DNA of 64,000 nt from the human T2T-CHM13v2.0 reference genome, Homo sapiens. A program made the position numbers and the translations under genes. Numbering within the stretch: position 1 is the first letter of the stretch; every line of letters starts with the position of its first letter. This document shows, piece after piece, positions 1-64,000 of this stretch. Below the pieces are notes generated by a model. That model worked only from the letters and a program-made list of their open reading frames with translations. It searched no databases and was not told where the DNA came from. Location of the stretch: assembly GCA_009914755.4 (NCBI GenBank), contig CP068257.2, positions 288,001 to 352,000 of the forward strand. The letters run 5' to 3'.

Positions 1-109
1 GAGATAGGGAAACCACATGGTATCCCTTTCACTACATTCTACTCATTAGAAGGAAGTCAGTAAGGCTGGCCCATATTCTGCTTTTTAAATGGGATGAATG
101 TAGCTTCTC

Positions 110-1950
110 TTTTGTTTTAATTGACACATATATACATAATTATGGGCTATAGAGTGATATTTTTATACATGTATATAGTGTGTAATGATCAAGCTAACTA
201 GCACATTTACTACTTCAACCATTTTTCATTTCTTTGAATTGTGAACATTCAAAATCTTCTGGCTTTTTAAAAATATACAATAAGTCATAGTTAACCATAT
301 TCACCCTACAATGCCACAGAACACCAGAACCCACTCCTCTTATCTAACTGTAATTCTGTATCCATTAACCAGCCTCACCTCCCCTACTTCTGTGAGCTTT
401 TTTTTGTTAAGAGACAGGGTCTTGCTAGTGTAGTCTGGGCTCTGGGCAACTGTAGTCACCCAGACTGGAGACAGTGGTTTGATCATAGTTCACTGCAGCC
501 TCAAACTCTTGGGCCCATCTGATCCTCACACCTCAGCCTCCTGAGCAGCTGGCATTATGGGCATGCACCATTGCACTTGTCTGATTTTTGACTTTGTAGA
601 GATATCTCCCTATGTTGCCCAGGGAGCTCTGGAACTTTTGGCCTCAAATGATTCTCTTGCCTTGGTCTTACAAAGAGCTAGGAAATTACAGGCATCAGCC
701 ATATTGCCCAGCCTTCAATTTTCCTTTAGCTCCCACACATGAGTAAGAATGTGCAGTATTTCTCTTTCTGTGTCTGCACTTAACATAACATCCGTCAGAC
801 TGATCCACGTGGCCACGAATAATAGGATTTAATTCCTTTATACGGTGAATAGTATTCCACTGTGTTTGTGTGCCACAGTTTTTCGTCCATTCATTTGGTG
901 ATGGACATGTAGGTTGATTCCATACACAAGCTGTTGTGGATAGTGCTACAGTAAACATATGAGGACAGGTATCCTTTTGATCTATTGTTTTCTTTTCTAT
1001 TGCCTGAATACCCAGTAGTGGGATTGCTGGATCCCTCGGCAGTCCCATTATTAGTTTTTTTGAGAAAACCTCCTGTTGTTCTCTATAGTGGCTGCACTAA
1101 TTTACCTTCCCACCAACAGCATGTAAGAGTTTACTGTTCTCTGGAGCCTCACGAGCATTTGTTATTTTTTTTGTCTTTTCAATGACAGCAATTTATTCAA
1201 ATTGAAGCAAGATTATATCACATTGTAGATTTGATTTGTATTTCCCTGAGGATTAGTGATACTGAGCATTTTAAAATTTATTTATTGGTTATTTGTATTT
1301 CTTTTTCTAAAAAAAAGTATAGTTACATATTTTGCCCAATTTTAAACTCAGATTTTTTTTACTGTGAAGTTGTTTGAGTTTTTTTGTATATTTTGTATAT
1401 TAGTCCCTTATTAGGTGAACAACTTGACAATATTTTCTCCTATTCTACAGGTTTTTTCTTCACTCAGTTGTTTGTTGGACAGAAGCTCTTTAGCTTAATG
1501 TAGTGTCATTTGTCTATGATTTGTTGTTTGCCTATGCTTCTGATGTCTTACCCATAAAAATCTTTGTGCAGACTAATATCCTCAAGCATTTTCCCTATAT
1601 TTACTTAGAGTAGTTTGATAATTTTGGGCCTTACATTTCAGTCTTCAATCGATTCTGAGTTTATGTTGTTATATGGTGTTACATAGGAAGCTAATATCAT
1701 TCTTCTCCATATGGATATTTAGTTTTCCCAGTGTCATTCATTTGAAGAGGCTGTCCTTTCCCCAGCGTATGTTCTTGGCATGTTCGTCCAAAATCAGTTG
1801 GCTGGAAATATGTGGATTTATTTCTGGGTGCCGTATTCTATGGTCTTTACTCCAAGAATCATTACTTCTTAAAATGCAATTCAAATTAGCATGAAACATT
1901 TGCAGTTTAAGGAAAGGCTTATAGCATCAGAATCCTTAATCATAGATTTC
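110..1950 (-). mobile_element. LINE-1, older L1PA/L1PB/L1MA type, 3' portion, antisense; interrupted by the Alu at 398-713
   Basis: 121-200 is the reverse complement of the L1 3'UTR end (gatcattacacattgtatacatgtatcaaaatatcac). 285-330 carries the ttaaccatattcaccctacaatgc...aacaccagaac motif typical of older L1 3'UTRs. 730-1900 matches antisense L1 ORF2 C-terminus/3' region (cccacacatgagtaagaatgtgcag..., ttctcctattctacaggtt...cagaagctctttagctta). Confidence 0.6.
398..713 (-). mobile_element. Alu, older AluJ/S-like, inserted into the L1
   Basis: A poly-T head precedes an antisense Alu body (gagacagggtcttgc...cactgcagcctcaaactcttgggc...cctcagcctcctgag...attacaggcatcagccatattgcccagcc). Confidence 0.85.
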
Positions 1951-1964
1951 ATTATTTTGTGTTG

Positions 1965-2245
1965 TTTTTTGAGATAGGGTCTTTGTCTGTCATCCAGGCA
2001 GAAGTGCAGTGATAATAATTCACTGCAGCCCTGAACTCTGGGTACAAGCCATCCTTTTGCCTCAGTATCCCAACTAGCTGGGTCTACAGGCATGAGCCAC
2101 CATGCCCGGGTAATTAAAAATTTTTTTTTGTAGAGATGGGGGACTCACTATGTTGCTCTGGCTGATCTCAAATTCCTGGCCTCAAGTGATCTTTCTGCCA
2201 CAGCTTTTTAGAGTGCTAGGATTACAGGCATGAGCCACCATGTCT
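1965..2245 (-). mobile_element. Alu
   Basis: ttttttgagatagggtc...gcctcagtatcccaactagctggg...gctaggattacaggcatgagccaccatgtct. Antisense Alu with a poly-T head. Confidence 0.85.
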
Positions 2246-2594
2246 AATATAGAGTGTAATATTATTTTCAAAGTCTTATTCCTAGACCCATTTATTGACT
2301 TTGGCCTAAATAACTCAATATGATATCTCTGAAACTTTTTTTGACATACTGTGGGGAATGATAATGAAGGAAGGGGGTTAGACACTTTTTACTAGGAGAT
2401 AACTTTGTGCCATTTAAGGAGGAACAAAAATGAATTATCGAAAAATAAAAGTAAAATGAAGTACAAAAATTCTGTGGCAAAGATGATGATAGTAAAGAAT
2501 ATATTTTTATGACTCATGGTAGCTTTAACTTTGTTCTTAAAATTCTGAGTAATTTCAGGGTTCACATTTGAAGAATCTGCTGCATTACAGATAA

Positions 2595-3095
<501 letters not shown>

Positions 3096-3559
3096 TAGAA
3101 AAAAATGGTATCTCTTTTTTCTTTTAAATATTTAAATTTCCATTATTATTATAACAAAATCAATCTTTCAGAGTAATGATTCTCATTATGGAGTCATTTG
3201 ATGATTAAGACCAGTTGGCATAGGAAGAAATTGTGATTTAGAAATTATGTGATAATTATGAATTGGTCTTAAGCTACAGTGTTCATTGATCACTTTTTCA
3301 AATTACGAATGGATTCTATTACTTTTTATATGACCAGATTACATTAATACTAGCATAATTATGATTTCAAATTTTTACAAATCAGACTTAATTCTGAATT
3401 CAGTTATTAGTTTTGGTATTGCTGAAATATTTTAACCTTCAGCCTCTTTTTTAACATATTCAAAAATACTCTTTGAATCGCTGACTCAAAATGAAAGGCA
3501 ACAAACATAATAATTAGGTTATAATTGTTTTAAAAGTGTATTCTTTTCCTCTGTTTTAG

Positions 3560-3774
<215 letters not shown>

Positions 3775-5069
3775 TAAGTCAAAACATACACTCATAGAAA
3801 ATGAATTAAGCTCATTAATTTGTTTCAAAAGCATAATTTTTAGTGAGATGGCTTCAGGAGATTAGAAGGAAGTAAACGTTAATTTGACAATGTAATTTTG
3901 AAAAATAATGTTAGTAAATAATCTTACCTTTAAAATGTTAGTCAAAGATAGTTTTAGTCTCTCCTCTCATTTTTTTTTTTTGCTTTTGTATGGCTTTTTT
4001 TCCTGAAAAGTCTCATGTAATTAACCTGATCTGTTAGTTTTCTTCACTAAGTATTTTTGAAGCTTTATAATTAATAAAGTGATCTTGTTATAAAATTACT
4101 TGTCAGAATTTCCCTAAATAGAAATATTAATGTGTTTAATTTACTTTTCTGTAGATCACAACCTAAATGCAAAGTGGTACTGCTACTCTGGGCACAATTG
4201 TTTTTGATTGTGATCTTTAGTATTATCACCAGAGTGTGCCTCAAGAAAGACTATTTGTGTAACATATTCAAGATGTTACAGAAAGGCACCCTTGTGAAAT
4301 AGGGAATAATTATCACAGGAATTTAAAGAAGTGTAATTCACAAAGCGGTTAAAAAATAACACCTTGTTCAGCCTGAAGTGTTGTGTGGAAGGCAGAAAGA
4401 ACATGCCCCACCTCCAGGGCCTTGGTCACAGTGTTGGGGGCTAATTGCCTTCAGAGATGCTTTAGTTCTTTTTGATCACCAACCAGACAATCTAGTTCTC
4501 CCCTAGGAGTTGTTGCTCTGAATTATTCCTCAGTGCCAAATGTTTAATTGGTCCTAGATAATGGGTGAAATGTACAAGAGTGAAATCTAAAACTGGTTTA
4601 CTAAACACAAGTATTCCTAGATTTTTTTTTTGTTCATTTTAGTTTTCTTCACCTACATTAAGGAGTACAACATGATGTTTTGATATAATTATTTCTAGTG
4701 AAGTGGTTCTTATAATCAAGCAAATCAACATATTCATTTTCCCACATTATTACCCTTTAAATACAAGTATTTCTAATGGAATCTTCAGAATCTTACAAGT
4801 AGAGCCATTTTAGAAGGCAGGAAGTTTTACCTGTTGAGCCATACATCACTGATAGCCATTTCTCTTCCCTGTCTACTTTGTTTGAACTGCTTGTTCAGTA
4901 GAAATCACCTTAGAAACAATGGTGCTTCTTTAGAACGATTTTAAAATTATAATTCCTTACAACAGGTATGCTCTTACACATCTTCTGTGTGAAAACACTA
5001 TTTAGTGGGTAATTTGGCTTACTCTCAGGGTAAGTTTTTAAAAACTGCAAGTCATTAAGAATCATTAAG

Positions 5070-5550
5070 AAGCCTGGTCAGTGGGGGGACCTAGTCAGTG
5101 TTGGCCTTATTAGTGTGGCCTGATCAGTTGGAACATAAACAATGAAAAACTGGTTGATGGGGCATATACAGTATATCAGAGGCCTGGTCAGTGTGGGGCC
5201 TTAGTGGCTTGGAGCCTGGTCAGTGAGGGCCTGGTCAGAGGGGGCTCCGTCAGCTAGGGACTCATCCATGGAGAATTGTTCAGTGGGGGGTCGTGTGAGC
5301 AGCAACCTGGTAAATTGTGGTCTTGTCAGTGGGAAACCAGTCTTGTCAGTGGGACCAGGTCAGTGGAAAATTGGTCAGTGTGGTCTGGCCCATGAGACCT
5401 ATCAAATGCGGGCCTGGTTAGGAAGACATGGTCAGTGGGGACTTGATCAGTGGAACCTGGTCAATGGAGGAGTGGTCATTAGGGGTCTCATCACTCATCA
5501 CTGGGAACCTGGTCAGGGGCGATTGGTCAGTACGTGGCCTGCTGGCCACT
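5070..5550. repeat. G-rich minisatellite, 16-20 bp unit GGCCTGGTCAGTGGGG(N), about 25 copies; locus 1 of 3
   Basis: The motif cctggtcagtg(g/a)gg recurs throughout this interval. ORF 5223-5720 translates it to iterated GLVSG-like peptides. Confidence 0.75.
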
Positions 5551-5884
5551 ATGTGACCTTAGGCAGGGGGTTTTTCTGTGTAACCTCCTTGCCTCCATCT
5601 GCAGGGAAGATGAGTCAGGGCACCCAAGAGGGTGGCTGGAAAGAGAAGGTGAGAAGATGTGTTGAATCCAATATTGTTTGGCAGACCTACAACTTTACAA
5701 ATGACCTGTGTTCCACCTAGAGAGGGTCCCAGCCCTCAGCAGTATGCAGTGCCTCTCCTCTGTCTGCATCCCCAGGACCACCATGGGTGGGGAGGGCAGA
5801 GATTGGGGAGCACCTATAGAGGCTCTAATGCTCTAAGGTGACAGTGATGAGGACCTGGGTGCACCCATGAGTGGAGAAGCTAGG

Positions 5885-5960
5885 CCTGTCCAGAGAAGCA
5901 AGACAAACACACACATACGCACACACACACACACACACACAGGCACACATGCATACACAA
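5885..5960. repeat. Imperfect (CA)n microsatellite
   Basis: acacacacatacgcacacacacacacacacacacaggcacacatgcatacacaaacacat. Confidence 0.8.
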
Positions 5961-6819
5961 ACACATTGTATACACACATGTCAGTTCAGGGGATAGAGGA
6001 CACTGACTCTGAGCCCTGTTGACCCAAGCAGGCTCCCGTTGTGGTGGGTTGTGTCACCCCACAATGTCACTCTTCCTGAGTACCCATGGCCTCTGTGTTA
6101 TGGAGAAGTTAGAGACACACAGCAGTGTCTGTGAGTAGCTCTGCGTGAAGGACCTTTTTCTAGATGACAGACACATCTCAACACAGCTCACTGATCAGAC
6201 TCAGGTGAGTGGGACCTGCTCTCCTCTCTTCCTCCTGGCTTGGGGACAGTCACTATGAGGTGGGTGGTTTTGGCCTCTGGGCAGCTACTGAGGGTAATCC
6301 CTGAACACTCACCGGGTGCCTCTTCTGTGCTGAGAGTCGTCTCATTCATCCTCATAGCAATTCCATTCTGCATTTTTCTCATCACCCCCATGACCACCCA
6401 GGACAACCCCATCAGGGCCCTGTCACCAGGCCCAGTCCAGCTCCATGATAACCAAGACACAGGTCCAGAGACAACCGTCCTGCATCGTGCCTGCATCTGA
6501 TCCCCCTTGGTGGGTAGTGACCAGCACAACATGGAAGAAGCCAGGGCAGCATGCAGCTCTGCAGCCCCAGATGGCTCCTGGGCCTTGGGAAGTCATTCTT
6601 AAAGGGGAAGCTGGTCATTTTGAGGTCCCTGAAGGGAAGGATGAATGTGCATCCCAACAGCCCTGGAAGCCAGCAGCCAGCGGCATGCCATACATCTTCT
6701 CACCCAACGTGTGTGACAGAGGCCCCCTCCTGGGGCACAAGCCCCATACCTAAAGCATCCTGTCCCAGTCGGACCTCATCTTGAGCCCTGGGAGGGGAGG
6801 GACACCATGGGCCCCCCTG

Positions 6820-7440
6820 CAGCAGCCAGGATTACCACCCAGGGGACTCGGCCTTCTGTGGCCCTGGCCAGACTTAGAATTTGGCCCAAGATAAGCTTAC
6901 TCAGAGCAACTTCTCAGTACCTGGGGCCTGTGCATGCCAGGCAAGGACAGGCTGGCTCAAAGAGCAACCAGCTACCTCTGCAAGGGTGTGCCAGGAGCAG
7001 GTGGAGCAGTCACCAACCTCACCCAATCAAGGAAACAGGGATGGCCAGGTTCCCACAGTCTGAGTGACCATCACCTGACAGCTGATGGAGTGGAGGCCTG
7101 AGGAAAAGCAGATGGAACTGGGGCTCTACCTCAAGGGCAGAGTAACTGATTTATCCTGACTGGCAGGGAGTGACGTTGGTGGCTGGTCCATCAGCTCCTG
7201 GCACACCATTGCAGAGGTGGCTGGTTGCTCTTTGAGCCAGCTTGGCTTTGCCTGGGATGCATAGGAGTCAGTGCAACAAATGTGCTGCAAATGGAGCCAC
7301 ATAGAGGAAAGGAGCAGCAGGCTCAGGAGCGGGGTGTGTGCCACCTTTGGGGCTCCAGTCCAAGCATCGGGGCTTCTACAGCACTGTGGGCTTCTCGGGT
7401 GCCAAGAGGCAGACCACAGGACATCTTGAGGAGGACTCTG
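6820..7440. repeat. Single (about 0.85) copy of the 730 bp tandem unit that is arrayed at 36065-39420
   Basis: gcagccaggattaccacccaggggactcggccttctgtggccctggccagacttagaatttggcccaag...gagccagcttggctttgcctgggatgcat matches unit landmarks seen at 36430, 37150, 37800, 38580 and 39245. Confidence 0.7.
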
Positions 7441-7540
7441 GTAAGAGCTTCCTTGGGTATGTGGATGATGTCCAGAATGTTGGCCTGGTGTCCCTGAGAC
7501 AGCACTAACAGGTCCATGACTGGGTCCAGGTCCTGCCTGG
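7441..7540 (-). repeat. Left arm of an inverted repeat; partner at 8045-8144
   Basis: The reverse complement of 7441-7540 is ccaggcaggacctggacccagtcatggacctgttagtgctgtctcagggacaccaggccaacattctggacatcatccacatacccaaggaagctcttac. This is about 95% identical to 8045-8144. Confidence 0.8.
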
Positions 7541-7634
7541 GCTGATGGGCAAAGAGCTCACTGACAGTGTGGAAGCATCTATTTTGAAGTAGGATCTATG
7601 TTCAAGTGCAGAAAGAGCCCAATCTTGTAGATGA

Positions 7635-9830
7635 ACCACACAGCCAGCTTCTGGGTGCAGGCACAGTGCCACATTTTTTGTCACTTCCTGATGTGCCCCA
7701 CCAGCACTGAAGAGATAGCCTGGAGACAGGGCAAGAGGAAGGCTGAGAAGGATGAGATGGTGAGTGCCAGATTCTTCCTGGCCCTGAGCTCACCCCCAGG
7801 GTGACGCTCAACTTTTAGGAGTGAGAGAGGAAGATTGATGGCTTCAAGTGCTTCACCAAGAAGATGGACAACAGGGCACTCAGCTCAACTTCACAGCCAA
7901 TGAGTGGCGACAGGCTTTGAGAAAGAGAATCAGAAGCCTGACAGTTCTTCTTCAGCCTCAGCCAGGCCTTGAAGCTGGACCAGGCCATCCACATCAGTAT
8001 AGATGCCTTCCACTCTGTCAGTGAGCTCTTTGCCAGTCAGTCCAGGCAGGACCTGGACCCAGCCATGGACCTGTTAGTGCTGTCTCAGGGACACCAGACC
8101 AACATCCTGGACATCATCCACATACACAAGGAAGCTCTTACCAAAGTCACGGAGAACAGGCAACATGTGGCAGAAGGGAAGACAGAGGTGCAGAGGCTGA
8201 TGACGTCAGAATCACAGGAACAGGATTTCTTTGGCCACTTTGGCTGAAATTCACCACTTCCATCCAATTCCAGTGAGAGACATGGACTCACAGATGGAGC
8301 ATTTCTTGCAACAAGAGATACTACTTTTTCAAAAAGTCACCCAGGAATTGATAGTGTTGAATGACTCGATACTCGATCGTGGATGGTTTCCAGTTCAAGG
8401 ATACTTTCTACAGCAGAATAATAATACTAGCAAACAGCTAGTACAAGGACGGTTTTGTGCTCAACTGAAATCCAGCTGAATACAGAATTGTACAGGAAAC
8501 AGTTAATATGGTGATAGAATAGAAACAGTAGCAAACGTGAACTAAATCATACTATGAATGCCTAAACTACTGCTGTAACTTTTGGAAAAATGATAATACC
8601 ACTTTATTGCTTTTCGAAGTATGAATATTTTAGTGTATATGCTCTAGACCTCAAACTCTATAAAGAGTCTCAAAGAAGTTGGCTGGATAAAGCCTGCTGT
8701 GGATGTCTTTATATTCAAAGATTGATGATGCAATTTGAATATGTGTCCCCACCAAATCTCATGTTGAATTATATTTCCTAATGTGGAAGTTGGATCCTGG
8801 TATAAGGTGATTGAATTATGAAGGCAAATTTCTCATGAATGGTTCAGCACCATCCCCTTGTACCATCCTTACAATAATGAGTGACTTCTCATGAGATGTG
8901 GTCACTGAAAACTCTATATCACCTCCCTACTCTCCGTGTTTTCCCCTTGCCATGTGAGACAATTGATTCTTTCTTTGCCTTCCATGATTATTGAAAGATT
9001 TCTGAGGCCTAGAAGCAGAAGCACTCTGCTTAGAACCATGAGCCAATTAAACCTCTTTTTCAAAATAAATCATACAGAAAATGGTAAATGAGGACTGGAG
9101 CATTGCTATAAAGATACCTGGAAATGTGCAACCAGCTTTGGAACCAGGTAATGGAAGGAGGTTGGAAGAGTTTGGAGGGCTCAAAAGAAGACAGATAGAT
9201 GAGAAAACTTTTGGACCATCTTAGAGTCTGGTTCAATGGTTGTGACAAAAATCCTGACAGAAAAATGGACAGTGAAGGCCAGGCTGAGGAGGTCTCAGAG
9301 AGAAATAAGAAGCTTTCTGGAAAATGTCTTCCTTTTGGATATGGAAAGCTTACACAATGCCTGTACCATCATTGTACCTTAGAAGCAGTGGCCTTGCTTT
9401 TTATTTCAGAGACTCATAGGCAAAAGAGACTGTAGCCTTGACCCAGAGGAAACTTTGGACTTTGTAACTTTGAGTTAATCCTGAAATGAGTTAAGACTTT
9501 GGGAGACTGCTGGCAAGGCATGATTATATTTTGCAATGTGAGAAGGACATGAGATTCATGGGGTCAAGGACAAAATATACGGTTTTTCTCTATGTCCTTA
9601 CCAAAACTCACGTGGAATTATATTTTGTAATGTTAGAGGCAAGGTCTAGGTTGAAAAAGATTTAGTCATAAAATGGTGCAGGTAGATACTTCACGAATGA
9701 TAAAGGACCATCACCTTGATGCTATCCTCCTGATAATGAGTGAGTTCTCACGAGATCTGGTTGTTTAACAGATCTCATCCTCCTGCTCCTGCTTTAGGAG
9801 ACATCTCATTGTCCCTTGGCTTTCTGATAT
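7635..9830. repeat. Intra-window segmental duplication, copy 1; paralog at about 39415-41700
   Basis: Long collinear matches to copy 2. Examples are gcacagtgccacat...ccagcactgaagagatagcc...ggaaggctgagaaggatgagatggtgagtgc, agcctcagccaggccttgaagctggaccaggccatccaca, ggaacaggatttctttggccactttggctgaaattcaccacttccatccaattc, and ccatgagccaattaaacctctttttcaaaataaatcatacagaaaatggtaaatgaggactggagcatt. Confidence 0.75.
8045..8144 (+). repeat. Right arm of the inverted repeat; a third, direct copy lies at about 39845-39945
   Basis: ccaggcaggacctggacccagccatggacctgttagtgctgtctcagggacaccagaccaacatcctggacatcatccacatacacaaggaagctcttac. Confidence 0.8.
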
Positions 9831-12800
9831 AATGAGGAGGCTTCCTGATTCCTCCCAGAAACAGAAGACACTATACTTCCTTCACAGCTTGCAGAACCAT
9901 GAGTCAATTACACCTCTTTTATTTACAATAATACAGAAAATTAGAACTGCAGAGAGGAGCTGTGAAATGTCTTCAAGGCCTTTTTCCCTTTGTTTTGGCT
10001 ATTAGCACAGGGCTTCTTTATATGCAAATTTCTGAAATCTTCTTGAATGTTTCCCCTTAAATGGGATTTTTGTTATTGCTACACAGCCAACCTGCTATAC
10101 AGATTTCTGAAAAAGTAGAAGGAGGCTCAGTAGTGGGTAGCAAACAAAGATTGGAAGGGTTTGGAGGGATTAGATTATGACAGGGAGTGGGAGGGAGTGA
10201 TTTAATCATGCATGGGTGGGGGTGGATGTGGAAGGGAAAAAGGGGTGGGTAGGGTGGGAGGGAGTAGACTGGCTGTACGGTGGTGGGAGGGTGGTGGGTA
10301 GTAGGAAGGGAGAGTATCCTGCTGCAGAGGCAGAGTATCATGGAAAATCCCTCCTAGGGAAGTGCACCTGTGGCTTTGCAGGTTTGAGCCCCAATGGCTG
10401 CTCTCAAGGACTGGACTAGTGTTGAGTGCCTGTAGCTTTTCCACACGGAGGGTGCAAGCTGTTGGTGGGTCTATGAATCTGGGGTCTGGAGGGTGGTGGC
10501 CCCCTGCGTGGGGGCTCCAAGTCCATATTTTCCTTCTGCACTGCCCTAGTAGAGGTTTCCCAAGAATGATTCATCTGCAGCAGGCTTCAGCCTGGAAACA
10601 GTGGGAGGTGGGGGTGGGAGGCAGATCCTTCACCAATGGTTAGGCAACATCTTCTTGATGCTGTCCTCATGAAAGTGTGTTCTCATGAGATCTGGTTATA
10701 TAACAGGGTGTGGCACCTCTTTCCTCTCTCAGTCTTGCTTCCACCTCTGCCATTTGAATCATCTCATTGCCCCTTGGCCTTCTGGTATGATTGGAAGGCT
10801 TCCTGATCTGATCCTCCCAGAAGCAGAAGCCACTGTGTTTCCTTTACAGCCTGCTGAACCATGAACCAATTAAACCTCTTTTCTCTATGATCATACAGAA
10901 GATTAGTACTATGAAGTGGAGCCATGAAATGCCTTCCAGGCCCTTTCCCCTTTGTCTTGGCAACCAACACTCAGCTTCTTTTCATGCAAATATCTGAATC
11001 CTTCATGAATTATCCCCCTGAAAATGGACTTTTCTGTTTTACCACATTGCCAGGCTGTGATAAAGATAGCTGACAATGTAGAACCAGGTTCAGAAGTGGG
11101 TAAAAGACAGAGGTCAGAAGAGTTGGGAAAGCTTAGAAGACAGCAAGATGAGGAAAATATTGGACCACTATAGAGAATTGTTAAATACTTGTGATAGGAA
11201 GGCTGACAAAAGTGTAAACACTGAAGTCCAGAACTAAAAGGTCTCAGATGAAAATGAGGAATTTCCTATGAACAGGAGCCAAGATTACATTTGATTGGCC
11301 TTAGCAAAGAAGCTGGCTGCACGGGGACCCTGCCCTGGAGATCTGTGAAACTATGAACTTGGGGGTGATGATTTAGGATGTATCTGGTGAAATGAACATC
11401 TAGGCAGCATAGCACAAGAGGTGTCCTGCCTGCATTGAACAGCCTGTGTTCTTATGGGTGACCTAAGAAGTGACTTCAAGTTGGAACTTCAAGTGGAGAT
11501 CTAAAGTTTGGAAAATTTGGAGCCTGGCTAAGTGGTCAAAAAGAAAAGCCGATTTTGAGGGGGAAAATTCAAGAAGGCTTAAGGTATTTGTATAAAAAGG
11601 AACCCAGTGCATAAAGCCAAGATAGTGGGAAACCGGCCATGAAAGCATTTTAGAGATGTCTGCAGCAGCCCTTGCTGTCACAGGCCCTGGGGCCTAGGAG
11701 AAAAGAATGGTTTCCTAGGCCAGTCCCATGGCCCTGCTGCTGTGCTCAACTGCAGGACACTGCTGCCGGCATCCGTGCAGCTCCAGCACCAGCCATGGCT
11801 GAAAGATGCACAGGTACAGCTTGGGTCATTGCTTCAGAGGTGGCTCAAAGTCTTGATGGTTTCCATATAGTGTTAAGCCAGTAGGTGCACAGAGAAAGAG
11901 ATTAGAGGCTTGAGAACTCCCGTCTAGACTCCAGAAGATGTACAGAAAATCCTGGATGTTCAGGAAGAAGCTTTTCCGAGAGGCAGAGCTTCATGGGGAA
12001 CCTCTACTAGGGGAGCAAAGAAGGGACCTATAGGGTTGAAGCCCCCACACAGGAAGGCATCATTCTCTAAACCCCAGATTCATAGACCCACAAACAGCTT
12101 GCACCCTCAGTGTGGAAAAGCTATGGGCACTTAACAACAGCCCTGTCCATGAGAGACAGCCGCAGAGGCTGAACGCTGCAAAGCCACAGGTGCAGATCTG
12201 CCCAAGGCCTTGGGAGCTCAGCCCTCACAGCACTGTGCCATGGATATGGGACAAGAATTCAAAAATGATGATTTTGGAGCTGTAGCATTAAGTGACTGGC
12301 CTGCTGGGTTTTGGACACTTATGTATCCTATGAGTCATCCATTGCCTGTACAATCATTGTACCTTGGAAGTAGTAAACTTGCTTTATAACTCAGTGGCTC
12401 ATGGGCAGAAGGGACTGTAGACTGGTCTCAGATAAGACTCTGGGCTTTGCGCATTTGAGTAAATGCTGGAATGAGTTAAGATTTGAGAGACTCTAGGGAA
12501 GGCATCATTACATTTTGCAATGTGAGAAAGACATGAACTTTGGGGGACCAGAGACAGAATAATATGTTTTGGCTCTCTGTCTCTACCAAAGCTCATGTGG
12601 AATGTTAATGCGAAATGTTAAAGGTGGGAGCTGGTGGAAGGTGATTTAATCATGGTGGAGAGTGGAGGTTGGATGGTTGGGGGCGCTAGGAGGGTGGGGA
12701 TGGTTGGAGGGAATTGGGGGTGGGGATGGTTGGAGGAGATTGTGGTGGGGTTGGGGATGAAAGGCAGGGGTGGGGGTGGATCCTTCACAAATGGTTAAAC

Positions 12801-15800
12801 ACCATCTCCTTAATGCTGTCCTTCTGATAGTGAGTTAACTTCATGATTTTGGAGCTGTGAGATTGAATGAACACTGACGTACTGGATTTTGGATGTCCAT
12901 TGGGCCTGTGGTCCCATTTGTCTTATTTTTCTTGGAAATTTCTTCCCTTTGGATTAAGAAAGTTTACCCAGTACCTGTACCATCATTGTACCTTGAAAGA
13001 AACAAACACCCTTTTAACTTCAGGGACTTATAGGTAGAAGAGACTGTAGCCTTGTCTCAGATGAGACTTAGAACTTTTTACATTTGAGTTAATGCAGGAA
13101 GGAGTTAAGCCTTTTGGAAACTTTTGAAAAGACATGATTGTATTTTATTCTGTGAAAAGGATATGAGATCTAGGGGGTCAAGGTCAGCATAATATGATTT
13201 GGCTGTGTGCCCCTGGAAAAACTCATGTGGAATTGTAATCCCAAATCTTGGAGGTGGGGCCTGGTGGGAGATTATTTAATCATGGATGGGAGGGGTAGGG
13301 GTGGAAGAAAAAAGCGGTGGGTAGGGTGGGGAAGAATAGGCTGGCTGTAGGGCGGTGGGAGGGTGATGGATAGTAGGAAGGGGGAGTAGCCTGCTGCAGA
13401 GGCAGAAGCTCATGGAAAACCTCTACCAGGGCAGTGCACCTGTGGCTTTGCAGGCTTTAGCCCCCATGGCTGCTCTCATGGGCTGGGCTAGTGTTGAGAG
13501 CCTATCACTTTTCCATACTGAGGGTGGGAACTGTTGGTAGGTCTATGAATCTGGGATCTCGAGGATGGTGGCCTCCTGCATAGTCAGTCAAAGCCCTTAT
13601 TTTCCTTCTGCACTGCCATAGTACAGGATTCCCAAGAGCCTCTGCCTCTGCAGCAGGCTTCTGTCTGGAACAGTAGGAGGTGGAGCTGTGTTGGTGGGTT
13701 GGATCCTTCACCAATGGTTAAGCACCATCTTCTTGATGCTGACCTAGTGATAGTGAGTTCTCATGAGATCTGGTTATATAACGGTGTGGCACCTCTTTCC
13801 TCTCTCAGCCTTGCTCCTACTCCTGCCGTATGAAACATTTCATTGTTGTTTTCCTACTGGTGTGATTGGGAGGCTTCCTGAGTCCTCCCAGAAGCAGAAG
13901 CAGAAGCCACTATGCTTTCTTTACAGCCTGCAGAACCATGAGCCAATTAAACCCCTTTTCATTATGATCATACAGAAAATAAAGTACTGCGAAGTGGAGC
14001 TATGAAATATCTTCAGTGACATTTCCCCATCGTCTTGGCTATTAGCACTGGACTTCTTTTTAATGCAAATATCTGAAGCCGTCTTGAAGTTTCCCCCTGA
14101 AAATGGACTTCTTTTTCTTATACGTTGTCAGGCTGCAACAAAGATAGCTGAAAATGTAAAGCAGATTCAGAAGTGGGTAACAGCCAGAGGTTGGAGAGTT
14201 TGGAGAGCTTGAAAGAAGACAGGAAGATGAAAGAAATTTTGGACCATCGTAGGCACTTGTTGAATAGTTGTGATTAAAAGTCTGGCAGAAGGATAGACAG
14301 TGAAGGCCAGGCTTACAAGGTCTCAGATGAAAATGAGGAAATTACTGGGAACAGGAGCCAAGGTTACTTTTGTTTTGCTGTAGCAAAGAACATGGCTGCA
14401 GGGCGACCTTGCCCTCGAGATCTGTGAAACTTTGAACTTGAGGGTGATGATTTAGTGCATATCTGGTGGAATTAACTTCTAGGCAGCATAGCATAAGGGG
14501 GATTCTGTCTGCATCAAACAGCCTGTGCTCTTGTGTGACTGAGGTTATGCGTGACCGAGGAAATGACCTCAAGTTGGAACTTATATTTAAATGACAAGCA
14601 GAGCTCAAAAGTTTAGAACCATTTGCAGCCTGGCCAAGTGGTCAAAAAGAAAAGCTGATTTTCAGGGGGAAAATTCATGAAGGTTCCAGAAATTTGCATA
14701 AAATGGAGGCCAGTGCTAATAGCCAAGACAATGGGGGAAAAAGCCTTGGAGGCATTTCAGAGATGGTTGCAGCAGCCCTTGGTGTCACAGACCCTGGGGC
14801 CTAGGAGAGAAGAATGGTTTCCGGGGCCAGCCCCATGGCCCTGCTGCTGTGTGCAGCCTCAGGATACTGCTGCCTGCATCCCAGCAGCCGCAGCTCCTGC
14901 TCCGACCTTGGCTGAAAGATGCACAGGTACAGATTGCATCACTGCTTCAGAGGGTACAAGCTATAAGGCTTCACGGCTTCCACATAGTCTTAAGCCAGCG
15001 AGTCCATAGAGCACTAGCCCAGAGGCTTCAGAGCCTTCATATAGATTTTGGAAGATGTATGAAAATGCCTGGATGTCCAGACAGAAAGCTGCCAAAAAAG
15101 CAGAGCCTCCTGGGAAACCTCTACTAGGGCAGTGCAGAAGGAAAATATGGGGTTGGAGCCTCCACACTGGAGGCCACCATCATGCAGACCCCAGATTCAT
15201 AGACCCACCAAGAGCTTTGTACCCTCTGTGGGTAAAAACTACAGGCACTCAACACCAGCAAAGCCCATGAGGGCAGCTGTGGGGACTGAAAACTGCAAAG
15301 ACACAGGTGCAGACCTGCCCAAGGCCTTGGGAGTCCAGCCCTCATGCCCTTGTGCCCTGGATGTGGGAGAAGGATTAAAAAAGGATGACTTTGGAGCTGT
15401 AGGTTTGAGTAACTGGCCTGCTGGGTTTTGGATTTTCCTGGGACCTGTAAGTCCCGTTTGTGTTTCGTTGTTCTCTCTGGCAAAAATCTTCCTTTAGGGT
15501 GGGAATTCTTACTCAATGCCTGGACAATCATACCTTGGAAGTAGTTAACTTGCTTTGTATTTCAGAGGCTCAGGAGCAGAAGGGACTGCATCTTTGTCTC
15601 AGATGAGACTTTGGGCTTCAGACATTTAAGTAAATGCTGGAATGAGTTAAGACCTTGGAGGTCTTAGCCAAGACGATGGGGAAAAGTCAATGAAGGCATT
15701 TTCATAGCTTCACTTCACAGTACTAATTTTCTGTATGATCATAACAAAAAGGGGTTTAATTGGCTGATGGTTCTGCAGGCTGTAAAAAAAAGCATAGTGG

Positions 15801-18800
15801 CTTGGGGAATGGTAAGTAAGGCATCACTGTATTTTGCAAAGTGAGAAGGACATGAGATTTGGGGAGGCAGGGACAGAATAAGATTCTGCTGTGTGTCCCT
15901 ATGGAAACTCATGTGGAATTGTAATGAGAAGTGTTAAAATTGGGGCCAGGTGGAAGATGATTTAATCATGGAGGGCACTGGGTGTTGGAAGGTGGAGATT
16001 GGGGAGGATGGGTGGATTACGCTGGTGGTGAGGGGTGAAAAGTGGGGGTGGGGGGGATCCCTCACAAATAGTTAAACACCATCTCCTTAATCCTTTCCTC
16101 ATGATGGTGATTCTCGTGATAGTTTTGGAGCTGTGAGATTTAATGGATACTGGCCTCCTGGGTTTTGGACTTGCATTGGCCCTGCGATCCCATTTGTGTT
16201 ATTTTCCTGGCAAACCTCTACCCTTTGGATTGAGAAAACTTACCCAATGCCTGTACCATCATTGTACCTTGAAAGAAAAGAACTCCCTTTTAAATTCCGG
16301 GACTTATAGGCAAAAGGGACTGCAGCCTTTTCTCAGGTGAGACGTGGAACTTTTTACATTCGAGTTAATGCTGAAATGACTAAAGACTTTTGGCAACTTT
16401 TGAAAAGGCATGATTGTATTTTACTCTGTGAGAAGGATATGATATTTGGGGGATCAGGGTCAGAATAATATGGTTTAGCTGTGTGTCCCTACCTAAACTC
16501 ACATGTAATTGTAATCCCGAATGTTGCAGGTGGAGCCTGGTGGGAAGTGATTTATTCATGGATGGGAGAGGGGTGGGGTTGGAAGTAAAAACAGATGGGT
16601 AAGGTGAGGAGGAGTAGGCTGGCTGTAGGGTGGGGTGTAGCAGGAAGGGAGTAGCCTGCCACAGAGGCAGAGGCTCATGGAAAACCTCTACTAAGGCAGT
16701 GCACCTGTGGCTTTGCAGGGTTTAACACCTGCTGCTGCCCTCATGGGCTGGGCTGGTGTTGAGTGCCTGTAGCTATTCCATACCGGGGGTGTGAGCTGTT
16801 GGTGGGTCTATGACTCTTGGGTCTGGAGGATGGTGGCGTGGGGGCTCCAAGCCCATATTTTCCTTCTGTACTGCCCTAGTAGAGGTTTTCCAAGGGGATC
16901 TGTCTCTGCCTCAGGCTTCTGCTTGGAAACAGTGGGTGGTGGATATGGGGAGGTGGGCGGATCCTTCGCCAATAGTTAAGCACAATCTTCTTGATGCTGA
17001 TCTCCTGATAGTGAGCTCTCATGAGATCTAGTTGTATAACAGGATGTCTCACCTCTTTCCTCTCTCTGTCTTGCTTCTACTCCTGCCATATGAAACATTT
17101 CATTGCCGCTTTGCCTTTTGGTATAATTGGGGGGCTTCCTGAGTCCTCCTACAAGCAGAAACCACTATGCTTTCTTTACAGCCTGAAGAACTGTGCGTCA
17201 ATTAGACCTCTTTTCTTTATGTAGATACAGAAAATTAATGCTGTGAAGTTATGAAATGACTTCTAGGCGTTTCCCCCATTCTCTTGGCTATTAGCATTGA
17301 GCTTTTTTCAATGCAAATATTGGAGGCCATCTTGATGTTTCCCCTGATAATGGACTTTTCTTCTTTTACCACATTGCCAGGCTGCAACAAAGATAGCTGA
17401 CAGTGTAGAAGCAGGTTCCAAATTGGGTAGTGGCCAGAGGTTAGAGAGTTTGGAGAGCTTGGAAGAAGACAGGAAGATGAGGGAAAGTTTGGACGATTGC
17501 AGAGACTTGTTAAATAGTTATGATTAAAAGGCTGACAGAGGATGGATACTGAAGGCCAGGCTTGTAAGGTCTCAGATGAAAATGAGGAACTTACTGGGAA
17601 AAGGAGCCAAGGTTTTTCTGTTTTGCCTTAGCAAAGTAATTGGCTACACAGTGACCCTTCCCGGGAGATCTGTGAAGCTGAACGTGAGGGTGATGATTTA
17701 GGGTGTATCTGGTGGAATGAACTTCTAAGCAGCAAAGCTCAAGAGTTGTCCGGCCTACGTCGAACAGCCTGTGCTCCTATGTGTGATGAAAGAAATGACC
17801 ATAAGTTGGAACTTATATTTAAATGAGAAGCAGAGCTTCAACATTTGGAAAATTTGTAATCTGGACAAATGGTCAAAAAGAAAAGCTGATTTTCAGGGGG
17901 AAAATCAAGAAGCCTTCGGATATTTGCATAAAAAGGAGCCCAGTGCTAATAATTCAAGACAATGGGAAAAAGGCCTTGAAGGCGTTTCAGAGACCTTTGT
18001 AGCAGCCCTTGCTGTCACTGGCCCTGGGATTTAGGAGAAAAGAATAGTTTCCTGGCCCAGCCCCATGGCTCCAGTGCTGTGTGCAGCCTCAGGACACTGC
18101 TGCCTGCATCCCTGCAGCTCCCTTTCCAGCTCCAGCCATGGATGAAAGATGCACAGGTACAGCTTGTGTCATGCTTCAGAGGATGCAAGCTCCAAGCCTT
18201 GGTGGCTTCCACATAGTGTTAAGCCAGCAGGTGCATAAAGCACAGGACTAGAAGCTTCAGAGCCTTGTCTGGACTCCAGAGGATATATCAGAAATCCTGA
18301 GTGTCTAGCCAGAAGCTTTTCCAAGAGGCAGAGCCTCATGGTTAACCTCTACTCGGGCAGTACAAAAGGAAAGTATAGGGTTGGAGTCCCCATACAGGGA
18401 GGCACCATTTTCCAGACCCCAGTTTCATAGACTCACCAGCTGCTTGTACCCTTAGTGTTGAAAAGCTACAGGCACTCAACACCAGCCTAGCCAATGAGGG
18501 CAGCTGTAGGGGGAAAATTCTGCAATGCCACAGGTGCAGAGCTGCCCAAGGCCTTGGGATCCCAGCCATCACACCACCCTGTGCTCTGGATGTGGACATA
18601 GATTCCAAAAAGATGATTTGGAGCTGTATGATGGAATGACTGGCCTGCTGGGTTTTTGACTTGCAGGGGATTTGTAAGTCCCGTCTGTGTTTTGTGCTTC
18701 TTTCTGGGAAATTTCTTCTTTTTGGCTTGGAATGCTTACCCAATGCCTGTACAATCATTGTAACTTGGAAGTGGTTAACTTGCTTTGTATTTCAGAGGCT

Positions 18801-21800
18801 CAGGCCAGAAGATATGACAGCCTTGTCTCAGAGGAGACTTTGGCCTTTGGACATTTGAGTAAATGCTGGGATGAGTTAAGATTTGGGGGACTCTAGGGAA
18901 GGCATCATTGCATTTTGCAATGTGAGAAAGACCTGAACTTTGGGGGACCAGGGACAGAATAATATGTTTTTGCTCTGTGTCTCTACCAAAACTCATGTAG
19001 AATTTTAATGGGAAATGTTAAAGGTGGGGGCTGGTGGAAGGTGATTTAATTATGGTGAAGAGTGGAAGTTAGATGGTTAGGGGGTTGGGGAGGGTTGGGG
19101 AGATTAAGGGGTGGGGAGGGTAGGGGGGATTGTGGTGGGGTTGGGGGTGAAAGACAGGGGTGGGGGGTGGATCCTTCTCAAATGGACATTTGAGTAAATG
19201 CTGGAATGAGTTCAGACATTGGGGGACTGTAGAGAATGCATCATTGTATTTTGCAGTATGAGAAGGATGTGATCTTGGGGGGCCAAAGGGAGAATAATAT
19301 GATTTGTCTCTGTGTCCCTACCAAAACTCATGTGGAATTATAATGGGGAATGTTAAGTATGGGGCTTGGTAGAAGGTGATTTAATCATGGTAGAGAATGG
19401 GGGTTGGAAGGGGGATGTGGGAGAATGGAGGTTCATGGTGTGGGTGAGGGTGAAACATGGGGATGGGTGGCAGATCCTTCACAAATGGTTAAATACTATC
19501 TCCTGAATGCAGTCTGTGTGATAGTGAGTTCTCATGATAAATGAATGCTGTCCTGCTGGGTTTTGGAGCCAGATTGGGCCTGTGTCCCATTTGTGTTATT
19601 TTTCTGGGAAAACCTTCCCTTTGGTTTGAGAAAGCCTACCCAGTGCCTGTGCCATCATTGTAACTTGAAAGAAAAGAATTGTCTTTTACATTCAGGGACT
19701 CATAGGCAGAAGGGATTGCAGCCTTCTCTTGGATGAGACTTGAACTTACTACATTTGAGTTACTGCTGGAATGAGTTAAGACTTTTTGAAACTTTTGAAA
19801 AGACATGTTTGTATTTTTCTGTGTGAGAAGGACATGAGATGTGGGGGTGTCAGGGTCAGGATAATATGGTTTGGCTGTGTTTCCCTACAAAAACTCATGG
19901 GGAATTGTATTCCTGACAGTTGTAGGTGGGGCCTGGTGGGAGGTGATTTAATCACAAATGGGAGGTTGGTAGGGGTGGAAGGGAAAACAAATGGGTAGGA
20001 TGGGGAGGAGTAGGCTGGCAGTAGGGTGGTGAGAGTTTCGTGGGCAGTAGTAAGGGGGAGTAGCCTGCTGCAGAGGCAGAGCCTCATGGAAAACCTCTAC
20101 CAGGGCAGTGAACCTATGGCTTTGCAGGGTGTAGCCCCCATGGCTGCCCTCATAGGCTGGGCTGTTGTTGAGTGCCTGTAGCTTTTCCATACTGAGAGTG
20201 CAAGCTGTTGGTGAGTCTATGAATCTGGGGTCTGAGGATGGTAACCTCCTGTGTGGGGCCTCCAAGCCCATATACTTTTTCTGCTCTGCCCTATTAGAGG
20301 TTTTCCTAGTGGCTCTGCCTCTGCCTCAGGCTTCTGCCTGGAAACAGTGAGGGGTGTGGGTGGTAGGGGGCAGAACTTTCACCAATGGTTAGGCAACATC
20401 TTCTTGATACTGACCTTGTGATAGTGAGTTCTCAGGAAATCTGGTTGTATAACAGGGTTATACAACGTGTGGCACCTTTTTCCTCTCTCTGTTTTGTTTC
20501 TACTTCTGCCATATAAAACATCCCATTCCTGCTTGGTTTCTGGTATGATTGGGAGGCTTCCTGAGTCCTCCCAGAAGCAGAAGCCTCTATGATTTATTTA
20601 AAGCTTGCAGAACCATGAGCCAGTTCAACCTCTTTTCTTTCAGATTATATAGAAAAATAATGCTATAAAGTGGAACTATGAAATGCCTTCAAGGCCTTTT
20701 TCCTATTCTCTTGGCAATCAGCACTCAGCTTCTTTTCAGGCAAATATGTGAAGCCTGCATTAATTTTTCTCCTGAAATGGACTTTTCTTCTTTTACCACA
20801 TTGCCAGGCTGTGACAAACGTAGCTGAAAATGTAGAAGCAGGTTGAGAAGTGTGTAATGGCCAGAGGTTGGAGAGTTTGGAGGTCTTGGAAGAAGACAGG
20901 AAGATGAGGAAAAGTTTGGATCAGTGTAGAGACTTGTTAAATAGTTATAATTAAAAAGGTGACAAAAGGATGGACAGTGATCACCAGGCTTAGAAGGTCT
21001 CACATGAAAATGAGGAGCTTGCTGGGAACAGGAGTCAAGGTCACTTCTGTTTTTTCCTTAGCAAAGAATGTTGCTGCACAATGCCCCTAACCTGGAGACC
21101 TGTGAAATTTTGAACATCAGGGTGATAATTTAGAGTGTATTTTGTGGAATGAAATTTTAGGCAGCAAAGCTTAAGAGGTGTCCTGTCTGTTTCGAACAGC
21201 CTGTGGTCCTATATGTGACAAAAGAAATGACCTCAAGGTTAAACTTGTATTTAAATGAGAAGGAGAGCTTAAAAGTTTGCAAAATTTGAAGCCTGGCCAA
21301 GTGGCCAAAAAGAAAAGCTGATTATCAGTGGGAAAGTTCAAAAAGTCTTCAGAAATGTGCATAAAAAGGAGTTCAGTGCTAATAGCCAATACAATGTTAA
21401 AAAGGTCTTGAAGGCATTTCAGAGACTTTTGCAGCAGCCCTTGCTATCACAGGCCCTGAGGCCTGGGAGAAAAGAATGGTTTCCGTCTCCAGCCCCATGG
21501 CCCCGCTGCTATGTCCATCCTCAGGACACTGCTGGCTGCATTCCTGAGGCTCCAACTCCGGCCTTGGGTGAAAGATGCACAGGTACAGCTTGGGTCACTG
21601 CTTCAGAGGGTGCAAGCTGCAAGCCTTGGTGGCTTCCACATAGTGTTAAGCCAGCAGGTGCACAGAGCACAAAACTAGAGGCTGGGGATCCTTTGTCTGG
21701 ACTACAGAGTATGTATGGAAAAACCTTGGTGTCCAGGTGGAAACTTTTCCAAGAGGCAGAGCCTCCTTTACTTAGGCAGTACAGAAGGAACATATACGTT

Positions 21801-24800
21801 TGGAACCCCATACAGGGAGGCAGCATTCTGCAAACGCCAGATTCATAGACTCACTAGCAGCTTGCACCCTGATTGTGGAAAAGCTATAGGTACTCCACAA
21901 CAGCCCAGCCCATGAGGGCAACTGGGGAGGTTAGACCCTGCAAAGTCACAGATGCAGACCTGCCCAAGGCCTTGGGATCCCAGGCCTCATACCCTTGTGC
22001 TCTGGATATGGGATCTGGATTCAAGAAAAGTGATTTGGAGCTGTAGGAATCAATGACTGGCCAGTTGGGTTGTTGACTTTTATGGGGTCTGTAAGTCCCA
22101 ACTGTGTTTTGTACTTCTTTCTGGCAAATTTCTTCCTTTTGGCTGGGAATACTTACCCATGCATGTACAATCATTGTACTTTGGAAGTGCTTGCTTTGTA
22201 TTTCAGAGGCTCAGGGGTAGAACATATGGCAGCCTTGTGTCAGAAGAGACTTTGGGCTTTGGACATTTCAGTAAATGCTGGAATGAGTTAAGAGATTGAG
22301 AAACTGTAGAGAAGGCATCATTGAACTTTGCAGTGTGAGAACAACATGAGATATGAGGGCCAGGGTCAGAATAATATGATTTGGCTCTGCATCCCTACCA
22401 AACTCATGTGGAATTGTAATGGGGAATGTTGAAGGTGGGGTCTGGTGGGAGGTGATTTCATAATGGAGAAGCATGGGGTTTGGAGGTAGGGCTGTGGGGA
22501 GAATGGGGGAGATTATTTTGTGGGTGGGAGTGAAAGATGAGGGTGGGGGTGCAGATCCTTCACAAATGGGTAAACACTATCTCCTTAATGCTGTTCACAT
22601 GACAGTGAGTTCTCTTGATGATGTTGGAGCTGTGAGATTGAGTGAATACTGTCCTGATGGGTTTTGGACTTGCATTGGGCCTGTGGGCCCATTTGTGTTA
22701 TTTTTCTGGGAAATCTCTTCCCTTTGGACTGAGAAATCTTACACAATGCCTCTACCATCATTGTACCTTGAAAGAAAAGAACTCCATTTTAAATTCAGAG
22801 ACTCATAGGCAGAAGGGACTGTGGCCTTATCTCAGATGAGACTTTGAATTTTTTACATTCGGAGTGAGTTAAGACTTTTGCAAACTTTTGAAAAGTCATG
22901 ATTGTATTTTGCTCTGTGATAAGGACATGAGATTCTGAAACATCAGGGTCAGAATTATATGGTTTGCCTGTGTGTCCTTATGAAACTCATGTGGAATTAT
23001 AATCCCTAATGTTGAAGCAAGTGACTTAATTATGGACAGGAGATTGGTGGTGATGGAAGGTAAAAGGGATGGGTAAGATTGAGAGGAGTGGGTTGGCTGT
23101 AGGGTGTTTGGAGGGTGGGGGGTAGTAGGAAGGGGGAGTAGCCTGCTGCAGAGGCAAAGCCTCATGGAAAACCTCCACTAGGGAAGTGCACCTGTGGCTT
23201 TGCAGGTTTTAGCCCCTCAGCTGTTCTCCTGGGCTGGGCTGGTATTGAGGGCCTGTAGCTTTTCCACACTAAGGGCGTGAGTTTGTGCGTCTATGAATCT
23301 GGGATCTGGAGGTTGGTGGCCACCTGTGTGGGGGCTCCAAGCCCATATTTTCTTTCTGTACTTCCATAATAGAGGTTTTCTAAGAGGTTCTGCATCTGAA
23401 GGAGGCTTCTGCCTGGAAACAGTGGGAGTTGGGGGTGTGGGGCGGATCCTTCACCAATGTTTAAGCACCATCTTCTTGATGCTGACTTTGTGATAGTGAG
23501 TTCTCATGAGATCTGCTTGTATAATGCAGCATGACAACTTTTTCCTTTCTCTGTCTTGCTCCTACTCTTGCCATATGAGACATCTCCTTGCCCCTTGACA
23601 TTCTGGTATGATTGGGAGGCTTCCTGTGTTTTGTCAGATGCAGAAGTCATCATGCTTCCTTACAGCCTGCAGAATCATTAACCAATTAAACCTCTTTTCT
23701 TTGTGATCATTGAGAAAATTATGACTGCAAAGTGGATCTATTAAGTGTCTTCAAGGCCTTCTCCCTAACGTCTTGGCAATCAGCACTCAGCTTCTTTTCA
23801 CTCAAGTATCTGAAGCCTCCTTGACTTCTTCCCCAGAAAATGGGCTTGTCTTCCTTTACCACATTGCCAGCCTGCAACAAAGATAGCTGATAATGTAGAA
23901 GCAGGTTCAGAAGGGGGTAGCAGATGGAGTTTGGGAGAGTTTGGCGGACTTCAAAGACAGGGAGATGAGGGAAAGTTTGGATCTTTGTAAAGAATTGTTA
24001 AATACTTGTGATCAGAAGGCTCACAGGAAAATAGACAGTAAGGATCAGATTGAGAAGCTCTGAGATGAAAAGGAGGAACTTACTGCAAACAGGAGCCAAG
24101 GTTACTTTTGTTTTGCTGTAGCAAAGAACGTGGCTGCACAGTGACCCTGCCCTGGAGATCTGTGAAACTTTGAACTTGAGGGTGATGACTTACTGAGTAT
24201 CTGGTGGAATGAACTTCTGGGCAGCAAAGCTCAAGGGGTGTCCTGTCTGTATCAAATAGCCTGTGCCCTTATGTGTGACTGAGGAAATGACATCTGGATG
24301 GGTCTTACATTAAATCAGTCCCAACTCTTATATTATATGAGAAACAGAACTCAAAAATTTGCAGCCTGGCCAAATGGTCAGAAAGAAAAGCTCATTTTCA
24401 GGGGAAAACTGAGGAAGGCTTCAGAAATTTGCATGAAAAGGAGCCCAGTGCTAATAGCCAAGACAATAGGGAAAAGGCCTTGAAGCCATTTCAGAAACCT
24501 TTGCAGCAGCCCTTGCTATCATAGGCTCTGGGGCCTCAGAGAGAAGAATGGTTTCCTGGGCCAGTTCCATGACCCCCCTCTATATGCAGCCTCAGGACAC
24601 TGCTGCCTTCATCCCTGCAGTTCTAGCTCCAGCCATGGCTAAAAGATGCACAGGTACAGCTTGCATCACTGCTTCAGGGGTGCAAGCTTCAAGGCTTGGT
24701 GGCTTCCACATAGTGTTAAGCCAGCAGCTGCACAGAGCACATAACTAGACGCTTGCAAGCCTTTGTCTAGACTCCAGAGTATGTACGGAAAAACCTGGCT

Positions 24801-26480
24801 GTTCACACAGAATCTTTTCCGAGGCAGAGCCTCACGGGAAACTTTTACTAGGGCAGTACAGAAGGAGCATTTAGGGCTGGAGTCCCTAAATATGGAGGCA
24901 CCATTCTCCAGACTCCAGATTCATAGACCCACCAACAGCTGGCACCCTTAGTATGGAAATGCTACAGGCACTCAACATCAGCCCAGCCCATGAGGGCAGC
25001 TGCGGGGGATAGACCCTGCACAGCCACAGGTGCAGAGCTGCCCAAGGCCTTGGAAGCCCAGGCATCACACACCTGTGCTCTAGATGTGAGATGTAGATTC
25101 AGAAAAGATGATTTGGAGCTATAGGATTCAATGACTGGCCTGCTGGGTTTTTGACTTGCATGGGGTCTGTAAGTCCTTGTACATTTCAGTAAATGCTGGA
25201 ATGAGTTAAGTCATTGGGGGACAGTAGAGAAGTCATCAGTGTATTTTGCAGTGTGACAAGGATACAAGATTTGGGGAGCAAGAGCCAGAATAATATGATT
25301 TGATTCTGTGTCCCTACCAATGCTCATGTGGAATTGTAGTGGGGAATGTTAAAGGTGGGACCTGGTGGGAGGTGATTTAATCATGGAGAAGAGTGGGTGT
25401 TGGAGGTAGGGGTGTGGGGAGAATGGGAGAGATTATTTTGTGGGTGGGAGTGAAAGATGAGGGTGGGGGGCAGATTCTTCACAAATGAGTAAACATTATC
25501 TCCTTAATGCTGTCCGCACGACAGTGAGTTCTCTTGATGATTTTGGAGCTGTGAGATTGAGTAAATACTGTCCTGCTGGGTTTTGGACTTGCATTTGTGT
25601 TATTTTTCTGGGCAACTTCTTCCCTTTGGATTGAGAAGCCTTACCCAATGACTGTTGTACCTTGAAGGAAAAGAAATCCCTTCTAAATTCAGGGACTCAT
25701 TGGCAGAAGGGACTGTAACCTTGTCTCAGATGAGACTTTGAAATTTTTACATTCGGAATGAGTTAAGACTTTTGGAAACTTTTGAAAAGGCATGATTGTG
25801 TTTTGCTCTGTGAGAAGGACATGAGGTTCTGGGGAATCAGGGTCAGAATAATATGGGTTGGCTGTTGGCTGTGTGTCCCTATAAAACTCATGTGTCATCC
25901 TTAATGTTGGAGGTGGGCCAGGTGGGAAGTGACTTAATCTTGGATGGGAGGGGGTTGGGGTGGAAGGAAAAGGAGGGATAGTGTGGGGAGGAGTAGGTTG
26001 TCAGTAGGGTGGTGTGAGGGTGGGAGTAACCTGCTGCAGAGGCAGAGGCTCATGGGAAACCTCTACTAGGAGAGTGCACCTGTGGCTTTGCAGGGAGTAA
26101 CCCCCACAGCTGCTCTCATGGGCTGGGTTGGTGTTGAGTGCCTGTAGCTTTTCCATACTGAGAGTGTGAGCTGTTGGTGGGCTTATTAATCTGGAGTCTG
26201 GAGGATGGTGGCCTCTTGTGTGGGGGCTCAAAGCCTCTATTCTCCTTCTGCACTGCCATAGTGGAAGTTTCCTAAGAGGTTCTGCCTCTGCAGGAGGCTT
26301 CTGCCTGGAAGCAGTGGGCAGTGGTGTGGTTGGAGAATCCTTCACCATTGGTGAGTCTTCTTGATGCTGATCTCCTGATAGTGAGTTCTCATGTGATCTG
26401 GTTGTCTAACAGGATGTCACACCTCTTTCCCCTCTCTGTCTTGCTCCTACTCCTGCCATATGAAACATCTCATTGCCGCT
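9040..26480. repeat. Macrosatellite. A head segment is followed by one internally deleted unit (9898-10861) and five units of 2.8-3.4 kb. Units are built from MaLR LTR (MST/THE1-like)-derived sequence plus unit-specific sequence.
   Basis: Unit landmarks of the form ccatgagccaattaaacc...acagaaaat...gaaaatggact...ttgccaggctg...aagatagctga recur at about 9898, 10861, 13938, 17190, 20617 and 23680. The periods are 3077, 3252, 3427, 3063 and about 2800 bp. MaLR hallmarks include actcatgtggaattgtaatcccaaat, ggaggtggggcctggtgggag, tgatttaatcatgg, gatccttcaccaatggttaagcaccatc, tgatagtgagttctcatgagatctggtt, ggcacctctttcctctctc, and ggaggcttcctgagtcctcccagaagcagaag. Confidence 0.75.
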
Positions 26481-26504
26481 TGGCCTTCTGATATGGTTAG
26501 GAGG

Positions 26505-27315
26505 GGCCTGATCAGTGTGGGCCTGCTCAGTGGACCTACTCAGCTGGGACTTGTCAGTGAGGCCTATTTAGTGGGGGTGGTCAGCAGGGGTCTGCTTAGA
26601 GCGGGTGTCATTAGAGGGATCTAGTAGTGCATGTCTTGGTGAGTGGGTTGATAGTGGCAGACAAATGTTTGGTGTCTGGTCAGTGCCAACCTGGGCTGTG
26701 GGACTCGGTCAGTGGAGACCTTGTCAGCTGGGGCTTAGTGGTGGCCTTGTCAGATTGGGCTGGGTTACTGGTGACTAGGTCAAGGGGCGCTATTCAGTGG
26801 AGGCCTGGTGACATGGGACCTAGTCAGCAGAGACGCTTATCAGTGGGGCCCTGGTCAGGGCAGGCTTGTCCGTGGAACTTAATCAGTGGGGGCCTGGTCA
26901 GAGAGGACTTGATCAGTGGTGGCTTTTGTAGCACTGGTCTACGGGTTGACCTGGTCAGCGGGGATCTGAGCAGTGCGTGCCTGTTCAGTGGGGCGTAGTC
27001 ATTAGGATCCCAGTCAGGGGCATCTTGTCACCTCAGGCCTGGTTAGCAGGGGCCTGGTCACTGGCTGTCTATTCCCTGCAGGCCTGGTCCGTGGGGCTTC
27101 GTCTGTGGGACCAGAAAATGGGGTCATGATCGGTGGAACCTGATCAGTGAGGCCTTGTCAGTAAGGTCCTCGTCAGTGGAGTCCTGGTCATTGTGGGCCT
27201 GGCAGCGGGAATCTAGTTAGTGAGGCCTGGTGATGGGGCTCTAATCAGTGAGGGTGTGGTCAGGGAGGAAGTGATATGCTGGATCTGGTCACCAGGGACC
27301 TGGTCAGTGGGGGCT
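26505..27315. repeat. G-rich minisatellite GGCCTGGTCAGTGGGG(N), locus 2, directly abutting the last macrosatellite unit
   Basis: The same unit as at 5070-5550. The junction reads ggttaggagg|ggcctgatcagtgtgggcctgctcagtgg. Confidence 0.75.
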
Positions 27316-27680
27316 GCTGAGTACTGCTGGGAGATGTCAGGGGAAATGCATGTTATCGAGGAGCCTGTGGACAGCTGGGGTGGCCCAGTCGTGTTCAATG
27401 GCCCACTCAAAAGTGGACAAAGCAGGTGTTTTGATGGACCTGGGAGATCTTGCTCAGAGATTCTGACAGGACAAAGGTAAAGGAAGGGCCAGAGTGGTCG
27501 GAGAGATAGTCACAGTCTATGGTCTGCACAGGATGGAGGAGGCCAGGGAACAGGCAGGGTGGGCAGCTGGGTTTCAGGGAGAGGCAGGTGCATGCTGGGA
27601 GGTCAGACCCTATGAGGGCTGTGGGGGCGTCAGGTGGTGTGGGCTCCAGGTGCACCCTCAGTGCACTGGGCAGGTCTTGG
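27316..27680. repeat. Duplicated unique block B, copy 1; paralog at 42216-42550
   Basis: Runs from atgcatgttatcgaggagcctgtggacagctggggtggcccagtcgtgttcaatggcccactcaaaagtggacaaagcaggtgtttt to ggtgtgggctccaggtgcac. It matches 42240-42550 closely. Confidence 0.75.
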
Positions 27681-27725
27681 CCCAGGCTCCCTGGACCTTG
27701 GCCGGGTGATGTGGTCACTTGCTGG
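27508..27725 (+). repeat. Left arm of an inverted repeat; partner at 28280-28505
   Basis: ggatggaggaggccagggaacaggcagggtgggcagctgggtttcagggagaggcaggtgcatgctgggaggtcagaccctatgagggctgtgggggcgtcaggtggtgtgggctccaggtgcaccctcagtgcac is the reverse complement of 28340-28470. Also, ccgggtgatgtggtcac at about 27705 pairs with gtgaccacatcacccagccgg at about 28290. Confidence 0.8.
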
Positions 27726-28279
27726 GAGACTGTTGTCAGGTGCTGGCCACCCACCCTGGGTAGCACTGTCCCATCTCAGGACTGGACTTCCTCAGATACT
27801 GCAGAGGGCACAGCCTCCAGCCCAGGAGGGGCAGCCCCTTTGTGCAGCCTGAGCTCTCCATGGGCCTGGAGCATCCCCTGCCAGCCCTGCACTCCCTCTT
27901 CTCCCAGTTCCCGCTTTTCCAGGGTCAGCCAGTGGGGAGGTCCCGTCCTCCCTTCCCTATGTGTCTCCTGGGCTGAAACTTGCAGTGCACTGGGACAGGG
28001 ATGAGGCTTCCCTAAGGCCCATTTAGGGAGAGGACTGGCTCCCAGCCTGGCACAGGTCCTCAGCTCTGCCTTGGTAGCCTTAGAATGAGATGGATCAGTC
28101 AGTGCCCTGAAGGTAAAGGTAGAAGACTGTCCCTGCTGTTGGGAGGCTGGTCTAGGGATGGAGGACTTCACAGGTCCTCCCAGTCTGTCAGGCCTGGGCA
28201 GCACTGTCCTGTTTTAGGACTCAGAAAGTCCAGTTCTGGGATGGGATGGTGCTGCCCAGGGAGGGTGGCTAGGGTCTGA

Positions 28280-28505
28280 CAGCATTCCCCCAGGGAGTGA
28301 CCACATCACCCAGCCGGGGTCCAGGAAGCCTGGCCTGAGACCTGCCCTGTGCACTGAGGGTGCACCTGGAGCCCACTCCACCTGATGCCCCCACAGCCCT
28401 CACAGGTCCTGACCTCCCAGCATGCACCTGCCTCTCCCTGAACTCCAGCTGTCCACCCTGCCTGTTCCCTCACGTCCTCCATCCTGTCCAGCAGGATGGG
28501 ATGGG
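28280..28505 (-). repeat. Right arm of the inverted repeat; spacer about 550 bp
   Basis: ORF 28306-28527 (-) encodes ...EDVREQAGWTAGVQGEAGACWEVRTCEGCGGIRWSGLQVHPQCTGQV. This is nearly identical to ORF 27494-27709 (+), which encodes ...EEAREQAGWAAGFQGEAGACWEVRPYEGCGGVRWCGLQVHPQCTGQV. Confidence 0.8.
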
Positions 28506-29439
28506 CAGGGGGACAGCCTGTGTGCACATTTCATGGCAAGCAGGAGTGACACACCATCCCTGGGAGGCGCCTTGGTTCCTCCAAAACCCGGCCCCAGAAC
28601 TCTGTCCTTGGGGTGGTTTTACCAAACCCCAAACCCAGAACTGTGGTTGTGGCTCAGGGGTCAGCACCCGCTAGTTCTACAACGTCGCCAAGGACTTTGA
28701 CTGTACATTGTTCTTCTTTCCAATAGTCATTCCAAATATTGTGAGATGCATTGTTTCAGGAAGCCCCTTGCCCTCCTAAAAGCCACCCTACTTCTCTCTA
28801 AGGAGAATGGCCCAGTCCTCTCCCGAGTTCACACAGGTTAGGTGATAGCATTGCTTTTGTGTAAATTACGTAATGCAAAATTTTTTAAATCTTTGCCTTA
28901 ATACTTTTAAATTTTGTTTTATTTTGAATGACTAGCCTTCATGGCCCCCCTTTTTTGTACCCCAACTTGGAGTGTATGAAGGGTTTTGGTCTCCCTGAGA
29001 GTGGCTCGAGGCAGCCAGCGCTTACCTGTACTCTGACTTGAGAAAAGTTGGATAAAAGTGCACACCTTAAAAAAAATTGAATGACGAAGCACTAACAAAA
29101 ACAGTATTCCAGTACAGTGGACAGCTTAGCATTTTGACAATTGGGAATAAAATGCTCATTTCTGAACTGTACAATGTAAGACACAAAAATGAAACACTGG
29201 AAATGGAAATTCAATTATGTCATTATAGACTGGCTACTGCTCTACATGACTGTGACCAAAGTCAGATAGTTGAAAGAGATTTCTTTCCAGAGAACAAGAC
29301 ATGAACAGGTTTATTTACAGAAAACAATGAATTCTCATATATCTAACCTAAAATATAGCAGATTCTTTCCGAATAGGTCTAACATAGACAGTAAAGTTAA
29401 CAGGCTAAAAATTAAGCTCCATCAAAGAAGATGAACTCT

Positions 29440-30480
29440 GAGAGAACAGATGGCGCAGGCCGCCATCTTTCCTGTTCAGGCAACTTAGTCATTCCAGCCT
29501 GAGGGCTTTGGAGAGTATAAACCAACAAGGGGCAGAAGAGATCCCACAGCACAGTATAGCTGCTTTACCAAATCATGGCCAGACTGCTTCTGTAAGCAGG
29601 CCCCTGACCCTGTTGCACGTCACTGGACAGGACCTCCCAACTGGGGCCTCCAGCTACCGCCACCAGCATTCCTTGGCCAATGGAAATTTGAAGTGTTCCT
29701 GGGACAGAGCTCCCAGAGAGAGGGGCAGGCCACCACCTTTGCTGTTTGGGTGACTAGCCGTTCTGGTCTGCGGGCTTTGGAAAGCCCAAGGTGACAAGGG
29801 GTGGAAAAGGAACCTCAGCACAGCACAGCCACACTACAAAAACGTGGCCGGACACTTGTTTAAGTCAGTCCCCGACCACATTTCTAATCAGCAGGTGAAG
29901 CCTTTCAACCAGGGTCTCCAGTTACCTTCACTGCTGTTCTCTGGCCGACAGAGGTTTCAGGCCTCCCTGAGTCAGAGCTCCCAGGGGGAGGACCAGACTG
30001 TTGTCTTTGCTGTTGGGGCAACTCAGCCATTTCAGCCTTAGGGCTTCAGAGTGTCTGAGGCGACCAGGAGTGGAAGTGAACACCCAGCATAGCACAGCTG
30101 CTCTAGAAAAATGTGGCCAGACTTTTTTTTAAGCCAGTCCCTGTTTTTGATCCTCCTGACTAGATAAGACTTCTCAACTTGTCTCCAGTCACATCTTATA
30201 GGTTTGTTCATATTGCAACAAGTTCATACCTCAGTGGCACAGAGCTCCCAGAGGAAGGGACAGGCTATCATCTTCCCTGGAAAATACAAGGCAATTAGGG
30301 ACTGGAGGGGATCCCCAGCATACCACAGCAGCCTGACAGAAAAGTGGCCAGACAGTGTACTTGATGGGCAGGTCCTACTGACCTGGGTCTCCAGCCAGTC
30401 CACCATCGGAGCTATCCAGCCAGTAGCAACTCAGCAATTCCCTGGACAGAGCTTCCAGAGCAAATGAAATTCTCTCTGCC
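29440..30480 (+). repeat. About 4 tandem subrepeats of about 270 bp within the L1 5'UTR
   Basis: Repeated landmarks of the form cagcacagcacagc...aaaaacgtggccggacac / acagctgctctagaaaaatgtggccagact / cagcagcctgacagaaaagtggccagacag occur at about 29560, 29830, 30100 and 30330. Confidence 0.6.
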
Positions 30481-32169
30481 ACTGCCTCTGCAGTGGAACT
30501 GCCCTTGCTACCCTCAGAATATCAAGGGAGCAAAGACCCTAAGTGCCATATCGACACCTCCAATAAGCTGCGACTGACCCAATGAATAAGCCAGTCCATC
30601 TCCCACGGGTACCACACACCCCCCACTGCTCATCACCAGAGAGGGAACACTGGCTTGGCCTCACAACACAGACCCTCCATCCTGGGCTGATTACGCTAAG
30701 TGATTGCTAACTCACATCTCTATGGGATGGATCACCCAGGAGACAAGCGGAGTGGTGGAGCAGCAAGTCAGGTGATGTGGAGCCCAGAGGGCAGGGACAG
30801 CTATCTCTCTAGGCTCCACGTGCCCTTGTGAGACACTTTATCTCAGCACTTTAAGAATGCTAAGTTCAGATCAGCCCCATCTCATGTTCAAGATTGCCCA
30901 GCAGAGATCAGGTCCCAGAGTTCCCCTCCTCAAAAAGGGGACTTGCTTAAAAAAGAAGCCTGGCCATGTTTGTGTAAAGCAGCTATGCTGTGCCGGGGGT
31001 TCACTTTTGAGAGAGTTCTCCTCTGAGACCTGATCTCTGCTAGGCAGTCTTGCACATGAGATGGGGCTGGTCTGATCTCAGCACTCCTTAGTCTGCTTGC
31101 CTCTCCCAGGATGCCTGCACATTACCTCTCCATACTGCAGCCCTTTATATGGAAACTTCCTACATCACTTTGCTGTGTGTGTTTACACATGTGGGTTTTG
31201 CTGTACTTGCCCTGACAGCACACGGGAGTGCAGGCCACACCCCAACCCACACCAACTGCCACTGAAGACAGAGCCTTGGTGGGCACAGAACCAAGAACCC
31301 CACCCCTGCCAGCACCTAACCCTTGAGCTAATGCTGTGCAGAGAAAAAGGGACCTTCTTATACCCTGAGTGACCCCTGTTGCTTTGAGGGGCACAGAGAA
31401 GGCACCATGGCCTGCACTGGCCAGCAGCCCACCCTGAACCAACACTACCTCCAGTGCAACACACACACAGCAGGGGACCCCTGGCCCACACCCCAGCTGT
31501 CTTGCCTCCACCACTGGGTGAACGCCCTCAGGGAGGCAGGGAATTTTGCATCCACTAGCATTCTGCCACAGTTGCCACACTTTGGTCCCCTCAGTGCAGT
31601 GGACTCCAAACCTCCAAGAGCCAGAGAACAAAGTTGGGGCCCAAGACAAGTTCCCCAGATGTAAAGAACACAGTCCAGGAATTGGGAGCCGCACATTGGC
31701 CCCCCTAAAATCCTCCAAAAACAAAGCCAGTTAGTTGAATCCACTTTATCCCACAATGAAACTCTCAAGATCATCAAATACAATAAAAGAAAAATACCCT
31801 GTCCGAAGGTCAGCAACCTCAAAGATGGAAGGTGGATAAGCCCATAAAGATGAGAAAGAATCTGTGTGAGAACACTGAAAACTCAAAAAGTCAGAATGCC
31901 TTCTTTCCTCCAAATGACTGTATCAACTCTCCAGCAAGTGTTCAGAACTTGGCTGAGGCTGAGATGTCTGGAATGATACAAGCAGGGTTCAGGATATGCG
32001 TAGGAACAAAGTTCACTGAGTGAAAGAAGTATGTTGTCATACAATACAAGTGAGCTAAAAATCATTGTAAAACATTGCAGGAGCTAACAGACAAAATAGC
32101 AAGTATAAAGAAGACATAACCGACCTAATAGAGCTGAAAAGCACACTACAAGAATTTTCATAATGCAGT

Positions 32170-32290
32170 CACATGGTGATTATGTGTGACTGGATTATGA
32201 AAATTATTGTAGTGTGTGTGGGCACCCGAGATTGCCCTGTAAGCAGGTGTGGCCAGACTGGGGTCCTGGGAGAGGCAAGCAGACTAAGGA
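32170..32290 (-). other. Inverted roughly 120 bp fragment of L1 5'UTR sequence inside the L1 body
   Basis: 32262-32330 (ggtcctgggagaggcaagcagactaaggagcgctgaggtcacaccagttccatctcatgtgcaag) is the reverse complement of 31040-31110. Confidence 0.6.
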
Positions 32291-34094
32291 GCGCTGAGGT
32301 CACACCAGTTCCATCTCATGTGCAAGACCACCCAGCAGAATAGACCAAGCAGAGGAAAGAATCCCAGAGCTTGAAAACTGGCTTTCTGAAATAAAACAGG
32401 CAGATAAGAATGGGGGAAAAAAGAAGGAAAATGAATGAACAAAACATCCAAGAAATATGAGATTATATAAACGACCAAATCTATGACTGATTAGTGTACG
32501 TGAAAGAGATGAGGAGAATGGAGCCAACTTGGAAAACATACTTCAGAATATCATTCATGAGAATATCCCCAACCTATCCAGACAGACCAACATTCCAATT
32601 CAGGAAATCCAGAGAATCTCAGTAATTTAAGCCACGAGAAGATCATCCCCAAGACATATAATCATCAGATTCTCCAAGGTCAAAATGAAAGAAACAATGT
32701 TAAAGGCAGCTAGGGAGAAAGGCAATGTCACCTGCAAAGGGAATTCCATCAGACTTAGCAGACTTCTCAGCTGAAACCCTACAAGCCAGAAAAGATATTC
32801 AACTTCTTAAAGAAAAGAAATTTCACGTAGTATGGCAGAGATAGATATACCATATAATAACATGGTGTTATTATAAATGGTTTAAAAAAAAAAGAAAAGA
32901 AATTTCAACCCAGAATTTCATGTCCAGCAAAATTAAGCATCATAAGTGAAGGAGAAACAAGATCCTTTTCAGACAAGCAAGTGCTGAGAGAATTCATTAT
33001 CACCAGATCTACCTTACAGGAGCTCCTGAATGAAGCACTAAATATGGAAAGAAAAGACCATCACCAGCCACTACAAAAATGCACCGAAGTAGACAGACCA
33101 GGAATGCTAAAAACCAACCACATACACAAGTCTGCAAACTAACTAGCTGACAGCATGATGACAGGATCTAATCCACACATACCATTACTAACCTTAAATG
33201 GAAATGGGCTAAATGCTCCGATTGAAAGACACAGGGGGGCAAGCTGGATAAAGAACCAAGACCCATTTGACTATGCCGTCTCCAAGAAACCCATCTCACA
33301 TGCAGTGCCATACATAGGCTCAAAATGAAGGAATGGTGAAAAATCTTTCAAGCAAATGGAAAACAGAAGAAATCAGGTGTTGCACTCCTATTTTCGACAA
33401 AACGTATATAACAATAAAGATAAAAAAAAGACAGAGAAAGACATTAAAAAGGTGGTCCTGACCTTTGATAAATCTCATTATTGATTGATACCAACCTGGG
33501 CTATCTTTATTGCCCAAACCAACAGGATAATTTGCTGAGGTTGTGGAGCTTCTCCCCTGCAAAGAGTCCCTGATCTCCCAAAATCTGGTTGACATCTAAG
33601 TTTGATTTTGCTGTACAACTCCTTTTTTGAAGTTTTACTCATTTCCAACAAGGAAGGCAAGTTTTCCTGCTTCTTTGATGATGGAGAGCAAGCATCTCCT
33701 TTCCTGAGTTTCAGCTTGCTTCTGACAGGGAAGGTGAGTGTAAGTTGTTTCCAGCTTCTAAGATGGCAGAGAACGATCACCAACCTGAGCCTTGTTTCCA
33801 GGTAAGTAGCTGAATTAGAGTTTTGTTTTAAAATTTTTCCTTAATGACTAAAATTTAAGATTACTCACCAGCTGCTTTTAATTTCTGCTTTTAGTTTCTC
33901 CTTACCATTAGAACACTCAGTAATCATATGAATTGTGCATTTGTTGTTTTGCTTAACTCTTTTTGTTTGTTTATGCTTGGGGCTTTATTGTTGTTGTTTC
34001 ACTTTTCTCCTGTCTCTTCCTGACTTGGTCAAATCCAAAGGAATTTTCCAAATTGTGGGGAGCAAGGCCTCTGAATTGGCTAAAACTCCTATGG

Positions 34095-34135
34095 CTGCAA
34101 ACAAACAAACAAACAAACAAATAAACAACAACAAA
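34095..34135. repeat. (CAAA)n simple repeat
   Basis: gcaaacaaacaaacaaacaaacaaataaacaacaacaaaaaac. Confidence 0.8.
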
Positions 34136-34429
34136 AAACTTTCCAGTTAGCAGAAATTATTTTTTAAAACTTTTTTTTTTACATAAGTGGTCTCATCTAC
34201 ATAACAAGGCCACCGTTTTGCTAGCCAAGGCCAAACTGAAGGAGTAGTGGTGGTGACCCAATGTGAAGATTCTGCCCTGTTCACTACAGAATCCTGAGTT
34301 TGGTTCCTAAGTCTAGTTCTTTCTGTTTGATATTTGTGTTACTTTTAAAGCGTCAGCATTTTGTCCCAGTTACGATGTGGTAATAAAAGATTCAAAAGGA
34401 TTTTCTTTACAAGTTCTATGATTAAAAGC

Positions 34430-36062
34430 TTAACTAAAAGCAAATTTCTTTTTTTTCTTAATTATACTTTAAGTTCTGGGGTACATGTGCAGAACATGCA
34501 GGTTTGTTACATAGGTATACACATGCCATGGTGGCTTGCTGCATCCATCAACCCATGATCTACATTAGTTATTTCTCCTAATGCCATCCCTCTCCTAGCC
34601 CCCCACCCTGACAGGCCCTGGTGTGTGATGTTCCCCTTCCTGTGTCCATGTGTTCCCATTGTTCAACTCCCAGTTATGAGTGAGAACATGTGGTGTTTGG
34701 TTTTCTGTTCTTCTGTTAGTTTGCTGAAAATGATGGTTTCCAGCTTCATTCATGTCCCAGCAAATGACATGAATTCATCCCTTTTTATGGCTGCATAGTA
34801 TTCCATGGTGTATATATGCCACATTTTCTTTATCCAGTCTATCATTGGTGGGCATTTGGGTTGGTTCTAAGTCTTTGCTGTTGTGAACAGTGCCGCAATA
34901 AACAGACAGGTGCATGTGTCTTTATATTAGAATGATTTATAATTTTGGGGGTATATACCCTGTAATGGGATTGCTGGGTCAAATGATATTTCTGGTTGTA
35001 GATCCTTGAGGAATTGACACATTGTCTTTCACAATGGTTGAAATAATTTATATTCCCACCAACTGTGTAAAAGCTTTCCTATTTCTCCACATCCTCTCTA
35101 GCATTTGTTCTTTCCTGATTTTTTAACGATGACCATTCTAAGTGGTGTGAGATTGTATCTCATTGTGGTTTTGATTTCCATATCTCTAATGACCAATGAT
35201 GATGTGCTTTGCTTCACATGTTCGTTGGTTATATAAATGTCTTCTTTGGTAAGTGTCTGTTCATATCCTTTGCTCACTTTTTGATGGGGTTTTTTTTCTT
35301 GTAAATTTGTTCTTTGTAGATTCTGCATATTAGCCCTTTGTCAGATGGATAGATTGCAACAATGTTCTCCCATTCTGTGGGTTGCCTGTTCACTCTGATA
35401 ATAGTTTCTTTTGCGCTGCAGATACTCTTAAGTTTAGTTAGATCCCATTTGTAAATTTTGGTTTTTGTAGCCATTGCTTTTGGTGTTCTAGTGATGAAGT
35501 ATCTGCCCATGGCTATGTCCTGAATGGTATTGCCTAACACAAGGACATTTCTGTGCCTGAGTGCTATACCACCCAAAGTAATTTGTAGACTCATTGCTAT
35601 CCCCATCAAGCTACCATTACTTTCTTCACAGAATTAGAAAAACTACTTTAAATTTCATATGGAAGCAAAAAAGAGCCCACATAGCCAAGACAATCCTAAG
35701 CAAAAACAACAAAGCTAGAGGCATCACAGTACCTGACTTCAAATTATTCTACAAGGCTACAGTAACCAAAACAGCATGGGGCTGGTACCAAATCAGATCT
35801 ATACACCAATGGAACAGAACAGAGGCCTCAGAAATGACACCACACATCTAAAAACATCTGATCTTTGACAAACCTGACAAAAACAAGCAATGGGTAAAGG
35901 ATACCCTATTTAATAAATGATGTTGGGAAAACTGGCTAGCCAAATGCAGAAAACTGAAACTGGGCCACACCCATACACCTCAAACAAAAATTAAGTAAGA
36001 TGGATGAAAGAGTTAGAAGTAAGACCTAAAACCATAAAAAATCTAGAAGAAAACCGACGCCA
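34430..36062 (-). mobile_element. LINE-1 insertion on the minus strand with a 5' inversion (twin-priming structure). 34430-35565 is antisense 3' end. 35560-36062 is sense ORF2 interior.
   Basis: A poly-T run and antisense 3' end (ctttaagttctggggtacatgtgcagaacatgcaggtttgttacataggtatac...) run through ...cctgaatggtattgcctaac. This is followed directly by sense ORF2 reading [82 protein letters not shown]...KTIKNLEEN. The two segments are adjacent in L1 coordinates. Confidence 0.65.
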
Positions 36063-36064
36063 CC

Positions 36065-39000
36065 AACCTCAGGGGAAATGTACCTGTAGTGAAATGCATG
36101 GTACAAACAAGCATTCCCTGCTTCCTTGAGTGGGCGACGTTGATGGCTAGTCCAACCACTTCAGGCACACCCTTGCAAACACGGCTGGTTTCTCTTTGAG
36201 CCAGCTTGGCCTTGCCTGGCATACACAAGCCTCAATGCAACAACTGTGCTAAAAATGGAGCCACACAGAGGAAATGAGCAGCAAGCTCAGAAGCAGGATG
36301 TGCACTGCCTTTGGGGCTCCAGTCCATGCCTCAGGGCTTGTATGGGACTGCAGGATTCTTGGTTGCCAAGAGGTAGACCATAGACCAGCTGAGGAGGACT
36401 TTATGTTCAAGGGCAGAAAGCAGCCAGGATTACCACCCAGGGGACTCGGCCTTCTGTGGCCCCGGCCAGACTTAGAATTTGGCTCAGGGCAGGACCAGCT
36501 CACTCGGAGCAGTGTGTCAGTAGCTGGGGCCTGTACATGCTAGGCAAGGCTAAGCTGGCTCAAAGAGCAACCAGCCACCACTGCAAGGGTGTTCCTGGAT
36601 GAGGTGGAGCAGCCAGAAACTTCAGCTATACAAGGAAGCAGGGATGGCCATGTTCCCACAGCATGAGTGGCCACCGCTTGATGGCTGATCAAGCAGAGGC
36701 CTGAGGAAAAGCAGATGGAACTTGGGCCCTACCTCTAGGGTAGAAGAACTGATGAACCCTGACCGGTAGCAAGTGAGGTTGGTGGTGGGTCCACCGGCTC
36801 CTGGCACACCCTTGCAGAGGAGGCTGTTTGCTCTTTAAGCCAGCTTGGCCTTGCCTGGCATGCACAGGCCCCAGGTACAGACACGCCGCTCCCAGTGAGC
36901 TTGTTCTGCCTTGGACCAAATTCTAAGTGGCTTAGAATTTGCCCAGCATGCACAAGCCTCAGTGTAATAACTGTGCAACAAATGGAGCCACATAGACGAA
37001 AACGAGCAGCAGGCTCAGAAGCAGGGTGTGCCCTGCCTTTGGGGCTCCAGTCGATGCCTCAGGGCTCCTATGGCACTGCGGGTTTCTTGGTTGCCTAGCT
37101 GCAGACCACAGGCTGTATTGAGGAGGACTTTATGTTCAAGTGCAGAAAGTAGTCAGGATTACCATCCAGGGGACTCTGCCTTCTGTGGTCCTCTCCAGAC
37201 TTAGAATTTGGCCCAAGGCAGGACAAGCTGACTCGGAGCAGAGTGTCAGTACCTGGGGCCTATGCATGCCAGGCAAGGCCAAGCTGGCTCAGAGCAACCA
37301 GCCACCTCTGCAAGGCTGTGCCTGTAGCAGGCGGACAAGCCAGCAACCTCACCCACTCAAGGAAGCCCAGATGGCCAGGTTCCAACAGCATGAGTAGCTG
37401 CCACCTGATGGCTGATGGAGCAGAGTCCTGAGGAAAAGCAGATGGCACTGGGGCCCTAACTCTCGGGCAGAAGAACTGATGTACCGTTACTGGCAGCATG
37501 TGAGGTTGGTGATTGGCCCACCTGTTCCTGGCATACCCTTGCAGAGGTGGCTGGTTGCTCTTTGAGCCAGCTTGGCCTTGCCTGGCATGCACAAGCCTCG
37601 GTGCAACAACTGTGCCACAAATGCAGCCATATATAGGAAAGGAGCAGGAGGCTCAGGAGCAGGGTGTCCACTGCCTTTGGGGCTCCAGTCCATGCCTCAG
37701 GGCTCCTATGGCACTGCAGGTTTCTTTGTTGCCAAGAGGCAGACCAAAGGCCATCTTGAGGAAGATTTTATGTTCAAGTGCAGAAAGCAGCCAGGATTAC
37801 CACCCAGGGGACTCGGCCTTCTGTGGCTCTGGCCTCACAGAATTTGGCCCAAGGCAGGACAAGCTCACTCAGAGCAGTGTGTCAGCAGGTGAGGCCTGTG
37901 CATGCGAGGCAAGGCCAAGCTGGCTCAAAGAGCAAGCAGCCACCTCTGCAAGTGTGTGCCTGGAGCAGGTGGACCAGCCACCAACCTCACCCACTGAAGG
38001 AAGCCAGGATGGCCAGGTTTCCACAGCCTGAGTGGCTGCCTCCTGATGGCTGATGGAGCAGAGGCCTGAGGAAAAGAAGGTGGTATATTTAACTATTTAA
38101 TCCATCTTAAGTTAATTTTTGTATGAAGCAGATGGCACCAGTCCATGCCTCAGGGCTCATATGGCACTGTGGGCCACAGAAGGGCGAGTACCCAGGGTGG
38201 TAATCCTGCCTGCTTTCTGCACTTGAACATAAAGTCCTCCTCAAGACGACCTGTGGTCTGCCTCTTGGCCCCATCTTTAGGGTAGAAGAACTGATGTACC
38301 ACGTCTGGCAGTGAGTGAGGTTGGCGGCTGGTCCATCTGCTCCTGGCACACCCTTGCAGAGGTGGCTGCTTGCTCTTTGAGCCAGCTTGGCCTTGCCTGG
38401 CATGCACAAGCCTCACTGCAACAAATGTGCTACAAATGGAGCCATATAGAGGAAATGATCAGCAGGCTCAGGAACGGGGCATGCACTGCCTTTGTGGCTC
38501 CAGTCCATGCCTCAGGGCTCGTATGGCACTGTAGGCTTCTTGGTCGCCAAGAGGCAGACCACAGGCTTTCTTGAGGAGGACTTTATGTTCAAGTGCAGAA
38601 AGCAGCCAAGATTAGTACCCAGGGGACTGGGCCTTCTGTGGCCCTGGCCAGACTTATAATTTGACCCAAGGCAGGACAAGCTGACTCGGAGCAGAGTGTC
38701 AGTACCTGGGGCCTATGCATACCAGGCAAGGCCAAGCTGGCTCAGAGCAAATAGCCACATCTGCAAGGCTGTGCCTGTAGCCGGCGGACAAGCCAGCAAC
38801 CTCAGCTACTCAAGGAAGGAGGGATGGCCAGGTTCCCACTACCTGAGTGGTTGCCGCCTGATGACTGATAGAGCAGAGGCCTGAGGAAAAGCATATGGCA
38901 CTGGGGCCCTACCTCTAGGGTAGAAGAACTGATGTAACCTGACCAGCAGCGAGTGAGGTTGGTGGCCGGTCCACCGGCTCCTGGCACAACCTTGCAGAGG

Positions 39001-39420
39001 TGGCTGCTTGCTTTTTGAGCCAGCTTGGCCTAGCCCGGCATGCACAAGTCTGTGCAACAACTGTGACACAAATGGAGCCACACAGAGAAAACGAGCAGCG
39101 GGCTCAGGAGCAGGGTGTGTGCTTCCTCGGGGGCTCCAGTCCATGCCTGAGGATTCATATGGCACTGCGGACTTCTTGGTTGCAAAGAGGTAGACCACAG
39201 GCCATCTTCAGGAGGTCTTTATGTGGAAGTGCGGAAAGCAGCCAGGATTACCACCCGTGGGACTCGGCCTTTTGTGGCCCTGGCCTGACAGAATTTGGCC
39301 CAAGGAAGGACAAGCTCACTCAGAGCAACATGTCGGTACCTGGGTCCTGTGCATGCCAGGCAAGGCAAAGCTGGCTCAAAGAGCACCCAGAGCATCCATT
39401 CTGGTGGAGGAGCCAACCAC
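36065..39420. repeat. Tandem array of about 4.5 units of a 630-820 bp unit, each with an internal roughly 60 bp inverted repeat
   Basis: The landmark gccagcttggccttgcctggcat(g/a)cac occurs at about 36195, 36840, 37567, 38385 and 39018. Each unit contains ccttgcagaggtggctggttgctctttgagccagcttggccttgcctggcatgcac and its reverse complement ggcctgtgcatgccaggcaaggccaagctggctcaaagagcaaccagccacctctgcaagg about 300 bp apart. Confidence 0.8.
38140..38275 (-). other. Local inversion of unit sequence, plus a roughly 45 bp L1-like scrap at 38080-38125, inside the 730 bp array
   Basis: ccatgcctcagggctcatatggcactgtgggccacagaagggcgagtacccagggtggtaatcctgcctgctttctgcacttgaacataaagtcctcctcaagacgacctgtggtctgcctcttgg is the reverse complement of the unit segment ccaagaggcagaccacaggccatcttgaggaggactttatgttcaagtgcagaaagcagccaggattaccacccaggggactcggccttctgtggcc. 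The L1-like scrap reads atccatcttaagttaatttttgtatgaag. Confidence 0.7.
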
Positions 39421-41700
39421 ATGGCCAGCTCTGGGTGTGGGCACAGTGCCACATCTTCCATCACTTTCTGATGTATCCTACCAGCACTGAAGAGACAGCC
39501 CAGAGAGAGTGCAAGAGGAAGGCTGAGAAGGATGAGATAGTGAGTGCTGGCTTCTTTCTGACCCTCAGCACACCCCCAGGTGGTGACCATCAACCTTTAG
39601 GGGTGGGAGAGCAAGACTGATGGCTTCAAATGCTTCCCCAAGAAGATGGACACAGGCCACTCAGCTCAACCTCACAGCCAATGAGTTGACAAGCAAGCAG
39701 ATGACAGTCACAGGCTTTTAGAAAGAGCATCAGAAGGTGGCCAGTTTTTCTTCAGCCTCAGCCAGGCCTTGGAACTTGACTAGGCCATCCACTTCACCAG
39801 AGATGCCTTCAAGAACATCAGTGAGCTCTTTGCCAATCAGTCCAGGAAGGACCTGGACCCAGCCATGGACCTGTTAGTGCTGTCTCAGGGACACCAGACC
39901 AACATCCTGGACATCATCCTCATACACAAGGAAGCTCTTTCCAAAGTCACGGGGAACAGGCAACATGTGGCAGACGGGAAGACAGAGGTGCAGAGGCTGA
40001 TGGCGTCATTGTCACAGGAACAGGATTTCTTTGGCCACTTTGGCTGAAATTCACCACTTCCATCCAATTCACTCAAGTGAGAGACTTGACATCACAGATG
40101 GAGCATTTCTTGCAACAAGAGATACTATTTTTTCAAAAAGTCACCTAAAATTTGATAGTGTTGAATGACTAGCTATTTGATTGTGGACTTTTTCCAGTTC
40201 ATGGGTACTTTCTACAGCAGAATGATAACAGTATCAAAGAGCTAGTGCCAGCTATCAGTGGTAGTACAAGGATGACTTTGTGCTCAACTGAAACCCAGCT
40301 GAATATAGAATTGTGTAGGAAAGTGTTAATATGGTGATAGAATAGAAACAGTAGCAAACGTGAACTAAATCATACTATGAATGCCTACACTACCATTATA
40401 ACTTTTTGAAGAATGATAATACCACTTTATTGCCTTTTGAAGCAGGAATATATTAGTGGATATGCTATAGACCTGAAACCCTATAAAGAATCCCAAAGAA
40501 GCTGGCTGGATAAAGCCTGCTATGGATGTCTTTATACTCAAAGACTGATGAGGCAATTCGAATATGTGTCCCCACCAAATCTCACGTTGAGTTATGCTTC
40601 CTAATGTTGGAGGTGGATCCTGGTATAAGGTGATTGAATCATGAAGGCAAATTTCTCATGAGTGGTTCAGCACCATCCCCTTGGTACTGTCCTCACAATC
40701 ATGAGTGAGTTCTCGTGAGATCTGGCCACTGAAAACTCTACATCACTCCCTACTCTCCGCGGTTTCCTCTTGCCATGTGAGACAATTCACTCTTTCATTA
40801 CCTTGCACAATGATTGAAAGATTTCTGAGGCCCCCCAGAAGCAGAAGCACTAGGCTTCCTGTCCACTCTGCAGAACCATGAGCCAATTAGACCTCTTTTT
40901 CAAAACAAATCTTACCAAAAATGGCAAATGAGGACTGGAGCATTCCTATAAAGATACCTGAAAATGTGGAAGCAACTTCGGAACTGGGTAATGGGTAGAG
41001 GTTGGAAGAGTTTGGAGGGCTCCAAAGAAGACAGACAGACGAGAACATTTTTGGACCATCTTAGAGACTGGTTAAATGGCTGTGACAAGAATGCTGACAA
41101 AAACATGGACAGTGAAGGCCAGGCTGAGGGGGCCTCAGATAAAAATAAGAAGCTTTCTGGAAAATGTCTCCTTTTTGGATATGGAAAGCTTACACAATGC
41201 CTGTACCATCATTGTACCTTAGACGCAGTGAACTTGCCTTTTATTTCAGAGACTCGTAGGCAAAAGAGAATGTAGCCTTGACCCAGATGAGACTTTGGAC
41301 TTTGTAACTTTGAGTTAATGCTGAAATGAGTTAAGACTTTGGGAGACTGCTGGCAAGGCATGACTGTATCTTGCAATGTGAGAAGGGCATGAGATTTGTG
41401 GGGTCAGGGACAGAATAATACGGTTTTTCTCTATGCCCCTTCCAAAACTCATGTGAAAGTACACTCCCTAATGTTAGAGTCGGGGCCTAGGTGGAAAAAG
41501 CTTTAATCATAAAGGGGTGGAAGTGGATCCTTCACAAATGGCAAAGCACCAAGCCCTTAATGCCATCCTCCTGATAGTGAGTGAGTTCTCATGAGATCTA
41601 GTAGTTTAAAAGGCTGTGGAATCTCTTTCCTCTCTCTGTCTTGTTCCAACTTCTGCCATATGAAACATGTCATTGCCGCTTGGATTTCCGGTGTGGCTAG
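39415..41700. repeat. Intra-window segmental duplication, copy 2. It includes only the macrosatellite head (40870-41700), with no expanded array.
   Basis: Collinear with 7635-9830 and then directly with 26340-26505. Examples are ccatgagccaattagacctctttttcaaaacaaatcttaccaaaaatggcaaatgaggactggagcatt and ctgccatatgaaacatgtcattgccgcttggatttccggtgtggctaggagg|ggcctgatcagtg. Confidence 0.75.
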
Positions 41701-42215
41701 GAGGGGCCTGATCAGTGTGGGCCTGGTCTGTGGACCTAGGTCAGTGAGGACTATTTAGTGGGATAGTGGTCAGCAGGGGTCTGCTTAGAGAGGGTCTCAT
41801 TAGTGGGGTCTAGTATTGGGGGTTTTGGTGAGTGGGAACCTATTGGCTGCCAGTTGTTTGGTGTCTGGTCAGTGCAAACGTGGGCTGTGGGGCTTGATCA
41901 GTGGAGATCTGGTCAGCTGGGGCTCAGTGCTGGCCTGATCAGCATGGGCTGGGGCACTGGTGACCAGGTCAAGGGGTGCTATTCAGTGGAGGACTGGGCA
42001 CATGGGACCTAGTCAGCAGACCCTGGTGGGCGTGTCCTCATCAGTGAGGTCTTGTCAGTAAGGTCCTGGTCAGTGGAGTCCTTGTCATTGTGTGCCTGGC
42101 AGTGGGGACCTTGTTAGTGGGGCCTGATCATGAGAGTCTAATCAGTGAGGGTGTCGTCAGGGAGGACCTGATGTGCGGGGTCTGGTCAGCAGGGACCTGG
42201 TCACTGTGGGCTGCT
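41701..42215. repeat. G-rich minisatellite GGCCTGGTCAGTGGGG(N), locus 3
   Basis: The same unit as at 5070-5550 and 26505-27315. It is followed by block B'. Confidence 0.75.
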
Positions 42216-42550
42216 GAGCACTGCTTGGATAAGCCAGGTGCAATGTGCATTATTGAAGGCCCTGTGGACAGCTGGGATAGCCCAGTGATGCCCAAGCGCC
42301 TAGTCAAAAGTGGACAAAGCACGTGTTTGGATGGACCTGGGAGATCCTGCTCAGAGATTCTGACAGGACAAAGATAAAGGAAGGGCCAGAGTGGCTGGAG
42401 AGATGGTCACAGTCTATGGGCTGCACAGGATGGAGGAGGCCAGGGAACAGGCAGGGTGGGCAGTTGCGGTTCAGGGAGAGGCAGGTGCATGCTGGGAGGT
42501 CAGACCCTGTGAGGGCTTTGGGGGCGTCAGGTAGGGTAGGCTCCAGGCAC
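42216..42550. repeat. Duplicated block B', copy 2
   Basis: Runs from ggccctgtggacagctgggatagcccagtgatgcccaagcgcctagtcaaaagtggacaaagcacgtgtttgg to gggtaggctccaggcac. It parallels 27340-27660 and diverges from copy 1 at about 42548, where the satellite begins. Confidence 0.75.
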
Positions 42551-42551
42551 T

Positions 42552-45500
42552 CTCACTCACATAGGATTCCAGAACACTGCTACAAGGCTCTGAGTGTTTG
42601 TCCCTCACATAGCATTCCAGAACACTGCTGCCATTGTCTGAATGTTTGTCCCCCACATAGGATTCCAGAAGCCTGCTGCTGGGGTCTGAATGTTTGTCCC
42701 CCATCTAGGATTCCAGAACACTGCTGCGAGGGTCTGAATGTATGTCCCTCACATATGATTCTAGAACATTGATGCTAGGGTCTGTATGTTTGCCCTTAAT
42801 GTATGATTTCAAAACACTGCTCCTGGATTCTGAATGTTTGTCCTTCACATAGGAATACAGAACACTGCTGCTGGAGTCTGAATGTTTGTCACTCACATAG
42901 AATTCCAGAACACTGCTGCGAGGATCTGAATATTTGACCCTCATATGGGATTCCAGAACACTGCTGCGAGGGTCTAAATGTCTGTCCCTCACATAGGTTT
43001 CCAGCACAATGTTACGAGGTTCTGAATGTTTGTCCCTAACATAGGATTCCAGAGCACTCCTGCTGTGCTCTGAATGCTTCTCCCTCACATAGGATTCCAG
43101 AACACTGCTACGAGGGTCTGAATGCTTATCCCTCATATGGGATTCCAGAATACTCCTGCTGTGGTCTGAAAGTTTGTTCCTCACATAGGATTCCAGAACA
43201 CTCCTGCCGTGGTCTGAATGTTTGTCCCTCACATAGGATTCCAGAACATTCATGCTGGGGTCTCAATGTTTCCCTTAACATAGGATTTCAGAACACTGCT
43301 CTTGGGGTCTGAATGTTTGTCCCTCACATAGGATTACAGAACACTGCTGCTGGAGTCTGAATGTTTGTCAGTCACATAGAATTCCAGAACACTGCTACAA
43401 GGGTGTGAATATTTCTCCCTCACCTAGTATTCCAGAACACTGTTGCAAGGGTCTGCATGTTGGTCCGTCATATAGGATTCCAGAACACTGCTGCTGTGGT
43501 CTGAATGTTTGTCCCTCACATAGGATTCCGGAACACTGCTACAAGGGTCTGAATGTTTGTCCTTCACATACCATTCCAGAACACTGCTGCCGTGGTCTGA
43601 ATGTATGTCCCTCACATAGGATTCCAGAACACTGCTACTAGGTTCTGAATGTTTCTCCCACACCTAGGATTCCAGAACACTTCTGCTGGTGTCTGAATGG
43701 TTGTCCCTCACATATGATTCCAGGACACTGCTACGAGAGTCTTAATGTTTGTTCTTCACATAGCATTCCAGAACACTGCTGCTGGGGTCTGAATGTCTGT
43801 CCCTCAAATCGGATTCCAGAACACTGCTGCTGGGGTTTGAATGTCTTTCCCTCACATAGAATTCCAGAACATGGTTGGGAGGGTCTGAATGTTTGTCCCT
43901 CACATGGGATACCAGAACACTGCTGCGAGGGTCTAAATGTCTCTCCCTCACATAAGATTCCAGGACACTACTGCGAGATTCTGAATGTTTGTCCCTCACA
44001 TAGGATTCCAGAGCACTCCTGCTGTGGTCTGAATATTTGTCCCTCACATAGGATTCCAGAACACTGCCACGTGGGTCTGAATGTTTGCCCTCACATAGGA
44101 TTCCAGAACACTACTGCTGGGGTCTGAATGTTTGACCCTCACATAGGATTCCAGAAGACTCCTGCTGTGGTCTGAAATTTTATTCATCACATAGGACTCC
44201 AGAACACTGCTAAGAGGGTCTGAATGTTTGTCCCTCACATAGTATTCCAGAACACACCTTCTGTGGTCTGAATGTTTGTTCCTCACATAGGATTCGAGAA
44301 CACTTCTGCTGTGGTCTGAAAGTCTGTTCATCACATAGAACTCCAGAACACTGCTAAGAGGGTCTGAATGTTTGTCCCTCACATAGTATTCCAGAACACT
44401 CCTGCTTTGGTCTAAATGTTTGTTCCTCACATAGGATTCGAGAACACTCCTGTTGTGGTCTGAATGTTTGTCCCTCACCTAGGATTCGAGAACATTCACG
44501 CGGGGATGTGAATGCTTGCACTTAACATAGGATTTTAGAACACTGCTCCTGGGGTCTGAATGTTTGTCCCTCACATAGGATTCCAGAACTCTCCTGCTGT
44601 GGTCTGAAAGTTTGTACCACACATAGGATTCCAGAACTCTCCTGCTGTGGTCTGAATGTTTGTCTGTCACATAGGATTCCAGAACACTGCGGCTGGGCTC
44701 TAAATGTTTGTCCCTCACATTGGATTGCAGAACACTACTGCTATGGTCTGAACGTTTGTCCATCACATAGGATTCCAGAATGTTCATGCTGTGGTCCGAA
44801 AGTTTGTCTGTCACATAGGATTCCAGAACACTGTGGCTGGTGTCTGAATGTCCCTGACATAGGATTCCAGAACACTGCTATGAGGGTCTGAATGTTGGTC
44901 CCTCACACAGGATTCCAGAACCCTCCTGCTGGGGTCTGAATGTTTGTCTCTCACAAAGGATTCCAGAACACTGCTATGAGGGTCTGAATATTTGTCCCTC
45001 ACATAGGATTCCAGAACACTCCTGCTGTGGTCTGAATGGTTGTCCTTCACATAGGATTCCAGAACACTTTCGCTGTGGTACAAATGTTTGTGTCTCATGT
45101 AGGATTCCAGAACACTGCTACGAGGGTCTCAATGTTTGTCCCTCACATAAGATTCCAGAACACTGCTGCTGGGGTCTGAATGCTTGTCCCTCACATAAGA
45201 TTACAGAACACTGTTGCTGGGGTGTGAATGTTTGTCCCTAACATAAGATTCCAGACCACTGCTGCTGGGGTCTCAATGTCTGTCCCTCAAAAAGGATTCC
45301 AGAACACTGCTGCTGGGGTTTGAATGTCTGTCCCTCACATAGAATTCCAGAAGACTGCTGGGAGGGTCTGAATGTTTGTCCCTCACATGGGATTCCAGAA
45401 CACTGCTGCGAGGGTCTAAATGTCTGTCCCTCACATAAGATTACAGCACACTGCTACGAGGTTCTGAATGTTTGTCCCTCACATAGGATTCCCGAGCACT

Positions 45501-46648
45501 CCTGCTGTGGTCTGAATGTTTTTCCCTCACATAGGATTCCAGAACACTGCTACGAGGGTCTGAATGTTTGTCCTTCACATAGGATTCCAGAACAGTCCTG
45601 CTGGGGTCTGAATGTTTGTCCCTCACATAGGATTCCAGAGCACTCCTGCTGTTGTCTCAATGTTTGTTAATCACATAGGATTCCAGAACACTGCTACAAG
45701 GGTCTGAATGTTTGTCCCTCACATAGGATTCCAGAATACTCCTGCTATGGTCTTAATGCTTGTCCCTCACATAGGATTCCAGAACATTCATGTTGGGGTC
45801 TGAATGTTTGCCCTTATCATAGGATTTCAGAACAGTGCTCTTGGAGTTTGAATGTTTGTCCTTCACATAGGATTTAAGAACACTCCTGCTGTGGTCTGAA
45901 AGTTTGTCCCTCACATAGGCCCAAAACACTGTTGCTGGGGTGTGAATGTTTACCCCTAATATAGGATTCCAGAACACTGTTGCTGGGGTGTGAATGTTTG
46001 CCCCTAACATAGGATTCCAGACCACTGCTGCTGGTTTCTCAATGTCTGTCCCTCAAAAAGGATTCCAGAATACTGCTACAAGGGTCTGAATGTTTGTCAC
46101 TCACTTAAGACTCCAGAACACTGTTTTGAGGGTCTAAATGTCTGTCCTTCACATAGGATTGCAGAACACTGTTAGGAGGGTCTCAATGTTTTTCCTTCAC
46201 ATAGCATTCCAGAACACTGCTATGAGGGTCTGAATGTTTGCCCCACACCTAGGATTCCAGAACACTTCCGATGGTGTCTGAATGTTTGCCCCTCACATAG
46301 GATTCCAGAACACTCCTGCTGTGGTCTGAATGTTTGTCCCTCACATAGGATTCCAGAACATTCCTGCTGTGTTCTGATTGTTCCTCACATAGGATTCCAG
46401 AACACTGCTACGAGGTTCTGAATTTTTGTCCCTCACACAGGATTCCAGAACACTGCTACAAGGGTTTGAAAGTTTGTCCCTCACATAGGATTCCACAACA
46501 CTACTGCTGGGGTCTGAATCTTTGTCCCTCACATAGGATTCTAGAACACTCCAGCCGGCTTCTGAGTGTTTGTCCCTCACATAGGATTCCTGAAGACTGC
46601 TGCTGTCACTATAGTCGTTGTGAGTGTCTGAATGTTTGACCTTCACCA
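42552..46648. repeat. 48 bp satellite, about 85 units, consensus approximately CACATAGGATTCCAGAACACTGCTGCTGGGGTCTGAATGTTTGTCCCT; candidate CER 48 bp satellite, identity unverified
   Basis: The period was counted directly: from cacatagg to the next cacatagg is 48 bp. Minus-strand ORFs show a 16-aa periodicity (HSDPRSSVLESYVRDK), which equals 48 bp. Confidence 0.85.
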
Positions 46649-46649
46649 A

Positions 46650-46790
46650 ACACCAAATATCCTGACCCTTTAGTCTTGGACTTTCCAGCCTCCAGATCTG
46701 TGAGCAATAATCTCTGTTGTTTATGATTACTCAGTCTAAAGTATTTTGTTATAGTAGCCTAAAGAGACTAAGAGAGCATCACCTGCCCTG
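46650..46790 (+). mobile_element. 3' tail of a MaLR/MLT-like LTR, flanking the 48 bp satellite
   Basis: ccagcctccagatctgtgagcaataatctctgttgtttatgattactcagtctaaagtattttgttatagtagcctaaagagactaa, a typical MaLR LTR 3' terminus. Confidence 0.55.
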
Positions 46791-46849
46791 TCACCTAATC
46801 ACCGCTTTACTGAAGCTATACTAACAACAGTCACTTTTAGTGGGTGCTT

Positions 46850-47830
46850 CATGCATGAGAATAAAGGGAAAAAATTGCAAGGCATACTAAAATCCAAAAA
46901 AGGAAAAAAATACAATTTGTGTCAACAGAGCAAGCTTCAGAAGCAGACAAATGTATGATTTTGGAATTTTTTTAAACCCCTGGAGAATATGCTAAGGGCC
47001 TAATCAATGAAGTAGACAGCATTCAAGTGTAGATGGGTAATGTAATCAGAAAGACAGACATCGTAAGAACCTTCAACATAATGTAGTGATAAAAAATGTA
47101 AATAACTGAAGAATACCTCTGATGGCTTATTAGTAGACTGGACTCAGCTGAGTAAAGAATCTCTGAGCTTGAGGATTTATCATCAGAAACTTCAAAAACT
47201 AAAGAAAAGAAACACTGAAAAGAACAGAAGATGATATCCAAGACTGTGGGACAACTACAAAAGGTGAAAGAGAGTAATGAGAATACCAGGAGGAGAAGAA
47301 ATAGAAGAAAGTTCTGCAACAACCATTTCTGAGAACTTCCAGTATTAATGTCAGACACCAAACCAAAGATCCAGGAAGCTCCGAGAACACCAGGCAGAAT
47401 AAATGCCAACAACCTACACTTGGACATATAATTTTCAAACTCTATGAAATAAAAGATAAAGGAAAACTCTGAAAGAAACCAGAGGTGGGGCAGAAAACAC
47501 CTTACCTACAGAGACACAAAGATAAGAACTGCATTCAACATTGCAGAAACTGTGAAAGCAAGAAGACAGTGAAATGAAAAATTCCAAATATTGACAGAAA
47601 AAAACCCACCAACCTAAGTTTCTGTACCCACTGAAAACACCCTTCAAAAGTGAAGGAGAATTAAGGCCTTCCTCAGAAAAATAAAAATTCAAGAAACTTG
47701 TTGTCAGGACAGCTGTCTTGCAAGAAATGTTAAATGAAATTCTTTAGAGGGAAACAAAAGATATATAACTGAAACCTGGATCAACATTTTTTTAAAAAGA
47801 GCATTAAAGAAAGAATCGTGGTACAATAAA
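46850..47830 (+). mobile_element. Ancient LINE-1 (L1M-type) ORF1 region, degenerate
   Basis: Translation with stops resembles L1 ORF1: ...RISELEDLSSETSKTKEK...NTRRRRNRRKFCNNHF.ELPVLMSDTKPKIQEAPRTPGRINANNLHL...TAFNIAETVKARRQ...ENTLQK.RRIKAFL.KIKIQETCCQ... Confidence 0.55.
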
Positions 47831-48135
47831 AACCTATGTATTTATTCTTAATTGATCTGACCAAGAAGTTCATAGACAATAACAAATACACACAGATAGA
47901 TTATGTATGCTTATACACAAGTGAAATGAGTAACACTAATACAAGGAATGGAATGGAAGGATGGGAGGGAGGAAATGTGGTACAATAAAAACATGTATTT
48001 ATTCATAATTGATCTGACCAATAAGTTTGTAGATAATAATAAATACACACAGATAGATTGTGTATGCTTTTACACAAGTGAAATAAGGAACAATAACACA
48101 AGGAATGGAATGGAAGGATGGGAGGGAGGAATCAG
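47815..48135. repeat. Tandem duplication, 2 copies of about 160 bp
   Basis: tggtacaataaaaac(c)tatgtatttattc(t/a)taattgatctgaccaa(g/t)aagtt...aatacacacagatagatt(a/g)tgtatgctt...aaggaatggaatggaaggatgggagggagga occurs twice. Confidence 0.85.
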
Positions 48136-48136
48136 G

Positions 48137-48420
48137 TGTTTTCTTTGTTAAGCAGGTAGTCACCCGTGAAGTGGGATAGTGTTAGCTGAAAGTGGACTTG
48201 AATTGGTTGTAAATGTATATTGAGGAATTAGGTGAGTTCTTTGTTAAGCAGGTAGCCTCATTTGTGGGATAGTGGGAGAGTGTTATTTGAAAGTGGACTT
48301 GAATTGGTTGTAAATATTACTGAGGAATTAGGTGTTTTGTTTGTTAAACAGGTAGTCTTATTTGTGGGATAGTTGGATAGTGTTATTTGAAAGTGGACTT
48401 GAATTGGTTGTAAATGTATA
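48137..48420. repeat. Tandem repeat, 3 copies of about 97 bp
   Basis: ttctttgttaagcaggtag...tttgtgggatagtgggagagtgttatttgaaagtggacttgaattggttgtaaatgtatattgaggaattaggtg occurs three times. Confidence 0.85.
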
Positions 48421-48439
48421 TTGCAAATTCTGTGGCAAC

Positions 48440-48695
48440 TAGTTAAAAAAAGTTTTAAAAAGAGAAGTACATGCTAAGAAAGACAGGGAAAATGTAGTCA
48501 TCTAAAATCATCAATGAAAACTGCAAAAGGCAGAAAAAGAGTGGTAGACAAAAGAATGAAGACTGAGGAGAATGAATAGAAAACAGTAACAAATATAGTA
48601 GATATTAGTCCAATGATATCAATAATCACTTTGAATGTTAATGGTATGAATGTACCAATTCAAAGATTGAGATTGTCAGAGTCTATCAAAAGACA
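48440..48695 (+). mobile_element. Ancient LINE-1 ORF2 N-terminus fragment, truncated by the Tigger1 insertion
   Basis: atattagtccaatgatatcaataatcactttgaatgttaatggtatgaatgtaccaattcaaagattgagattgtcagagtctatcaaaagacagacacatc resembles the L1 ORF2 start (INPTISIITLNVNGLNTPIKRQRLSEWIKKQDP). Confidence 0.55.
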
Positions 48696-49410
48696 GACAC
48701 ATCTTGTTTCACTGCACTTTGCTTTATTGTGTTTTGTGACCATGCGTTTTACATATTGAAGGTTTGTGGCCACCCTGCAATAAGCAGGTCTCACTGGCAC
48801 CATTGTTCCTACAGCACGTGCTCACTTCACGTCTCTGTGTCACATTTCGGTCATTCTCACAGTATTTTAACCTTTTTGTTATTGAATCTGTTATAGTGAT
48901 CTCTAATCAGTGATCTTTAATGCTACTGTTGTCATTGTTTTGGGAACCACAAATCACACCAGGATAAGACAGCAAACAATTGACAAACGCGTTTGTTCTG
49001 ACTGCCCCACCAACAGGCCATTTCTCTTTCTCTCTCTTTTTCTCAGGCTGCTTTTTATTAATATTAAAATGTGGCCAATTAATAACCCTACAATAGCCTC
49101 TATATGTTCAAGTGAAAGAAGAGTTGCATGTCTGTCACTTTAAACCAAAAGGAAGAAATAATTAAGCTTAGTGAGGAAGGCATGTTGTAAGCAAGACAGG
49201 CCAGTAGCTAGACCTCATGCAACAAACACTTAGCCGAGTTGTGAATGCAAAGGAAGTGTTCTGGAAAGAAATTTAAAGTACTACTCCAGTGAATACATGA
49301 ATGATAAAAAGCTAAACAATCTTGCTGCTGTTATGAAGAAAGTTTAATTGGTCTAGATAGAAGAAAAAAAAAAAAACATTCCATTAAGCCTAAGCCTAAC
49401 TCTCTTTTTA

Positions 49411-49715
<305 letters not shown>

Positions 49716-50572
49716 TCTCTTCAATTCTATGAAGACTTAGAGAGGTGAGGCAGCTGCAGAAGAAAAGTCTGAAGCTAGAAGAGCATGTTTCTTGAGGTTT
49801 AAGGAAAAAAGTCATCTCCATAACATAAAAGCACAAGATAAAGCAGCAAGTACTGTTGGAAAAGCTGCAGAAAGCTATCTAGAAGATAACTGATTAAGAT
49901 GGCTACACTAAACAGCTTTTCAATGGAGACAAAACAGCCTTCTACTAGAAGGAGATGCCATCTAGGATGTTCCCAGCTAGAGAGGAGTTGATGCCTGGCT
50001 TTAAGGCTTCAAAGGACATTCTGACTCTTTTGTTAAGGGCTAATGTAGTTGGTGATGTTAACTTGAAACCAATGATGATTTACTATTCTGAAAATCCAAG
50101 GGACCTGAAGAATTATAATAAAACACAGCTCTGCCTGTACTCTACAAATGGGAACAAAGCCTGGATGACAGACTATCGGTTTACAAATATGGTTTACTGA
50201 ATATCTTAAGCCCACTGTTGACACCTACTGCTCAAGAAATAAGATTCCTTTCAAAGTATTACCGCTCACTGACAATGCCCCTGGTACTCAAGGGCTTTTA
50301 CAGAGATGTATAAAGAGCTGAATATTGTTTTCATGCCTACTAACCCAACATTCATTCTGGTGCCCTTGGATCAAAGAATAATTTCAAATTTCAAGTCTTA
50401 TCACTTAAAAATATATTTCATAAAGCTATAGCTTCTCTAGAAAGTGATTCCTTTGATGGATCCGGGCAAAATAATTGAAAACCTACTGGAAAGGATTCAC
50501 CATTCTAGATGCCATTGAGAACATTCATGATTTAAAAAAGAAGATCAAAATAGCAACATTAGGAGAAGTTGG

Positions 50573-50872
<300 letters not shown>

Positions 50873-51465
50873 CAGAGAGAGAGAAGTTGGGAAGATTATT
50901 CCAACCGTCACAGATGACACAGGGGTTCACGACTTCTGTGGAGGAAGTAACTGCAGATATGGTGGAAATAACAAGAGCATTAGAATCAGAGACAGAGCCT
51001 GAAGATCTGGCGAGACTGCAGCAGGCTCCGCAGAAAACGTGAGTGGATGAGTTGCTTCCATGGATGAGCAAAGAAAGTGGTTTCTTGAGATGAAATCTAC
51101 TCGTGGTGAAGACAGTGTAAACAATGTTGAGATGACAACAGATTTAGAATAAACTTAGTTGGTACAGCAGAATGAGGGTTTGACAGGATTGAACCCAATG
51201 ATTTACAATAGTACATAAACTTAGTTGGTACAGCTATACGAAGGTTTGACAGGATTGAATCCAATTTTGAAAGTTGTACTGTGGGTAAAAAGCTATCAAA
51301 CAACATCGTATGCTACAGATTATTCTTTTGTGAAAGGGAGAGTCAATTGACACAGCAAACTTCAATGTTGTCTTATTTTAAGAAATTGCCACAGCCACCC
51401 CAACGCTCAGCAACCACCACCTTACATTAAGGCAAGACCCTCCATCAGCAAAAAGACTGAAACTT

Positions 51466-51731
51466 GGCCAGGTGCAGTGGCTCACACCTGTCATCCCAAC
51501 ACCTTGGGAGGCCAAGGTGGGTGGATTGCTTGAGCTCAGGAGGTCAAGGCAACATGGCAAAACCCCATCTCTACAAAAAAAAAAAAAAAAAAATAGCTGG
51601 ACATGGTGGCATGCACCTGTAGTCCCAGCTAGTCAGTAGTCTGAGGTGGGGGTTTGATTGAGCATGAGGTTGAGGCTGCAATTACTCCAGCCTGAGCCAC
51701 AGAGTAAAACCCTGTCACAAACACAAAAAAA
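51466..51731 (+). mobile_element. Alu inside the Tigger1 3' region
   Basis: ggccaggtgcagtggctcacacctgtcatcccaacaccttgggaggccaaggtgggtggattgcttgagctcaggaggtc...ctccagcctgagccacagagtaaaaccctgtcacaaacacaaaaaaa. Confidence 0.85.
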
Positions 51732-52012
51732 TTGCAGCTTTCGGAAGGCTCAGATGACTGTTGGCACTTGTTAACAATAAAGTATTTGTAAATTAAAGTG
51801 TGCACACTTTGTAGACATATGCTATTGCACACTTCATACAGCACAGTATAAACATACTTTTACATGCACTGGAAAACCAAAATAAATTGTATAACTCACT
51901 TTATTGCAGTGGTATGGAACCAAACCCACATATATCTCTGATGCATGGCCGTCTTGTATTGTACACTTAAAAAAAACTTAAGAGGGTATATTTTAGGTGA
52001 AATGGTCATCTC

Positions 52013-52314
52013 TTTTTTTTTTTTTTTTTTTTTGAGATGGAGTCTCACTCTGTTGCCCAGGCTGGAGTGCAGTGGCATGATCTCGGCTCGCTGCAAGCTC
52101 TGCCTCCTGAGTTCACACCATTATCCTGCCTCAGTCTCCCGAGTAGCTGGGAATACAGGTGCCCACCATCACGCCTGGCTAATTTTCTGTATTTTTAGTA
52201 GAAACGGGGTTTCACTGTGTTAGCCAGGATGGTCTTGATCTCCTGACCTTGTGATCCACCTGCCTTGGCCTCCCAAAGTGCTGGGATTACAGGCGTGAGC
52301 CACCACTCCCGGCC
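52013..52314 (-). mobile_element. Alu
   Basis: Poly-T, then gagatggagtctcactctgttgcccaggctggagtgcagtggcatgatctcggctc...ctcccaaagtgctgggattacaggcgtgagccaccactcccggcc. Confidence 0.9.
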
Positions 52315-52440
52315 TCATTTTTTAAAAAGGGTGAGAATGAGAAATATATGGGGAGTGATGGTCAAGTTTACGGCATTATTTGTTGTGATGAGTCCTGGGG
52401 CGAATACTTATCTCTAAACTCATTAAGATGTATATATTCG

Positions 52441-52757
<317 letters not shown>

Positions 52758-52771
52758 TTAAATATGTGTAA

Positions 52772-53390
<619 letters not shown>

Positions 53391-53525
53391 CAATTTTTAA
53401 ATATATATAATTAAAAATTAATAAAAAACAGGTATTTGCAAGTTTCCATTTTGTTATATGCTTATTATTCTTTATCTTTATGTCAGGTTGCTGTGTCAAT
53501 ACACTTAGGAAACCACAGTTCCTAA

Positions 53526-53877
<352 letters not shown>

Positions 53878-54074
53878 GGAATTTTTTTCTAAAATTTACA
53901 TTTCTGAGTTAAGAATGCTTAAAATATTATAAAAACAGAAGCACAATTCATTATGTGTCTCATTAATTACCTTTATTAAAAACAACACAATTATATTACA
54001 ATAGCCCAAAAAATGTTTAAGCAAATGAAAACAAAACCATGACATACCCAAACTCAGGAGGAGGCAACAAAGGC

Positions 54075-54695
54075 AGTGCTAAAGGGAAGCTTACAGCTGC
54101 AGATGCTTAAATTAAAAAGAAGAAAGATCTCAAACCCATACTAAAGGAAAGCTTACAGCTGCAGATCCTTAAATTAAAAAGAAGAAAGATCTCAAACCCA
54201 TGTTAAAGGGAAGCTTACAGCTGCAAATCCTTAAATTAAAAAGAAGAAAGATCTCAAACCCATGCTAAAGGAAAGCTTACAGCTGCAGATCCTTAAATTA
54301 AAAAGAAGAAAGATCTCAAACCCATGTTAAAGGGAAGCTTACAGCTGCAAATCCTTAAATTAAAAAGAAGAAAGATCTCAAACCCATGCTAAAGGAAAGC
54401 TTACAGCTGCAGATCCTTAAATTAAAAAGAAGAAAGATCTCAAACCCATGTTAAAGGGAAGCTTACAGCTGCAGATCCTTAAATTAAAAAGAAGAAAGAT
54501 CTCAAACCCATGCTAAAGGGAAGCTTACAGCTGCAGATGTTTAAATTAAAAAGAAGAAAGATCTCAAACCCATGCTAAAGGGAAGCTTACAGCTGCAGAT
54601 GCTTAAAATAAAAAGAAGAAAGATCTCAAACCCATGCTAAAGGGAAGCTTATAGCTGCAGGTGCTTAAATTAAAAAAAAGAAAGATCTCAAATCA
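54075..54695. repeat. 62 bp tandem array of about 10 copies, apparently amplified from the ORF2 5' region of the adjoining L1M
   Basis: The unit ccttaaattaaaaagaagaaagatctcaaacccatg(c/t)taaagg(g/a)aagcttacagctgcagat is iterated. The array is contiguous with L1 ORF2 sequence on both sides. Confidence 0.85.
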
Positions 54696-55715
54696 ATAAC
54701 CTAATATTACACCTGAAGGGGAAAAAAAAACTAATGACAAACCAAGCAAAAGGAAGAAAATAACAGATTAGAGCAGAGATAAGCAGAATAAGACCAGAAA
54801 AAAGGAAAAAAACCCACTGAGTTTGTTTTTTTAAAGATCAATAAAAATTTTAAAACTCACAGCTATATTAAGAAAAAAAGAGAAATCTCAAATACTGAAA
54901 TCATAAATAAAAGAGGTGACAGTACAACAGATGCCACAGAACTGAAAAAGATTACAAGAGACTAATGTGAGCAACCATATGCCACAAAACTGGACAACCT
55001 AGAATAAATTTATAAATTCCTAGAAACACAAACCACCATACAGCATCACGGAGAAATAAAAAATCCAAAGAGACCTGTAACTAGTAAGAAGATTCAACCA
55101 GTAATCAAAAACCCCCCAAAAAAGAAAATTCCAGGTCCAGATAACTTCACTGGAAAATTTTACCAAACATTTCAAGAAGAATTAATGCCAATCCTCTGCA
55201 AAATATTCCAAAAATCCTCAAAAACCAGAAGAGGACATTCCAATCCATTCTATCAGGTCAACATTTATCTGGTTCCAGAGCCAGATGAACACCTTTTGTA
55301 ATAAAAACACTCAAAGAATTAGTAATACATGGAAACTCCTCAGTAAATAAAGATTATACATGAAAAGCTCACAGCTAACATCATACTGAATGGTGAAAAA
55401 CTAAAATCTTTTCCTCTAGGATCAGGAATAAGATAGCAACTTCTCTTCCTGCCACTTCTATTCACCAGAGCACTGGAATTTCTACTTAGAATAATTAGGC
55501 AAGAGAAAGTAATAAAAAGCATGCAAATTGGAAAGGAAAAAGTACAAAATTTTGTTCACAGACAACAGGATGTAATGTGTAAAAATCCTGAAATTCCACA
55601 AAATACTGGTAGAATAATGAAATTCAACAAAGTTTCAGGATATAGTAACACACTCAAGTCAGTTGCATTTCTATAAACTAACAATGAACAATCTGCAAAT
55701 AAAATTTTAAAAAGA

Positions 55716-56414
<699 letters not shown>

Positions 56415-57229
56415 TTACCTTTACAACAGCATTAAAAAAATTAGAAATAAGCTTAACCAAGAGGGCAACAGATTTGAACACAGAAAACTACAAAACACTG
56501 TTGAAAGAAATTAAATACAAATAAGTGAAAAGAAAAGTTGGGTTTGCAAATTAGATGATTTCATCTTGGAATGATGTCAACACTACTCGAAGTGACCTAG
56601 ATTCAATACAATCCTTATACAGATTCCAATGACATTTTTGATAAACAGAAAAACCTATCCTAAAATTCATATGGAATCTCCAGGGCCCATGAATAGGCAA
56701 ATCAATCTTGAAACAGAACAAAATTAAAGGTCTCAAAACAATTACAAAACTGCAATAAGCCAAAAAAAAAAAAAATGTGGTCATGGCATAAAGACACTCT
56801 TGACACACTTATGGACCAACACAACAGAGACCTCAGAAACCAATCCTGGCATATATGGTCCGATGATCTTCCACAAGGATGCCAAGACCACTCAATGGTG
56901 AAGGACAGTTTCTGCAACAAATGGTGTTGGGAAAATTGTGTATCTACATGCAAAACAATGAAGTTGGACTCTTACCTTACACCACGTCAAAATTAATTCA
57001 AAGTGAATTATAAACCTAAATGTAAAACTAGAACTATCAAACTCCTAGGGAAAACAAATTTGGAAAATGCTTTATGACGATGAATTTGTCAATAATTTTT
57101 AGGATATGACATTAAAAGCTCAGGCAGTAAAAGCAAAAATATATCAAACCTAAAAACTTCTGTACCACAAAGGTCACAACCAACAGGGTAAAAGGCAAAC
57201 TGTAGAATAAAAGAAAATACCAGTTGAGT

Positions 57230-57460
57230 GTCCCTTATTTGAAATGCTTGGGATGTGTTTCAGATTTTGTAATATTTGCACTATTCTTACTGGTTGAGCA
57301 TCTCGAATTCAAACACCTGAGTCTGAGATGCTCCAATAAGCATTTCCTTTGAGTGTCATGTTGGCACTCAAAAAGTTTCAGACTTTGGAGCATTTGGGAT
57401 TTCAGATTTTTGGATCAGAGACATTCAACCTATAGTTGCTCATCATGTATCTCATAAGAA
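57230..57460. mobile_element. Short palindromic DNA-transposon-derived element (MITE-like), nested in the L1M
   Basis: cagttgagtgtcccttatttgaaatgcttgggatgtgtttcagattttgtaatatttgcac...gcatttcctttgagtgtcatgttggcactcaaaaagtttcagactttggagcatttgggatttcagatttttggatcagagacattcaacct contains an internal palindrome (ctttgagtgtcatgttggcactcaaag). Assigning an exact family would require Dfam. Confidence 0.45.
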
Positions 57461-58530
57461 GTGAACATTCAGAATACGTAAAGTACTCCTACAGAGAGAC
57501 TACCAGAAGCAAAGAGGAGCAAACACATTTTCACACTAGGGCACCTCCTATCTCTCCTGGATTCCAATTAGGGCAGAGTAAGTGCTAGTTCTCTGCCAAC
57601 CCAGGATTAGGCCCTGCAGCTGCAGTGAAAATAATCACAGAAGAAAACTAAGAAATAAAAAATGGAGAAAGTGAGACATCAAACTAGAATTACTAGAAAC
57701 CCCTAGGAAGAAGGAAAAAAAAAACAAGAAAACAGAAAAACAATCAAACCAGTTAATTAAACCTTGGTGTGACCAGAAGATCAGGGTTTCCTAAAGGAGT
57801 GGAAATTTATTGACTTGAAGAGGATTTATTGATTACTGATTTGAAGAGGAAGAAAAACCATGAATGGTCTAAAGCAAAAGCCTAGTGTCTGAAGAAGTCA
57901 GTAGGGTGAAAACAAGAGCTGGCCAGAATATCCACAGATGGTGACAAGTTTGCAAAGCCTTTACTAGACTACATGTGAGGCTAACTAGAGGCCAAGGAGC
58001 CAACACTTCCCCTGTCCTTACAGACAGACCCTACACAGGATTCCCAGATATACATGGAAGGACAACATCTTATCAGGTCCTCTCTGTGCAGATGTGGTTA
58101 TCATTCCAAATAATGAGCTCCAGCTCCAAGACTGTCCCATCCTCAATTGCTTTGAGTGGGCAATGTAGGCTCTCCACACACGAGCTACATGTAGGTTCCT
58201 TGGGTACCCAGATGGGAGACGTGAAATACAAACCTTCCATGGTCAGGTCCGTATCTGTTTCCTGCCTTTTCCCCAGCAATCCCCAGGCCTCAGCAGCAGT
58301 GGTCTACCTCTGCTGATTCTCATTCAGAATCTAAACTTAGAAACAATTAGAACCTAGACCCCAATTCTACCTGAAAGTAACAGAATAACATAATCTATAC
58401 ACTGCAGCATGACTGTTTGCCCAACGTAATGAGGATGAACTGAGAGATAATGAATGATCATGACCCTGGCCCAAGTAACAAGAATGAACTGTGAGATAAA
58501 TGAATGATCATGGCCAAAAAACCCCACTAC
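57460..58530. other. Unclassified insertion, possibly LTR-derived, splitting the L1M ORF2
   Basis: It lies between two collinear L1M ORF2 blocks and has no L1-like translation. The content is AT-rich and non-coding. Confidence 0.3.
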
Positions 58531-59339
58531 AACACAACAACAAAATAAAGTGATTAAAAAATGGACAAAGAACATTTATCCAAAGATGCAAAGATGATAT
58601 ACAAATAGCCAACAGATACATGAGATATATGAGAAGATATGTAACATCACCAGTCATTAAAGAAATGCAAATAGAAACCACGATGGGACATCACTTCTAA
58701 CCCAACAGAAAGTAACAAGTGCAGGCGAAACTGAAACCCTTGAACACTGTTGGTGGAAATATGAACTGGCTCCTCAAAAAAAAATAAAATAAAATGACCA
58801 TATGATCCAGCCATCCAACTTCTACAGAGACAGAATAACTAGTAGCAGGACTTCAAACAGATATGTGCACACCTATGTTCACAGGAGAATTACACAGCCA
58901 CAAGTGGAAGAAACCAAAACGTCCATCCAGGAATAGATGGATAAACAAAAGGATATATATATAGAGAGAGAGAGAGAAAATATATATATATATGAAGAAA
59001 TAGTATTCAGCCATAGAAAGGAAGAAAATCCTGACACATCTGACACATAACATGGAACCTACTTACAAAACAACAAATATTATATAACCCTAGGTATATA
59101 AGCCAAAGTTTTAGAAACACAAAGTAGAATAGTACTTGCCAGGAGGTGGAAGGAAGGGGAAATTAATAGTTGTTGAATGGGTATAGAGTTTTCCAAGATA
59201 AAAAAAAAATCTAGAAATCTGCTACACAACACTGTAAATATTCTTAACTCTACAAAACTGTATACTTACAACTGGTTATGATGGTAAATTTTAAGGTATG
59301 TGTTTGTTACCAAAATTCGAAATAATAAATTATTTATAA

Positions 59340-59639
<300 letters not shown>

Positions 59640-59750
59640 TATAAAAAATTATTTCAAAAAGCCAAAAGATTAATCAAACTGGAATATTTAGAAATATTTA
59701 ACCCAAAAGAAGTTAGGACAGAATATATAGAAGATCAAAAGTCAGACGAA

Positions 59751-60040
59751 GGCCAGGCATGGTGGCTCATGCCTGTAATCTGAACACTTTGGGAGGCCAA
59801 GGTGGGTAGATTGCTTGAGCTCAGGAGTTCAAGACCAGCCTGTGCAACATGGCAAAACCCTATCTCTACAAAAATATAAAAATTAGCCAGGTGTGGTGCC
59901 ATGCACCTGTAGTCCCAGCTACTCAGGGGGCTCAAGTGAGGATTGGTTGGGCCTGGGAGGCAGAGGTTGCAGTGAGCCAAGATTGCACCATTGCACTACA
60001 GTCTTGGTGACAGAGCAAGACCCTGTCTTAAAAAAAATAA
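59751..60040 (+). mobile_element. Alu
   Basis: ggccaggcatggtggctcatgcctgtaatctgaacactttgggaggccaaggtgggtagattgcttgagctcaggagttcaagaccagcctg...cagtcttggtgacagagcaagaccctgtcttaaaaaaaa. Confidence 0.9.
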
Positions 60041-60800
60041 ACAAACAAATAGAAAATAAGTAGAAAAATGGCAGACCTAAATCCAACCTTAGCAATGATT
60101 AGTTACAATGTAACTGGACAAATACTCTACTTAAGACAGAGACTGCCAGACCTGAGAGGAAGGCAAGACCCAACAATATGGCATCCATAGAGACACAATT
60201 TAAACACAAAGACACAAAGAAAGTATGAGAAAAAATATGCTATGCAGGCACTAATCATAAAAATATGCTATCCAGACACTAATCATAAAAAGCTTCAACA
60301 GAGATGTTAACACTAGATGAAAGAGGCTTCAGAGCAAAATGTATCACCAGAAATAAACAGGGTAATTTAATAAAAATAAAAGAATCAGAGAGTATGATGT
60401 TACAACTATAAATTGTGCCTCAAAGTGCACACAAAGTACACACACACACAGAGCCTCAAAGTATGTGAATCAAAAACAACAGAACAAAAGCAGGAAATTG
60501 ACAATCCAAAATTATAGCTGGTGAATTAATACTGCTCTCTCAGTAACTGATGGAACAACCAGATAAAAATATAGGAAAAATATGGATCTAAATGACAAAA
60601 TCCTGACCCAAATGGTACTTGGCAGTACCAAGATAGACTGTATGTCGATCGATTGAGAAAAGGTTCAAACCTGAAATAGTATACAAAGTATGTTGTCTGA
60701 ACATTTGAAATTAAATTAGAAACCAACAACAAATTGATATCCAGAAAAGCCTCAAATGTCTGAAAACCAAGTAATAAACTTTGAAATACCCTGAGTCAAA
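60040..60800 (+). mobile_element. Ancient LINE-1 ORF2 N-terminal fragment (endonuclease region), degenerate
   Basis: The translation reads ...MADLNPTLAMISYNVTGQILYLRQRLPDLRGRQDPTIWHP.RHNLNTKTQRK...SFNRDVNTR.KRLQSKMYHQK.TG.FNKNKRIREYDVTTINCASKCTQST...KQKQEIDNPKL.LVN. This resembles the L1 ORF2 start region. Confidence 0.55.
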
Positions 60801-61330
60801 AAGTATTCACAAGGGGAACTGGAATGTATTTGGAACAAACTTGTTATAAAATCTCATTTCTGGTAGACTAAAGGTGACAACTTCTTTCCTGCTCCTCTCT
60901 CTGTGAGGACAAATTCCCCTTAAACCTTGACCAGACTACTGACTTATTTGGCCAACAGAAGGTGACAAAGGTGGTATTTGGGGACTTCAGAAGCCAGGCT
61001 GAGAAAACAGAACATTTATCCAGGAGAAAGCCAGTCACCAGGCAGGAAATCCCACTCCCCTGAGACCTCATGATGGAAACCACATGGCCAGTCCATGACT
61101 AGCTACACACATTGATATCCCCCACTGAGCCTCCAGCAACACCGACTCCCAACAACTAGTGAGCCTCCAGCAACATCCACTCCCAACCACTAGTGAGCCA
61201 CCCTGCACACCACCCCACTGTGCTTTCACACAATCCAGCTTGGCTGCAACTGTGTGTGAGATGAGCTGGCCACCAAGACTCTCTAAGCCAAAAAACAAGT
61301 AATAATGAGTTGTTTTAAGCTGCCAAGTTT
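60800..61330 (+). mobile_element. MaLR/MLT-like LTR fragment
   Basis: A typical MaLR LTR terminus is present: ctctctaagccaaaaaacaagtaataatgagttgttttaagctgccaagttttggggatggtttcttcag. Confidence 0.4.
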
Positions 61331-62152
61331 TGGGGATGGTTTCTTCAGAATAGATAACTGGAACAGAATATGACAGCTGGAAATGAGCTGCTGTGGTAAT
61401 CAGAAGCTACAATATGTGACACGACTGTGAGGCTGACCTGTAACTGGGCCTCAAGGAGACCATTCATGCAACCTGGAAGGGCATCAAGACTCTTGGTCAG
61501 GGCCTGAAGGATGGTGAGAAAATGTCATTGGAAACTGGAGAAAAGGTCTGAGAGTTACTTGCTGAGGGACTGTGGGAAAACTATGGCCACAACATGGAAA
61601 CTGTAAGGGCACTGCACCATCTCAGGGATCTGCCTAAGGAGACATCTCGGAAGACCATGGAAAGTGCTACCAGCCTCCCCTAACTGTCACTGAATAAATA
61701 TGAGAGGAGAGGCACATGATCTAAACAAGGAGGTTCAGTTTTCAAACAGAATTTAGAGAAAATATAAAGAAATAATTTCTTGTCTCAAAAGGCCAAAGTA
61801 AAAAAAAAAAGAAAGAAAAGAAAAGGAAAAAAAAATGAAAAAGAAGCCATTGAATACCCTATAGACCGTAAGAAAACGGCAGGGAAAGTTGGTCAACGGC
61901 AACCCACGCACTGAAGGAAAAAGAACATGGAGAATGACAAAAGCCCAGAGGGAGGAGTAAAAGGACACAAACACCATTCTCAGGGACCAGGACTGGGCGC
62001 CGTTCTCAGAGACCAGGACTGGGCACTAATCACAGAACTGTAACAGGCACCCCATGGGAATGACCAACTGTTAGACGGGGGCTGCAGGGCAGCACTTCCC
62101 TCTTGCCTCCCACCAACAGCTTCTAAAGGGAAATGTCGACTGTTTTCACACC

Positions 62153-62395
62153 AGTCCCCTCACTGCGGCTGTTTGTGGGCTCAGATGATAGGTCACAACA
62201 ACCTGATTCAGTCCTCACTGTGGCTGTGTGGGGGGGGGTCAGATGACAGGCCACCACAACCTGATTCAGTCCCCACTGTGGCTGTGTGGGGGGGGGGGGC
62301 AGATGACAGGCCACCACAACCTGATTCAGTCCTCACTGCAGCTGAGTGTGTGTGGGTGCAGAAGACAGGCCACCACAACCTGATTCAGGATTCAG
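62153..62395. repeat. Tandem repeat of 4 copies of about 60 bp, containing homopolymer G runs of 9-12
   Basis: gtcctcactgtggctgtgtgggggggggtcagatgacaggccaccacaacctgattca is iterated. Poly-G runs occur at about 62233 and 62287. Confidence 0.85.
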
Positions 62396-63698
62396 TTGGG
62401 CTACCAGCCAGTGCCATAAGGAAAACCATTCTGGGGCTCTTGAGAGGGGCAAAGCATAGTTTGCATGTGGGAGAAATGTTAATAGTTTGTGGCCAGAGGA
62501 CAAGCTGTGGTTTATTAAAGACTGCTGCAGGTTCCTACTATGCTTCTCATCAAGAGGTAGAATCTAATCACCTTCCCCCCTTGAATCATGGCTGGTCTCA
62601 GTGATGAGTGCGACTGGGCAGTGTGGCAGGAGAGATGCTCTGGCACTTCTGAGGGGCGATCATGAGAGGCCTTACAGCTTCTGCCTGGGCCTCTTGGACA
62701 CACACCCTGGGAGAAGCCAGACAAACCTGACTACCTGACGCTGCCAGACTGGGAAGAAGTCCGTGCTGGCCACAAAGAGAGGGCTCGGTGCCTGCTCCAT
62801 GTCCCCAGCCACTAGAGTCCTTCCAGATGAGACCAAGGACATCATGAAGCAACCAACCCGCACCGCCCTGTCCAGTGTCTTGACCCAGAAAATTGTGACA
62901 TGTAAAAAGAATAAATTCCTGGTTTAAGCCAGTAAGGTTACGGGTACATTGTTACATCTCAGATAATTAAAACCTTGAAAAACTCATGAGAGATCACAAG
63001 TAGAACCTTGATCTGAAACATGGCATGTGGCGATTTATATTGAGTATTAGGTTAAAAATGCAAGAATAGAGCATAGTTAATATTTTACGTTAAAGCTAAA
63101 ACTATAATTGCCTACTTAAAATTTTCAGTTAATTAGGTTGTCACTTTTTGTTCTTAACCAAGAAATCAATTAGTATTAGTCGATAAACAGTTAGAACTGA
63201 TGCACACATCCGTTTTTCCTTACTCATTTTAAACAGCTATCTGAAATAGGAAGCGTAATATAATCTTTAAAGAATCTGAAAACATGACAGAAATGTTTAA
63301 ACTATAAACATATATTGTATATGTTAGCATATTGTATACATTGCATATTAACATAAGCTAGAATCATTGACATAAATTTATATAAACAAAAGGTATAAAA
63401 TATGACAATGTTCTTCCTGATTTTTGTCTTTGCATATTTCTTTATTGGCCCTTGTCAAACGTGACCCACTAACTCCTGAATGCTTTCTCTCTCCCCATGG
63501 ATTCCTAAGGATGTCACCACAGTGTTGGCCAGATGCACAGGTCACAGGGGACTGAATCTCATCACCCCACAAACATACCATTCAGGTTTTGCCAAGAATG
63601 ACACTGTAAATGTAACAAAGCTTCCGTGCTTGTTAGTGAACACCAACTCAGCTCCTCTCCTGTATTCAGAAATCAGGATGAGATGAAAACAACAAGCA

Positions 63699-64000
<302 letters not shown>

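What the first reader, a model, noticed from the sequence alone, without database searches (positions are those of the whole stretch)
9040..26480. A 17 kb macrosatellite of about 3.2 kb units built from MaLR-LTR-derived sequence
Six landmark sets recur at periods of 3077, 3252, 3427, 3063 and about 2800 bp. They are preceded by one internally deleted unit of about 0.96 kb and a head segment. Each unit is a composite of four parts. The first is a MaLR (MST/THE1-type) LTR-like body. The second is a G-rich block (gggaggggtaggggtggaag...). The third is a roughly 200 bp segment present in both orientations within the same unit, for example 11975-12160 (minus-like) versus 13460-13640. The fourth is unit-specific sequence. 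Units differ from one another by roughly 10-15%, so the array is old rather than recently homogenised. Kilobase-scale tandem arrays with internal inverted subrepeats are rare and often copy-number polymorphic. Known macrosatellites such as D4Z4 and DXZ4 can carry epigenetic functions. I cannot match this array to a named macrosatellite from memory.
Basis: seen in the sequence. Interest (0 to 1): 0.72.

Follow-up and report, generated by a model that had tools for sequence, protein, structure and literature searches.

The report
Known MaLR "LTR array" megasatellite copy
The 17 kb block is a real tandem array of about 3.2 kb units built from a rearranged MaLR retrotransposon, but it belongs to the "LTR array" family of primate pericentromeric repeats described in 2008 and shows no sign of function, so it is ordinary.

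Summary
Positions 9.1-26.5 kb contain a head unit, one internally deleted unit, five full monomers (2.9-3.4 kb) and a partial sixth, all head-to-tail. The interpretation needs three corrections.

1. The monomer is not LTR-only. It holds a near-complete MaLR internal region, one and a half LTRs, a second copy of the internal 3' end, G-rich blocks and inverted internal fragments.
2. Monomers differ by about 19-21% (K2P 0.19-0.25), not 10-15%.
3. The array is not unnamed. It matches the "LTR arrays" of Warburton et al. 2008 (PMC2588610): ~3.5 kb MaLR-only monomers, 25 or more arrays on at least 9 human chromosomes, embedded in segmental duplications.

Their two published FISH-probe primers match once per monomer (0-2 mismatches), 1.5-1.7 kb apart. 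In addition, 89 metagenome contigs are monomer-specific paralogues, 78-97.8% identical to the window.

I found no CpG island (CpG o/e 0.10), no CTCF or canonical DUX4 core, no Rfam or Pfam hit, no shared ORF and no conserved sub-region.

A paralogous copy of both flanks at 39.4-42.6 kb carries a single LTR in place of the array. The most likely reading is an old, decaying tandem amplification spread by duplication. It is already known and of low interest.

The parts
9104..9680 (+). Head unit. It is an internally deleted MaLR: internal 5' piece (9104-9323) joined to the internal 3' end (9315-9556) and the LTR 5' part (9560-9669). Its LTR lacks the ~400 bp G-rich/inverted insert found in all later units.
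9680..10189 (+). LTR 3' half plus the first ~290 bp of internal sequence. Together with 10190-10618 it forms the ~0.94 kb internally deleted unit, with about 2.3 kb missing.
   Evidence: 9680-10174 = 10619-11137, offset 939; 9685-10187 = 13702-14226
10190..13262 (+). Monomer U1 (3073 bp)
   Evidence: primer sites at 10310 and 11801
13263..16542 (+). Monomer U2 (3280 bp), used as the reference map.
- G-rich block: 13263-13380.
- Short palindrome (arms 13385-13438 and 13609-13662) enclosing the inverted internal fragment: 13429-13669.
- LTR 3' half: about 13700-13975.
- Inverted internal fragment: 14018-14138.
- Internal region, + strand: 14346-15664.
- U2-only inverted duplicate: 15665-15803.
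- Internal 3' tail: 15802-15872.
- LTR 5' part a: 15877-15975, followed by a G-rich tract.
- Second copy of the internal 3' end: 16118-16450.
- LTR 5' part b: 16467-16561.
16543..19935 (+). Monomer U3 (3393 bp)
19936..23019 (+). Monomer U4 (3084 bp)
23020..25924 (+). Monomer U5 (2905 bp)
25925..26513 (+). Partial monomer U6: G-rich block, inverted internal fragment and LTR 3' half. It is truncated inside the LTR.
26514..27330 (+). Flank B. A degenerate ~15 bp G-rich minisatellite (GGnCCTGGTCAGTGG-like) that truncates the terminal LTR. It is shared with copy 2.
7634..9103 (+). Flank A, upstream of the array. It is duplicated at 39415-40944 (K2P 0.13).
39415..42555 (+). Paralogous copy 2 of the locus without the array: flank A', the head unit, a single insert-free LTR truncated at the same point, then flank B'.

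Best explanation
The array is one copy of the primate 'LTR array' megasatellite family (Warburton et al. 2008). The proposed history has five steps.
1. An MST/THE1-type MaLR retroelement (LTR plus non-coding internal region) was rearranged into a ~3.2-3.5 kb composite. The composite gained an extra LTR-5'/internal-3' piece, G-rich tracts, and a flipped piece of the internal region inserted into the LTR.
2. That composite was amplified head-to-tail to about six copies by unequal crossing-over. The starting LTR-internal-LTR repeats make this easy.
3. Homogenisation then stopped and the monomers decayed independently. They are now about 20% apart and CpG is almost gone.
4. The whole diverged array with its flanks was later copied to many loci by segmental duplication. 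This explains the monomer-specific paralogues.
5. In the older in-window paralogue, recombination between the first and the last LTR removed the array, leaving a solo-LTR-like remnant.

Shown: the structure, family membership, paralogy and lack of functional marks. Inferred: the order of events, the crossing-over mechanism and neutrality.
For: Tandem structure.

Composition. A MaLR internal sequence written from memory aligns collinearly over ~1.3 kb on the + strand in each monomer (E 1e-130 to 1e-177). LTR 5' pieces and inverted fragments lie at the same phase in every unit. Inverted pairs are confirmed.

Published description. It matches point by point: ~3.5 kb monomers, only MaLR, both orientations, embedded in segmental duplications.

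Published primers. Primer 2B matches at 10310, 13382, 16647, 20056, 23134 and 26022 with 0-2 mismatches. Primer 2A matches at 11801, 14914, 18144, 21570 and 24641 with 0-1 mismatch. About 0 matches are expected by chance for each primer. Spacing is 1.49-1.53 kb in one direction and 1.4-1.9 kb in the other.

Paralogues. 89 of 96 metagenome contigs found with primer 2A match the array. Mean best-monomer identity is 90.9%, against 81.6% for the second-best monomer. Collinear matches reach 6.4 kb, and some span the head and tail junctions.

Decay. K2P between monomers is 0.19-0.25 in a star-like pattern, and CpG o/e is 0.10. The conservation profile is flat, with a maximum z of 2.1.

Copy 2. It has an insert-free LTR that follows the head and then the tail. 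Flank K2P of 0.13-0.16 is lower than the monomer K2P.

No functional marks.
Against: - The MaLR labels of the pieces rest on consensus sequences I recalled, plus the paper's RepeatMasker description. No Dfam or RepeatMasker run was possible.
- The LTR 3' half gave only a weak hit to my recalled LTR.
- The G-rich blocks are not assigned to any element.
- The genomic location and species of the window are unknown, so a pericentromeric position is only suggested by the adjacent CER satellite.
- The loss scenario for copy 2 assumes equal substitution rates. An array-less ancestral state later filled in by non-allelic recombination is not excluded.
- Absence of motifs, ORFs and RNA-family hits does not prove absence of function. 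Transcription and chromatin state were not testable.
Confidence: 0.88

Rival explanations
1. A functional macrosatellite of the D4Z4/DXZ4 kind. Each unit would carry a CpG-rich regulatory or insulator module, or a gene, and copy number would set the chromatin state.
For: Unit size (~3.2 kb) and tandem layout resemble D4Z4 (3.3 kb) and DXZ4 (3 kb). Each unit has G-rich blocks.
Against: - CpG o/e is 0.10 and GC is 47%. No 200 bp window has GC > 0.5 with o/e > 0.6.
- No CTCF core match lies in the array.
- The longest ORF is 163 aa and ORFs are not shared between units. There is no Pfam hit.
- Monomers are only 79-83% alike, so copy-number-driven homogenisation is long over.
- Only 2 canonical G4 motifs occur in the array.
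Confidence: 0.04
2. A cluster of independent MaLR insertions that only looks periodic.
For: MaLRs are abundant. The region is made of LTR and internal pieces in both orientations.
Against: - Every unit shares the same non-canonical junctions at the same phase. One example is the G-rich/inverted-fragment junction covered by primer 2B.
- Units abut directly and align collinearly over about 3 kb.
- Independent insertions would not share internal rearrangements.
Confidence: 0.01
3. A plain (LTR-internal)n array made only by unequal recombination between the two LTRs of one intact provirus-like MaLR, with no prior composite.
For: LTR and internal region alternate in one orientation. The head LTR is intact and insert-free. 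Copy 2 looks like a solo LTR.
Against: The period (2.9-3.4 kb) exceeds one LTR plus one internal region. Each monomer also holds a second LTR-5'/internal-3' piece, a ~400 bp insert inside the LTR and two inverted fragments. The amplified unit was therefore already a composite. LTR-LTR exchange may still have been the first step.
Confidence: 0.12
4. A tandem platform of DUX-family (double-homeobox) binding sites, or a germline-transcribed repeat such as a piRNA or lncRNA source.
For: DUX4 binds MaLR LTRs and multi-site peaks are more active. The LTR position that holds the DUX4 site in THE1 reads TGATTTAATCA six times in the array.
Against: No canonical TAAYBBAATCA core occurs in 9-26.6 kb. The site is no better conserved than its surroundings. 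No RNA-family hit appears even at E <= 0.1.
Confidence: 0.04

Closest known systems
'LTR arrays' megasatellite family (Warburton et al. 2008, BMC Genomics 9:533, PMC2588610)
   Same: - Monomers of ~3-3.5 kb.
- Made of MSTA/THE1 LTR fragments and MST-int in both orientations.
- Both published conserved primers are present once per monomer at the expected spacing.
- Embedded in segmental duplications, with many paralogous arrays.
- Array size (17.4 kb, 5 full units) lies within the listed range. The 9q22.33 entry is 17,464 bp with 5 units.
   Different: There is no 6-monomer higher-order repeat and no LTR6A insert, so it is not of the 13q11/18p11/21q11 type. It is a short array of diverged monomers like those listed for chromosomes 1, 2, 4, 8 and 9. 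The exact locus and species were not determined.
D4Z4 and DXZ4 macrosatellites
   Same: Kilobase-scale (3-3.3 kb) tandem units.
   Different: Those are GC- and CpG-rich, highly homogenised, bound by CTCF and (for D4Z4) gene-bearing. This array is CpG-depleted, about 20% diverged between units, and has no gene and no CTCF core.
Tandem LTR-retrotransposon arrays and solo-LTR formation by LTR-LTR recombination (general mechanism)
   Same: Head-to-tail LTR-internal-LTR-internal order. A paralogous copy carries a single LTR where the array would be.
   Different: The repeating unit is a rearranged composite rather than a clean LTR plus internal region.
CER (48 bp) peri/centromeric satellite, source of mir-1299
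   Same: The neighbouring 4 kb array at 42556-46605 has a 48 bp unit and gives the mir-1299 Rfam hit.
   Different: It is not part of the MaLR array and serves only as context for a pericentromere-like setting.

Membership tests
LTR-array megasatellite (Warburton 2008) | Tandem monomers of about 3.5 kb | tested here: met
   Five full monomers of 2905-3393 bp plus partial units. Diagonals at 2.9-3.4 kb.
LTR-array megasatellite (Warburton 2008) | Monomer made of MaLR LTR fragments and MST-type internal sequence, in both orientations | tested here: met
   A recalled MaLR internal consensus aligns over ~1.3 kb on the + strand per unit, and two inverted fragments per unit also match it. LTR 5' pieces occur twice per unit. 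Caveats: the consensus comes from memory, the LTR 3' half matches only weakly, and the G-rich blocks are unassigned.
LTR-array megasatellite (Warburton 2008) | The published conserved-region primers (2B GGGAGTAGCCTGCTGCAGAGG; 2A GAAAGATGCACAGGTACAG) split the unit into two ~1.7 kb parts | tested here: met
   2B matches 6 of 6 units with 0-2 mismatches. 2A matches 5 of 5 full units with 0-1 mismatch. About 0 matches are expected by chance for each primer. Intervals are 1.49-1.53 kb and 1.38-1.91 kb.
LTR-array megasatellite (Warburton 2008) | Many paralogous arrays, embedded in interrelated segmental duplications | tested here: met
   89 contigs at 78-97.8% identity, monomer-specific, some spanning the array/flank junctions. 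Both flanks are duplicated within the window.
LTR-array megasatellite (Warburton 2008) | Six-monomer higher-order repeat with LTR6A insert (only the 13q11, 18p11.21 and 21q11.2 arrays) | tested here: not met
   All monomer pairs are 79-83% identical, there is no higher-order diagonal, and unit lengths leave no room for an extra LTR. This feature defines a subtype, not the family.
LTR-array megasatellite (Warburton 2008) | Pericentromeric or acrocentric short-arm location in human | not testable with these tools
   No primate genome is available here. The adjacent CER satellite is consistent with such a location.
D4Z4/DXZ4-type macrosatellite | CpG-island-like, GC-rich unit | tested here: not met
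   GC 46.7%, CpG o/e 0.10, and no qualifying 200 bp window.
D4Z4/DXZ4-type macrosatellite | CTCF site or gene in each unit | tested here: not met
   No CTCF core consensus match in the array; this was a crude IUPAC scan. No shared ORF and no Pfam hit.
D4Z4/DXZ4-type macrosatellite | High inter-unit identity and copy-number polymorphism | tested here: not met
   Identity is 79-83%. Polymorphism is not testable here.
Simple (LTR-internal)n retrotransposon tandem | Unit equals exactly one LTR plus one internal region | tested here: not met
   Each unit holds an extra LTR-5'/internal-3' piece, a ~400 bp insert in the LTR and inverted fragments.

The most novel reading that the evidence does not exclude
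These decayed MaLR arrays are retained and repeatedly co-duplicated in pericentromeric regions because they do something. They might act as clustered weak DUX-family sites (TGATTTAATCA, about once per monomer), or as germline-transcribed heterochromatin or small-RNA sources. On that reading, this copy and its array-less in-window paralogue would form a natural with/without pair for testing the effect.
Probability: 0.04. Interest if true: 0.5.

Novelty: already known. Interest (0 to 1): 0.12.

Why it matters
It matters little as a discovery, because the family was described, mapped by FISH and tabulated in 2008. This window adds a clear worked example in three respects.
- The amplified unit is a rearranged full-length MaLR composite rather than LTR-only sequence.
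- Monomers diverged about 20% before the array was spread by duplication, since paralogues are monomer-specific.
- A paralogous flank pair 31 kb away carries a single insert-free LTR instead of the array. This illustrates LTR-mediated gain or loss at such loci.

It is also a reminder that macrosatellite-like periodicity alone does not imply D4Z4/DXZ4-like biology.

Tried and rejected
- Rfam at gathering threshold on the whole window gave only a borderline mir-1299 hit in the neighbouring CER satellite. At E <= 0.1 on 8.5-27 kb it gave nothing.
- ORF listing and Pfam on the seven longest ORFs found no domains and no ORF shared between units.
- IUPAC scans for the DUX4 core, the CTCF core, G4 motifs and CpG-island windows gave nothing phased with the unit, apart from a one-mismatch DUX-like site. 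The motif consensuses were recalled from memory, so the scans are crude.
- A scan of bacterial and archaeal genome contigs with primer 2B found 0 hits.
- Seven of the 96 metagenome loci were chance primer matches with no similarity to the window.
- I tried to infer species or locus from the metagenome contigs. No contig is >= 99% identical to the window, but the contigs also almost never match each other at >= 99% (3 of 588 pairs), so this is uninformative.
- Literature. The OwlRep/HSAT6+MSTA paper concerns a different repeat. The Brahmachary 2014 macrosatellite genotyping paper does not cover LTR arrays. The 2017 macrosatellite review cites Warburton but does not discuss these arrays. A T2T/composite search found no newer name for the family in the held library.
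- My recalled THE1B and MSTA LTR consensuses matched the LTR 5' parts only weakly (E 1e-6 to 1e-10) and the LTR 3' half only once. LTR assignment therefore leans on direct reading and on the paper's RepeatMasker description.
Full report

Yes. A self-comparison of the window gives long direct alignments inside 10.2-26.5 kb at offsets of 3073, 3319, 3417, 3077 and 2918 bp. They are 1.4-3.4 kb long, 75-80% identical and have E = 0.

I set monomer boundaries at a shared landmark:

| Monomer | Coordinates | Note |
|---|---|---|
| U1 | 10190-13262 | full |
| U2 | 13263-16542 | full |
| U3 | 16543-19935 | full |
| U4 | 19936-23019 | full |
| U5 | 23020-25924 | full |
| U6 | 25925-26513 | partial |

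- The ~200 bp segment in both orientations is real and present in every unit.
- One figure is off. Monomers are 79.3-83.2% identical over aligned columns, with K2P 0.19-0.25, so they differ by about 20%, not 10-15%.
- The window is primate. Alu probes hit at least 9 times, but none hits between about 2.2 and 49.5 kb.

**2. What is the unit made of?**

Reading 12.3-15.9 kb suggested MaLR LTR and MaLR internal sequence. I wrote down THE1B-LTR, MSTA-LTR and THE1-internal consensus sequences from memory, so they are a lead and not a database result. I then aligned them to the window.

- The 1338 nt internal sequence aligns collinearly on the + strand once per monomer, at 11270-12544, 14346-15664, 17595-18944, 21023-22365 and 24088-25178. 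E-values run from 1e-130 to 1e-177.
- Each monomer also has two LTR 5' pieces, each preceded by a copy of the internal 3' end.
- Each has a ~400 bp insert inside the LTR. It consists of a G-rich block plus an inverted piece of the internal region (consensus positions ~936-666) framed by a short palindrome.
- Each has a second inverted internal fragment just after the LTR.

The unit is therefore a rearranged full-length MaLR composite, not LTR-only sequence. Because every unit shares the same odd junctions at the same phase, a cluster of independent insertions is excluded.

**3. Is it known?**

Yes. Warburton et al. 2008 (PMC2588610) describe 'LTR arrays' with these properties:

- They form a megasatellite family of ~3.5 kb monomers made entirely of MaLR elements, namely MSTA and THE1 LTR fragments and MSTA-int in both orientations.
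- There are 25 arrays on at least 9 human chromosomes, about 460 kb in total.
- They are mostly pericentromeric and embedded in interrelated segmental duplications.
- The three large arrays (13q11, 18p11.21, 21q11.2) have six-monomer higher-order repeats marked by an LTR6A insert.

The paper prints its FISH-probe primers, and I used them as a membership test.

- Primer 2B (GGGAGTAGCCTGCTGCAGAGG) matches the + strand once in each of the six units, at 10310, 13382, 16647, 20056, 23134 and 26022, with 0-2 mismatches.
- Primer 2A (GAAAGATGCACAGGTACAG) matches once in each of the five full units, at 11801, 14914, 18144, 21570 and 24641, with 0-1 mismatch.
- About 0 matches are expected by chance for each primer.
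- The two sites divide the unit into parts of about 1.5 and 1.4-1.9 kb, in line with the paper's 'two ~1.7 kb fragments'.

The array has no higher-order repeat and no room for an LTR6A. It therefore resembles the short arrays listed for chromosomes 1, 2, 4, 8 and 9. Its span (9040-26513 = 17,474 bp, five full units) is close to the 9q22.33 entry (17,464 bp, 5 units). That is only a lead.

**4. Paralogues**

An exact scan of metagenome contigs with primer 2A returned 96 stretches, mostly low-coverage contigs that are presumably host DNA.

- 89 of them match the array.
- Each matches one particular monomer, or runs collinearly across several, far better than any other monomer. Mean best identity is 90.9% and mean second-best is 81.6% (n = 83).
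- Best identities form a graded series from 97.8% down to 78%.
- Long collinear examples are L018 (6.4 kb, 95.4%), L064 (5.8 kb, 94.7%) and L037 (4.2 kb, 96.4%).
- L087 (4.0 kb, 96.1%) crosses flank A, the head and U1. L050 (3.4 kb, 93.1%) crosses U5, U6 and flank B.

So the monomers had already diverged when the whole array, with its flanks, was copied to other loci. This is what the paper's 'embedded in segmental duplications' implies.

The contigs rarely match each other at >= 99% (3 of 588 overlapping pairs). The lack of a >= 99% match to the window therefore says nothing about species or locus.

**5. The in-window paralogue**

Both flanks of the array recur about 31 kb downstream with no array between them:

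| Copy 1 | Copy 2 |
|---|---|
| 7634-9771 | 39415-41612 |
| 26372-26831 | 41568-42020 |
| 27139-27660 | 42036-42555 |

- In a three-way alignment, copy 2 and the head of copy 1 both have an LTR without the ~400 bp insert.
- Copy 2 follows the head into the LTR and then follows the tail.
- Its LTR is truncated at the same point as the tail's, by the same G-rich ~15 bp minisatellite.
- Flank divergence (K2P 0.13-0.16) is smaller than monomer divergence (0.19-0.25).

If rates are similar, the array predates this duplication. Copy 2 then most likely lost its array by recombination between the first and last LTR, which is solo-LTR-type collapse. This ordering is inferred. A late gain in copy 1 by non-allelic exchange is not excluded.

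**6. Does it do anything?**

I found no sign that it does.

- CpG o/e is 0.10 and GC is 46.7%. No 200 bp window looks like a CpG island.
- There is no CTCF core match and no canonical DUX4 core (TAAYBBAATCA) in the array.
- The LTR position that carries the DUX4 site in THE1 reads TGATTTAATCA in six places, a one-mismatch variant.
- Only two canonical G-quadruplex motifs occur.
- The longest ORF is 163 aa, ORFs differ between units, and none has a Pfam domain.
- Rfam finds nothing in 8.5-27 kb even at E <= 0.1.
- Conservation across the five monomers is flat: mean 0.81, SD 0.04, best 60-column window 0.89, z 2.1.

These features contrast with D4Z4 and DXZ4, which are CpG-rich, homogenised and bound by CTCF or gene-bearing.

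**7. Most likely mechanism**

1. A MaLR element was rearranged into a composite.
2. The composite was amplified to about six copies by unequal crossing-over. The edge (head) unit keeps the older insert-free LTR.
3. Homogenisation ceased and the copies decayed.
4. Segmental duplication spread the array.
5. At least one paralogue collapsed to a single LTR.

Structure, family membership and paralogy are shown. Mechanism, order and neutrality are inferred.

**8. Context**

The window from about 6.8 to 46.6 kb is a patchwork of tandem arrays.

- A 48 bp satellite lies at 42556-46605. It is of the CER type, which is the source of mir-1299 and is peri/centromeric.
- A ~640-815 bp repeat lies at 36129-39390, with a single copy at 6821-7435.
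- The G-rich minisatellite of flank B follows the array.

This supports, but does not prove, a pericentromere-like setting.

**9. Verdict**

This is a real feature, correctly spotted. It is a member of an already described family and has no evidence of function. Novelty: already known. Interest: low.

Noticed in passing
window 42556-46605 (Rfam hit at 44899-44981, minus strand): A 4 kb array of a 48 bp satellite (about 84 copies, 79% matches). It is of the CER type. The Rfam mir-1299 hit inside it scores 89.8 bits against a gathering score of 89. It probably reflects a CER dimer rather than the annotated miRNA gene.
   Followed up: partly
window 36129-39390 and 6821-7435: A tandem array of ~640-815 bp units (~85% identical, GC ~55%). 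A single copy of the unit sits upstream of the MaLR array (83% identical). I could not identify this repeat.
   Followed up: no
window 6821-9771 plus 26372-27660, versus 36129-42555: An in-window segmental duplication (K2P 0.13-0.16) in which each copy expanded a different module. Copy 1 has the MaLR array. Copy 2 has the 640-815 bp array and abuts the CER satellite. No CER-like sequence follows flank B in copy 1.
   Followed up: yes
window 26500-27330 (also 41700-42555): A degenerate ~15 bp G-rich minisatellite (GGnCCTGGTCAGTGG-like) that cuts the terminal LTR at the same point in both copies.
   Followed up: partly
window 27524-27795 and 28220-28491: An inverted repeat of 272 bp, 86% complementary, about 425 bp apart, just downstream of the array flank.
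   Followed up: no
window 15665-15803 versus 13904-14041: An inverted duplicate of the LTR-end/internal-start junction that is present only in monomer U2. It is 90% identical over 140 bp and 94% over 65 nt. It is therefore much younger than the ~20% monomer divergence, which shows later local rearrangement.
   Followed up: partly
window ~2240-49500: Neither of two Alu probes hits in about 47 kb made mostly of tandem arrays, whereas at least 9 Alus lie in 49.5-64 kb.
   Followed up: partly
window 54077-54692: A 62 bp tandem repeat, 9.9 copies, 95% matches. It is much more homogeneous than the other arrays in the window.
   Followed up: no
window 47818-48423 and 62177-62388: Further small tandem repeats: 157 bp x2, then 100 bp x3, and 58-60 bp x3.5 with a G-run.
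   Followed up: no
window 10198, 12642, 15958, 19377, 19944, 25373: The LTR site homologous to the DUX4 motif of THE1 reads TGATTTAATCA. This is one mismatch from the recalled DUX4 core TAAYBBAATCA. It recurs six times in the array.
   Followed up: partly
L055 (1608+, 3767-); L068 (1-3753 versus 3739-7052): Two paralogous-array contigs show later rearrangement. L055 has the primer site on both strands, which indicates an inversion junction. L068 is 97.4% identical to the window in flank B but only 89.3% in the adjoining monomers, so it is a mosaic.
   Followed up: partly

What the first reader, a model, noticed from the sequence alone, without database searches (positions are those of the whole stretch)
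27508..28505. A roughly 200 bp inverted-repeat pair with a spacer of about 550 bp, next to minisatellite locus 2
Arm 27508-27725 is the reverse complement of 28280-28505 at about 90% identity. The two ORFs translated from the arms are near-identical at protein level, which is a trivial consequence of the inversion. The left arm is part of duplicated block B. The inverted right arm has no counterpart near copy 2. It therefore arose as a local inverted duplication in copy 1 only. The spacer 27725-28280 is GC-rich but CpG-poor. Such a structure can extrude as a hairpin or cruciform and is a known hotspot class for rearrangement.
Basis: seen in the sequence. Interest (0 to 1): 0.5.

Follow-up and report, generated by a model that had tools for sequence, protein, structure and literature searches.

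The report
Old inverted duplication in pericentromeric duplicated DNA
A real but old and decayed inverted repeat (two 272-base arms, 86% alike, 424 bases apart) that is a shared building block of a primate duplicated-DNA family, not a recent event or a proven breakage hotspot.

Summary
The inverted repeat is real and larger than reported: arms 27524-27795 and 28220-28491 (272 nt, ungapped, 86.4% identical), spacer 424 nt.

A 24-mer scan recovered 89 host-derived contigs from human-associated metagenomes. The same module, with a 420-425 nt spacer and arms 81-89% identical, occurs in many diverged paralogues. One lineage (L014/L070/L082) is as far from copy 1 as from copy 2. Window copy 2 lacks the module because its homology stops inside the arm at 42555, where a 48-bp CER-type satellite carrying mir-1299 begins.

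I found no coding signal, no RNA family and no maintenance of arm pairing.

A 424-nt spacer, 14% divergence and a longest perfect run of 34 nt lie far outside the range where inverted repeats are fragile in duplex DNA.

Some contigs show the spacer flipped, with mosaic arms. This may reflect exchange between the arms, but short-read assembly chimeras explain it equally well.

Short snap-back palindromes at both ends of the right arm suggest a template-switch origin. The feature is ordinary and of low interest.

The parts
27524..27795 (+). Left arm (A). The outer 137 nt (27524-27660, 'A1') is shared with copy 2. The inner 135 nt (27661-27795, 'A2') is not.
   Evidence: 272 nt, 86.4% to the reverse complement of 28220-28491; 27401-27660 against 42298-42555, 92%
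27796..28219 (.). Spacer S: 424 nt, GC 0.60, CpG observed/expected 0.05. No significant similarity to the arms except the short copy D at its right end.
   Evidence: Length is 420-425 nt in all 24 two-arm contigs.
28184..28221 (+). D: a short third, direct partial copy of the arm's inner end. The core 28193-28221 matches 27755-27783. A further match at 28184-28192 implies a 14-nt deletion. D abuts the right arm and forms a tight local palindrome with it.
   Evidence: D8; local hairpin z = -3.6; present in all 23 modules; 22-26 of 29 identical to the arm; TG versus CA consistent with CpG decay; chance E about 1e-3 to 4e-7
28222..28231 (.). Centre (loop, CAGAAAGTCC) of the local palindrome formed by D and the inner end of the right arm.
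28220..28491 (-). Right arm (A'), the reverse complement of the left arm.
28479..28499 (.). 8-bp snap-back hairpin spanning the outer junction of the right arm (CCATCCTG-TCCAG-CAGGATGG). CAGGATGG also repeats the first bases of the left arm in direct orientation.
   Evidence: conserved in most paralogue types; a perfect hairpin of at least 8 bp across the junction occurs in 0.2% of shuffles
27144..27523 (+). Block B, the left flank. It is duplicated at 42041-42419. The B|A junction at 27523/27524 is the outer limit of the inverted repeat.
28492..28675 (+). Flank F. It travels with the right arm in all paralogues. Beyond 28675 contigs continue either as in the window (15) or into another flank, 'H' (25).
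42041..42555 (+). Copy 2 of block B plus the outer arm (A1). Homology to copy 1 ends at 42555.
42556..46605 (.). 48-bp satellite (84.6 units) that replaces the inner arm, spacer and right arm in copy 2. It contains a mir-1299 precursor match at 44899-44981 (-).
   Evidence: PMC3059204 states that hsa-mir-1299 derives from the CER repeat.

Best explanation
This is an ancient inverted duplication that forms a fixed module (arm, 424-nt spacer, inverted arm) of a primate pericentromere-type segmental-duplication family. The mir-1299/CER satellite next door marks that family.

The module formed once, before the family's copies diverged and before the copy 1 / copy 2 split seen in this window. It was then copied passively along with the surrounding segment. 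The two arms have since decayed independently to about 86% identity, with no sign of coding, RNA or pairing constraint.

Copy 2 in the window lacks the module because its homology is truncated inside the arm, at the junction with the 48-bp satellite.

The inverted copy most likely arose by a replication template-switch or fold-back event. This step is inferred from the short palindromic snap-back junctions at both of its ends.

In duplex DNA the present structure is not expected to extrude as a cruciform. It could only pair if the whole ~1 kb became single-stranded.
For: Shown:
- The inverted repeat is real.
- The same module occurs in 17 complete and about 24 two-arm host-derived contigs, with a 420-425 nt spacer and arms 81-89% identical within each contig.
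- Those contigs include paralogues only about 88% identical to the window (L034, L070, L082).
- The lineage L014/L070/L082 has block B about equally distant from copy 1 (87%) and from copy 2 (88-89%).
- In the tree of block B plus outer arm, the satellite-joined form (window copy 2 plus 28 contigs) is one tight clade nested among relatives that carry the inverted repeat.
- L010 and L042 share 6 private block-B variants, so at least one copy-2-like paralogue with the module is a distinct locus.
- The three-way comparison in the window is star-like.
- Nothing downstream of the copy-2 satellite matches copy 1.
- No Pfam domain in six arm or spacer ORFs.
- No Rfam family above noise.
- Arm complementarity is 82-90% across 23 modules; 122 of 272 pairs vary, and only 12 show a second Watson-Crick type.
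- Only two flank types occur beyond F, and there is no target-site duplication.

Inferred: the template-switch origin, from copy D plus the palindrome centre at the inner junction and the 8-bp hairpin at the outer junction.
Against: - The panel consists of short-read metagenome contigs of a multi-copy family, many at low coverage, so inter-paralogue chimeras are likely.
- Some 'copy-2-like B + inverted repeat' contigs (L009, L038, L068) are almost identical to the satellite-type locus except near the junction. They could be chimeric, which weakens the nesting argument.
- The ancestry claim then rests mainly on L014/L070/L082/L034 and L010/L042.
- No contig is more than about 98.4% identical to the window, so the panel may come from a different species or from other paralogues than the window.
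- No outgroup with a single-copy arm was available, so the ancestral state and the mechanism of origin are not shown directly.
- No repeat-library (Dfam/RepeatMasker) check was possible.
Confidence: 0.7

Rival explanations
1. One reading: a recent local inverted duplication that arose in copy 1 only, after the block duplication, and that acts as a hairpin or cruciform rearrangement hotspot.
For: - Within the window no inverted arm lies near copy 2.
- As a single strand the module folds into a long stem.
Against: - The arms are 14% diverged (K2P 0.152), as much as copy 1 against copy 2 (13%).
- The module is present in deeply diverged paralogues and in copy-2-like copies.
- Copy 2 is truncated inside the arm.
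- The spacer length is invariant in 24 of 24 contigs.
- The 424-nt spacer and 86% identity are outside the fragile range in duplex DNA (PMC10164571).
Confidence: 0.07
2. The arms are an active recombination substrate. Exchange between them (crossover giving spacer inversion, or gene conversion) has repeatedly flipped the spacer or patched the arms in different paralogues or haplotypes.
For: - Five contigs have block B on the opposite side of the spacer, and five have flank F on the opposite side.
- In 10 of 10 of these the arm is a mosaic in the predicted direction: the outer part follows the flank and the inner part follows the spacer end. The switch lies between arm positions 39 and 157.
- The flipped arrangements recur in 4-5 independent assemblies.
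- They are concentrated in some paralogue types (Fisher P = 0.02 and 0.05).
- The L019 left arm carries a 167-nt patch identical to right arms.
- Yeast data show that 86%-identical, widely spaced inverted repeats can anneal in long single-stranded DNA.
Against: - Left arms of some paralogues share exact runs of 54-165 nt with right arms of others, enough for a k=55 de Bruijn graph to cross over.
- The two halves of each flipped contig match standard-orientation contigs of different paralogues, at 99-99.9% and 97-99%. Assembly chimeras predict exactly this.
- No contig shows a complete flipped locus with both unique flanks.
- L056 and L057 have flank F on both sides, which simple inversion does not predict.
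- In the best-sampled paralogue 0 of 14 and 1 of 18 crossings are flipped.
- Mismatch clustering in the window is only marginal.
Confidence: 0.3
3. The 272-nt pair is the remnant of a longer palindrome (arms of at least 456 nt, A+F). The block B junction at 27523/27524 truncated the left arm.
For: - L056 and L057 contain inverted arms of 456-461 nt (86.6-88.6% identical) that include F on both sides.
- L064 and L077 also show F' to the left of the left arm.
Against: - In both L056 and L057 the two sides carry variants of different paralogues. One side is the 'flipped half' pattern, so they may be chimeras joined within the spacer.
- No such form occurs in the window.
Confidence: 0.15
4. A functional hairpin-RNA locus (a long double-stranded RNA, a small-RNA or miRNA-like precursor, or an editing substrate) kept because of its pairing.
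For: - A predicted 272-bp imperfect stem.
- A conserved small hairpin at 28185-28283.
- A miRNA gene (mir-1299) lies in the same duplicated family.
Against: - No Rfam match above noise (18-21 bits against gathering scores of 94-100).
- Pairing is not maintained: 82-90% across copies, with few compensatory changes, mostly singletons.
- No expression data were available.
Confidence: 0.04
5. A non-autonomous DNA transposon with long terminal inverted repeats.
For: The arm-spacer-arm layout of about 1 kb resembles an element with long terminal inverted repeats.
Against: - There is no target-site duplication at the ends of either the 272-nt or the 456-nt form.
- Only two flank types occur beyond F in 40 contigs, and block B or F always adjoins the arms.
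- No transposase-like ORF.
- All 89 recovered contigs belong to one duplicated-segment family.
Confidence: 0.04

Closest known systems
Fragile long inverted repeats (closely spaced inverted Alu pairs studied in yeast; palindromic AT-rich repeats)
   Same: Two inverted copies a few hundred bases long on one DNA molecule, able to pair if single-stranded.
   Different: - The fragile cases have spacers of about 0-20 bp and near-identical arms.
- In duplex DNA, lengthening the spacer from 12 to 100 bp lowers recombination about 300-fold, and divergence lowers it exponentially (PMC10164571).
- Here the spacer is 424 nt, identity is 86%, and the centre is not AT-rich.
- The geometry is unchanged in 24 of 24 copies.
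Widely spaced, divergent inverted repeats that anneal in long single-stranded DNA or next to a double-strand break
   Same: Arm length (about 300 nt), 86% identity and a spacer of 0.4 kb fall inside the range shown to interact in yeast once the region is single-stranded (PMC10164571; PMC6103520 for 0.5-1 kb spacers).
   Different: Those results need extensive resection or an induced break, and were obtained in yeast. Nothing here shows that this locus experiences such events.
Inverted-repeat-mediated (NAHR) polymorphic inversions in humans
   Same: An inverted pair flanks a segment that could flip. Some contigs show both orientations, with the switch inside the arms.
   Different: Documented cases exchange in regions of high identity within kilobase-scale repeats, for example a 782-bp stretch at 99.9% identity (PMC3961182). 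Here the longest perfect run is 34 nt, and the flipped forms may be assembly artefacts.
Template-switch inverted duplications (FoSTeS/MMBIR products, direct-inverted-direct structures, short template-switch events). Named from my own knowledge; not checked in the paper library.
   Same: An inverted copy lies close to its source, with short palindromic or templated pieces at both junctions.
   Different: The event is ancient. The pre-event sequence is unknown, so junction microhomology cannot be read with confidence.
Primate pericentromeric segmental duplications carrying CER satellite and mir-1299
   Same: The window contains a 48-bp satellite with a mir-1299 precursor match next to the duplicated blocks (PMC3059204). 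Many paralogues were found in human-derived contigs.
   Different: The chromosomal location and species of the window could not be established with these tools.

Membership tests
Cruciform/hairpin-prone fragile inverted repeat | Short spacer (roughly 20 bp or less; strong loss of effect by 100-200 bp) | tested here: not met
   The spacer is 424 nt. Thresholds are from PMC10164571.
Cruciform/hairpin-prone fragile inverted repeat | Near-identical arms, especially next to the centre of symmetry | tested here: not met
   Identity is 86.4% and the longest exact run is 34 nt. Mismatches are denser in the inner half (25 against 12).
Cruciform/hairpin-prone fragile inverted repeat | Evidence of breakage: central deletions or variable spacer among copies or haplotypes | tested here: not met
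   The spacer is 420-425 nt in 24 of 24 two-arm contigs, and the arms are full length.
Inverted-repeat-mediated (NAHR) inversion | Both orientations of the intervening segment exist, with exchange points inside the arms | tested here: inconclusive
   Ten contigs show flipped flanks with mosaic arms. Assembly chimeras are equally compatible.
Inverted-repeat-mediated (NAHR) inversion | Long tracts of very high identity between the arms | tested here: not met
   Within one locus the longest exact run is 17-54 nt, typically 34.
Segmental-duplication family member | Multiple paralogous copies of the same segment with shared junctions | tested here: met
   Copy 1 and copy 2 in the window. Several paralogue classes with the shared junctions B|A, A1|satellite, F|G and F|H occur among 89 contigs.
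DNA transposon with terminal inverted repeats | Target-site duplication and dispersed copies in unrelated flanks | tested here: not met
   No target-site duplication. Only two flank types lie beyond F, and the arms always adjoin B or F.
DNA transposon with terminal inverted repeats | Match to a curated repeat consensus (Dfam/Repbase) | not testable with these tools
   No eukaryotic repeat library was available.
Structured RNA / miRNA-like hairpin | Match to a curated RNA family, or pairing maintained by compensatory change | tested here: not met
   Rfam gives only 18-21 bit noise. Pairing is 82-90% across copies, and only 12 of 272 pairs have a second Watson-Crick type.
Structured RNA / miRNA-like hairpin | Transcription and processing | not testable with these tools
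   No expression data.
Template-switch / fold-back inverted duplication | Inverted copy near its source, with snap-back or short templated sequence at the junctions | tested here: met
   Copy D plus the palindrome centre at the inner junction, present in all 23 modules. An 8-bp hairpin at the outer junction occurs in 0.2% of shuffles.
Template-switch / fold-back inverted duplication | Pre-event sequence showing microhomology at the switch points | not testable with these tools
   No outgroup with the unduplicated state was available.

The most novel reading that the evidence does not exclude
A short (272-nt), 14%-diverged inverted pair nevertheless mediates recurrent flipping of its 424-nt spacer and patchy gene conversion between the arms across paralogues or haplotypes of a pericentromeric duplication family. 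That would make it an inversion-toggling element far below the arm length and identity usually thought necessary.
Probability: 0.25. Interest if true: 0.45.

Novelty: new member of a known kind. Interest (0 to 1): 0.2.

Why it matters
As it stands, very little: it is an ordinary, old inverted micro-duplication carried along in duplicated pericentromeric DNA.

Two things are useful:
- **A correction:** absence of a feature from a truncated paralogue says nothing about when the feature arose.
- **Junction markers:** the breakpoints at 27523/27524, 27660/27661 (= 42555/42556) and 28675/28676 mark segmental-duplication junctions and could help reconstruct the history of this family.

If long reads confirm the flipped forms, the locus would show that short, diverged inverted repeats can still drive inversions in duplicated regions.

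Tried and rejected
1. **Genome scan:** scanning 185,579 bacterial and archaeal genomes for the shared 24-mer gave 0 hits.
2. **Origin of the 48-bp unit:** I tested whether it derives from arm sequence, and whether anything downstream of the copy-2 satellite resumes homology with copy 1. Neither is the case.
3. **Spacer as a degenerate arm copy:** a local alignment found only the 17-nt core of D (score 29 against a shuffle maximum of 28). D became convincing only with the paralogue panel.
4. **Mismatch clustering as evidence for gene conversion in the window:** marginal (P about 0.03-0.05 after post-hoc choice of window size), and the same tract is also less variable among paralogues. Not used.
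5. **Coding and RNA signals:** Pfam on six ORFs and Rfam at a low threshold gave nothing.
6. **Pair-counting tool:** The count of structure pairs failed on a mis-pasted structure string. I counted the pairs in a script instead.
7. **Flipped contigs:** I first read them as real inversions. I withdrew that after finding long exact runs shared between left and right arms of different paralogues, and after finding that each half matches a standard contig of a different paralogue.
8. **The 456-nt-arm form (L056, L057):** first read as ancestral, then downgraded for the same reason.
9. **Some 'copy-2-like B + inverted repeat' contigs:** found to be possibly chimeric. The ancestry argument was re-based on L014/L070/L082/L034 and L010/L042.
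10. **Papers:** one search was rejected for term length.

Full report
**1. Observation**

The inverted repeat is real. The repeat finder reports one pair, 27524-27795 against 28220-28491. It is 272 nt, ungapped and 86% complementary, with 424 nt between the arms. blastn gives 86.4% over 272 nt with E = 7e-91.

The 37 mismatches are 24 transitions and 13 transversions, four of them in CpG context, and the K2P distance is 0.152. The spacer is 424 nt rather than about 550.

Folded as a single DNA strand, the 968-nt module forms the expected long stem (-371 kcal/mol against -208.5 +/- 4.8 for shuffles, z = -34).

**2. Context in the window**

The window looks like primate DNA, with Alu-like dispersed repeats at 49-64 kb. 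A self-comparison shows one duplicated segment:
- 6821-9771 plus 26372-27660 (copy 1) corresponds to 36129-42555 (copy 2), at 82-87% identity.
- Copy 1 is interrupted by a roughly 3.2-kb tandem array (10187-26513).
- Copy 2 is followed at once by a 48-bp satellite (42556-46605, 84.6 units).

Rfam finds a mir-1299 precursor inside that satellite (44899-44981, minus strand, 89.8 bits). A published survey states that hsa-mir-1299 derives from the CER satellite and has chimpanzee and orangutan homologues (PMC3059204).

Only the outer 137 nt of the left arm (27524-27660) is shared with copy 2. The right arm also matches copy 2 only over the corresponding 137 nt (28355-28491 against 42555-42420, 87%). 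Both arms therefore lose copy-2 homology at the same point, which is exactly where the satellite starts. Nothing downstream of the satellite resembles the region downstream of copy 1, and the 48-bp unit is not derived from the arm.

**3. Related sequences**

A 24-mer identical in the left arm, the right arm and copy 2 was scanned against public collections. Bacterial and archaeal genomes gave nothing. Metagenome contigs gave 89 loci, from human skin, gut and similar assemblies. These are evidently host DNA.

Eighteen of the 80 listed loci carry the 24-mer twice, in opposite orientation 822-827 nt apart. The spacing in the window is 826 nt.

No contig is more than about 98.4% identical to the window. 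Window copy 2 is 97.9% (median) identical to 28 contigs that are 99.6% identical to one another. The window is therefore probably another ape or an unsampled paralogue, and the panel informs about the family rather than about alleles of this exact locus.

**4. Age and ancestry**

I cut the region into modules (U, B, arm A, spacer S, A', F, G, and satellite M) and mapped them on every contig.
- Seventeen contigs contain the complete B-A-S-A'-F arrangement.
- In 24 contigs with two arms the spacer is 420-425 nt, and the two arms of a contig are 81-89% identical.
- This includes paralogues only about 88% identical to the window (L034, L070, L082).

The arms are thus as diverged from one another as the deepest paralogues are from each other.

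In a neighbour-joining tree of block B plus the outer arm, the satellite-joined form (window copy 2 plus 28 contigs) is one tight clade. It is nested among relatives that continue into the inner arm and spacer.

On closer inspection, some of these relatives (L009, L038, L068) are almost identical to the satellite-type locus except near the junction, and may be assembly chimeras. Two lines of evidence remain:
- L010 and L042 share six private block-B variants.
- The lineage L014/L070/L082 is about equally distant from copy 1 (87%) and copy 2 (88-89%), while copy 1 and copy 2 are 86.6% identical. That lineage carries the whole module within single contigs.

Within the window, the three-way comparison is star-like (unique differences: L 2, R 9, copy 2 9), so it gives no order of events.

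Taken together, the inverted duplication predates the split of the block-B lineages. Copy 2 lacks it because it is truncated, not because the duplication arose later in copy 1.

**5. Function**

- Six ORFs across the arms and spacer have no Pfam match.
- Rfam at a permissive threshold gives only 18-21 bit noise at a small local hairpin.
- Across 23 aligned modules (alignment A3) arm complementarity is 82-90%. 122 of 272 pairs vary, and only 12 show a second Watson-Crick type, mostly as singletons.

There is no sign that pairing is maintained.

Beyond flank F there are only two continuations (as in the window in 15 contigs, another flank in 25), and there is no target-site duplication. This argues against a dispersed transposon.

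**6. The hotspot claim**

In yeast, Alu inverted repeats in duplex DNA lose about 40-fold of their recombination activity when the spacer grows from 12 to 20 bp, and about 300-fold at 100 bp. Activity falls exponentially with divergence (PMC10164571).

The prevailing view is that only spacers under about 20 bp are strongly destabilising. Repeats with 0.5-1 kb spacers can interact after a nearby break, and 86%- or 75%-identical repeats can anneal in long single-stranded regions (PMC6103520; PMC10164571).

This locus has a 424-nt spacer, 86% identity and a longest perfect run of 34 nt. It is therefore not a plausible cruciform site. The invariant geometry across copies argues against chronic breakage.

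Ten contigs do show block B or flank F on the 'wrong' side of the spacer. In all ten the arm is a mosaic whose outer part follows the flank and whose inner part follows the spacer end. Exchange within the arms would produce exactly this. These forms recur in independent assemblies and are concentrated in some paralogue types.

There are strong counter-arguments:
- Left arms of some paralogues share exact runs of 54-165 nt with right arms of others.
- The two halves of each flipped contig match standard contigs of different paralogues, at 99-99.9% and 97-99%.
- No contig shows a complete flipped locus.
- Two contigs have F on both sides, giving 456-461 nt arms, which simple inversion does not predict.

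Short-read assembly chimeras explain all of this equally well, so I leave arm-to-arm exchange as unresolved (about 0.3).

**7. Origin**

A 29-nt direct copy of the arm's inner end (D, 28193-28221, extending to 28184 with a 14-nt deletion) abuts the right arm. It forms a tight palindrome with it around 28222-28231. D is present in all 23 modules, matches the arm at 22-26 of 29 positions, and differs mainly by TG versus CA, as expected from CpG decay.

At the other end of the right arm, an 8-bp hairpin (CCATCCTG-TCCAG-CAGGATGG) spans the junction with F. It is conserved in most paralogue types, and a hairpin of this kind appears in only 0.2% of shuffles.

Snap-back structures at both junctions of an inverted copy are what replication template switching or fold-back priming leave behind (established knowledge of such rearrangements, not tested here). 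An alternative is an originally near-perfect palindrome later stabilised by insertion of the spacer. Neither can be tested without an outgroup.

**8. Verdict**

The feature is an ordinary, ancient inverted micro-duplication that belongs to a pericentromere-type segmental-duplication family. It is a new instance of a well-known kind and of low interest (0.2).

The only reading that would raise interest is real, recurrent spacer flipping mediated by such short, diverged arms. Long-read data can settle that.

Noticed in passing
window 42556-46605 (hit at 44899-44981, minus strand): A 48-bp satellite of 84.6 units contains an Rfam mir-1299 precursor match (89.8 bits, just above the gathering score of 89). 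A paper states that hsa-mir-1299 derives from the CER satellite, so this array is probably CER-type and the miRNA hairpin is made of two adjacent units.
   Followed up: partly
window 10187-26513: A tandem array of about five units of roughly 3.2 kb (77-80% identical) sits inside copy 1 of the duplicated segment. Copy 2 has only about 350 nt of related sequence (41154-41510).
   Followed up: no
window 36129-39390 and 6821-7437: Tandem units of about 640-730 bp (82-86% identical), with one unit at the start of copy 1. An internal inverted pair lies at 36773-36931 / 37832-37990 (159 nt, 86%).
   Followed up: no
window 26500-27320 and 41568-42130: A degenerate array of 14-15-nt units (GGNCCTGGTCAGTGG-like) lies just upstream of block B. 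Contigs differ from window copy 2 by about 345 nt here, which suggests variable repeat number.
   Followed up: no
window 27523/27524, 27660/27661 (= 42555/42556), 28675/28676: Three sharp homology breakpoints are shared by many contigs. They look like junctions of the segmental-duplication family. Beyond 28675, 25 contigs continue into a different flank that is absent from the window.
   Followed up: partly
whole window against loci L001-L089: No human-derived contig is more than about 98.4% identical to the window. Yet 28 contigs of the satellite-joined type are 99.6% identical to each other and only 97.9% identical to window copy 2. The window may come from a non-human ape or from an unsampled paralogue.
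   Followed up: partly
window 54077-54692; 47818-48423; 62177-62388: Further tandem repeats: 62 bp x 9.9 (95% matches), adjacent 157-bp and 100-bp repeats, and a 58-60-bp repeat x 3.5.
   Followed up: no
window 42530-42555 against 27633-27660: Copy 2 carries a cluster of private substitutions in the last ~25-45 nt before the satellite junction. The true breakpoint may lie slightly upstream of 42555, or the junction may have formed by an error-prone process.
   Followed up: no
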